Source: Tubulanus polymorphus (Eukaryota > Animalia > Nemertea). From it: a stretch of 64,000 nt of DNA. A program made the position numbers and the translations under genes. Position 1 is the stretch's first letter. Each line of letters begins with the position of its first letter. Positions 1-64,000 of the stretch are shown piece after piece. The stretch spans positions 7,254,001 to 7,318,000 of the forward strand of contig NC_134028.1 of the NCBI RefSeq assembly GCF_964204645.1, written 5' to 3'. The notes under the pieces were generated by a model. The model was given only the letters and a program-made list of their open reading frames with translations. It did not search any database and was not told where the DNA came from.

Positions 1-165
1 GTTAAATCCAGTTGACAACAATGTACATATTGCAATAAAAAGACTTCTTTGCATCTTTCTGATTCCATGCGTCTAATAATCAAAATAAAGGCCTATTGAA
101 TGTATCACTATTCCAAACTTATACCGTTTATCTGGATAGAAAGGAATATATGAACATCTTATAGA

Positions 166-1318
166 CTACAAGGGCGAATTCCAGGGGCAGACTTTGACAG
201 GAGCACACAGAACTGAAAAGGGCATTGTAGTGAAAAAGAGCGAGGTAAGTATCCACGCAGCCAAAACAAGGGTCTTATCTGGAAAATTTGGAAATTTGTA
301 GGTACTGATTAATGCAAGAGAATAGAAGCTAAATCTTGCGCTGTAGACTGCGGTCTTATTAGTTGCGGGTGGAAAAATTGTATTTTTCAATAAGGCATTG
401 TAAAACTGCGCTGGGAGCACGTTTTCCTTGTGCTCCCGTCTAGGTCCGCCCTTTAAAACCTACTTGAATCGATTTCGAAGATCGCCCGAAGTTTAGCGCG
501 TCCCGAACAGTAACTCCTATGGCTTGATTCCCGGCACCGACGACCGTGGTTGTAACGTTACCTGTTGTCTGAGAACGACGTGGTGATGTGGGTCGATCAG
601 AAAATGCGAACGTGAAATTCACCGATGTCAAAGTAGACGGTGAGGTGACCACGTTTGCGTTACTGAATAGGTCAAATTTTCCTGATGAAATTAAAATGAC
701 GAAGTTTGAATTATTTCGAAAGGGACCGTTACTATACATCATAACAAACAACTCATGTTTTAACTTTAACATCATCATTGTATATAGGCTCACAGTTAAT
801 TCTGGACTTCAAAAAATCGGATAGAGGTAAAAAATTTGCGGAGGCATCCTGAGCCTTTGCTTTGGAGCCTGCTACATATTATTTTGATATTCATTTCGTA
901 ATAATCGAAATACGTACCGTTTGGGCGACTACCTGTTACAGTTAGTTCTATTTTCTTCAGACTAGTGGGTGCAGTGTATATTGACCAAACGTTATTAGCT
1001 CCTCCGCAATGAAAGGAGCTATTTCCCAAACAGGGCATCGTACATTGCGATGACGTTTTACCAGGTCGCACGTGTCCGCATAGGCATACATTACCCCCTG
1101 TCACACCTGCAAATCTGTAATATTTATAATTCATTTATGCCGTTATCATATGTGCATCCATCATTCTGATTAACGGATATGCAGCTAATCATAGAACCTG
1201 TAGCTAATCATAGAACATTGCTCTTTGCAGATTGACGGCACCATCTGAGAAAGGGAGGCCCCAATCCTCGCTACGGTAAGTGCGTTGTCATCCACTTGCT
1301 CAAAGCATCCGTTAAAGC
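166..1318 (-). pseudogene. Degenerate WSC + PKD-like ectodomain exon(s), polycystin-like
   Basis: After an acceptor (tttcacag, ~1319) the minus strand reads GFNGCFEQVDDNAL...MVPSICKEQCSMISY. It resumes as YRFAGVTGGNVCLCG...CTMPCLGNSSFHCGG...WSIY (WSC motif) after an ~80 bp interruption containing a duplicated GCTAATCATAGAAC. Beta-rich PKD-like pieces follow in different frames (ORFs 440-793, 166-420). Confidence 0.5.
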
Positions 1319-1557
1319 CTGTGAAATATTGAGAATATGGGTCCAATAGGATCAGATACATGTATATTTCAATGGTTTTTACATATTGCCGCTGACAGTC
1401 AACAGCTATGAGTAAACGACGAACAGAGGTGGCAACCTGTCAACCGGCCAACCATAAGTGCAGTGTGTTAATTATTCTATATGTCTTTCACCGTCAATTT
1501 TATTCATAATTTCATTGTTTCCAGTGCGTAGATTATCGTGATAATCGTGTCGTCATC

Positions 1558-1886
<329 letters not shown>

Positions 1887-1906
1887 TATACATATATACA
1901 TATATA

Positions 1907-2101
1907 CAGTCAACCTCCGATTTACCGCCCTCCCATATACCGCCTACCCCGCCTACCGCCAGGTTTTCTCGATGTAATACATATCTATACAAATATATAG
2001 TAAAACGCTCCCGATATACCGCCATACACTCTATACCGCCATACACTCTATACCGCCAAAATCGTTCTGCACCCATGTGGGCGATGTATCGGGGGTTACT
2101 G
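1907..2101. mobile_element. Small MITE with CAGT termini (Tc1/pogo-like)
   Basis: Imperfect TIRs CAGTCAACCTCCGAT ... ATCGGGGGTTACTG; internal TACCGCC repeats; left end follows TA. Confidence 0.55.
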
Positions 2102-2720
2102 ACGTTATGTTTTTCTGTTATATATACATAGGTCGTCTCATTGCAATCGCTAAACGCGCAATCACCAGACATATGAAATATGAATGTTTATTGTTTTTTT
2201 TTTCAATTGCAATGACGGGTTTGCGGCCATAAACGCCAGTTTTATGTTTCGTTGATGTGAACAGTTTCATTTCGCACTCACACACGAAAATACCTGACGG
2301 AACCATAGTAACAGAGGTTTTCCAATACAACTTCAAAACAATATTGGTAATTGAGTTTTTCATTTCAGGAACCACAAACCACTTAATTCTATTGTTTAGT
2401 CGACGTTGAACCAATCATATGTTTCAACCACTATAATATCGAAACAAATGTATAATTCATAAGGTGGAATACATATATACGTATATATTCAGTGAAAAAT
2501 AGTAACGCTTCTGTTTTGCTTCTGTTCTGCAATTGGGTTTAGTTTTCTCAAATACTTGCTAACTTACCTGTAAGCGAAGACCAAGTTACGTCCTCACAGT
2601 AAGGATTATCTTACTTTAAAGTTGTATTAAAAAAATCTGTTATACTGACGATGATCAATGACCATCTTAAAGTTTCGAATGGAATGCCCAGCCATCTTCA
2701 AATGATAGATTTCTGAGAAT

Positions 2721-3136
2721 TACGGAAGCGATAAGGGGCCTCGAGATGTCGCGTTCCAACTCGACAAGTCGTCATATTTATGTCGATATATCGTGATATA
2801 TCGCGTCGAGTCGACATGAATATGTCGACATACCGTGACGTTTTGACGACATATTTCGTTTTCGCGACCATTTTCCTCGCGACAAGTCGACATATTCACG
2901 ACGACTTGAAACCCAGTCGCCATATTAGTGGCGTCCTCATCTTACATTTAGACGTGTCTTCAAATGACGGCTTGTCCCGTGGAAAATGGGCGAAAAAGCG
3001 AAATTTGTCGTGAAAACGTCACGATATGTCGACATATTCATGTCGACTTGACGCAATATATCGCGATATGTCGACATGAATATGGCGACTTGTCGAGTTG
3101 GAACGCGACATCTCGAGGCCCCTTATCGCTTCCGTA
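2721..3136. mobile_element. 416 bp foldback/MITE element with >120 bp TIRs
   Basis: TACGGAAGCGATAAGGGGCCTCGAGATGTCGCG... is mirrored by ...CGCGACATCTCGAGGCCCCTTATCGCTTCCGTA; GAGAAT flanks both sides. Confidence 0.9.
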
Positions 3137-4341
3137 GAGAATGGCCGGAGGCATTTTTACCGAAACGTCGGAGTCACAAATGATAGTGAATATTGTGGAC
3201 CTGTTACGTAGATCTTATAACAATAAGTTAACTATTTGGAACAAACAAATAACACAAGCGTATCGCTCTTATTTGCTTCGAACATAGAACCCGACAAATT
3301 AGTGTAATGGATAATCATTGTATCACAAAGAAAATTATCTGAAAGAAGAGAAAGTTATGTAAATTTCAACAGAATTAAGCGTGAGTTTGATAACCTCTGA
3401 CCTAAGAACGAACCAGGGGCCAGTCGCTCAGTCATGGCCTACGGCACAAAGTTTTCTTAAACATTGAGACTGGTCCCAAATTCTTCGATTGACTATAGAA
3501 CTAAGTTGGGTCTTAGACTGGTCTTAAGTCGAAGCCGTGAATACGCAACCGGCATCTCAATTTTACCTCTGTCGTTAGTTGGAGCAGGGGTTGTCGTCAG
3601 AGCTCTTGGTATGTAGATAAAAACGACTAACATAAGAAACATGATCGCTTTCTTCCTTAATCTGGAACGAGAAATTATTAAATTCATATTGAACAAATTA
3701 GATTTATCATTGTAGACAGCACAATCCTAACCGAAATACGATAGAACATAAATGAAGAAATCCCACACTTCAAATTTTAAAATTATACGATCAAATTAAT
3801 TATAATGAAATCACAACGTTTCGGCTGTTGACTAACAGCCATCGTCAGGTGGAATGATCAAGCCGATCATTCCACCGATGATTCCACCTGATGATTATAG
3901 TGTTTATTCGACAACTAACGATTGAACATATCTTGACTATGTTATGTCATTGAAATTGTAGAAGCTATATGATAGGATAACCGGGTAACGCCTACAATTT
4001 ACTTAGAACAGATTTTCGATGATTTAAATATAGTATTTATGCTGCCACCTGAGCCCCTGGACTGAAGCTGCGTTTCCGGCGGCCCAAGTCTTCTGGAATG
4101 ACGGCAACTTAACAAACCGATTGTTTTGGTTTTTGCCATCCGCTTAACAGGCGAGGGCACATATTTTAATGCGATTAATTCCATTATCGAAACTTATATA
4201 CGCTGCGTATTTGAAGTTTGATTATTGAAAAATGAAGATTCAAACTGTCTTTACGTATTCATTTTTCTTCAAATGATTTTTCTTAATCGCAACAGTAACA
4301 CGATTCATTTTGAGATAAATATATTCCTACGACACGATCGA

Positions 4342-4541
4342 TTTCGCTGAATCATTTCAATTCAACCTCATCAGGCAGGATTAAGTGAAATATGTGGCAT
4401 GGAATTACATCGCTTTAAGAATGATATTATAATAACTTGTTGATATCATTTATCATTAATTATATGTACATTAGTTCAATAATTCATACCTGATGAGGTT
4501 GTGATTTTGTTATGGATTTTTCATCAATCACACAAGCGAAA
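4342..4541. ncRNA. Opposed pair of hammerhead-ribozyme-like cores
   Basis: Minus strand: CTGATGA-G-GTTGAAT/ATTCAGC-GAAA (4374-4342). Plus strand: CTGATGA (4490)...stem...GAAA (4538). Confidence 0.55.
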
Positions 4542-7500
4542 TGTAGTATATTTGATAGGATACCGGAAGCATTTCTATCATTCTAACTTCCCAGAACAAT
4601 CGAGTTACCTTTATTAACTACTTTCAAAAATATATACACAAAGCTACTAACCTTATTACGACGAAATTGCTGAATCGATGTAACAGCATCCTCGGCGGTG
4701 TACGTACATGTAAATCAGAACTATTTGCACATACTTCGTCGCCGATAGTTTCACCAAGGCGATTACTCGCAGCATGAATATGAATAAAATATATACACGC
4801 GCATATACACGAATATTTTTTCTAAATTTCATACATTTCATCAAAAGGATTTTGCCACCGGAAACCAACGTACGTACGCTCGTCGACATGAAATATTGGA
4901 CAATTTTACGTTGAGATCGAATGTCATATCAAAACTTGAAATATTCGGGCCAAGCTGTACACAGCGCTATCATAATACTTAGGTCACCAATTCGAACCAT
5001 AACCGCGGCTAAACTAATAAAAGTAATAACATTATGTATATACATCCTCAAAATAAGGATTATGTTCATATGTTATCTTAAAAAATCAATTTTGAATGGT
5101 CGGTAAATGTTAGAAAACCCACAATATTTTCTCATGATTATTAATCATTAGAATTGAAAGAGATGAAATTGGTTTATTTTATAGGGCCAGTGCTATGCAG
5201 GGTTTCCCAGGAAAACGAAATTTTAAAGGGAAACGGTTTGCTAAATTGGTAAAATCTTAAGTGAATAATGTCCTCGTTAGATTAGGCGCGGATGCAGGGA
5301 CAACACCGTTGAGGGTAGCACAACGAATAAAAGGCATAATCCACGACAAACGAGGGGAAGTTGAAATTTACTGCTTTTTGATGCAATTCCCAAGCTACAA
5401 ATGAAGTCCCGATACAACGTGCTTTCTAGATAACTTATTGCATTGAGATTTTAGTGATCTAAAGTGGACCCCGAACGATAAGTAAAACAAGCCACATAGA
5501 GTTCCTTTGGAAATTTTGAGACACAAGTAGAAAAGAGATCTGAGGCCTGTGAGAATGATATAATTAATTAAATCGCTTAAGTTGACAAGGCGTACATATA
5601 CTCAACGCATACGTATGTGGCACTAGTGATCCCTGGGAAAATACCGTCTCATATACGGGTATTTCCGTAGTGCGGGTATATATGAAATCCATTTCCTGTG
5701 TCGACTTAATTTTTCAACTTGAATCAATAATGTGGTATAACGATTTTTATTGATGATACTTCACCGTGCCATTGTTCGTTAACAATTCATGATTTTCTTA
5801 CAGAGTGAAGCAAATATTCGATATTTCGTTCCTGCGCTTCAGGCATATAAATATATATGAAATATATTTTCTCAGAACATGTGCCAGTCGTTTTTAAGAC
5901 ATTTCTATCCCCAGACTATGGTATACTTGAAGTAGGTTTCGTCCTGAGTTTTGTATGGAGTTCCAATTTACATATACTCAATGCCAAAGTCCGAATGTTA
6001 TTTCAGAGTAGCTTTGACATAGTAAGACGATGAATAAGATGACGACGACAACGTCCAACTATGTAGATGATGCAGGAATGTAAAATAATACGTCATACTG
6101 GACGTCAAATCGAAGTCAACTACTGAGTCTTTTTGACGCCGTAAAAACAGTTACAATAATGTTCATTGATGCATGTGTTATATATAAGGTGTTCTATGTG
6201 AGTCGATATGCTGAGGAAAATTTCACGGGTGAACTATAAATGGGAAAACCCGGGTTGAAATAAAACGGGATATTTGATTGGCTAATAATGATATCATCGA
6301 AGCTGCACATAAAGCTGCGCACTCGGTCTAGTGTGTAAGGTTCCAAGTGCCTTCAGGTTCATCAGGTTCGAATCCCTACCGGGGGATGGTGGGAAATGAC
6401 TGAAGTGAAATGATTGCAGTTCATTGCATACATTTTAAATAACTCAGTAATACAGGAACTGACTCTATGCACTGGTATTTTAACTTTAGGGTAGCTCACT
6501 TGAAAATGAATTAAGTTTGGCCCAAGTCGGTAACCTGTCTGTGGTTATAGATTCGGATACTTTCACAAATCAAGCCCATGATCCGGAAACAAATACTAAC
6601 CACCAACGATTAGGTTGTAGAAAGTTGTGACTATACTTAAGGAAAAAACAAGAGCTAATGTATTAGATTTACATTGTGGGGTTTTCTCTTCGAAACGATT
6701 AGATTACTAACTAGTTTGCCCCTTTCAAAGCAGTCCTTCGTCTAATTTAATTGCACATTTTTAATGCTTGTTATTTGTTCATTAATTATGTAAACATTTT
6801 ATGGGCAAATAAATCATATCATATCATATAACATCATATCCCGACGACAGATGGCACGAAACGTTGCCGTGATGAGGTTTCGCGATGAAAGCATTTTGCA
6901 ACGACCGTGTGCGGTATCCAAGGAACGAAACGAACATTCTTCGGCTTCATAGATGGCGAAAGCTATCACTTGGTTCTTATGCGGCAAACATTCAACGGTA
7001 CCTAGTTGCCAATTTTACACATAACCAATTAGTATAATCCTCAGGCAATCTTCAAAAAGTTTTCAAGTCTAAAAATGCCACCTCTACGTAATAGGGATCT
7101 TTGAAGTACGTCATTGGAATTCGTATTTCGAGGAATACTGTATCAATCATTATTTTCACAGAACAGCAACTGCGCTGACGAAATGGGATATTGATGCGAG
7201 AAATTTTTTCGCATATATAACTGAATTATTCTCAATTCCGTAATAAAATCGGTGCGTATCAAAGATAACGCGTACATATAGTTGCCATGGATACGTTAAC
7301 ATCCTGTCACCTGTAAACGCGAACTGATCGCAGCCATATTCTCAAGATTGCTCATGGATAGTGATGTGTGCTGTAGCACAGTTGCCTAGCAAAATTTTAG
7401 GATAACTGCAACTACAGTTCTATTCAAGACAATAAAGTAAGTAATCTATATCAAAAATGCCACGATTGAAACACTACTTCATTGGTAATGTACGTAATGT

Positions 7501-9580
7501 ATTAACTTAAGAAAATTAAAAACTAATAGTTCTTTAAAAGGATCGCCAATAGATATTCGTTTCGAATAAAGAAAAATGCTCGCAACTGACGCCTTTCGGT
7601 ACTGCAATGACATGGTTGTATAAAACTGAGTAGCTGTTTTATAGCCTTCTATTCGTGAAGCTGAAACTCGGATTTTCATAATCCCCTTAAATATATCGGT
7701 CTTTCGATGAGAAAAGCCTGCCCTCAGGATTCTACTGTGAGCTGTTTCGAGTTATTAGTATTTAGAAATAAGTAAAAGTATCGGTAATACCCTTTCCAGC
7801 TGCTGATAAATAAGTTAAATGAAATCGCTGATTATAATTGGTTGTTCGAAACACAGCAAAATAAACAGAAATAGATACATATATTTTACCGAAGCCACAT
7901 TTGGCTAAGCAGTTCGATTCGAACAAGCACCACCTTTCATTTAAAAGTCTAAAAAGTAGGTTTGTTTTAAGTGGTGCTGCCAGGCAACTTTAATGAATGA
8001 GGAAGCGTGTATACTTAACTACAAATGTAATGTATATACTTATTGTCATAATTATGGCTTTGTAAGTGGCGCGGAATTCTCTCTTCATATATCAAAATGA
8101 AATAATTTTCAGTGATCAAAACTGACATAAATATCGATACATTTTTCTAGATTGAACTACATATAATGTATGTATCATAATACACGATCGTTATTTCGAC
8201 ACGAGGAACGGTTATGATTTAGAGTCGGTCGCTTAGGCGTAGGCAACTCAGAAATTGTGTTTTTTTTTTCGCGGCCAAACGCTACTGTGCGGTCGCCATG
8301 GAAATGCATGCTCCGTAACTTCAGCCATTTCGTGCCCAGATATTTGCGTCGTTAGTTTGTATTTCCCTCGATAAATAATGACGTCAGCATTCGATCGAAA
8401 GTGAAATGACAAAAATCTCATTTCCGCAACAAATTAATATTTAATGAGTAACTCTTGATTTTGAAAAGGATATCTTACCACCGGGATTTCGATTCATTTA
8501 GGAAATGCTGTATGTTCTATGCCGCACGCGGTATTGGGAAATGACTGATATCTATAGACCTATCGAATTCTAACGATCAATCAATTCGCTACTTTGTTAA
8601 TAAGTTTTTTTTCTGGTATTCTTTTTTAAATTGTTTAGCTTTCTTCTTTTTTGTCCTGTTTTTCCATGAAATAAATAATGAATTGAATTGAATTGAACTG
8701 AATTGAATTCAATTGAAAAAGAAGGGCTTAAGAAATTCCGCAGCCTTTGAGATACTGCAATCCGTGTCGTAGTCTATTATTCTATTTGGAGCCAAATACC
8801 AAGTCTGAATTTGGTGTTACGATTGTATCTTTGGCAAACGTCTACGCCGTGCGCAGCGTTCTGCCATACGACGGCATGGCACAAATCCTGTGTTGCGGCC
8901 AAATATCAAGTAAGCGTGGCCTTGAGTTGAGATATGGGAAAGTTTGAGAAAATAAAATAAGTTGTACGCAGACCCATTCTTTGGAACTGATAACTAATTT
9001 ATCCTATTAAGAGGATTATCCTATTAAGCCCAAAGCATAACCGAGTAAAAAAGTCTAAATCGATATTCCCGAAAAAGAAGTAGATCGCACATCGTCATTC
9101 TATAAGAGGTCGCCTTATTTCAAACCAAGACCCACACGCGAAAACTCGGTCTCCTAAAATGTTTTATGGAATTCCCCGAGTTGATCAAGTAGGTCTTAAC
9201 CAAATCAGTGTTAGATGACTGCAGGCTGCTCTACGCTATATCATCCGAGTCTATCCATCATAAGTATTGATCTATTTTAACCTTTTCGCTAGATTATTTC
9301 GATGCCACACAATCGACCATGAAATTGCCAATTATATGTATACACACATATACAGACAAACGTGTAACTTATACTTCATAATCCAGGCCAGAGTGATTCT
9401 TAGCATTTCATTGCATTCACTATATTCACAATTATTCGAGAGCACTTATCAACAACTGTAAAACAAATAGATTTATCGCATTTATTCTTATTCGAAGGAG
9501 CAAGCGATGAATTAAACGAAAATTGAATTCAAAGATACGTATGTTTACACTATAACTTTGGGCAAAAATACATATGTATA

Positions 9581-9840
9581 TGGGCGAGCGGTGCGGGCGA
9601 GTGTTAAGAGGGTTCGACTCTGGGAAGCCAGGTCGTGTGTACAGGTTCGAACCCCACCCCGCAGTGTCCCCGGGCAGGACTATCTTCATTGCCTCTTTCC
9701 TTTGGGAGTAAATGGGTACCTTGCCTGATAGGTGACTCCTGAACGCCTAGTAGCTACTCCAGATGTTACTTCTCCCCAGGGAGAGAGACTGATACATGGT
9801 TAGAGTTATAGGCCGGGTTGATAATACCAATACAGCGTGC
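9581..9840 (+). mobile_element. tRNA-derived SINE
   Basis: Degenerate A box and B box GGTTCGAACCC (~9644), then GTGTCCCCGGGCAGGAC and GTAAATGGGTACC, which resemble conserved SINE central domains (Meta/Deu type). 3' end is approximate. Confidence 0.65.
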
Positions 9841-11034
9841 TCTCTAACTCGGGTCTGATTAGTGCCAATTTGGCCCAAACCAAATGGTCTCATTCTGTGT
9901 AGTCACGGCTTATGTAAATAAAAGTTAAGAGTAGCCTGAACTTTGAAGCATCATCCTAAAAATCAATTTTTCGAAAAATTTAAGGATCTATAATGCACAT
10001 GCGGTTTATTCAGTACAAACATAAAATCACGCCGCTAACGTAGTATCGAAGATACAGTGAAATTGTATTTGTGAGGCAGATGCATTCAGTACGGAAAACC
10101 TGATCAATTATGAATAAACCTAACGTCATTTCTGCGTGTTATGCGCTTTAATTAAGTAACTAAAAAACACCAATAATAGATTGTTCGATTTTACAATAGC
10201 GTGCTACAGATTGACTAGTCGAGAGATTCGAAAGTTGGTGAAATGAAATATGTACATATAATATCATTATAATAACGGGGGCTGATCGTGGAGGTATTTT
10301 CTGGGGTCCAGACACCTGCCTTTCTCTTGTGGTTGCATCCTTTTTGTCAAAACAAGTGAATTTGCCTGGCGTTGAAAACCAGTTTTTCGTTTTAACGTGG
10401 TCTTTCTGCTTTCAACGCCTCATTGGATTTGGCGATTTGGAAAAATTGGTTTTCACGTGGAGTTAAAACGAAAGGGGTAAAATGCAAACAAAAAATCGGT
10501 GTGATCGAGTGTCATATCTTTTCTAAATATGCCCAAATCAGCCACCATAGATTTAGGACAAACAATGAAAATTACAGGATTACAAAAAAATTCAATACAA
10601 CGGTCGAGGTCCAGTTGAAAAGAAAAGGCATTTGTTAGATAAAGTAGCCATACTGTAGACCACTGGAGTCCCTCCCGGTATTAGATATCTTTGAAGCAAT
10701 ACATGCGAAAGGGTGCAAGTTGCAAGAGGAGGATGTAAAAAATTGGCCGTTTGGCCAGGGTCCGGACCCCAAAAAACCAACCCCTAAAAACCAACCCCCC
10801 CCCCCCGAATTACGAACGAAATTCGTAAATAATAGTATAAAAAGGCAGCTGAAATAACTTTCATACATGGTTGACATATTGCCGCCTCACTCTAGCTATT
10901 TCTACACACGCGCTTTAAAGCAGTGAAGATTATATTGGACTAGCGCCAAATACTTTGTGTTGATTGAAACATAAATGAACTATCATTGTGGGACTTAGAT
11001 ATCACCTGAGACTGTTTCTTTTTTTATTTTCAGA

Positions 11035-12068
11035 ATGTCAGGGGCTGTTTGGGTCGTAATTATCGGCACATGTTTATTTGCAAAATTGTCCATTTACACA
11101 ACGCAGTCGTCGAGCACAAGTCCAGGCACATCCCCAAGTTCACTCACATCGACTGGTCAACAAACCTCAGGGCCAACAGCATCATCGTCGCTCAGTTCAG
11201 CGACTAGCCCGACGAGTTCGGTCTCACAAGGGACATCTTCATCCCCACAGACAACGACAAGTGTACTGCAGACCCAGACGGGGCCGACCCAGACATCGCC
11301 GTTCAGTTCATCGGCATCTAGTGTTGGTAATACGGCAGCCGGTAGTTCATCTTCGACGCTATCGCAAGCTGTATCTCAACCTCAATCTTCGTCTCAATCG
11401 ACGCCTCAATCTAGTTCTACTCCAGCTAGTGTTTCTACGCAAACTGGTTCGACTCCTGCGAGTTCGATCTCGAGTTCATCGCAGTCACCGGTCACCACAA
11501 CCGTCAAACTGGTACGTTCATTCGGTTTGTGAGGTGAAACCATACGTCAATATCGGCAGTATAGCGCGCTGCTTACACGTTCAAAAATTGAATTGAAATT
11601 TTTAATTTTTCATTAGATGAAATGTTACGACTGCGACTCTACGCAGGCCTGCAATCAGAAACAAACTGTCGATTCAACCAAACAAGTTTGCCCTGCCGAT
11701 CACGTATGCGGGGTAAAATATCTACCTGTTTGCTCTTAATATTCGAAAGAAAAAATCCAGAGCTGGATTGTTTAGTTGATTCTGCCTGTTGATTCTGGTT
11801 TTAGGTGATGAAGTACGATGAATTAGATGGCGACAAACAGTTCAACTATACCCGAAGCTGTATCCCGGACGCGGAATGCTACCAGGAGCGACACATCAGA
11901 CAATGCCTTACCCGACTCCTGCCGGCTAAACAACGGCGCTGTTACCACTGCTGTAAAACTGACCTCTGTAACGGACTCATCTTCAAATCTGCGGCCGAGA
12001 AAACTAATCCGCCGCTAGTTTTTACATTCCTAGTAGCAGCCCTCGTTGTAATTGTGATCCAAACTTGA
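11035..12068 (+). CDS. Secreted/GPI-type protein: Ser/Thr-rich mucin region + Ly6/uPAR (three-finger) domain
   Basis: Exons 11035-11511, 11617-11712, 11805-12068, all GT-AG and phase 0. Signal peptide, ~130 aa S/T/P/Q tract, then MKCYDCDSTQAC...CPADHVCG...RSC...CYHCCKTDLCN and a hydrophobic C-terminus (LVFTFLVAALVVIVIQT). Confidence 0.88.
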
Positions 12069-12664
12069 ATTTGTTAGTAAATTCCACGTCATCTTAGGCT
12101 GCAGAATCCGAACTCTGGCATAGCATCCAGGATAAGAATGACAATTCTGAAGCCATAAGTTGTCCAGCTTGTATGGTTAGATTTCTATTGTGTTTAGCAA
12201 ATTTTGAATTTTCGCTCTTTTTTCTTTAAGAATAATGTCTGTATTTTAATGTTTTTAATGTGATCTGGACCGTCCTTGGTGGATCGAAATATATATGATC
12301 ATTTGATAATTCTTAGTCGTCCAATTTGTGTTGAGTGTAAAAAATAAACATATTCTAAGCCGTCCATTTAGTCCGTTCATCGAGATTCGTTCTTGATTAC
12401 GTGTTCCGTATTTATAAGATTTTCCAACAGACAATAAAACAACATTATTTATCAAGGAAGATTTAGTTTTGTGTATTTCTTTTAGAGAAACACCATTTCT
12501 AGAAGACACGGTTTAACTCAGTTTTATAGGTCATAATGACCCAACTCAGGTCATTTGAGGACTAAGACCAAAACGGAAAGAGACGACTGGACCTATCATT
12601 TATGCTACTCGTGTACATGAGTTCAGGAGCCATGATTTAGGCATCCTCCCGGGGCATCAATATT

Positions 12665-12934
12665 GCCACGGTACGAAACCCTGCCGCATTAGACCGAGTG
12701 CGCAGCTAGCGATATCATTATCAGCCAATCAGATATTCCGTTTTATTTTAGCCCGGGCTTTCCAATTTATATTTTTTCCGTGAAATTTACCTCAGCGATT
12801 AAAAAACAAGCAATCTGATTGGTGCCGCAAGTTTTCGTGCGGCAAAGCTGCGCATGTACCTGCGCACCCGGTCTACTGTGGCAGGGGTTCGTGCCGTGGC
12901 TGAGTGTAGCGATGCCATCAGGTTCGAATCCCTG
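12665..12934. mobile_element. MITE family (other copies at ~6205-6380 and 60427-60940)
   Basis: TIR arms GCCACGGTACGAAACCCTGCCGCATTAGACCG / CGGTCTACTGTGGCAGGGGTTCGTGCCGTGGC; core AGCCAATCAGATATTCCGTTTTATTTTAGCCCGGG is shared by three loci. Confidence 0.8.
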
Positions 12935-13824
12935 CCGAGGAAGGATGGATTTAGACTATAGAAAAGCAGGCTAGTGCCGAGCTTTTCTGAGGGGCAGTTC
13001 AATTTCAAGAAAAATGGCATTTTTCTACGAGAAAAGGGGCACTTTCCTATTGTAAAAGGACTGATCTTAAATACGTAAAATACTGTCAGGGTACCTGAAT
13101 AAAGCATTTGAGAATGGATTATTTTTCATTTTCCAAAAAACATGAAAATTGTTTCCAAATTTCGGAGATTTTAGGTGGTTCGTTAACTTCACCCCCCTTG
13201 GAAAATGGACTTTTATCATGGGCGAACTACAGCTTAGTCGACAACATGGACGGAGCTAATAAGCGAACACCCTAAAGTTCGGTCTTATGCCTTTCGCAAT
13301 GTCGGCCATCTTGACGCAGGTTGTCCGAACTGCGACCGCGCTCAATCCCCTGGTTTACGGACTATAGTTCCAACTACCTGATTTTCGGTATGACTTAGTC
13401 AATAATTGGATTGGGGGAGGTGCGATTATGTAAAACGGCAAAATATCGAAGGAAACTAGTTTCCAAGCGGTTGAATTAGCAGAATGGCGTGAATTTCTAG
13501 AAAACAGGTTTATCGAGACAAGAAACACCACCGTAGATCGGTTCAATCCGTTAATCCTACCATATTACATTCTGGAATTTGAAAATCAAGAGATTAAACG
13601 GGATTGTCTCATTATGCCGGGCACTTTTGGACTTACACCAAGGATCTTTAAATGGACCTTTAATTTTTTGATCGCAGTAAAGACACCACCGTCAGAAGAT
13701 TTCACAAGCTGCTTTGGCCACGATATATAATCGGAATCTTCACTTTGCCCGGCGCGGCGGTCATTTTCTGAGTCACTTGATGTTTAACCGAGCAACAAAA
13801 TTACACAGACTCAACTACCTTCTT

Positions 13825-14083
13825 GGCGCCAAAACTTCTGTCAGGAGTTACCGAAATAGATAATCACGAACGCGGCGACAAATCGGAACGGAGAACCGCG
13901 TGAGCGCGTTATTAATCCAACACTTATGCGCGGTCATCCACGGGTACAAAGGCGTAAAATATATATCGCCCGTGGGAGAGAAATTGGACAGGTTCATCTT
14001 AATATAACCAGTGAAGCCCACTTTTTCGGAGACACCAAGTCTGAATGAGGTGACGGTGAGATTATCACGGTACGCTATATAAG
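13825..14083 (+). promoter_or_regulatory. Putative Pinhead promoter: TATA box and Smad/BMP-response-like motifs
   Basis: TATATAAG at 14076; GGAGAC-N5-GTCTG at 14028-14043; GGCGCC-N5-TTCTG at 13825-13840. Confidence 0.45.
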
Positions 14084-14166
14084 AATGTATCGTCGACGAC
14101 CGTTTGCCTGCATTTTCGACTCATCATTGTTGGGAAATATTGCGCTTCAATCTGCGTCGAACGAAA

Positions 14167-17100
14167 ATGGAATATCGTCTGAAAGTTATATGGATACTTT
14201 CGCTCGTAGGTAAGAGTCTCTTTTGCGTGCGCTCAAGCTTCAATCTTTACTTCGATACGTTCGCTTTTTTCGGCTATTTAAAAAGAAGTCGCTATTCAAA
14301 TGTTGAAATTTGTCGACATAAACTTCTTCTACAATTAAATTTACAATTTTAAATCATGCGAATGATGTTTTTATTAACGGATCAGATTCCAGTCTGTACT
14401 TCAATTGGTTCTATAGCTCATTTTGAAATTACACAGACAGATCTAACCATGGACGTATAAACTAGACTATAATCTAGTCTATACGTCCATGATCTAACTA
14501 ACCCAATGCTGGTAGCTTAATTTTTCGATTATCGGCTTTTGACTGTTTGCACTTAACTCAGCAATCATTCACAGTTTCTACAGTCTTCGCGCCTTTCAAT
14601 TTCGAAAGTGCATTTGAAAAGTTTTCATTTTCCTCCATATGACAATACAAAATATCGAAAAAAATAATCATCGATATTCAATAGACTTCCACGGATAAAC
14701 GGTATTCAGGATTTCTACTGATTTAAAGAAACACTATAATTAAACTAAACCAGTTACTGTTTTCCACGGATCAACGAATTGTCATCATTTATACATTTAA
14801 GCACATCAGTCCTACAACGTACGTCATTACGATTTCCGCCTGTCAGTAATCGCGGTATATTACTCAATATCTCTGCAATCATTTGTAGCTTTATACTGCC
14901 GATTAAGCCGTGTTTACGACTCGATACCAATAATTCTCCATTAAATGCCGTATATTTGTTTTCCGTTATGGCGATAGCTATTACAATTTTTTGACACGCT
15001 ATTTTTGTGTAACGAAAACGTGAGCTTAAGTCAGCTGAAACTAATGCGTTTATGACAAAGATAACATTCCTTTACCGATTCGTGATAGTTATCGAGTACT
15101 AATAAGCCTTTTATTGGATAGAATGATATCAAGCCACAGTTGTTGTGGGTGGTTGGAATTTTATCCCAGCTGATTTTCTTTTTTGAAAAAAGGAAGTAAT
15201 TTCAACCCAAGCTGTGGATCCGTCGGATATATTTGCAAGAAGGTAGAAATTAGGGAGGAAAGTTCGAAAGTTTAAGAAATGAATATCAATAATTCATCAA
15301 ATAGATCAAACAATATAAGACTTAATTGTTTAGTTCGAATATGTTCTTTTTCTGGTCCGAAGGCCCAGCATTTATTTTGTTAGATTGAACTTAGAAATGT
15401 TTTTTTATTTCAACTCTGATAGGATAAAATTCTAACTTAGAACTATGCTAGAAAAGCCACACTGAGATGTAAAGAACAGATGATAAGTTTACACTGATAA
15501 GTGTATAAGACGCTGATAAGACACTACAAGAAAATATCAAAAACGAATTTTATCTACCAAGCATTAAAAAAAAAAAACCAATTTCGAACTCTCACTAGAG
15601 ATCCTCGTCAGGTGTGATCTCAACTCCTGACAATGATCTCCAGTGAGAGTTAAGAACATCGTGTATTTTGATTTTAATTCTTTATAAATAGAATAAGTTT
15701 TTAACTTTTAAACTATGTATATAGTAGGATTTTAACGTATTAAAACTATGGAATGACATCATTAAAGTCCATAGATGGAAATATTGAATTTATTCCAAGT
15801 ACTTTGTGATCTTTTTTTTTAATTTTCTAGAACTTATCAGGGCGTATAAACCCATTCTGTACGCTGCCGTTTCATCTGAAGAGGAACGTGATAGCAATGT
15901 TGACAGTTTTATTAATAATCTGATATGCTGTCAACGACAGGCAAAATTAATCAATATTGGACACGGTAAGTATTAAGTCATCACCCAATGAAATACGTTC
16001 CATTAATATTTCGCTTGAAATCACAATATCCGCGATGTTGTAATAAGGTCCCACGATTATAAATTGAATAAAAAGTTCATAAAAAAATTATTGAAAATAT
16101 ACATTTCGGTTGGTTGCTATACCAGCCTTCTTCAGTCTAAAAAGGAAGCGTGTGTGAATCTATAGCTAGTGTGACGCTGGATTTAAACCATTACGATTAT
16201 CATTATCATTATAAACGATTGTTTCATAATTTCAGACAATGATCTGAAACCGGTTCGCCTCGATGTTGGAAAATGCAAAAAATCATGCCACGATAGCAAA
16301 ACGTTCGACTCACAGGTATTAAATGATACAACCGTAATGTTGGCCTTACGTAAACCCATTTGTCTTCATCGGGGTATTTGTGGCATATATTTGATATGAT
16401 TTATGTTACAGATGATAAGCCAGAAATGTCCGCCGTCTTTCAAATGTCGAGCTACTCTGACGTCCGTCTACCGGTCGTTTCTAAAAGATGGCGCGCGAGA
16501 GGTCGACGTCGTTGAAAGCTGCGGATGCACCGAAATTCCCAAATCTTGCGAAAGACAAGAGAATTGGAAGATTTTCTACAAAGGAACGGTTTATCAGAGT
16601 TCGTTAGACGTTGGCCGATGCGATGGAAATTGCGATTCGGGTATTGTGCAGTTTCTTTAAGTAGTGTCCGTTAGAGCTGAATATAGTAGCAAATCACGAA
16701 GTACATACAAGGCGTCTCAGAAAATGTCTGACCGAAGATTTAAGATTAATTATTCATGAACTATAATTGTAACCAATTCTTTGGGGGTAAGGTTGGTAGA
16801 ACGGAATGATTGCTCGAAACGAGGATGGAATGTTGAAATGCAATCATATAAGTCATGCATGTCTAAGCACTACCGTGTTTTTGAATGGCCATGAATTTTG
16901 AATGAACTTGAACCAAAAAAGAGATATAAAAGTATTATTCTATTGTGTACATTTATGATTATTACCGAATCACCTGATCTCCAAATTCGTGTAATTTTAC
17001 TGTGGGGAATGATAAAAAGCACAAATCGAGGGTAGTTTCATTTTTTTTGGTTCGACTTCATTTCAATGGCCATTCAAAAACAGCTAGGGCTCAGCCATGC

Positions 17101-18101
17101 ATGACTTATGATTGCATTTCAACACTCCATCCTCATAAAGCTAAGGTAACACGATGTTTCGAACTCCAAGTAGAGATCATTGTATTTTGAATGATGACTT
17201 TTGCTTTCAAATTCGTATATAGCGGGGTTTATCATAAAATCTATTCCTCACTTTCAAGTGCGACTATTCAACTAAAAACGAGTATCATTATCATCGTTTT
17301 ATTCTATGATCTAGTATCTATATGGTTCTGATTGAAAATGTAAGATGGAAAACGTTAGAAATTTTCGTGGATTTGATTTTTTAGGGAATGCCTGTCGCGC
17401 AACCCGAACATCTTCCGTATCTATTCCTGGACCAAATGGTAAACCTGAAGCCTAAATAATTGTTCTCTTTCGCAAATACTTCTTAACAAGTATTTCTTAC
17501 TAAACAATCACCGAATATCGAGGTTAAATTCCAGTGCATTCCAGTCTACGAAACTGCTTTTGAACTAGTAGAGCTTATTACTCAAAGCATATTTCTTTTT
17601 GTTTTTAAGGAAAAAACTGCGTAGAAGTAATCAACAGTTGCTCGTGCGTCGAAGCGTGCTATCGAAAAAGCAAGATGGCCGTCTTCCGGCACATCGTTCG
17701 AAATGAAACAACAGGATCGGAACGAGAACAGACGAAAGAGATAGACGTCGGGGAATGTGCGGGAACCTGTCCAAATCACTCCGGTTATAAATGCGTAATG
17801 AGGTAGGAATATGCATGATCCTTCGCACCTGTTATACAGTTCCACAGTCGATATTCCTACTTTGGGATTTCACTATGGCAGATGAGGGCCCGCCAGGTTT
17901 TTCTATTAGTTAACCGGTTCAGTCATCGATCGGCTTTTTACTTGTAGATCGAAGACTCATCCCTCTGTCTGTCTGATGTCTCTGAAGAAGCGGCGCAGCT
18001 CTTGCCTCGCCGTGTCCCACACGACACATCGGTTAGCTCACAGCATCGACGGGCAGCATAACCAAGTGATTCTATCGGTCAGTCGATGTGGCTGTCAATG
18101 A
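14167..18101 (+). CDS. pnhd: Pinhead, secreted protein with three cystine-knot repeats (295 aa)
   Basis: Seven phase-compatible GT-AG exons: 14167-14209, 15831-15965, 16236-16315, 16412-16640, 17385-17438, 17610-17802, 17948-18101 (888 nt). Signal peptide; three repeats DVGKCKKSC / DVGRCDGNC / DVGECAGTC, each closed by CxC; lies in tandem just upstream of Admp. Confidence 0.88.
14448..14491. mobile_element. 44 bp palindromic micro-element with 7 bp TSD
   Basis: ATCTAAC-[CATGGACGTATAAACTAGA CTATAA TCTAGTCTATACGTCCATG]-ATCTAAC. Confidence 0.75.
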
Positions 18102-21100
18102 TCATTTATTCTTCGGGGTCTAAACGTCGTATTCGTTACGATAATTCAACAGTTTTCGCTAACGAACTAGCTATTCTCTTGTCGGTACTTTAGCCGAGTG
18201 TCTCAGTACAGATACGTATAAAGAGCAAAAGATTGATGGAAACTGGCGGCCGGAAAATAACTTTTGACTTTGATTGGTTAGCGAGCGTAGTCGCATTCGG
18301 CGGTGGATTTATCTAGGATGCCTTGTCTAGTGAGCTGAAACAAATTCGTGGCTGGAATGATGAAAAAAATGTACACATCAGCGTTACTCATCGATGGCTA
18401 TTATCTTTAAGCAGGGATCGAGCAACATGCATGTGCAATATCGTTGATAGCAATTATTCGTTATTCGCGTATTAAATTAAATAAGAAAATTACAGGTTAT
18501 GACGAGGTAATGTAATTTGAGTCGATGGGCATGAGGAGAAGTTACAAACTTGTAAACTGCAATAAAACATAGCCCTGACGCCCATGCAAATCCGAATCCA
18601 CCCATATCTCTATATCTCGTTTATCCGCTTTAACAAAATACGAAGTAAGACTCATTTTGCTGGAGCAGACATAAAGGTGTTTCATATAGATTTTCAGCTC
18701 CAGTCAACTATGTGTGAAATATTACGAACGAGTAGGATGCAGTCAGTATGGAAATTTAAGTTCGGAATCGCAGATTGTAATGTTCTTTTGTGCTCTTTCC
18801 CTGATCCAAATCACGTAGGACTTCTCTAGAGTTCATGTCACAGCAAATGATATATCTAAAATGTGTGTAAAAATGTGAACCGGTAACGTTGAATCGTCAG
18901 TCTGTGTTGTAAAGTATGTATATTGAGCAATAAATATTTGAATTGAATTGAGAATGTGTCCGTTTTCATTGTACTCGCAGCTGCGTACTTGAAACTGTCC
19001 GTTTGGTAGAACACGTTAATGAGGAATGCGTCTTTTCATTCACTGGTGTCGTTTTCAAATCGTAAAATGCCGCCGAATTCTACACCGACAAAAAGTTGCC
19101 GAGCTACGTTTCAGCTGCGAGTTTTGTCTTCGTTTGCCGGTCGATTGCACCCCATCTTCTGCTCGAGCGGGGATTTGTTTGTTTCTGAAATCAGGCGAAT
19201 AATGCGGACGGTTGCTCGTAAAATCGTTTCTTTCCGGCCACGACCTAGATTTCCGTCGAATCGAAATTGAGTCGGTGACGTTGTTGATGCGCGTTGTCCA
19301 CGTTGTTTTCGATTTCTTTTTAGAAGCGCTATTCTATCTATCAATGACCAGTCGACCGCGATATGAATAATATGAATTGAACTTGATTTAGATCGAAATC
19401 CCGTATACCACACACGATGTCGTTCAATGACGAGGGGCCTGAATGATGTCAAGATTGTTCATTATTGCTAAGCAGTGGGGCCTGTTCCATAGTCAGGGCT
19501 TATACTTAAGACCAGTCTTAGACCATCTTAGTTCTATAGCCAATCTAACATTTTAAGAACAGTGTAAGATTTAAGTCTACTTTTGGACTTGCGGAACGTC
19601 CCAAAATCTTTATAATTGTACATGTATACTTGCCTAATCACTCGATTTGAAAATCAGAGAGGCTGAACTGATTGGAAGCTTTCCCAAACAGATCTTGTGT
19701 AGCGTCACCGACTTGAACTTTTGATCTGATGCATCTTCTTTTGCATGGCTAGATAATGTCCATGATCAACTTGAACAACTAGGTTCTTATCTAGTCTAAT
19801 AAGTCCACTATAGGTAACCTAACAACTTAAGACCAGTCTTGAGATCTTGGACCTCTTATGGACTTCGACAATTCTTATTGGTTAATTCTTTTACACGTTG
19901 TCAAATTGAACCACAGCCGACGAGACTTAAGAACCGATTAATGAACAAAATGGTTTTAGCGAGAAATTCCGCACCTGTACATGATAATAATATAATTTGA
20001 GCACATTTTTTCACATAGTTCAGGGTTCTAGGAATGTGCAGAATATACACCGGCGCATTATGACGCGATTCAGAAATGCAAAACGTGCTAAAAGTAAAAT
20101 ATTATCTAGCAGAGTAAGACTGTCGCATTCATCAAAGTCACGTTTAGTTCGCTGTATTGGCTTTCGGGGAATAATAGCAGTTCACATTGATCGAAAGGCC
20201 CGATCGTGCTGAAGTGTTTCTTCCGAACACTGGCTCGTGTCCCGTCGAAGAGGATTTAGTTTTTACAATCTCCGAAAATCGTGACCTCTTGATGTTTACG
20301 CAGGAACTAGCGAACAATCGGACGCGCGATATTCACCGCTCGCACCACATACACCTGCGCGTCCCGTTTTCAAAATCAAGTCAATAGCGAGGAGCTGCCT
20401 GGAAGAGTTTTTCGTTACTAAAAAAACCTCGCTACGTTCGCTTAATTCGCTATTTTTCGTGCGAGCCATGTGCCAAAAGTTCTCGATAAGTTCGTCTTCT
20501 ATCATGCGCACTTGAAGAATTTGTAACTCGATACGGTACGTCTATGCACGGGGTCGATTCGATTCAGATCGTTGCGGTTCTAAAACGGTGGCTACTCGTA
20601 ATAAGAATAATTGGCCTCTTGTGTTGATGAAAAGCGATTAGCGACGAACAAAGCCGAAATGAGTGACGGTCGAAGTGGTTTTTAAGTATCATGCAGGTGT
20701 CAGATGGGGCTGGCTTCGAATCTACTACTTAATCGACGCGTAAGACGGTCGTGACGGCGATCGAGTTCGGTGACTTATCTCGGGCGGTTTTTTGCCGACT
20801 GCAGCTTAGATTTTATATCACCAGAGCGACGCGTGTAATTGGAATCGTCGCGAACATGAAGTCTTAGAGAAGAGGAGAGCGGAAAGATTGAATTGTGAAT
20901 AATATAAACAGATATCGGAGATTGTTGTGAAGTAGAGAAAAAAGATAACAAGATTAAGATCCTATTTCGGGATCACAATACCTATAAAAACAGACGGAAT
21001 TCTTAGAAAGTGGATATTTCTGTATGTGAGTCCGTGAGGATAAATGTCAACTATATTGATGCGATAATTACGCGGATTTAAACGAAAAAAATGTCGCCGT

Positions 21101-21157
21101 CTTGACGAGAACATTTAAGCAAAACAGACATTTGGTGACGCTATTGTTTCGAAGGTG

Positions 21158-24100
21158 ATGGTATCGTGCAGAAATATGATACTGTTGGGACGTTGGTGTG
21201 TGTTTTCTTGTTTAGCGGTGCTGCTATGTGCGGATCGCGTGAGCGGTACACTGCCGAGATATCTGTACAATCGCCTGAACGAAAACCAAGACAATTCGGC
21301 CACGAAATACTCGGAGGCCATCAACAGACTGTCGCAAGTTTTCGAAATCGACAAAGTGCCGTCGATTCGACGCCGCCATAAATCTCCTCCTCAGTACATG
21401 CAGGAACTGTTTAATTCGATCGCCGACGAAGACGGAATTACGCGAACAAAAAGTCCATTCGACGCCAACGTCGTTCGAGGATTTCCTGATCGAGGTAATT
21501 TTTCCATGAAACGATACAGAATATATTATATCTACTACCCCATTCGAATTAAATTTCTACGCTAAAAAAAAAAAACTGTGTATAGAATTTAGTAAAACAA
21601 CGAATTACCGCATAGTTATAGCGCCTCGAAACCTGAGGGAAAATTGACATAACTTATTTCATGTATTAGATATAATGTATATAGCCCTGAACATTCTTTA
21701 CTCCGATATGAATTATGACGTGTCAAGATAAAAAGCAGTAGCTAAGGCGCTCTTTACTACTTTTTTTCTTCGATTCAATTAGCGACTGATACATATATAC
21801 ATACAATAAAGGCAACATTGACCCAATAAAATAAGAATATACCGTTATTTCATTGTCCGCGTTATGTTTTGTATATTGTGCGTATATGTATGCACATTTA
21901 ACTCGCCGATTTTACTTTTGTGCGTATGTATTTTCAATAGCGGGTTCGGATACAATCTATCAATCAAAAGTTACCTAAGTGAATATTTTGTAATCGATGA
22001 ATGAATACAATCGGGCCGACCGGTAAAGTTGACATACCAGACGAGGTCACCGAGGACAGAAAAGAACCTAATTTTGGGGATTTTCGATATCAGTACATGT
22101 AAACTGAAATTTAGGATGTAAAAGTAATGTCATAATTTGTGTATTGTATATTATTGGTTATAAAATGCTATAATTTTCAGCAAAATACACAAACAAACAA
22201 ACAAACATTAATTTTTCATTATTGATTAAGGAAAATAATAGTATACATACGACCGATAAATCAGCAAAGGTCATTATTTCAAATCCTATCTAGGTGGCTA
22301 TTACCTAGTGTATATAGAAACAAAACCTGAATCGTTTATCGTTAAACACGAATTACGAAAACATTTCTTTTACAGATTCTCAACACCAAATGCATTTCCG
22401 CTTTAACATATCATCGTTTATCAAAAGTAAAGAGAAAATCCTGGAGGCGGAGTTTCATTTGTTTAAAATGAGACCGAGGCCGTACCGGCCGTATAGTTCT
22501 CATCGGAGACAAAAGAGGTCGCTTCATCTGTTCGAGGTAAGTCATTCGAAAGTGAGAGTCGACAATATAAACTATCATTAAAATAGTCAAATAAATCTCA
22601 TAGCTAATAACTTTAAAAGCCATTATATACAGAATTTTAGAAATTAAAAACGAATTTTATTCGTCAAGAATTAAAACAAAAATCCAGGACATTTCGAACT
22701 CTCACTAGAGATCAGCTGACACCTGACGATGATCTCTGGTGAGAGTTCGAAACACCATGTATTTTGGTTTTAATTCTTCAGAAATGAAATTCGTATTTTA
22801 TGTCTTAAATTCTGTATACGGTGGCGTTAAAACAAATTTTCTGTTCTCCACGTCTGAGTGGGGCTATTCTAGCACATTTAATATAGTCATTCGTGTCATA
22901 TCTTCGAAACTGATCTTCGGGTAAGATCTGCTCCGCGGGAAAGAAGATAAAAAGGAATTCACATCTTTGTTATTTTCAGATACGAGTTTATCAGGTGCTC
23001 GATGCGGCCAATATGTACTCGCGATCCGGTTCGAAACTACTGGATGTTAGACGTACTAGCGCGCACGGTCACAGTTGGGAAGTTTTTACCGTGAAAACAG
23101 CGGTCGAACAATGGTTGAACAGAAGCTCGCCGAATAATGGTACGCAAAAATTCAAACTTTGTTCAATCAAACACGCGCACGATTTCCCTATGACTGTCCA
23201 TCTTGTAAATGATGTTCGATCATTCCATTAAAACGGGTTTTCCTCCAAAATATTACTCAATTCAGCAATAGCCCGATATATTGATTATTACCTTTTCATT
23301 TTGTCGCAAATCGCTAGGCCATTCCAAGAAGTGAATAAGCTACGCAGAAAACCATCTTGGCAAATTCAAAATTCGATATTGAGGACAAAATTAAAGTTAC
23401 CAAAGTAGACCGATAGAAATGCTTTAGCGAACAGATCATGTTTGATTGTGATGAATAAAAAAACTTAAATTAATTTAAACTTAACTTAAATTATTCTTAC
23501 TTTTCCTTACTTAACTTAACTTTACCCAGCCTTTACTTAAGTTGTTATATTTGACAGGTTTTCTGGTGACTGCCTCGTCTTTAAGCGGAGAACCGCTCAA
23601 TTCGACCATTATCAGATTCGCTCAGCGTGGTCAGCACCACGAGAGCAAACAACCTGTACTGGTTACATTCGCCGACGACGGACGCACCAAGAAAGAACGC
23701 TACTACGCTGATAACAATGGTAAGAATTATTAGATTTTAATTTTATAAAAAAACCCACGTGTAAAGCCACATGGATTTTTTATGTGTACGAAAACAAGGA
23801 ATATTTTAAAGGCTTATGTATTTCGGCTGACTGTTGTAGATATACATGTATTCCGACTTTTGGCAGAAGCATTTATGAATAGAGGAGGGACCGATTAGAA
23901 AATAATCAAAATTGAACTGAAACGATGTGTATATATTCAAGGTCGTATTTCAAGCAGAGCGCTGTCCCCTTTTGCAAATCTTTGGAAAGTGCCCTTTGCA
24001 AATATTATTGTTATATCCTATAGAACTGCCATTCTTTCGGATTTCTCTGCCCCACTAAAATTCAATTGCTAGGTACGGCTCTGATATTCGTCAATTTCAA

Positions 24101-24672
24101 AAATAAATCTTCGAATACTTTCAGACTATGTGGGCATCAATCGAGAGTTCCAGGCGATGGACCCGTCGCGTCATAGAAACGTGTATTCGCGCGTGTACGC
24201 CGAACGAGTGAAACTACTGAACGAAAAATACCACCGATCAGACTCCGCGACGCGAGTCCAGCAGTCGTCGCCGTCGCGCTACCGACAGAAGCGAGCCGCT
24301 CGTTCGACCAAACGCGGCAACAAGCGTTCGATGGACATGAAAATAAGCAACAAAGACGTCTGCGACAAACACGAAATGTACGTCGATTTCGAGAAAATCG
24401 GCTGGTCGGATTGGATTATCTCGCCGACAGGATACAACGCTTTCCATTGCAAAGGGGACTGTCCTTTTCCGTTGGGCCAGACGCAAAAGCCGACGAACCA
24501 CGCGACGGTGCAGAGCATCGTGCACACGCTGAAGATCGGTCAGGGAGTGTCGATGCCGTGTTGCGTGCCGAATAAGCTATTTTCGATTAGTTTACTGTAT
24601 TTCGACGACGACGAGAACGTAATATTGAAACAGTACGACGACATGGTTGCCGCCAGTTGCGGCTGCCATTGA
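21158..24672 (+). CDS. admp: Anti-dorsalizing morphogenetic protein (BMP/TGF-beta family), 455 aa
   Basis: Exons 21158-21494, 22376-22536, 22980-23139, 23558-23719, 24125-24672 (1368 nt, phases compatible). Prodomain PPQYMQELF; furin sites RQKR and RSTKR; mature domain with the ADMP-type CPFPLGQ...PTNHATVQSI...LLYFDDDENVILKQYDDMVAASCGCH. Confidence 0.95.
22692..22756 (+). ncRNA. Hammerhead-like core in Admp intron 2 (related copy at 15582-15660)
   Basis: CTGACGA-T-GATCTCT-GGTG-AGAGTTC-GAAA (22723-22752), preceded by a partial inverted copy. Confidence 0.55.
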
Positions 24673-26264
24673 AAAAAACAGATGCATACATTAAACATTC
24701 ATCTCGCTAGACTCTGCAAAGTTGCATCAGACAAACGAGTCATTCATTCATAGAATTCAGACTCACCAGACTTTCCTTCGCACTTCTATCGCTTCGTACG
24801 AAATGTTTTTAGGCGATGCTGAAATGTGACAAAAAGAATACGAATACACACCCAGAGAATGTTTAGACTGTTTCACAAAATCCCATGGTAGAAACTTTGA
24901 GCTCACAAATGAGTATAAATACTCAATCTTCGGATGAATTACACCAATCTTGTTGACGTCCTAAGTGCATGGGAAAGTTTCATTTTCAGCTAATGCTGCG
25001 AGAGACGGGTATGATATCAAGTCTAATTCGGTATTCGAGTAAAATGGTCAAAACAAGCTGACGCTAATATTGTGCCAAATTCGTATATATCTCAGCACTT
25101 TAAACTGGAAAAAATATCTACCAGTCGTGCCCCTGAAATGAAATTTCTTGAAAGTGTACGTTTGTAAAAAATGAATAAATAATTCTATCAAAATTATACT
25201 TCATGAGTTTGGAGTGTTTTATCAGTAGCAATTGCGACGATTCGTTGTTGGTAACGTCATCAAATTCCCGTCCCTTTTCTGCAGGGGTTCGAACCTGATG
25301 GAACGGCAACTAGTCCAAAAATGTGTGGACCCAATCAGATTTTCCATTTTGTATCTGATCAGATGAAATAGATCTCTTCGATCGGTCAGTGGTGATATCT
25401 TTGCAAATAGGGCCGGCAGGCTGGTATAGGAGGACGCCCAGAGGACATAAGAAGCATTTTACACCCAAGAAAAAGAAAGAAAACAAGGTTTATTATCAGC
25501 GATGGGAACATATATCACATAATCAGATTACCAATTGAAAAATCAACAGATAAATGATTTATTTAACTGCGAATCATAATCGATGTCATAATTTGATGAT
25601 TTTTTTACCGGCTGCAATAGGAAGGTTTATGATATTCCATGAATTTTATTCCGACGTAGACATTTCTCTGGCTTCTCGAATGTCTGATTAAGTTAGTATA
25701 AGATAGAATTTTATATTTTTCTGACTTTCTAAAAAGCTATAAATAGTGTTTTTGTAGAGTTTCTCACAAGTAGATATTGTTGGCTTCCTGGAACATAATA
25801 AAACTGACGTTGACGAGTTTGTAAGCTCCGAATCTTGTAATCAAATCGGGCGAATCTAGAAAACGTCAGCATCGCAAAACATTCAGTATCGCAGCACCAG
25901 CACCGTCGTTCAGCCGCCATCGTCGCTTACGATTCACTCCGAAAACCCGTAGAATACCCGATAACTTTTGATAATAACACAACAAACAGTGGATATAAAT
26001 ATTCAATCATCACAACAAGCGAGTTAAGTACATCACAGCCGAGTTTCCATAATGGGAGAACTTCCAAAATATCGCTTACCAAAGGTTGGTTTAGTATCGA
26101 ACCAAGTTGCTATATTAAGGTGGTGGTTATGTACGTAATTACGTATAGGAACGATAAACGTGTGCCTCGTATTATGTTTAAGATAGTGAACGCACAGCAA
26201 TCACATATTTCAACCACGAAACATCGTTTTCAATCGATTTTCGAAATCGATTCTTTTTTGATTA

Positions 26265-29200
26265 TTATATTTTCAACGGCTTTCGTTCTGAATCGGTCGG
26301 TTTGATAATCGCTAATATTTGACTGTCGGACAGATTCGGTTCTCTATGACTACCGAATCCTTTCTCTATATCGATATTTCCGGTCACGAGCGATTTAACT
26401 TCGTCTTTCTTCTTCTCTTCGGTCTTCTTCTTTTTCTTTTTCTTCTTTTTCTTGCCATCGTCTTCGTCGCTATCTTCCTCATCCTCGGACGAAGTTATCT
26501 CACCCATTACGTCGTCCCCGCCGGCCTCTTTCTTCTTATCCGGGTCGATTCCGAACAGTTGTTTCAAACGCTTTTTGATGAACTCGACCATTTCGTAATC
26601 GTTCGATTGGAGGTCGGTATTTTCCTTGACGACCGCGAACGCGTCTCCGATGATAGTCAAAAAGAACGTCATCAACCCGATGGACACCATGTTGACGAAC
26701 AAGACGAAGAATATCGGTCCGAAAACGGGCGACGTATCCTTCAACGCGTGGAAGTCGAAACTGCCGAGCGCGAACGAAAACAGACTCTCGATCGTCGTGA
26801 TGAAGGTGAAGTAATCGCTCAGATTTCGACCGAAAACGAAGTAGGCGAATTGGCTGAAGGCGAAGAAATAGATGAAGAACGCGACGCTGAATACTTTCAG
26901 CTCTTTAGCGGCGATGTTCACCGTGCTGCCGAGCATTCCCATTCGACGGTTAAATTTGAGGATCTTGATGAATTTGATCGTGCAGAAAAATACGAGGAAC
27001 GCTTCGACGTAGCCGTATATAGAATCGTATAGGGCGATCGTTTGGAAGTTGACGTAATCGGCTGGAACGCAATAGAATACTATAAATTACTCGGGATATG
27101 AGTCCATGGTTAATGTAGAATAGAATAATGTTATGACGAATCTTGGAGTAATCAACAGCTGGATCCAGTTCCATAGTTGTGGACCCAGTTCCACAGTCCT
27201 GTGTAAGGATTTGACTCAGAGTTTACTCATTGAAAATGAACTTATCTTAACTCGGAGTTAACTCAAATTCACAACTGTAGAACCGGGTCCTGAGTCAGAG
27301 TAAACTCTGAGTTAGAATTAGTATTTACAATGAGTTGAGAAAGAACTTAACTCTGATTACTCTAAGGACGAATTAAGGTACCGGTTCAGTGGGTTCAATT
27401 TTTCCTCATTCTGATTGGTCGAATAGCTCGAATAGCTCATGAACTCATTGAATGAGCCAATCAGAACTCGTATCCGGTTATTTTCCGAAATAATCTGAGA
27501 GACCATTTTCAGGTAATCATTTCACTGATCTTTTACTTCGATACCAGAAAAGATTCCCTACAATGATTTTTTATCGAGTACTTTTACCTGATCCGCTTTC
27601 GTGAAGCGCTTGGATAGCCAGGTGAGCGAGAACCTTCTTCATGGCGTACATCGCGATGCCGACGATCGAACCAATGATCGTGCCGAATTCCACTTTATTC
27701 CAGAAACTCTTGAAGTAAGTGAACCGTTCTTGTTTCAGTCGTTTCACTTCTCGGTATAAGAAATACAACACGAACAACAAAAACATAACTTCGAATAGGA
27801 TGACAATGATTCCGAATCCGCCCACGTAGCTGTATAGACGAAATATCTACAATGTAAGAATTGCGCAACAGTTTGCGTTAAATCTAATGTAAAACCTACA
27901 TAGTGGGATGGCTGATAAGGTCATCTGTTTTGGCGGGCGCGCCGGAAATTCAATATTTTTTTCGTTTTAGCGTTCTGATATTCTGGCATCATTTGCATAC
28001 CAGGAATTAAACGTTGTGGCCCAGTCACCATATACATATCTATTGAACCTAGAAATTATAGTTCTGTCTAGTTAGGAACTCATTTGGAAGTGAGATATGC
28101 ATTAGACTGAAATGCAGCACTAAGAATGTTGTGGAGGAGCCGTATATACGTGTCGTGGAGGAGCCGTATAGCCGGTGTCAAATCCGTACTCGTGAAGAAA
28201 AACAGTACTTTGAACTTTTAGCTAATCTTATTTAAAGTACGAGCTTTCGCTATTTCCTCATAGTAGCCTCATCAGGTAAATGAGTGATAAACCCCTGAAG
28301 AAGCTACTATGCACTAGTAGTGAAAGCTTGTACTTAAAAACAAAATGAGTTAACCTTCAAAGTACTATTTGTCTCCAAGATACTAACGTGGAAAACGTAT
28401 ACCTTCTAAAAGACCTACGAGGAAGTTACTTATCTAAACAAACAGATAATGACATTAAAATAGATGCCAATAGCGATGGACAAGATATCTGACAACGTGA
28501 GAAGCAACATTGATAAATCTGTTAAAAACTGGTCAGACTTCGATTCGAATCTGAAACAGACTCACCTTGTGTTCGGTTTTCAGCGCACAGCCACCGGTCG
28601 CCATGAACTCTGCCAATATCACGATCGAAGCGAATAGATTCACGTTCGCGTTGTACAGAGTGAACTCTACGAACACGGCCCGTGTTCCCGTATTAATCCA
28701 ATCCTGATCTTTCAATTTTGCCAGAATCTTTTCGGTTTTCTTTCTCGTGCGGGCAAAATTGACCACGTATCCGCCTCCCTTGTAGACTGCGTACTTGCCG
28801 ATGTATGGCGCGTTCTTCAGTCTAAGGCTGTTCTGGTATACCCAAGGGCTGGTCCGCTGGAACGAGGAGTGATTCAACTCAGTTAGATATTGAAAATTGT
28901 TCTCCTCGTCAGGAGGATCTATGAAAATGGACTGCCAAGAGGTTGTACGTAAGGAAAATCCAGTCTTGAAGGTATCCCATTACATGGAGCCACCTCTATT
29001 TTCAAAATAGCCCTAAAACGTATTTACTTTTATTTCTTTTTTTTCGATAGCAATAAATCTAATTTTCAGATGTTACCGATTTGTCTAGGTTAGTAGCGTT
29101 CTCTTCGTTGGGCGGTTTGATCCAACCAGGTAGATACGGCTGAGCGTCATCGTCCAACCAGCCATATTCATCACGACAATGCTTGATGAGTGGTTTCATC

Positions 29201-32200
29201 GATTTCGGTATAGTACACGTATCTAATGAAAAAAGAGGAATTATCGGAGATGGATTGCAACTCAACTAGCACGGTACGAAGTGGCATATGGTATTAGGGT
29301 GTCTATTCTGCATAAGTACAATTGATCAAACCTTGTTCGATCTGTTGCGGTAATCAGACTGATTACTCCAAGATTAAACAAATGTGAATTCTCAATCGAT
29401 AAAACATTTGACACCCGATGGAGATTCTTGACCACCCTCTATACCTCCCCTGCTATATTACGCTCCTGGGAATACATGTATGATGATATGATTCATCTTT
29501 ATGAAGATTTGATAGAATATTACATCATGATGATAATTTATGTGAATAGAAATTGAGAAAGTTAGCGAGCAACTACAAAGTAATGGTAAGTTATTAAAAT
29601 TCATAGAGGAGCCGTGTTAACCTGGTGTTGAGTCAGTAAAACGTACAGTACTTTATAGCTAAACTATAGTTGATTTGAGATACATTTTACTCTTGATTGC
29701 TTTTAGACTGAAATCTCGTTTCATTTTGGACTGAATTCTCCATCAGCTTTTCGTTCGAATCTACAAATATTATCGCTATTTTCTTGTCTACTTACTCTCT
29801 TTGATTCGTAGCTGTCTAAGTCTCCCCACTCCCACTCTTATCGACTGATAGTTGCCGTCGTTGATACAAAGTGCTTCCCTCCAATCCAAACGGCGTCCGT
29901 TATAATACGGAGGCGCATACAAATTCGGTAACAACGTTTTGTCGATGTATTTCCAAAGCGACGTATAATCTTTGACCTGGAAAAATGGACGAGAAAGAAA
30001 TGGCTTCATTCCGGGAATGACGTTTTGGTACTTTCATCAACAATGTCTGTAAACATCCATCTCCAATCTTTGTGATCATGGTCTACCTTTGATTTACTTA
30101 ATCACCCAATTATCAACCCGTTGACATTCTTCTTAAGATATCAATATCGGGAAAAATGTCGGAAGTGACTTACGATGAATTTATCGAAGAACAAAGTTTT
30201 AGCAGTGTCCCCCATCATAAATCCGCTCGCGCTTCGAGTTTGATAGGACAAGAAAAACAACGTCAATACGAATACGGCATACGACATCATTTCTTTCAGA
30301 ATTTCCTCCATTTTGATTTCCTTTATCCTCAATTCACGCGCTTCCTTGAGAGCCTCGAGATCGGGAGGTCGTAGGTCGTAAGCCGCCATCTTTCTTTGGA
30401 ATTGTATACCTGCGAGTATAGCACGTAATTTGAGTCGTAGTGTAACCGAACATTGGACATCTAAATGATTTCATGAATTGCTTAGAATAAAACAGCGCTT
30501 GGGACTACAATACCCATGAAATAACTTAATTAGTTAACTTGGTGTTAATCTGGTGTAGAATAAATACCACCTGACAGATAGTACTAGTTAACTAGTTTAT
30601 TCGAGGCACGAGCTTTCGCTACTAGAAAGTGCATAGTAGCTCCATCAGGTTAATGATGAGGCTACAATAATGCATTAATGGCAATTGGGTGTATTCACCT
30701 GATGAAGCTTCTATGCACTAGTAGCGAAAACTCGTACTTCAATATAGTTAACCTATAAAGTACTATCCGTCTCGTTGTATTTAGTTAACTTTTAAGAGCT
30801 AAAAGCCATTTTTTTCCTTTTACAAAATTTCATGGCAAAGAAATTGTTTAAAAGCAAGAATTCTGTGATTAATTTTGCCATACGTTCAATGTCGACTGGA
30901 TTTTGTCTAATCAACTCCTCGTCTGGACCCGGTAAATTCGACACTTCCTCGAATTGATCATCGTCGTCTAGTTCTGGTTTTCTCAGAATCATTGATATAA
31001 ACGCGGCCAACAACAGCACCTAAAACAAATAACGTACGCCAAGTAAATAAAAGTAAAGTAGCAGTGACATACGATACCGGCCCGGTAACACAGTTGGTGT
31101 GGGTTCAATAACTGCGCGATATCGTAATGTTCTTGGGCGGACAACTCATCACGCCTCGGACTCTAAAACGATTAAGAGTTTTAGAGTTCATGCCTCGCTC
31201 AATCAAGAGGTTTTGGGTCAGATTTCAAGAGCAGAATGATAAAATATCCACTAGGATATCATATTGTGGTTTCGAACCCTCTACAGTGGCATTGTTTTTT
31301 CAGGCAAGACATCTATCTTCATCGGTTTATGCACGAGGGCGATGGGTAACCGGCCTGACAGGGGACTCTCAAGCCCCGAGTAATAACTGAAAACACTGAT
31401 GCTACGAAAAAAACGTTGAAGACAATTCTTTGGTTTTTTTACACGTCCAGTTTTCTAAGAGGGTCATTTGTTCTGTCAAGTGCACACCGGGGTCAAAGTG
31501 TAATAGACCAGTTTTACTTAACTGAATCTATTGAAATAAACTAAAATCGATTCACATAAAAATCAAAATATATGTGAAACTATGGCAAAATATCATTCAG
31601 ACGCCTCTGGAGTCTTACTTTGATTGGTTGAATGACTATAACCGATTGGAAGAACGACAGGAGGAAAGTTGTCAACCATTCGTTCGATTTTTCGCGGCCC
31701 CATTGCATACTGTACAGGATCGTGAAAAATGCCGAAAGCATCACACTAAAAAAGCACACTGTTAACAGAAAAGATAAATATCAGTTAGTAAAGTAAGTCA
31801 TATTGTAGTATATTTCATTAATGTTAATGCAAACGAAAGTATGTAAGGACCCCAGAGTTACTTGGTTAATTCAACTTATAGGTTTAAAAATCAATACGGG
31901 TTATAGGCCTAACGTTCGTTACCGGAAATAGGCATCAGTTTTCGCGTCAGTCAACTACATTTCAATGAAAATCCGTCGGTTCAAGTTTCCAGTAAGCATT
32001 TCTCAAAAAATTGAGTAAAAGGTAAGTGCGTGTTTTTGAGAAAATGCTTTCTGGAAACGAACGTTAGGCCTATAACCCGTATTGATCTCCATCTAACTCA
32101 TTAGTCAAAAGCTGAACGAAAATACTGAAATCAGATTCAGTCCATATCGGAACATTCGACCAAGTTCTACGTACAGGTCCACGCGACATAAATACACCAG

Positions 32201-35200
32201 TACGGGAGCGTGAACGGCTTTTTCTTCTTTTTGACCAGGTTCTCTTGACCGTTTTCGGTATATTTCCCGGCGTTTGCCGGCTGCTGCAGGCCCAACAAAT
32301 TCCTGACGCTGTCCTTCAATTTCTCCGACTTCGCCTTGTTACCATCAGTCCACAACTTAGAATCCTTGTTGATCGCTTTCCAGTGGTATTTCGACGATTT
32401 CGACGATTGTTTCTGATTGGTTTGGATGATTCTGTTTTCTTTCGGTTTGCACTTTCTGAACAGCGTGACCAGAACAAGATTCGGCGGGAAGACTATCAGA
32501 GTGGTCATAACGCTGATGAATAACTGATGCAGAGTAAATTTGAACGGGCCAAGAGTTAACGAAGAAACCTGTTGAACCCGCTCTTCGCCCTGAATAAAGA
32601 CAAATCAAAACCTTGATTGGTTCCTTGATATTTTGATAAGAAAATGAACTACGTTTCAATTTTGTTATGCGAGTGTAGGTGGTGGGAGATTTTGGCCTTT
32701 TTTGCAACTGGTTCCGGAAGTGACCCACATCGCTTCGTTTAAGCATTGTTTAGTATCGAGTGAGTTGGGATTTGCGTGTGGACGTGCTCTTCAATTAGGC
32801 CCGGGTCAAATTTGAATCGGGTCTGCTCCGTGCCAATCTTGCCCGGGCTAAATCTTCTCCGTGTGATCGCGGCTTATGTACCAAGTAACTACTATCACGT
32901 TCCGTTATGATCTCTGTACTAATTATTTATGCAAAATATATCAAATCAAATCAAATTTCTCGTTACCTTGAAAAACATACAGTTCGAAATCATAGTCAGA
33001 AATAGTAAGGACATACAACAGCTAACCCTCTGAACTCGGGTGAAACTACTCTTAGTTGGTCGACTTAACACCGAAATCCACAGGTGGTCGTTTGTCAACT
33101 TCTTGCGGACGGACGACGAGAACAGGTGCCCGAAACTGGCGAGGTCGTTGAGTCCGGCTACGGGGATAATTCGTTCGACCATACCGTCGTCCTCTTCGAC
33201 CGCTAACCATCGATCACACAGGAAGAAAAATCTATAAGAAATTCAATCATCTTCTTCTTACCGAATGAGATCGTTTGATTTTCGGGGGTGTTTTCGTAGC
33301 TCATGAAGACTATATCACACAGAATACAAGTCATGTAAATGCCCATTTGTTAATCTACAGTGCCCACCATTCATATATCAAAGAGCCCCTCCCCAGGGAA
33401 ATGTCGATAGGCATTATTCATTCAATTTTCAAGGATTCTGACGGGCCGATACGGGTATGTTTGGGTCTATTGCCTCAAATCATTCGAACATTCATCCATC
33501 AAAGATCGATCATTCGAAACCTCGTAATACGTGTTCAATGCCAGTGTAACAGTCGTTAGTCTTTACCTTTCGCCTGTTTGCAAATCAGTGAATTCGATCT
33601 GATTCAAATACCACGAACGATGCTTTCCTTTGCCGGAGTTGTCGTGCCAGATTCGCAAGAACGTCAGTGGACCGAGCGACTGTTCAGAACTCAGTATGTA
33701 ATTCAGGATACTTCCACGAGCGAAATGCTGCAAATTTGTATATGCAAGAAAACGAATGTTCAAAACATCTAAATATCCAAATGAAAATGGTGAAGTTTAT
33801 AAAACCTATACTACAATGCAACTACATGACAATGACCATTCTGATATGTCCTTTCTAAAATTTCGTCCTCACGCTAGACCTAAGCAAGCGGTTCCATAGT
33901 GTAGTGGTTATCACGTCTGCTTTACACGCAGAAGGTCTCGGGTTCGAAACCCGATGGAACCTATGGCTGCCTTTTTTCTGCTGGCTTCACTGTATGCAGT
34001 CAAGCTAGAGACATTTATGACACATATTTGTCTTTTAAATTCCTTTAAAAACAATTCATTTGTCGCATTAGTGTTTTCATAAAACATTCTCTATCTAATG
34101 ATGATGAATTTCTAATAACGTTCGACAGCTATTAGCGTCAAATTGAATGTAGCTTCGCCGATACCACAGTTAAATTTAGCCCATTTTCAATTACCATTCA
34201 ACTACTCTCCAGAACAAATTTCGAAGCCCGATGGTATGATTTGATTCTCCTTTTAAGAAAATCGTTTAGTGATTTGAACTACAATATATCATGAAAATAT
34301 AGAAGTCAATCACCTTTCTCTTGCCATCAGCTAGTTTTCTTACACCAGTGTCTCCGTCGTCTCCTGATAGTATGAAACTGATTTTTGAAGATGTGCCCGA
34401 TTGTTTTCGGACTCCCGTATTCACCGTAATTTGGTAATAGTACCTATCTGTCGGTAGGTTATCTTCCAATGGTATCGCTCCCCACTTGTAAAAGAGAAAC
34501 GCAAAAATGACACAATATTCGTGAAAATGTGGTAAGCTGATATGATATATTTTCAATATGCCCAACTCTACGAAGTAATAGTATTTTTGTCCCTTATACT
34601 GGTCAGAAGAGTTTGGTATCTGCCCAAAAGTCTAGCGTACAGGCCTGTTCGTATTTTGGTAAGAGGTGTCCTTTTATTTGCGATATAAGAGGAGCAGATA
34701 GCTGAAGGACAGAGAGGAATGGAGGAAGTAAGTTTCAAGATGTCCTGTGGTGCCCAACCGGTCAACACGACTACGGGCTAGGTGAAGGGGAGCAGGTGCC
34801 TCGTACACGGGATAGTAATTAACAACGCAAATGTTTACGACCAGCGCGACGATATAACTTTCTTAGTAATTTCTTAGATTCATACCTTGATCAGATCACG
34901 TTTATCTTTATATCTGCACCAGATCAGTGCGATCAGATAGAGACCCAGAATTGAGATTACTGTTCCGAAGACCGCCGCGTTCTCGTTGAGATCTTTGAAC
35001 TTAGACCAAACCGTATTGAAGTCTATCGTGTTCGGCGGGACCACGCAATCTCCCCCAAACGGAGTCAGATGTGCAGATATGCACTCCATTTTTGTAGCCG
35101 TCGTTCGGTTGCCGAGCTATTGCATCAAAAGCAAAAGAAAAGACATGAAAACTAGTAACAATCACTGCGCAACTGGAATGAGGTGATGAAGGATGCATCG

Positions 35201-38200
35201 ACGACGGTGTCGTTAAGTCTAGGGATCGTTCATATTCGTCTGATCGCGACCCAATAATCAAGTACCGACGAAGAAATACTCACGACAACTCCATCAGAAT
35301 ACCATTCGCTATCGTTTTTATTGAAGTAAACGCACTTTAGCGTCACTAGCTGGTAGGAATTTGAATGAAGTCGTTCTTTTATAGGCATAATGACGTGCGC
35401 ACCTGTGCAATGTATAAATATGAACATTTTTTCGAACTCATTACGACTAATGTAAAATTCATCGTTAACAGTGCCTTTTCGCTTTTTGCTTAGCGGTAGT
35501 ACGTGTACATATATATCATGACAGGTTTGGACACAGACAAAATGAACTTATTTGATGTGGTCAGTATTACTTATGTCACAATATCATGTTCAAAAAAGTT
35601 TTTTGAGATCGCTTATTTAAGGTTTCAGGCTAAATTCATTTCATTCCTACGCAATCAAGTCTAAAGGCCAATTTTTTACTAAGAATCCTGACCATTGTAT
35701 TATTTATTTCAAGTGGATCTTAAAACCCCAAGAGGATAGGTCACGTTAAGTGACAGCCAACAAAATCAACCCGAATCAGTAAATTGCCGGTTCAGACTGC
35801 TTGGAAGATTGTTTGAATGAACCGGAACCGAAATTCGCAGTTATGTACTTCGATTTAAACAAAAACTTCTGTAAATTCGACCACCGATCAGACAACTATA
35901 TCTGTACTTCAATTTCCGATTTCAAAATCGAACCCCTGTTTCGCTCCCGGCAGGTGTGGTGGGTTTGTAAGGGACATCGAATCAAAACTAAGTCAAACGA
36001 AATATACCAATCAAATAATTGACGGGTCAATCCCCATTTTAAGATCGAAAAATATAGCTCACCTATGAGTTTGAAACCTATTCGATACATGCCGACCCGT
36101 TCGGCGGCAAACAGATTCCTGTATCTATAATAATCGGCCAGATCGGGAGGATCGGAGTCGAGCGCCACGGATTTCACCACAGGAGTTCTCGCACACTCGT
36201 CGTAGTTCGTATCGTTCGGAAATTCTTGACTCAGCTCCAGTCCCAGGTACAGGGCGCACACTTCGTAGATATCGTCGCTTGCGAGGGGTTTCATGTAGAA
36301 GAGAATAGTCGAGTTGGGTTGAGTAACGTTGACTTTGTGATACTTCCATTCCTTTTTCTGCACGGTCGTGTTGTACGTGTAATTCGAAAACTCCCGAGCG
36401 CCTTTAAACAATAGTTGAAGATATTCTTTCACATTTGTAGAAGTCAGAATGCTTTGTTAGAGGTAAAGATACTAAAATAGCGATTCAGAATGTAATCATG
36501 GTCTAATTAACGAGCGCTGATTCATCTTGATCAGTAATCATCGAGAAATAAATATATAACGATTGGGAAAGTAAAATTGAATATGAAGACACCGGAAAAT
36601 TGGTCAGATAGACAAGAATTATCGTTTAGAATACAATGAAAGGAAATAATTTCACTTTACTTGGCGAGCTATTTTCGATTGCCAATGTTGCCGGTTGACT
36701 CGAGACGCTCCCGTTAGCACTGATGACACTCAAATCGACAACAGGTGTCGACACGGTTGTGTTTCCTTTGGCCCACGAAAATGGGTTATTTTTCAGAATT
36801 ACCATCTACAAAAATGAAGCATGTTCGTTCAATGAAATATATTCATCATTGCAACATTGCGAGGTATTTTGTTTGGTATGGCATATTCATTTTTGTTCAT
36901 GATCCATACATACAATGATCGAGATTATACAGATACGATTACAGTGTATGGTTGTAAAGGATCCAATGCAAGCCAGCTGGCTGTAGTTAGAATAAAGGCA
37001 CTGGACCCTGTGCATGGTGCACATGGGTACACAGTGTGAGAACAAGGTAATCATAATGATGATGATGATAATAGAAATGATAAAAACAATAATACAGCAG
37101 ATTGACGCAGATCAGAAGGATCCCATGCGTCTATAGCTGCGATGATGGTAGTAAACTTTTCCGGCTATAAATTCTGCTACGAGAAAACACCCGATGTTTA
37201 TACTGTTCCTACATCCAACAATTGTAATGGCAGTGAAAAGCAAGAACAGTTACATGGAAAGTTGTGAGTGGAACAGCCACATGTATGCTTCGCCAAAAAG
37301 AGAGATCCAGTGAGAGGGTACCATGGGCTCACGAGCTTTTCTAAAACTGGACACGTACCGATGCTGAGGTGTCCGGTGATTCCATGTCCATCTGGAAACC
37401 TCCGCCATCCCCAGATGTCTCGGTTGATCCGTTAGTAGCGGAAGGTTTAACGAGCTTTACTTGCATATTCTCGGATTTGATATCGACATCACCACCGCCG
37501 TCGACTTGTTTCTTGGTCATTGTTCCAGCTATACTTGTAAGTCCATCTGTAACACCCGTTGTGACGGCTCTTTCCTTCAAGAACGAGAAAAAGCGATCGT
37601 ACGATGAAAACAAGATGGAACGCTGTACGAAAAAATATTCAGAATATAGTGTTGACTTTCCGGTAGGTTAAAGAAGAATACATGCCACGTAACCCCTATC
37701 TAGAATATCAAATCCATGAAAAGATTATTCCAGGGTGCCCCGGACATTCGGGATCGGAATCTGGATGTATAATTCGAAAAAAATTACAAACCGTTTCGAT
37801 GATTTTTTCTTCGTCCGCTTTGAGGTGGACCATCTTTTCGTCCAGTTCGTCTTTCAGGTCATCCGGATGCATATATACCAACGATTCGCGTAAATCTTCT
37901 TCCGGAAACACTAAACAGTAGGTTTCCTCCAACTGGAAAATGATACGTTACAAGAAAATGAAAAAACGTAACTTTCGAATATATGCACACGTTCTTACTG
38001 ATCTCAATAATGCGACCTCAATAAAGAACGAGAATATCAATAAGGGTGTATGCGACAAATAAGGAAAATACAGTTAATTTCCCTGTTTTCGGCTTAAATT
38101 TGAAGTAGGTGAAAACCTGTTTTCTTTGAATTGAAGCCACGGGAACCACTTAACCTCATTTTCAAGCCGGCTTAGAATTGGCGATTTCGGGTTATTATGT

Positions 38201-41200
38201 CATTGATTTGCACAAAACGGACACCGGTCTAATCAAATTCCCATCCTCGATGGCAAGCGTTTCCAAAAACCCAGCAACAGTGAGTTCCGGGAACTCATTT
38301 TGACATGGAATGTCGGAATCGAAGCCTTCGATAATTTCCCGTCTTTCTAATGGCCCAGTAGGATTTTCTGTGATGTAACAGAAAACTCTAGAATAGTATT
38401 GGTTTTGGATGTAGATGGGTTTTGAAATTCTGTTTCAACCTAAACAGTTAGTAACATTACCTGATCGGGACAAATTGTGCCTTCAAACATCGGTGGATCC
38501 TTTTCGTTTACGATCTTTTCCTTGTTTTTGTTTTTCAGCTGCTGGTTTTTCAGACCGCGTTCCTGCGCCAACGCGAGAGCATTTTTACTCGGAAGGATGT
38601 TACTAATCGCCGAAACTGTATCTAATACCGTAATAGATAAACGCAGAACTCAGAACTGTTGAATCAAGTACTGGTTATTTACTTCGGGACCATTTTTGAA
38701 TATGCAATTCTTACTTGAGGCGACGTTAGTCACTTCTTTCAACGGCACTGTGTCCATCACGTCGTTTTTACCCAGGATGCCTTTGATCGCATTTGCTGCG
38801 ACTTCCTGAAAAATGTTTCATAGAATCAGCCTCGTTACTTTCAACACGTATCTGTCGGATAAGATTTAAATAAAACATGATGAGAAGCTTCATGATTCAT
38901 TCTGTTTCTTCTGAAACGCTTTATCAATTTTAATATTTGAGAATTGTCTTCAAAGCGACGAATTCTGCGGCGGACAGTCAACGTCTATGATTAGTTGCTC
39001 AGAGCTACCTTCGATTGACGCGACCAGCATAAAGAGTTCGCTGGTCAGAGTCTCTTAAAGAATATGAAATGCCATAGCTCATGATGAAGGCGCGAAGCCT
39101 ATAGCGGGTTTTGGGGGACACAAGAAAATATTCTGAGCAATTGAGTGATTTTGAATCAAAATTACCATGTAATAATGTTATCTTGGCCAAAAGTAGAGGC
39201 CCCGGGCCCCTCTGAATTTGTCTCCAGGGGTTTAACATTGAGAAACATTTCGTATATTATCATCTTTGCTCGCACGTACCTTGTCTTCATCTCTAACCTG
39301 GTCAGGTTTAGCCGTTACCACAGAAACCGCCGAGGCTGTAGCGCCAACCTGAGGTAACGTGTTCACCATATCGACGCACCTGCCTAAACCTTGTATCATC
39401 TTTGATCTCACCTACGTAAAAGAATACCCACCATATCATCATTATTCAGTAGCTTAGCTTCTAAACTCCAGTCGGATGGCAGGGTGCCATCGTTTCGAAA
39501 ACGTTTCTTAACTTGTATTCAAATAGCTTCACCTCATTCCAATGATTCGGGCCACGTCCATATTTTTATTCATCATCCTCAACTATTTGTTTTTACACGG
39601 GCTGAGAGATATGTCAATTGATTTGTGTACTAAGAATATGACAGTGACCATATGGTTTATAATTCAATGGCCTCTGAACTGATTACCAAAGTAGTTGTTT
39701 TTGAGAGGAAACCACAAGACGTTGTTGTTATTTCATAGAAACTGAAGGTAGAATTATCTATAAGACTACTATCATTGCTTACATTTTTTTTCTTTTGTAG
39801 ACTTTCTTCGGACTCTTCTTCCTGGTAAAATTGATAAAGGAAATACAATATAGGTTAATGGTTCAGCATTTCGGCCAGAAAAATATTCGAATAACCTACC
39901 CCATCGTCTGAATTCAGTTGCTCTGCAACTTTACCGACGATCGTCAAGCAGGATTTCACATCGCCTCTATTCAACAAATCGTCTAGATTATCCACGTCAG
40001 AAAGCGATATTTCACCGGACCAAACCATCAGCGAAACGTCACCCATCGACTGACGGACATCTTTTCGAACCACCAGACGAAACACATACGGTTCTTCCAT
40101 CGGTACCAAATCCGCGGCCGAGAATTGAAGTATTTTCTCCGGACCGAAAAATCTCACATCGCTCTCGAATACGTTCGACTTGTCCCAAACGGTCAGGCTA
40201 TCGTTTTCGTGAACTTTCGCGGCGCCAGATTTCAATCCGTCGAGGTCTAGATTCGCGAAGGTTCCGAGTTCGCTTTCCTTGAAACAAAACATATCGAAAA
40301 CGGCTGAATCGATACGAGGTGGAAGAATATCCGGGTCGCCGGAATCGGTAAAATCGAGGCTGACTGTTTCGGTCCTTTTCACGTCGATTCTCTCAGAACC
40401 GTCATCGACTTTGAATACGGCTCGCAAAGTCGACGCTTTAATTGAAACGTCCAGGGACTCCGTAGAGAATTGCAGAGGACACGACGAACAAGAAGCCGTT
40501 ACTTGAACTGTGTAGAAACCGTACTGAAAAGCGTTCGGGGGAATAATCAACATCGGATCCGTATTACCATTTCCAACGCAGACTTCCGGTACCTGACGCT
40601 CGAAAATGGTGGCGTTTTCGATGATTAGTTTTTCGCTGGCTCTGAGTGCGTAGGTCACTCCGCCGAACGCGCCACATTCTATATCACTAGACGCCGAAAT
40701 CGCTAATTCAGCGGCGCGTTGGTTCTGTACGCTTCTCACCGATTCAACGGATCCGTTGAAAGCGACAGTTACGAGCGGTTTCGGACAGTCCGAGTCCTCA
40801 GCGGATACGACCACAAGTTGCGGACACATAAACGATGCCTTTTCGCCAAATACGTTACTAGCAGTTACCCGGACATCGAAATTACTTTCAGATTCATATT
40901 CATGAACAATCTCTATATGACCGGGCATTGCTAGATTGTGGATGATGATTTTTGTGTTGTTGAATGTAAAGATTTGGGGATTTTGATTTGAAACGTCGCG
41001 ACGTTTGCGCTTCGCTATATTAGAAATTGTGTTAGTTGCGGATGTCGTTGTAGAGGCTGCATTGATCGTAGTTGATGACGAGGAAGGTGCCGTATTTGTA
41101 GTAGAGGTCGTTATGGATTGCCGAGTCGTTTTAGATGTGCCGTTCGACAGGTCGTCGGAATTAGAGGCGTTAGCGGTATCTGGTGTAACTGTCGATGATG

Positions 41201-44200
41201 TGGTTGGTTTCTGCGTAGTGGTAACTTCGCGGTTTACTCGTATAACCATCGGAGAGTCGTTCGAATCGTTCGATGGCACCGAAACCACTGTTCCATCTCC
41301 TAGTTCAATTCTGTAAGAAACCTGCGAACCAGACGGACATCGTATCGCGAACTTCGTCTCTGAATTAACCATAACTCGAGCTTTATCGGGAATAATGTCC
41401 ACGAAAGATATGTTTTGTCCGACCTGAGTGACGATTTCTGTCTCAACCGATGATATGTTATTTGTTACGTTGATCTGTATTTGATAAATGCCGTAAGCCG
41501 AGTATGTATGTTCAAATGTTACGACGGGACTTTCTTTTATGTCAAAGTTAATAGCCTTATGGCTACCATCTCCAGGTCTGATATCCAGAGTAACGCGGTC
41601 CACCTTCGATGAATCTTGACCGGGGTTGACAATAAGGGTCATAACAACCAGTTGCTCGGGACTTGTCACATTCTCTACCGATAGTTTGACCGACACGATT
41701 TTTCTCTCCACCGATATGGAGCCGATCTCCGTCGCATGACTAATCGCATTGCTGATCACCACGGATACCGGGTAGTGGCCTACGTTTTGGTACAAGTGCC
41801 TCATTCGGGTCGGTACGTCGCCTGCTGGCTCTCTGTGGTAACCGTAGAAACCACTCCGGTCCATGAAGTCGATTTTTACGAAGGCGTGATCGCCGCTACG
41901 GGTCGTCCAATCGATGTTGTAATATTCGGAAGGATTCCCGAAGGTCCGTCGACCAGAAATGACCGAGCAATTAACTTGATTTTGGTTCGTGACCGTCCAC
42001 GCGGTGATCCAGTATCCGTCTTGCGATACAAGGACATCATGGGATTTAGCAGCGACGAACGCGGTTGCAGGTATCGTTATCGCGTCCTGTTTGGCGATCC
42101 TCGATGCGGTTTTGTCTCCCGAGACGAAAACCTCCAAGTCAAACCAACCGCGATCCGCTCCAATCAGCGGAATGGTGAAATCATCGCCGATTCGTTTGTC
42201 AATGTGGTGTGTAACGTTGTCCTGGACGCGTACTTTGATTGTTTCGTTTTTCACGCCGAAATCGTTCGAGCAGTTCAACGAAGTCTCGTAGAAGCCCGGC
42301 CGGTTGAACGTGTGTATCAGATCTTGTTGCAGAACTTGTTCGTTTTCGGCCGCGTTGAGAACCTTCCGTTGACCATCGCCGAAACTGATCTCGCATACCG
42401 CCCGTTTCCTGCTGAACACGTTCACCCGATAATCGATAGTTTTAGTTTTGGCCGCCGATGGCGCTGACGTAACGTGCAGCATTTCAGGCGCAGCGCCTTC
42501 GTCGCGGTTGACCACTTCGATGTTCTTCGAAACGCTTTTACTTACGTTCCAGTACGACCAGTGCGCCTTCACGGTAACCGTAAAGACGCCCGCAGATTTC
42601 CAATCGTAGGATACCCGATTGTCGCTGATAATCTTCTCACCGCCATTGTCACCAAAATCGACGATGAAATAGGCGCCATCTCGCGGGTGTGACGTTACGT
42701 TCAGAACAACTTGCTCATTCGGCCTGATGTAACGCTTCGCTTTCAAGGCGATATCCAATGTGAAATTGACGCTTGTCTCAACATCTTCGACGACGTAATG
42801 CGAGACTACCACGACCATATATGGCCCCGATAATTGCGAACACGAAAGATCTAAATCCTCGGTGTTGATATCGCCGAAACTCTGCTGACAAAAACAGCTG
42901 TCTTGTTTGTAGATGGCAACTTGTTTCCTCAGTTTCAGGCAAATCGTTCGACATCGAAGCTTCGATGCGGACCCGGAAGCGGCGACATCCGCATTACCCG
43001 GGTTTTCGATACATCCTATGCGCAACAAATTGCTCGTATCTGAAAACAAGACCCATACATTTCTATTTCGTTATGGAAACAACTGAAGATTCGAAAATGT
43101 CTTTATCGAATTACACCATGATTAGTTAATGAGTGAAATGGCCGTGGTTATAAGAACATGAATGCTTCGTTATGCGTAATTCATACCTGCATTCCGCATT
43201 TTAGAATATTTCTTTTATTTCTTTATTCATTTATCATTTCAGTTTAATAATAAGTCCGTGGATAGGAATTAAGAAATCACTTGAAGCCTTTAAAATAACT
43301 TAACACTTTTTCAATAAATGCAACGAGAAGAATAGTACTTTATCTAGTTTATAACACACGCGATTTCGCTACTTATACACCTGTAGCGAAAGCTCGTACG
43401 TCTAATGAACTATTCAGTTAATCTATAGAGTACTATTCGACTCAATTCTTGATACTTTTTCGTAATTAAAAAGAAATGAATGTCACACATGACTATTGAG
43501 TGGGTGCTTAACGGCCATATTATTTTCGATTACCTATAAGAGCAGCTACTTGTTCGGCTGTGCGATGGGAATCATTATGTTCTAGATTATACATGGTGAA
43601 GTTCGGCGTTTCGATATGTGGTACATTACTGCTCGGGCGCCCGACTGTTATGGCAGGAAACGGATCGAGTTGTTTTCCTGCCCCGACCTGCGGAAATTCT
43701 CGGCTAGACATCCGAGTTCGATCGACGTGAAATCCATCAATGAATAGCGAAAAAGATTCAGTCGAAATCCAGGTTAGTGTTATTTGCGTCCAACTGCATC
43801 GGTATGAAACGAAAAGAAGTATAAAGTGTTGCATTGATTCGTCATTGATTCAGTGCAGCAATAAATAAGACGTAGACTTCAGAAATCGATAGAAATTGAT
43901 ATGTTTGAGAACTAAATTGGCTCATTATTTAACCCTCAAACACATCGTTAAGTGGCAAGCAGTCATCTCAATGAATTCTAAGTCTGGTTCCATACGAAAG
44001 CCATCCTTCACTACTCAGATTGCACTATTTGATTGAGTGGGGATCGCGGAGAAATTGGCTCAACTTCCATAGAAGTCGTTAGCCAGTTTCCAAAAATGGT
44101 TTTCTCGCGCGAGAAATCGGAAGCTTGTTTCTGATGCGAGAAATAAAAACACTTTTACAGAAACATTTCTATGGCCTGAATCAGCCACCATACTTGGTAG

Positions 44201-45008
44201 CAATCCGTAGTCGAACATGGGAGGATACTTACTTTGTAAAATGAATCATATCCGATATTCATAAAAGTAATTCGTTCGGATCGGTATTTTTGCAAACAAA
44301 AATATAGGAAGGGGAGGGGAGTTCGTATACAGTATCTATATGCTTGGATGGTCACCTTTGGTTTTGCGTTTAATAGTCGAAGTTGACAGGTGATAGATTT
44401 TATGAGCAAAAATAATGTGAAAAAATAATCAACACGAGGATAACAAAAGGGTTTTCTGCCGAACGGACAGAAACCCCTAAATATGAATCATCTACGCGTT
44501 TCCTCTGACTAGAACTTGCCTGTTAACTACTAATCCGAATTTTACGCTGTAAACCTTGTCCGCTACGGCGAATCCGGCTTCGAATTCCCCTCCGATATTC
44601 TTTCTTACGTAGAATCCCTCCGATATATCGCTTTCTCCCCCGGTTGACAGTAAATATACCGGTCGTCCATCGCTAGCAGTTTCCTGCCCTGAAATCTTCA
44701 GCCAAAACGACCACGTAGACCCACTCTGGCACTTGTTGATATTGCCAACGCAAAGATGCGGATAAATCCCTAGAGTTTCGACCGTAATCGGTGTATCTTT
44801 CGACAATTTCCAACTCATACAGGCAACGTCTCCATGAAGAAAAGAGTTGAAACAAAGTTTTAGGGTTCAATTCAATACATAAATGGCCGATTAATCTATA
44901 AGAGGTCCTGAATCTTAGAATGAATCGATAGATATTTCATAATTTTCAATCAAGCTTACCCGAAAACGATCGTATGAAAATAAGGTAGATTAGATATCGT
45001 ATATCCAT
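26265..45008 (-). CDS. Polycystin-1 family protein (PKD1L/REJ-like), about 26 exons
   Basis: Signal exon 45008-44960; LamG-like exons 44829-44520 and 43793-43534; 3.14 kb exon 43039-39900 (WSC, PKD domains with VDFGD/ISFGDG motifs, REJ start). GAIN exons ~39821-36065; GPS CVYF..WYSDG..CISAHLTPF (~35340-35055); PLAT WHDNSG (~34484-33567); HLWISVLSRPTKSSFTRVQRVSCC (~33100); polycystin channel exons ~30408-26265. Middle exon boundaries are approximate. Confidence 0.93.
27160..27291. mobile_element. MITE with GGACCCAGTTCCACAGT-type TIRs (second copy 54925-55018)
   Basis: GGACCCAGTTCCACAGT...ACTGTAGAACCGGGTCC with AACTC/GAGTT internal repeats; same layout at 54925-55018. Confidence 0.7.
28235..28336. 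ncRNA. Opposed pair of minimal type I hammerhead cores (Penelope-like remnant)
   Basis: Minus strand: TAC-CTGATGA-G-GCTA../..TAGC-GAAA-GCTC-GTA. Plus strand: CTGAAGA-A-GCTACT-ATGCACT-AGTAGT-GAAA-GCTTGTA. The pair is embedded in longer inverted flanks. Confidence 0.65.
30607..30740. ncRNA. Second copy of the paired hammerhead module
   Basis: Plus strand CTGATGA (30699)-AGCTTCT-ATGCACT-AGTAGC-GAAA (30726)-ACTCGTA; degenerate inverted copy at 30609-30649. Confidence 0.62.
31890..32085. repeat. Intronic inverted repeat
   Basis: ATCAATACGGGTTATAGGCCTAACGTTCGTT is mirrored by AACGAACGTTAGGCCTATAACCCGTATTGAT. Confidence 0.8.
33890..33962 (+). tRNA. tRNA-Val-TAC: tRNA-Val (anticodon TAC), intronic and antisense to the polycystin gene
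   Basis: GGTTCCATAGTGTAGTGGTTATCACGTCTGCTTTACACGCAGAAGGTCTCGGGTTCGAAACCCGATGGAACC; all stems pair; T6 terminator ~10 bp downstream. Confidence 0.93.
34690..34787 (+). mobile_element. 3' terminal fragment of an RTE-clade LINE
   Basis: GACAGAGAGGAATGGAGGAAG...CTGTGGTGCCC...GACTACGGGCTAGGTGAAG resembles the DREEWRK...VVP end of RTE elements. Confidence 0.55.
35895..36042. repeat. Dispersed ~145 bp repeat (other copies ~58125-58225 and ~61517-61661)
   Basis: CTATATCTGTACTTC..ATTTCAAAATCGAACCCCTGTTTCGC..GCAGGTGTGG..TGTAAGGGACA is shared by three loci. Confidence 0.85.
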
Positions 45009-46069
45009 CGTTGTAGTTGCTACATAACGGCTTAATTTCAAACCTAGACCTGGGTCTATACCTCACTGGACCGAAGAGGCTGATAGCTAAGTGTAAATAA
45101 GATCAGGGGGTTTACAAACGTAATACATATATAATGTTAATGCAATTAAGGGCATGAAAAGATGGCACGCGATCCTTGCTCTCTTAACCGTGCGCACCTG
45201 GGAATACTTTTATTATTAGTACAACCTGTGATTACGGTTAACTAATCAATAATTCAATCCGCTCTTCTTGTTTCGTCTGCGCTCCAGTGAAGCTGATGTC
45301 GTCACACTGGGTTATACTATCAAATTATTCATCGGCCAATCCCCTTAGAAGCTATCGCGTCATTAATTGAATTTTTAACGCTTGGCGTTCGGCGGCGATG
45401 TTGAATTGATGGGCGTTTTTTTTCGCTACGCGGATTCCGTTCGCCGTGTATGAAATCGTCGTCGAAATAAGAGAATCGAGCGTGAATCATTTCGATTTCA
45501 ACAACAACTGCGTAATCCTGCACGACTTAGTGAAACTCAGAACGAAAAATGTAAAAATAATTCCCTAACATGTCTGTTGATAAAAAGCATAATCCATGCA
45601 TACCGTGTTTCGTATTATTTGCAGAGCGTATTTATAAAAAGAATTTCTTCTAGATGAAACCCCATCTTTAGTTCTAGAGACTTCAAGATGTGGATCAGAT
45701 TTCTTGGATACTAATCTCAACGGGCCTCTGCTAGGACAGTGCCACGCAATGATCATATATGATAAGATAATGATAATCACCTTTGCCAATTACTTTTATT
45801 TTTCGATCAATCCAACAACTGAAATCAAATCTGCGATTATTGCCCTTATGCGATTATTGGCCTTTTACTTTTCGACCGTCTTGGATGATCCAAAATGTTT
45901 TTAGCTATATAGATCTTGATTGATTTAAAACAGGGATCATTTGTTAACAAGCAAAGAATTCAATTTAATACGATATATAATATAAGTATAATCATGCAAA
46001 TTACGTTAGAAAACGAATGCGCATGACTTCCGCCTATTGCAAACAGGTAGCGTGGCCGAGCGGTCTAAG

Positions 46070-47998
46070 GAAGTAATAAAAGCGATCTCACTACTTAAGA
46101 ATAAAAAGGCATCTGGCATCGACGGGATAACAAATGAATTGCTAAAAGTCAACCGATATCCCTATTTAGTTAATATTTTGCAAAACCTATTCAATCTTGT
46201 TCTAAGGACTGGCCATGTACCGGATACTTGGTCGATTGGGGTGATCAAACCGATCTACAAGAACAAAGGTGATCCCGACGATCCCGATAATTACAGAGGC
46301 ATCACTCTAGTGAGCTGCCTAGGAAAACTGTTTACGAGCATATTGAATCAGAGACTATCTCTATTTTTAGATGCAAACAATATTATAAGTGAAGCCCAGG
46401 GTGGTTTCAGATCTAAATACTCGACAGTTGATCATATCTACACTCTTAAAACCATTGTTGAACTGTACCTTGGCCAGGGGAGAAGACTGTTCTGTGCGTT
46501 CGTAGATTTTAAAAAGGCATTTGATTCAATCTGTAGAGTAACTCTTTGGAAGAAACTTATTAGTAATTGTATTACAGGAAACTTCCTGAACATTATTAAA
46601 AGCATGTACGACTCTGTAAAATCGTGCGTAAAATATAATGGCAATACCTCACAATATTTCACTGCCGGCAGAGGTTTGAGACAGGGCGAAAATCTATCAC
46701 CAATCCTATTTTCACTCTATTTAAATGATATAGAGGCATTTTTCGTGGGTAATGGTAATCCAACTCTCTCATTTATAGAAAAGCTGAATTCGGACTGCGA
46801 TCATGATCTTGACACCCTGTTAAATCTATTTATTATTCTGTATGCAGATGACACAGTTATCTTAGCTGAGGATGAAAATTCACTGCAGTCGCAGCTGGAT
46901 ACTTTGTATGCATATTGTTTAGAAAACGATTTAACGGTTAATATCGATAAAACTAAAGTTTTAATTTTTGCAAGAAGTAAATGTAGGATCAAGATAGATA
47001 CAAAGTTTATGTTTGGCACAGATGAGATTGAGATCGTTGAGGACTATCTATACCTGGGAGTTAAGTTCAATTGGAATGGCAGCTTCGCCAAAGCAAAAAA
47101 ATATCTATATGACAAGGCAATGAGAGCAATGTTCTCGGTAATACAAAAAGGCAGACGCTTGAAGCTCCCGATAGATGTTTTGCTGAAACTATTCGATATG
47201 TGCGTCGCACCCGTTGCGTTATATGGTTGTGAGATATGGGGCTTTGAAAGCCTCGATTTATTAGAGAGTCTGCACTGTACGTTTTGCAAAATTATTATGA
47301 AAGTGTCAAAATATTCGCACAACCTGCAGGTATTAGCTGAACTTGGGCGGTACCCCATGAGTATCGAGGTAAAACGGAGGATGGTAAACTTTTGGCTTAA
47401 AACTGTTACCGGCAAAGATTCAAAACTTAATGCAATCCTGTACCGTATATCCCTCAATCTGTATGTACGCGAAAAACACAAGTCCCCTTGGTTATTGTAT
47501 ATAAAGAAAATATTTGACGACATTGGCTTATCTTACATATGGTTACAGCAATACACGGAAAATTATAAAACGCTCTCCAAGTACGTGAAACAAGTCCTCC
47601 GTGACCAACACGTACAAGAAATGCTTCAAAAAGTGAATGACGATCAGCAGTATGTTAATTTCAAACTATATAAGAACGATGTTAGGCTTGAAAAATATAT
47701 AACTCAACTTGACGGAAGTCTTGTGCATAGCTTATTCGAATTCAGAATTGGTTCCTATTTATTACCGGTAAATAATCGATCGAACGCTCATATAGACCGA
47801 AGTGAAAGACTGTGCCCTGCCTGTAACACCGTAGGAGATGAGCTTCACTTCATTTATGACTGCACTTTGCTAAGTGATCTGCGTGATAATTCCATCCATT
47901 TAAGTATGTCCAGAAACTTGGAAATATTAAGGAATCCTACCCCACAACTAGCTAAATTTATCCGGTTAGGTTTAAGTTTATACAAATCCCTCCAGTGA
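46070..47998 (+). CDS. Reverse transcriptase ORF remnant (~640 aa, uninterrupted, N-terminally truncated)
   Basis: ORF track 46037-47998; the first 11 codons are flank and tRNA sequence, not element sequence. Confidence 0.85.
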   Translation, partial: EVIKAISLLKNKKASGIDGITNELLKVNRYPYLVNILQNLFNLVLRTGHVPDTWSIGVIKPIYKNKGDPDDPDNYRGITLVSCLGKLFTSILNQRLSLFLDANNIISEAQGGFRSKYSTVDHIYTLKTIVELYLGQGRRLFCAFVDFKKAFDSICRVTLWKKLISNCITGNFLNIIKSMYDSVKSCVKYNGNTSQYFTAGRGLRQGENLSPILFSLYLNDIEAFFVGNGNPTLSFIEKLNSDCDHDLDTLLNLFIILYADDTVILAEDENSLQSQLDTLYAYCLENDLTVNIDKTKVLIFARSKCRIKIDTKFMFGTDEIEIVEDYLYLGVKFNWNGSFAKAKKYLYDKAMRAMFSVIQKGRRLKLPIDVLLKLFDMCVAPVALYGCEIWGFESLDLLESLHCTFCKIIMKVSKYSHNLQVLAELGRYPMSIEVKRRMVNFWLKTVTGKDSKLNAILYRISLNLYVREKHKSPWLLYIKKIFDDIGLSYIWLQQYTENYKTLSKYVKQVLRDQHVQEMLQKVNDDQQYVNFKLYKNDVRLEKYITQLDGSLVHSLFEFRIGSYLLPVNNRSNAHIDRSERLCPACNTVGDELHFIYDCTLLSDLRDNSIHLSMSRNLEILRNPTPQLAKFIRLGLSLYKSLQ

Positions 47999-48245
47999 AT
48001 TGTGTATATACGTGTGATATATCTTGCTGTATATAATTCAATCTCTGTACTTGCTTTGTTTGTAAATAGTTTTATTACTGAAAGTTTGATTTTAAATTTT
48101 GTTAATTCCTATTTTGTTTTGTATATATGTATATAATTCTGTTCATGTTTTGTAAATTTTTATATTCCATATTTTGTATTCAATCTTGCCTCCACGTACC
48201 ATTCTTATGGTTGGAGTGAAATAAATATCTTATCTTATCTTATCT
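46071..48245 (+). mobile_element. 5'-truncated non-LTR retrotransposon (RTE/RTEX-like)
   Basis: RT motifs NYRGITL, QGGFR, FVDFKKAFDS, GLRQGENLSPILF, YADD and YLG; C-terminal CPAC..DELHFIYDC; no endonuclease domain; AATAAA at 48220 and a (TATCT)4 tail at 48226-48245. Confidence 0.93.
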
Positions 48246-49672
48246 AGGCGCCGGTTTAAGGCACCGGTCCAGCAATGGGCGTGGGTTCGAATCCCACCGC
48301 TGCCAGAACTTTTGTCAAAAAACTAGATTTTGTCAAAAAAACTAGACTTATATCAAGAGAATCTTATGCACCTATTTTATTACTTTTACATACATGCTGT
48401 AAAGTATAGGCATGGTAACGACATATCCTATTAACAATACATGTATAACGGATAGTCCTACGTAGCAAGTCGAAAAGCCGTTAGTAGTCGAAAAATCATA
48501 TTTCAGAAATAATTCCCATAGTTTTCAAAGATTCAAGGATTTCGATTATTCGTTCCTACTAAAACTGATTAATTTGCAAGAGTTTGTTAAAATACACCGA
48601 GTTTCAAATAACTATTAGAGTCGCATTCTAATGAATTACAATCTGGGCTGATTAGTTTTGTTTTTAAATTACAGAAATAGCTCAAAACGCTTGTTTCGGG
48701 CCGCGTCTACTGTCTAATTAAAATCGCTTCAAATTCTAAATACTGACAATATCTGAATTTTTGAATCTCAATCGGCGTAAAGTTTTCGTATTACGAAGTC
48801 TAGTTTTTCTAGTTTCACTGTTGGAAAAAGCATCAAATCAAATTCTCTTCTTTGATAACGAAACGCTTTGATGACGCGCAAAATTAATGTTCAGAAGATT
48901 CCAACGCAAAATAAAATCAATGAAATTGGATGGCGAATAGTGCGGAAGCGACGCGCGCTTGAACTAGATTTCAGTCACCGAAAAAAACTTTAAATTCAAG
49001 GATCGTGATAATGTAGGTAATTTTGTATGCGACGTAGATTTCAAAAGACTTTAAAAAAGAACTCGCAACGTCGAAGCAACACATACCATGTACCGGGGGC
49101 TAAGTATTCAATCAATTAAGTGCATTGCCTTCAACGCGCGTCTAGTCTTGCGGTTAATTCCAGTACTGCTACGCCGTGATGGCGACGAATCGTTTCGAAC
49201 GACAATCGTTACCACTAGAAGCTCGCGCAAAAACGATTAAAGCGATTTATGGCTATAATTAAGTTGTATCTTTAAACGAAGATTTATTCAGCAGTCTCTC
49301 ATGCCGGGTAATGTTAGCGGTAATGTTTGCTTTGCGACAGGTCGCGCGGTGCGGCCCAATTGTTATTTTCACGATTTTACGCCCAAAACAAATACATTAA
49401 CTTTTAATAAGCTTGCAATTTATTCCGCAATGATTTTTTTTTAAACTTGGAAGGAAATCAAGTAGAATTTCTGACTGCGAGCCAAGATCAAGAAAGTGCG
49501 AGCTATTGATAGACCTGATCGACTTGAATGATCCAAATGTTATGAAGCTATATACATATTTCGATCTTACTTAGGGATTCTCCCTCTTACTATGAACAAA
49601 TAAATTGAATAGGATACTATAGTAACAAATGATACAAGTATAATCATCGAAATTATATAGACAACAAATATT

Positions 49673-49836
49673 CAGGGCCAAATTCGGTTTTCGTATCTAG
49701 TCGACCAGTGGTCGGAACTAATAACCGAATGCGCCTGATTTTCGAACTATTTCCGGAATATAGTTCCGACTATCGGACGTTCGGTTTCGTTTAGTTCGAC
49801 TATAGTCGACTAATGAGATAACCGAAGGTGGCCCTG
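49673..49836. mobile_element. Palindromic MITE with CAGGGC termini (relative at 60450-60651)
   Basis: CAGGGCCAAATTCGGTT...AACCGAAGGTGGCCCTG with TAGTCGAC/TAGTTC internal motifs; ends 7 bp before tRNA-Leu. Confidence 0.75.
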
Positions 49837-49843
49837 GCAGTCA

Positions 49844-49925
49844 GGTAGCGTGGCCGAGCGGTCTAAGGCGCCGGTTTAAGGCACCGGTCCAGCAATGGGC
49901 GTGGGTTCGAATCCCACCGCTGCCA
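49844..49925 (+). tRNA. tRNA-Leu-AAG: tRNA-Leu (anticodon AAG), intact
   Basis: 82 nt with a long variable arm; anticodon stem CCGGT/ACCGG with loop TTAAGGC; GGTTCGAATCCC; followed by GAACTTTT. Confidence 0.96.
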
Positions 49926-50352
49926 GAACTTTTGTCAACGTTGCCGTGCTTCATGTGCATTGTACCTTCTTAATTTGACTTACTTTTTTCCAATTGAACG
50001 TATATGGATGTATACAAAGGAGTATTGAAAATATAATCATTACGGAACGGCAGTCCATTGATATCTGTTTTTGGGACAGCTCCGTTACAAGTTTGTATAC
50101 AATGATAACTATACTATGCTTTATTTTTGGGGTACTGTCTGAGTCGATGAGCACAACGTACGTCATCTATTTTGGCATTTCAAAAGAACCATTACAGTTG
50201 TGACTTTTGGCGTCCTTTTTTATCAAACATATACCATGACTCTTTTTTTCTATCTAATTAATGTAAATGTCTTTTTAGTAATGAATTTGGGCTGGTGTGC
50301 CTTTCGTCATCAATATCGGGGTTAGACCAGTTGCCGGTCAATTCAATTCAAT

Positions 50353-52110
50353 AAACCATTTTACAGTTGCTAGCCGCCATTTTGTTAGGGTACTTTTGTC
50401 CCGTATTGTTGGGTCATTTTTTTCGTTTTTTTAAAAACTATCCGTGATGTGTATTGTATCATATTTCATCTGCCCATGGATGGATTTTGACAACTTCAGC
50501 AACATTCAAACCGCATAAATCTCTAGTTTTCAGTTATGTAAAAATCATTTCTCAAATTTACAACAATGCGACATGAGAGCGATATAAAAATCGGTGGTCA
50601 GTTTTTGCCGTGCGCATAGAAATCCAGGGTACTGAAATTTGAAGTTCGTTATTTTCAGAAATAATTTTCTAAAAAATCCAAACATTTCAAGCACTGTGCG
50701 CATAAACGTCCCCTTTCAGGTGAACTTTGAAATTTTAAGATATCTTGCCTAGTTTTTTTCGTATGACACTTTAACTGCAGCGCGTGTATTGTCATTCCGA
50801 GATTCGGCGCTGTTTTCTTTGCGTGTATTTCAGTATATGGGTGTTATTTCTTCATTTTCACTACACTTGTCTCTACGGAAAATGGTTTTAATTGTTGGTA
50901 CGAGTATCAGGTTTAAATATTACGGCATTAATACTGTATTCCGTTCTCCGGCGCTAGTTCGTAATGGCTGTAATGGTAGCCGCTTTTACGGCAGGCAGAG
51001 GCTTACGTACATGCACCCAAGAAAACCCAAAATATCACTCTTTTGTTGTAAATGCAATCCACACACTTCTTGCGTTTTTGTGATGGTAGATGTCACTTTT
51101 TACTTTTTATCACGTGCGTCTGACATTCGAACTTGATACTTGATATTTCACCACCAAAACAAGAAAGTTTTCCTATATTTTCTTCCCAATCTAATCAATC
51201 TTGTGTGTACTTAATACAAAGTATTCATAGAAAGTAGCTGAATATTTGCCCCACCCCATTTGTCCAGCTTTTTGACCACTTCTCCATCCATCTAATTTCA
51301 GTAGATTTTTATGTAAATTTATTGATAGACTACTGATTTAAATGGTCATCATACTCGATTTTGAGTGATATATTTCTTTTCTTCTTCCATCTCAATATAG
51401 GCCCATATATTCTCTTCCCGCGCGCAACTTCGAATGCGTGATCAAAATGCCGCTCAGTCTCGCTGCTAAAACTGGTCAGAAAAATCCCTTAAACCCCAAC
51501 ATCTCTAATGTCTTCGACCTATTATATTGCATAAACGACGTGATATTTAAACCTGATACTCGTACCAACAATTAAAACCATTTTCCGTAGAGACAAGTGT
51601 AGTGAAAATGAAGAAATAACACCCATATACTGAAATACACGCAAAGAAAACAGCGCCGAATCTCGGAATGACAATACACGCGCTGCAGTTAAAGTGTCAT
51701 ACGAAAAAAACTAGGCAAGATATCTTAAAATTTCAAAGTTCACCTGAAAGGGGGCGTTTATGCGCACAGTGCTTGAAATGTTTGGATTTTTTAGAAAATT
51801 ATTTCTGAAAATAACGAACTTCAAATTTCAGTACCCTGGATTTCTATGCGCACGGCAAAAACTGACCACCGATTTTTATATCGCTCTCATGTCGCATTGT
51901 TGTAAATTTGAGAAATGATTTTTACATAACTGAAAACTAGAGATTTATGCGGTTTGAATGTTGCTGAAACTGTCAAAATCCATCCATGGGCAGATGAAAT
52001 ATGATACAATACACATCACGGAGGGTTTTTAAAAAAGAGAAAAAAATGACCCAACAATACGGGGCAAAAGTACCCTAACAAAATGGCGGCTAGCAACTGT
52101 AAAATGGTTT
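50353..52110. mobile_element. 1758 bp non-autonomous DNA element with ~570 bp TIRs
   Basis: 50353-~50924 is a near-perfect reverse complement of ~51539-52110; termini AAACC...GGTTT; AT on both sides; no transposase ORF. Confidence 0.93.
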
Positions 52111-55100
52111 ATTGTCGATATGTTCTAATTCAAAATGAATTCATTGTTCCTTGATATCATATCATATTATGCATTGTCGATAATATGAAGCAATATCTAT
52201 GTGTTATTTTTCTTCAAGGTGTCAATAAACCAATAAGTTAGTTTTCCTGGTCAACCTAAGCTCGTACATGCCCTTAGAAGGCCTAGACACGTCCGAATAA
52301 AACGTGGTTAACGCAAACTGATGAATAATCATATCTCGACGATACTATATGCGCAGAGTTTTAGACATTAAGTGCTGTTCGTCGTACCAGGTCGGGATAC
52401 CCGTTATATTACGAGTCGATTTCTTATATCCTGACTTTTGACAGGCGGTAACAAAGATAAATAGTCGCTAGGAGTTTCAGTCACGGTTCCGCAATTATGA
52501 TCGTTCAATTTTCGGAGTGAGCCAAAGCAAAATTGATTCTCGCGGGATTTCGCAGTTATCGACGTTTATTTCGCGCGCTTTGATTTTTGTGTATCTGTAG
52601 CGAATGAATTATGTATTGACTAGGAATCTCTCGGCGGAGGCGCGCTCGCGAACGGGGAACGCGATATAGACGTTGACTCGTTAACGACGTGAATATAAAT
52701 CGACTTGTCTGGATTGAACGCGATTTGAAACAAACGTTGATGAAAATTCGATCGAGGAGGACTAAGCAGTTGTGCGTGTTTGCTCTGACCCTTGACTCAA
52801 AACTAATACTAATGATAATTATGATAATAATAGTAACAATAATAATAATAATAGATGTACTTGATTGTCGAAGAATTTTTTTTTTCATTTATGATAAAGG
52901 TGATAATTCATAAGCATTTGAATATTAGAAATAATAAACAATATTCACAAGAGGGAAATTGAAACTATAAATTGACTGAGACTCACGCTATTTCTACCTT
53001 CAGAAGAAACAAGTGGCGATCATTCAAATTGCCAGGATTTTTTCGGAAAACGAACAGTTTTATGAATATTTGGGTTTGTTTTCAAAACATTTTGTGGGTT
53101 GCCGTTGCGTCTCGTTCGTTCGTCTCTATTTCGCTAGAACCAACAATCTAACCAACAATTCAAAGTTGGAACCAGCCCTTGGAATTTTTTAACTTTTCAA
53201 ATCAGTCTAATTAGTCATAAGGAATTTGCTTATGAAAAGACGAACGGATGAAATATTTCAAAAACTCGCTCGTTTTTACATTTTTGCCATTCGTTAAGTT
53301 CGGTCGCTTAAAAGTGTATCAACGAATGTCGCGATGTTAGAATACCTATCCCTTCAATCTGTGTAATTTTCATGATCGTTGTGAAATAAAAGTAGGCCAG
53401 CATGAAATGTAATTGAGAAGGTGCGACTGCCTCCAGGCAGGATTCAACATGTACTACTCGGATATACAAATCAAACTGTCACATAAACTGCTTTGATGGC
53501 ACACGTAATTGAACCGCTCTAATTTCAACGGATACAGCTGATAACCAAGAGGCAACTCTCCAAATAGGAAAATTTCCAGCGCGTACATATTGTAGCCCTT
53601 CTTGGGGTTAAATGAATTGTGTAATAATGGGATTGTGGACGAACTTGACTACTTTTCCACTGTATTCATATTTATATGATAGAAGGGAATCATATCTGGA
53701 CAGGAGATTTTATACGAAACCCAACTAAATACGAATTTTCAATGCAACTTTTGACGCCGTAGAAACCGTCGTAATAATGTTTGTATACATTGATACCTAG
53801 CATGCGTTATTCGAGTTCTGAGTGAGTCAGTGCGGACTACGTCATCAATACTGGTGTTTCAAAATAACATCTAAAGATGTGGTGAATTTCATTTTTGATA
53901 GATTGTAATATCTATTTTTGAGAGGATGTGCACTACCATATCAATATATCGCGGCTAGACCGGTTGCCGGTCAATTCAATTCAATTATCGATATACTCAA
54001 ACTGCATCGATTCTTAGTATTATACAATTCATGTTATACGATTTATTGTCGACAATATTAAAAAATTAGAGTTTTCTTGTTATGTAATGTAGCACTTGAA
54101 TTGTCGTTTAAAGTATATTCGCTTACTGTAGCAGGTGCGTCCTTGCAGTTGAAGGTTGAATCACTCACTGACAGCTCTTCTGACTCTATGCGCAGTTTGA
54201 TTGACATTTCTCGAGAATCAGGCTAATTAGATTCTTAACATTCTCCCATCGTCGCGGCAAAGTCATCGGCTGTTCATCATTCTCTTATCTGTCTTCTCGC
54301 AAAACAACCACAAAGCAATAAATTCCAACTCGATCAAATCTGATTTTGAAATCATTCATTGAAAACAAACTTCCCCTTATCTATTGATGACTATGAGGTA
54401 AGAATCGTCAATTATTGCTTAGCAATCTTGACACTCCTAATTGATCGATCTTTTTTAAACGACGAAACTATAGATGAAATCACGAAGCACAAAATCTTTG
54501 ATTAATAACTTTTATTATTCATCTAAATTCAATGTTCTTATTGAAAAAAAATAATATCGATTGGTGAGTTCAACCGGCTTCCGCCCGGACTTAAACCTAT
54601 AACCACGCTCAAATATCTGTATTTGCATTTATCCCGAATGTATTCGCACGTAATTCGAGTTGGATTGCTTAATGTTCCGTACAGATCGATCTCGTACGTA
54701 ATCGCTTGTGAAAAGATTAAAGGATCAGCGTTGATCCTAATTTATTGCCACAACTTAATCCAGTCGCGGCAACTTCTACATTTCAGTGTTTATCCTGTAG
54801 ATACGTGTTTTTTTGTTCCGATTTACCTCGAGAATCAGAGACATCGAACTCACAATTGTGTGGTATACCTTGTATTTCCACACGTTGTCCTTTTTCTCTG
54901 AAATAACTCTAAAGTATAATCATCAGGATCCAGTTCCACAGTTGTGAGTTTTAGTTAACTCTGAGTTCAACGAGTTAACTCAGAGTCAAATCTTAACTCA
55001 GAACTCTGGAACTGGGTCAAGATGATTTTTCATTTAGGAACAATATTTTTAGAATTTTAAAGCTCGGTTTGATCATATCTATCGGATACACGATCATTTT

Positions 55101-55183
55101 CAGCTAAGATTTTTAATGTTTTCTTTGTCATTTCAGTTCTTATATAACCATCCGTAAAACACTATATCCGTGTTTTGTGACGA

Positions 55184-55367
55184 TAATGTAAAGAGAATCC
55201 CACGATAATGACGAAAAAAATTAAGTCCGGAAATGTTTCCTTGAGCTGGTAGTTTATTCGACGTTTCGGATATAGACTAATAGTCATCTTCAGTCGAAAC
55301 AAGCTCATGAAGGAAACATTATCGGACTTAATTTTTTCGTTATTATTGTGGGATTCGCTTTACATTT
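55184..55367. repeat. Inverted repeat with a central hammerhead-like core
   Basis: ~60 bp arms AATGTAAAGAGAATCCCAC.../...GTGGGATTCGCTTTACATT; on the minus strand CTGAAGA...GAAACGTC at 55293-55260. Confidence 0.65.
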
Positions 55368-56101
55368 AGATTCTCTTTATATTTTTCGATGTTGTAAGCG
55401 CGGATCATTATAATAGCAAAAGATTTAATCGCTTCAACTAATTTGTTTCAAGCGCCCGTAAATATCACCAGGAAACTGTGCCGCACCACGATGTCGGCTG
55501 TTAATGTTTTACGGCGCACATTGATTATGTTTCGGAGAGTGTCAATCGCTTTAGCTTTGATTATTCGCACGCATCAGCTCACATCGTCTTGTGACTCGCT
55601 GCGAAAGCGAGTAATTCCGACGACAACTGCGAGCTGCCGAGAGAAGAAAGCGAAACGTTCGCGAAAAACTAGCAGGCATCCTCGACTCCGCCTGCCGCTC
55701 GCTCGCTCCTTACTCTCGCTAGCTGAGATCTCGTTCTGTCGCTAACGATATATACATATATATCTAACGCGCGAACGTTGACACGGAATAGCTATAAAGA
55801 AAAACAGGGTTTTTATATTTTTGACGAGCGCTTTATTGCCGTTACCGGTGTATAATGGGCTAAGGGGTCTCTTTTTGCGAAGAAGCGCGACATCATTTCA
55901 TAAACGGCGGCATACGCGCACGTACATTTGTTCAGAGAGGCTGTGATTATCATGCACGTGGATGGCTTACAAACAGATTTAGCTGAGATTTGATGTGTAG
56001 AGTTTTCGTCCGTTTACTGCTTGATGATCGGCGTCTACAGTTGAAAGTTTTATATCGAACACCGCGCGCAATTAACTCCAAAACGAACTCGTAATATTAC
56101 A

Positions 56102-56132
56102 ATGTGGCTGACGTTGGCGATCTTTTTTGCGG
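56102..56132 (+). CDS. Candidate first coding exon (signal peptide) of an unidentified gene
   Basis: ATG TGG CTG ACG TTG GCG ATC TTT TTT GCG G|GTGAGT = MWLTLAIFFA, phase 1, consensus donor; TATAAA at ~55793 and a CpG-rich upstream region. Confidence 0.5.
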
Positions 56133-56929
56133 GTGAGTTTTTGCTGTTTTATCAATATTGATTATTCGAAATGTTTAATATCTATTCATCCATTTTATCT
56201 AACTATCATGAATACGCATAATGAACTAACAAATTAGATTTTAACTACCGGGGTACATGTTTGTGGTTGTAATCAATATATATATATATATATATAGACT
56301 TCGCTCAAGTCAGATGTCTTGGGACCGTAAATATATGTCGACTTGACCGATATCCTCTGAGTTCGATGTTAAGTTTTTCTAAAATAGTGTCATAAGAATG
56401 TTTCCACAAAAATCCGAGTTGATCAAATCCGACTCGGGCGGAGTCCACTGTACATCGTTTTTCAGAAAGCAGTTACGAAATAACGAATCGTAGTTAAAAA
56501 TACATATCAATAAGATTCATTAATGACTATCTATATTTCATTCGAATTTCCGGGGCTTCGTCGAATACGATTTATTATCGAATTAGCGGATTTAATGGGC
56601 AGACTGTTCATGATCAACGCACGATGATTCCTGGATAAAACGTTGTATCTATTTCAATTCAACCGTATTATGAAGAAAAATAAGATTTGTCAATTCAATA
56701 TCGAATCCCTGAGCGTTGCTTACAGCTGGTAAGATTTTTTTATGCCGTAAATCCATTGAAATAATGAACCAATTGTGTACTTCGTCATCAATATTGGCAT
56801 TCTGAAAATAACAATTCCCATCAGTAAATTTCGGCGTTCATTTTGTAATGAAGTATATTTCATGACTATTATTTTCTATTTAATGAATTTTCGTGCCTTT
56901 TTGATGGCGCTTTTTAAATTTTTAGTGGA

Positions 56930-57080
56930 TGTGCCTACGTCATCAATATTGGGGTAGCCTGGTTAGACTGGTTGCTGGTCAATTCAATTCAATTGTCGAT
57001 ATATTCACATTCAAAATGATTGTATTCTGATCCTTAACAATATATCATATTATCCATGGTCGATGATAATAGGCAATATA
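56930..57080 (+). repeat. Dispersed repeat hosting the long-TIR element (other copies 50295-50352 + 52111-52200 and ~53925-54060)
   Basis: GTCATCAATAT..GGTTAGAC..GTTGC.GGTCAATTCAATTCAATTGTCGATAT is shared. Confidence 0.8.
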
Positions 57081-60000
57081 TTTCAACTGAAATAATCAAA
57101 ATAAATCGCCGTGTAACTGGATCTTAGTATCAAAAACTTATTCTCTATAAACACAATACTAATAGGGACCTTCATTTCCGTAGCTAGAAATCCAAAGAGG
57201 AGAACATGAAATTTGATTATGTCTAGAACTGAACCCTTCGGTCGTTATATCTGCATCTAGATGTGCATGTATGTATCTACCGCTGAGATCCTGGCGAGAG
57301 AACTTTGTCGGTTATTAGGTAGAAAAAAAATCGCAATAGCCCATGGCTGGCGTGTGCTGGCATGTATTTCACCCACCCGATAATACTCGGCTTATGGAAG
57401 ACACTACAATTCACTTAACGAGAACGCGCCGAGAGGGGGGACGAGGGAGAAGAGCTTCTTTCAAGGTGTGACACCCGTTGTTTTGATAAAAATGACATGG
57501 CGCGTGGTTATGACAGGCATTAGACACTAAGCCGCGTGTGCGTGGTTCCTGTGTATGAGTTTTCGTTTAGATCGGCGGAAATAATCGCCTCGTTCGATAT
57601 ATAGATATAGCGATTACAAGAAATTTGCTGTGTGACTGGACGCGACTCGAATTAAGTAAAACTAACACTTTTCAACACCGCACGTATTCGCGTAGTCTTA
57701 GAGACAGAAAGAGAGAAAATTGAAACTCGTCATATTTTAGTCGATGACTTAAATTTCTTTCAGACTATTCTAATGCATTTTTCAAATAAATTAATCATAT
57801 GTTCTGATCAACGAAGAGCTTACTGCGGGTGTTTTATTGCCTTGATTATATAATAATATTCTGCTAAAGATACGATTACGCAACATTCTGAATACTAAAC
57901 TGTTTAAAGCCGCTTAGTTTTTGTTTGTCTCAAATTTCACATACGTGACAATTTTACGAATAAACGTGCGCAAACAATATTATCCGATTTGCAGTTCGAT
58001 ATTTCCACTCCCTCTAGTCAGTAGATATTCATCTCAAAGCAATATCTAAATTATACGGAAAACTTTGCCAAAATTTCAAGAAGTTTCAATTGAAAAAAAA
58101 TTTGTAAATTTGACCGATCATCCGACTATATCTGTAATTCGATTTTCGATTTCAAAATCGAACCCCCTGTTTCGCAACCAGCAGGTGTGGAGGGTGTGTC
58201 TGTAAGTGACACCAAATCAAATCAAATTGAATCAAACGAATCGGATAAATTCCGTATTATTATTCATCCTTCCAAATTCTTATATTCTTCGTGAGTTACG
58301 TGAACTCGGATTTCAAGATAAAGCATTCGGGACACTGCTATCCCAACACGTACGTAAGATCGTCAGAAAATGGTGACAGACGTTCACCGACGAGGCAGAG
58401 GCTTCCCGCAGGAAATTGGACAGACGTCCTTGTCAGTCGATACCCCGCTCAGATTTTACATCGGCCTTTTGACACGACTAATGGCGAATTAGCCGTTTTT
58501 CTGATACACTCCCTTCTGTGATCATTTATTATAGAACAGCTTGTTCCGCGAGCTTCTCTGACCGTCGCAATGGAAAGCAAGTCCCTTTGATCATTATACA
58601 CAGTTCCACTCTTGTACTGTTCAGTTCTCTTCAACGAATCATTATAAAATCCATTGCTGTTGGTAGTAAGTTTCTACTACAAAAATGAGGACTTTAAGAC
58701 TGATATGAATCTCAGTACTCTTTAAAGTTAACAAATGAAAACCCCACTGTTGATATCAAAGCGTTTATTGTCTGGCAGTTTCGAAGTTAACCGTAATGCA
58801 TTACTATATCATTTTTGGTTTCTCTGACGATGAAGTTTAGATAGACTCCAAAACTGTCGGACTATAGACGCTTTAATATAAACTGTGGGTTTTAACTTGT
58901 TAACGAGAATGCATCCTCGCTTATCAGGGTTTGATTGCCGCCCGCCGAAGCTCACGCAAACATAAACCCCGGCAAGCGAGGATGACGACAGCAATTACTA
59001 TGCTCTTCTACGAATAACGGCGCAATACGACTGTTGAAATTCGTCTCGTCTGCAAAAATTCACCATATTCGGTAATTGTAGAAGATGTTTTGCGCGAACT
59101 GAAGTGACCCCGTAATACCGTACCGGTAATAGCCAATGGTAATATTTTCACGTCGCCACGTCTGATTTAATCACGGTTAACGTGACGTATCTTCCGTTAA
59201 TGCACTAACAAGCTGCCGTAAAATAACACCGTCGCTTCTTAACTAGAGCCGTTCGTCTTGAAAATGTCAACACCGGTCTAACGACGGTGATAGCGGCTTC
59301 TTGTACGCATCATATGCCAAAAAACATTACGTACGCAGCAATAGCGGACGCGTGGAATCCCGTATATACAGCGGATATAGTTTTTTTTCGGAGTGGCCCT
59401 TAATGATAACGCAGCCGCAATCTGCCAAACACGCGAGTCTGGGGGTCCTCCCAAAGAATATTTTGAGAAATCGAATGCATCTAGGTGAATTCTGAGCATT
59501 TTCCTGGAATAAAATATGCTCACCATTTCCCTATTTCCTACAAAAAAAAATCTTGGGGAGAAAATTTCCTGAACCGGCAAAGTAGTTATCGATATTCATG
59601 TATTTCTTTTAGGTTTATATGGATGGTACGATTACATTGAATCATTTTTATATGATTATGGCATTAACATAATAGCACGATTTCCCTCCAGTTTGCCTTT
59701 CGAAACGATTCACAAATCTTGATTAAGAAATATGAACAACGCAAATTTTGAAACTACATGTCTCATTTTTTCCACTGTGTTCACAGAAATAAGAAAAAAT
59801 GTCTTCTTCGAAAAAGATCAAGTTAGCTATCAAATTGAATATCAAAACACTCAGCCAGAAAGGCTTGTACCAATTATCATTCATACTTGTAAGCTGAATT
59901 AGATTATGACCTTTTCTTCGTTCCCTCGTTATGCGCCGTCGTCGCCTGATCCAAAAACAAACTACGTGCGTATATCCGATAATTTTCAATCCCCCATAGC

Positions 60001-60426
60001 GTGTAACCATCATTGTATCGACAGGTTTTTTTTTCTATCGGGGGGTTTCGTCTTCGTTGCGCTTGTCGTGACGCGAAACAATGTCAATATTGCCCATAAA
60101 TAAATAATACACTTCTATCGTGATGGACGAGGAGCTACACGGAATATTTCGGCACTTACTGAGAGTCGAGATATTAGTTGTCATCTCTCGGTTTTTTTCC
60201 ACTCGGCGTGCCATCTCACCCGTAGGGATTCTACCCGATGTATCTTGGTAATTGTATCGGTATGCATGGAATATCTATCTTGCTTAGTTTACTTGCCTCT
60301 CTCCGGTAACTGAACTCGGTCAATATATGTTACCAATTCTATCTGCCTTCATAAGCGCGCAAGATTCGTCAAAGCCACTAGATGCGAGAGCTCCGACCGT
60401 CAAGGTTCCAACCTTCCTCCCCCAAA

Positions 60427-60940
60427 AGGGATTCGAAGCTGATAGCATCCAGGGCGAACTTCGATTATCAATGTTAGTCGAACTAAACGAAACCGAATGT
60501 CAGTTAGTCGGAACTATGATCCGGAAATGGTCGACCACGCGATTGAGCACGGTCACTGTAGTTCGGGGGCCCAGTTCCAAGATGGCCGACACTGTGGAAT
60601 ACGTGACCGAACTAACTAGTCGACTAACTGCGAAAACCGAAGTCCGCCCTGATTACGAAACCCTGCCACACTAGACCGAGCGCAGTTTAGACGATGTAAC
60701 TACTAGCCAATAAGATATCCCATTTTATTTTAGCCCGGGTTTTCCCATTTATAGTACGTTCGTGAAATTTGCCTCAGCAATTATACGACGAACAATCTGA
60801 TTGGAGCCGCAAGTTTTCGCGCGGTGAACCTGCGCATGTACCTGCGCACCGGGTCTAGTGTGGCAGGGTTTCGTGCAGCCAATGTGGCAGGGTTTCTTAC
60901 TGTGCCTGAGTGGTAGCGATGCTATCAGGTCCGAATCCCT
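60427..60940. mobile_element. MITE with a second MITE (60450-60651) nested in its left TIR
   Basis: Outer termini AGGGATTCGAAGCTGATAGCATC / GATGCTATCAGGTCCGAATCCCT; inner element CAGGGCG...CGCCCTG. Confidence 0.75.
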
Positions 60941-63900
60941 GCCGAGAGAGGTTAGTTTCAACGGATATTTGCGTCAACAAAATCGAAACTCCAAAGTCCT
61001 TACCCAAAGAATTGACACAGTAGTTATACGATATCTCTTTAAAAAGTTACCAAAGTTTGCAATTATGACGCGCGAAGATTATGACGCTCGAAGATTCCCA
61101 AGAGTATTTGGCCGGGAAGTCATTTAGGAAATAAGCCCTGAAATCCTGCTGGTTGGCCGTTCTTAAAGCAAATAGAATACGATACTGTGGCTTTTAAACG
61201 AGACGGCAGTGTAAACATTTTAGTCAATGTCGCCTCCCTGTAACGTTTAATGATAATAAATTACTGTTTTCCTGGTCGGTTTCTACCAATCTGAGGTTTT
61301 GTACGACCTGCAGCCATTACGGCGTGTCCGGATACAAAATTGGAAACGGGAATGAATGCGCCGACATCACGTGATTAACCGCCACAACTCTGCAGGCACC
61401 ATGCAGGGACTGGTTTTACAGTTTTGTATTTACCTAAAATCAGCGTTTACCTCAATTGAAAACGAATTAAGTCGACCCTTTATAAGATAATACCAGTCTA
61501 CCCGCCGATAAAACAACTATATCTGTACTTCGATTTCCGATTTCAAAATCAAATCCCCTGTTTCGCTCGCGGCAGGCGTGGTGGGTTTGTAAGGGACACC
61601 AAATCATTAAAGTCAAACGAAATTTACCAATCAAGATAACGGGGTCAATCCCTATTTTAAGAAAAAAATATGACATAATACCACCAGTCGATACATCTGG
61701 GCCCAGGAGAATAGCTTAACTGTTCGCAGGTCCTTCCTCTTTCGAACTACTTGCTATTCGTAGAGTGGTGTATTCGAACGTTTATATAAAAATTTAGAAG
61801 AAATTCGTTCTCATTCAGAGTCCTGGTAAAAAAAAATCGTTCACAGTTTGATTTATTTCAAGACCAGATTTAGCGATGTGGTCGTGTCTGAAAGTAGTCT
61901 ATGAATAAAAGCCATGAGGTGATGAGTTTCGTTTGACTATCGCTCCGGTGCGATCTACAACAAAGGGGAGATTTCACAAAAATGACATCTTCTGTTGGGG
62001 AAAAAGTACAAACTAGATTTTCTAACCGCGGTCTTGACTCCGAAGCTGCGAGTTCACTTCAGTTATCATTAGGCTCAAGAACTTTTACTCGGTATATCTC
62101 CTCGGGCGGGCACAGGAAAACCCTGTTAGCCTAGCCGTACGAAACTGTGGTTAATGTGCTGGTTAGTCTAACAACAGTTAGCACTACCAGAGTTTTCCTG
62201 CGCACACCCCTGGTGCTTTAATGGTTAATCACTACGAACGGTCTTGTTAGGATCGCCTGTGTTCTAAACTCGATTCTTATTCATACCTTTATCCAAAATA
62301 AGCTATTTGTTGTATTTCTGGTGCGGACAAATTGGTTTGTTTCAAGGACGAGACCTATACTCCTGGCTACGCCTTTAGAAAAAAATACTAAGAATTATTC
62401 TCAATCGGTATAGTAATGTCATGAACATATCTGACCACCAATTTGGTTTAAACAGGACCACTTTACCGAGCTCTTCACCGAAGTATTAGATACAACATGT
62501 TGGAAGGTAGTGTACGGCCTCAGTTCGCTTCTCTGATGCAACAAAAGCATTTGATCAAGTTAATCATACCACCCTATTTTCTAAAATGATCCGTAAAGAT
62601 TAATATCCTCTTTGCATTGTACAACTTTTGACTTTTGGTACAATACTCATGATCTTAGGATAGAGTGGAACACATACTTACCGTCGATTTCTTTTAATAC
62701 AAGCAATGGAGTTCGGCAGGGTGGCTGTGGTAGTTTCTGTCTTATTCATTCAATGTCTATTTAATGACTTATTTTGAACGAACGAACGAACGAACCATCC
62801 ATAATGTAGTTCACTTAAGTTCGCAAAAGTAGCATCGCTGAATAGATCCCCAGGCGTCATTTGGAGAGTTCATGCACTTCAAGACGCGAGTAAAAAGGTG
62901 TTTCTTAGAAGCTGAAATATTCTAAATTATCTCGAGGAAAAAAGAAAGCTAGCAATAAACCGACAAATGAACTTCGACGTATTATCAGAGTAACCAATGG
63001 CAACATTGGGATCTTGTGATTATCAACATCTCGCAGGAGATGCACCTGCAATTAGCATCTTAAATAAGTTGTAATTGGCGAAGAGTCAAATACAAAAGAA
63101 AGCTATTCTGGAGAGACCTTTTGGGACGTTGATCTTAGTAGAATTAAATACACAGCACTCACAGATGAGAGCCTTCACTGAGTCGTAGACAATTACATTC
63201 TTTCCTTGATGACAGATCTCATAAGAAATTGTGAAACCTTAGTGCAGCATTATGGAAAACAGCCATGCTGTTCATTGAAATGGAGGTCATCTGACTTGAC
63301 AGTCTTTACGAGTTCAATTGCTCTGGAGATTTACTCACTCGACTGTAAAACCCCTACTAAGTGTCTTTTAATGCCAACGATATGAATTTTCATGGTACTT
63401 TGCTGTCAACTTGCATGTACGTACGTCTGAATCAACAAATTGATGATAATATACCAGTGCAAAGCAAATACAGCAAGCAAAGCGTTGTAATTTTCTAACC
63501 GTATTAGTAACAGCCCGAAGATATTTCATCAGCACAATGAAGTCATAGAAGCGTTGTGTGTTTACCCGCAGAACGTTGTTCGAATTATTCACACAGCCAC
63601 CTTCCAGCCAACCTCCGTAGTCGATTCTATACGTATTCACTCACGGAGATAGCTTTCAAGTGCCGGCTGAAAAACCTGACAAAATTCTCAATTCAGTTTC
63701 ACCACGCATCGGAATGGTTGATTCCGAGATAACAATTACTTGGTAGGTTTGTTGTTCGGAAATTTCAAAGATTCTCAATGGACACATTGCCAAAATCTGG
63801 TTCAAAACTGTCTGTGGACCAGGTTAACAGCTGTGCGTTATTTTTTACACGCATCTTTGTCAGTTTGATATATGAGAGGTTTATGTGCTTGCGGACCCAA

Positions 63901-64000
63901 TGTCCTATATTTCTGCTGTGGGTAAAAAGGACGGCAGTAAACATATGCAACTGGATGCTTATCGGTCGACTGCTTGGTCACCGACTTCAAAATCAGATAA

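What the first reader, a model, noticed from the sequence alone, without database searches (positions are those of the whole stretch)
46046..48305. Young RTE/RTEX-type LINE inserted precisely inside a tRNA-Leu(AAG) gene: possible tRNA-targeting family
Seen: a 2175 bp element splits the tRNA at the 3' side of the D arm, with a 3 bp duplication (AGG). Its (TATCT)4 tail shares TCT/TCTA microhomology with the target GGTCTAAGG. The RT frame has no stops, and both tRNA halves match the intact copy at 49844 exactly, so the insertion is recent. Known: tRNA-associated specificity is described for other non-LTR groups (Tx1-clade families such as Dewa, Dictyostelium TRE), whereas RTE-like elements usually insert without sequence specificity. 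Inference: this is either a site-specific family using multicopy tRNA-Leu as a safe harbour, or a chance hit guided by the tail. One locus cannot distinguish these.
Basis: partly seen in the sequence, partly recalled or inferred. Interest (0 to 1): 0.85.

Follow-up and report, generated by a model that had tools for sequence, protein, structure and literature searches.

The report
Stray LINE copy splits leucine tRNA
A young, front-truncated copy of a jumping gene (an RTEX-type LINE) sits inside a leucine tRNA gene, but reads from the same species show the family's other copies ending in many unrelated places, so this is likely a one-off accident rather than a tRNA-seeking family.

Summary
It is the 3' part of an RTEX-type LINE: open RT-to-zinc-knuckle frame, 3' hairpin, AATAAA, (TATCT)4 tail. 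No assembly was held, so flanks were read from public runs of the same species label. In raw reads, depth is 279 at the element's 3' end; 144 reads at the four best-supported tail positions run on into non-tRNA sequence, and at most 9 reads could continue into tRNA-Leu(AAG) (at most 6%; published criterion for specificity is 20%). The three nearest relatives from other species also end in non-tRNA DNA. One sample appears to carry the empty allele. A weak preference for tRNA genes is not excluded (a human-likeness filter may hide tRNA reads, and only some flanks were shown). The scan has noted LINE-split tRNA genes in other genomes (L1/Tx1 types), not this family.

The parts
46046..46070 (+). 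tRNA-Leu(AAG) 5' part, nt 1-25 (acceptor 5' strand, box A, D arm), ending in the left AGG copy
   Evidence: identical to 49844-49868
46068..46070 (+). left copy of the 3-nt target duplication AGG; G46070 also fits the element's own upstream base
   Evidence: loose ends before 46070
46071..47998 (+). 5'-truncated ORF2 of an RTEX-type LINE: end of linker, RT (YADD at 46841), C-terminal CxxC..H..C knuckle-like motif from 47813; endonuclease and ORF1 missing
   Evidence: full-length relatives have an N-terminal Exo_endo_phos domain; 39 reads extend the element upstream
47999..48219 (+). AT-rich 3' UTR
   Evidence: sequence
48190..48216 (+). predicted two-tier hairpin (5 bp, 3-nt bulge, 5 bp) before the AATAAA; likely ORF2p recognition signal
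   Evidence: fold z -2.44; kept in 4 hand-picked relatives, 2 of 10 pairs with compensatory change
48220..48225 (+). AATAAA
48226..48245 (+). (TATCT)4 microsatellite tail
48246..48305 (+). tRNA-Leu(AAG) 3' part, nt 23-82 (starts with right AGG copy; anticodon arm, variable arm, box B), followed by a T4 run at 48310
   Evidence: identical to 49866-49925, with 13 further shared trailer bases
49844..49925 (+). intact tRNA-Leu(AAG) gene 1.5 kb downstream; supplies the same tRNA
   Evidence: ARAGORN, Rfam RF00005 56.1 bits

Best explanation
The insert is a recent, 5'-truncated copy of an RTEX-type LINE whose family's 3' ends lie at many unrelated sites, and it likely landed in this tRNA-Leu gene by ordinary, non-specific target-primed reverse transcription. 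Shown: the anatomy, the multi-copy family, the heterogeneous flanks. Inferred from established LINE biology: ORF2p of a full-length copy elsewhere bound its RNA (probably by the 3' hairpin and tail), nicked DNA in the D-stem region, copied 2.2 kb, stopped early and joined at a 1-nt microhomology, leaving a 2-3-nt duplication. Box A and box B of the tRNA's internal promoter are now 2.2 kb apart and neither half is rebuilt into a whole tRNA, so the gene is predicted dead; the loss is likely tolerated because identical genes remain (one 1.5 kb away). The copy lacks endonuclease, ORF1 and promoter and is predicted unable to move by itself. It likely still segregates as a presence/absence polymorphism.
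For: (raw WGS run X5, about 12% of the run read): depth 279 at 48211-48217, 18 at 48246-48252; 0.83 of 347 laid reads run on unlike the stretch; loose ends behind the tail at 48235, 48236, 48244, 48245 hold 29+23+38+54 = 144 reads with consensus agreement 0.48-0.81 and none resembles tRNA-Leu; at the anticodon base 48258 only 9 of 19 reads carry the AAG letter, so at most 9/(9+144) = 6% of these 3' ends could enter tRNA-Leu(AAG), below the 20% criterion in PMC4494074 (passage). Contigs of X1, X2, X3 show further, different non-tRNA flanks. Depth ratios give about 12 copies over the RT (range 5-25) and about 46 at the 3' end (19-98). Nearest relatives L001 (77% RT-core identity, FastTree support 1.0 with the window), L002 and L003 end in non-tRNA DNA; of 118 related loci ARAGORN and BLAST with the tRNA halves hit 1 (L060, a SINE-head-like fragment at the 5' side, opposite strand); a tail-plus-tRNA-Leu pattern found 0 matches in metagenome contigs. 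Youth: open frame; 4 differences in 1685 bases from the main X1 contig. Polymorphism: an X2 contig runs 45752-46099 across the 5' junction, whereas the X1 contig on a different haplotype (6 differences in 571 bases) stops at 46070 with one unmatched letter beyond.
Against: For one family of this size a hit in any tRNA gene is uncommon by pure chance: 0.07-6% over my assumed ranges (genome 130-660 Mb from depth, 300-1000 tRNA genes assumed, 20-100 copies), about 1e-4 for some ten Leu genes; only post-hoc selection over many families and windows makes it ordinary. Read laying drops human-like reads without notice, and tRNA-Leu is close to the human gene (recalled), so tRNA-entering reads may be under-counted. 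Only 24 of 155 and 18 of 62 loose-end rows were displayed, and raw-read rows are mixed consensuses, so other tRNA or small-RNA flanks could be among the unseen. The empty allele rests on one terminal base of one contig; no read joint skipping the element was listed, at flank depth about 3. Relatives at 57-77% RT-core identity need not share a target.
Confidence: 0.82

Rival explanations
1. The family inserts mostly at scattered sites but has a weak preference for Pol III genes or for the tRNA D-arm (open chromatin, TFIIIC/TFIIIB contact, or a favoured short nick motif), so tRNA hits recur at a few percent.
For: Low per-family chance of a tRNA hit; up to 6% of 3' ends could be tRNA-Leu(AAG) junctions; most flank rows were not displayed. 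An unchecked scan note describes such a mixed habit for another LINE (e1-10280805), a lead only.
Against: No displayed flank other than this locus is a tRNA or other recognisable small-RNA gene (by eye); box-B motif in 1 of 54 relatives' downstream regions, and that one (L084) is near the end of the coding region, not at a tail.
Confidence: 0.12
2. A strictly tRNA-Leu-specific RTEX family or youngest subfamily uses multicopy tRNA-Leu as a safe harbour.
For: Clean insertion in a multicopy gene; the human filter could hide junction reads.
Against: 144 reads and several contigs with non-tRNA flanks against at most 9 candidate reads. In X3 the contig identical to this copy's 3' end (0 differences, depth 145, like the RT body) stops at 48236, where a non-tRNA flank is listed. 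tRNA reads are not all filtered (depth 30 at 48274-48301). The pooled tRNA-Leu depth suggests only about ten genes, a small harbour. PMC4640811 (passage) places most target-specific families in early-branched, Tx1 and R1 groups, not RTE.
Confidence: 0.04
3. The junction is an assembly chimera or a template-switch tRNA/LINE retrocopy rather than an insertion into a resident gene.
For: No listed contig bridges either junction by 31 or more letters on both sides (the X2 contig passes the 5' junction by 29); no listed piece bridges the 3' junction.
Against: Both tRNA halves are collinear, with a duplication between them and unique single-copy flanks outside; the X2 contig ends exactly where a junction-bearing 31-mer unitig would; a chimeric retrocopy would put tRNA only at the 5' side.
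Confidence: 0.02

Closest known systems
RTEX (RTE-X) clade LINEs, e.g. Repbase RTEX-10_CGi and the bivalve RTE-X families of Martelossi et al. (PMC10294476)
   Same: By eye, same RT motifs and the same ~20-residue insertion between the RQGENLSP motif region and YADD as RTEX-10_CGi (supplement passage); 5 of 5 looked-up families bearing RQGENLSP are classed RTE-X, the 1 control without it RTE-BovB; APE-type endonuclease in full-length relatives; AATAAA plus microsatellite tail (26 of 80 relatives by my pattern).
   Different: A family not found under a name here (best named hits 41-44% identity); this copy is 5'-truncated and sits in a tRNA gene. No tree with named references was built.
RTE-clade insertion behaviour (Nishiyama and Ohshima 2018, PMC6007223, passages)
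   Same: [quoted passage not shown]
   Different: That paper gives RTE duplications of 7-15 bp; here 2-3 bp (7 bp only if one base was lost). It does not mention RTEX.
tRNA-targeting elements: NeSL-1_TV (tRNA-Pro), LIN15_SM (tRNA-Arg), LIN25_SM (tRNA-Glu) (PMC4640811, passage); Dada-tL_DR DNA transposon in tRNA-Leu (PMC8869645, passage); Tx1-clade Dewa and Dictyostelium TRE (recalled, not read)
   Same: A mobile element inside a tRNA gene.
   Different: Those are restriction-like-endonuclease LINEs, Tx1/L1 LINEs or DNA transposons whose copies recur at the target; this is an RTEX whose copies are dispersed.

Membership tests
RTEX clade LINE | RT groups with RTEX references in a phylogeny | tested here: inconclusive
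   Named references could not be brought into a tree. Motif-level match to RTEX-10_CGi and unlike Proto2 or RTE-BovB rows by eye; tree holds only unnamed or uninformatively named relatives.
RTEX clade LINE | ORF2 with APE endonuclease and RT | tested here: met
   RT in this copy; Exo_endo_phos in 4 of 4 full-length relatives scanned, above the curated cutoff in 1 (P0136), weak in 3. The endonuclease is absent from this truncated copy.
RTEX clade LINE | Substantial ORF1 (sometimes an esterase), unlike RTE (PMC3905857 passage) | tested here: inconclusive
   This copy lacks it; relative L002 has an open frame extending about 130 codons upstream of the endonuclease start, not scanned for domains.
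RTE-group LINE | 3' end in a short tandem repeat, variable 5' truncation | tested here: met
   (TATCT)4 tail; depth rising toward the 3' end and many 5' loose ends.
Target-specific non-LTR retrotransposon (tRNA-Leu) | More than 20% of flanks are the target repeat (criterion in PMC4494074) | tested here: not met
   At most 9 of 153 counted reads (6%) in X5; caveat of the human-likeness filter and undisplayed rows.
Target-specific non-LTR retrotransposon (tRNA-Leu) | Same target in related families | tested here: not met
   0 of 118 related loci carry a tRNA-Leu 3' half after the tail; only 54 have 400 bases or more downstream of the RT end; 0 pattern matches.
Target-specific non-LTR retrotransposon (tRNA-Leu) | Endonuclease cleaves the target specifically | not testable with these tools
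   Needs a biochemical assay.

The most novel reading that the evidence does not exclude
This RTEX family has a real but minor homing preference for Pol III genes or the tRNA D-arm, which would be the first target preference of this kind in the RTE group found in my searches and an early stage in the evolution of site specificity.
Probability: 0.1. Interest if true: 0.6.

Novelty: new member of a known kind. Interest (0 to 1): 0.2.

Why it matters
As it stands it is a recent, probably polymorphic knockout of one redundant tRNA gene by an active RTEX family: a usable population marker and an example of why one clean junction in a multicopy gene does not show targeting. Had it been targeting, it would have extended tRNA specificity to the RTE group, for which five literature searches found no such report; Repbase and most subscription papers were not searchable.

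Tried and rejected
No whole genome is held, so the proposed genome BLAST could not be run. No second copy of the element in the 64-kb window (self-BLAST and tblastn). The search for related loci with the single protein in genome contigs: 0 of 45 candidates confirmed; with the alignment in viral contigs: 0 of 95. Rfam on 20 of the 118 loci: 0 matches. PDB search gave only L1 and R2 proteins at E about 1e-15, no use for the clade. No RNA holder listed among sequencing runs, so expression was not addressed. L060's ARAGORN tRNA-Leu(CAA) call was inspected and rejected as a split gene: it is a rearranged fragment with repeated box-B pieces on the opposite strand beside the 5' truncation. L084's box B was rejected likewise. 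The two recurrent read flanks (before 47727, behind 48236) are not in the window. A motif search of PMC10294476's supplements found 0 hits but skipped 20 of 33 files, including the curated family libraries, so whether this family's 3' end is in that library is open. A 7-nt duplication with one lost base was considered; it fits no better than the 3-nt reading and cannot be told from one junction. The in-frame run of the ORF through the tRNA 5' half has no ATG and was taken as coincidence. Look-ups of earlier findings by place and by sequence returned nothing. In the tree I kept the window, the selected proteins, the 22 closest and 10 most distant loci out of 101 candidate rows.
Full report
Observation. 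The sequence is as described. Positions 46046-46070 equal nt 1-25, and 48246-48305 equal the last 60 nt, of the intact tRNA-Leu(AAG) at 49844-49925, without mismatch; three bases (AGG) are present on both sides, and the 2175 bases between (46071-48245) end in AATAAA and (TATCT)4. AGG is the 3' strand of the D stem, so box A stays left and box B right. The frame 46070-47998 is open for 642 codons, matches Pfam RVT_1 (E 5.5e-31) and ends with a CxxC..H..C motif. The window holds no second copy. The window is animal DNA: it carries TGF-beta and polycystin/PKD coding exons.

What the element is. A protein search gave 1195 relatives at E 1e-30 or better among 7990 scored; apart from the window's own protein the best are 50-65% identical and unnamed, and the named ones (Mytilus, Mizuhopecten) are 41-44%. 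Four full-length relatives of 1166-1226 residues carry an Exo_endo_phos match ahead of the RT (above cutoff in 1, weak in 3), so this copy lacks roughly the first 550 residues. In the alignment supplement of PMC10294476 the reference RTEX-10_CGi shows, by eye, the same motifs and the same insertion before YADD, and Proto2 and RTE-BovB rows do not; 5 of 5 families with the RQGENLSP motif that I looked up are classed RTE-X in its Table S7, the 1 control RTE-BovB. This is a motif-level assignment to RTEX, not a tree with named references. In my own RT tree the window groups with L001/P0002 (support 1.0) inside an 11-member clade (0.95).

Is the family tRNA-specific? No assembly is held, so I used public runs: 4 contig sets of one study hold 58-82% of the region's words, and one raw WGS run of another study bears the same species label. 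In the raw run X5, flank depth averages 6.1 (2.9-14.8), the RT body 71 and the 3' end 279, i.e. about 12 (5-25) and 46 (19-98) copies. Depth falls to 18 at 48246-48252. A fall alone could be caused by the tool's human-likeness filter, but the loose ends are positive evidence: 144 reads at four tail positions continue into sequence unlike the tRNA, with mixed consensus (agreement 0.48-0.81), and contigs of X1, X2 and X3 show other distinct flanks. At the first anticodon base 10 of 19 reads are the TAG isoacceptor, whose contigs have intact tRNA upstream; the other 9 include intact AAG genes, so at most 9 of 153 (6%) could be junction reads. PMC4494074 (methods passage) calls a family target-specific above 20%. 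In X3 the contig identical to this copy's 3' end stops at 48236 where a non-tRNA flank is listed, which argues against a hidden young specific subfamily. Limits: 24 of 155 and 18 of 62 loose-end rows were displayed, about 12% of X5 was read, and the filter's loss is unknown.

Relatives elsewhere. ARAGORN and BLAST with the tRNA halves hit 1 of 118, L060, a SINE-head-like fragment on the opposite strand at the 5' side. 80 reach the end of the protein, 54 have 400 or more downstream bases, and 1 of those 54 has a box-B motif, not at a tail. 26 of 80 show AATAAA plus a microsatellite tail, none followed by tRNA-Leu (by eye). The three nearest (L001, L002, L003) end in non-tRNA DNA. A tail-plus-tRNA-Leu pattern had 0 matches in metagenome contigs. 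Target choice can change between families, so this shows only that the trait is not shared across the lineage.

Age and polymorphism. The copy differs from the main X1 contig at 4 of 1685 bases. An X2 contig crosses the 5' junction (45752-46099, 29 letters beyond, below the tool's 31-letter bridging rule but where a junction unitig must end). The X1 contig, on a haplotype with 6 differences in 571 bases, stops at 46070 with one further unmatched letter, as an empty allele would. This is suggestive, from one base; the X2 sample may be the assembly's source.

Mechanism. Inferred from established LINE biology: target-primed reverse transcription by ORF2p of a full-length copy, early termination, joining at a 1-nt microhomology (39 reads place the element's continuation before 46070) and a 2-3-nt duplication. 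PMC6007223 (passages) proposes that RTE microsatellite tails influence nick choice or priming, with one or two bases of microhomology in animals, and gives 7-15-bp duplications. Here the TCT match lies one base outside a 3-nt duplication and is common by chance (26% of positions for any tail phase, 4.9% for TCT), so tail guidance is possible but not shown. A two-tier hairpin precedes AATAAA (z -2.44) and is kept in four relatives that I picked for similarity, with compensatory change at 2 of 10 pairs; it likely serves ORF2p recognition.

Against my reading. The per-family chance of hitting any tRNA gene is 0.07-6% under assumed gene numbers and about 1e-4 for Leu genes alone. The locus was, however, chosen after the fact from all families and windows. 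A weak preference for Pol III genes stays open (0.12).

Comparison with what is known. PMC4640811 (passages) places most target-specific LINEs in the early-branched, Tx1 and R1 groups and lists tRNA-Pro, -Arg and -Glu targets among NeSL-related families; PMC8869645 (passages) lists the DNA transposon Dada-tL_DR in tRNA-Leu. Dewa and TRE are recalled, not read. PMC3905857, PMC7245038 and PMC5753468 were seen as passages, PMC3706591 as a search listing. Searches found no tRNA-targeting RTE or RTEX family; Repbase could not be searched and the curated libraries in PMC10294476's supplements were not searched.

Verdict. Interest 0.2.

Noticed in passing
window 47727 (reads and contigs of X5, X1, X2): Several genomic copies of this LINE's last 520 bases share one foreign upstream sequence (32 reads, agreement 0.95; depth steps up here). 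Either a non-autonomous derivative with its own head or one insertion amplified inside another repeat. The upstream sequence is not in the window.
   Followed up: partly
window 48190-48216; L001:1997-2037, L002:4568-4607, L003:2245-2285, L051:2340-2379: Two-tier 3' hairpin before AATAAA kept across RTEX relatives while the tail unit changes (TATCT, ATTCA, TCATTG, ACTTGAA and others).
   Followed up: partly
window 50349-52114: 584-bp inverted repeats at 98% identity around a 598-bp middle: a young foldback or MITE-like element; no clear target duplication at the BLAST ends.
   Followed up: partly
window 6209-6400, 12672-12945, 60475-60946: Dispersed repeat family with a box-B motif (6365, 12921), probably a tRNA-derived SINE; it does not share this LINE's 3' end.
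   Followed up: no
window 24085-24672 (+), 26265-27086 (-), 39855-43070 (-), 33890-33962 (+): TGF-beta/BMP-like last exon, exons of a polycystin/PKD1-like gene, and a tRNA-Val(TAC) gene.
   Followed up: no
window 1561-1906: (AT)172 microsatellite.
   Followed up: no
L081-L115 (genome contigs): Animal RTEX-type LINEs lie on short contigs of bacterial symbiont genome bins (for example the Sedimenticola sp. records): host DNA in those bins, a likely source of false 'bacterial RT' calls.
   Followed up: no
L060:5-98: A 5'-truncated relative begins directly beside a rearranged tRNA-Leu(CAA)-like fragment on the opposite strand.
   Followed up: yes
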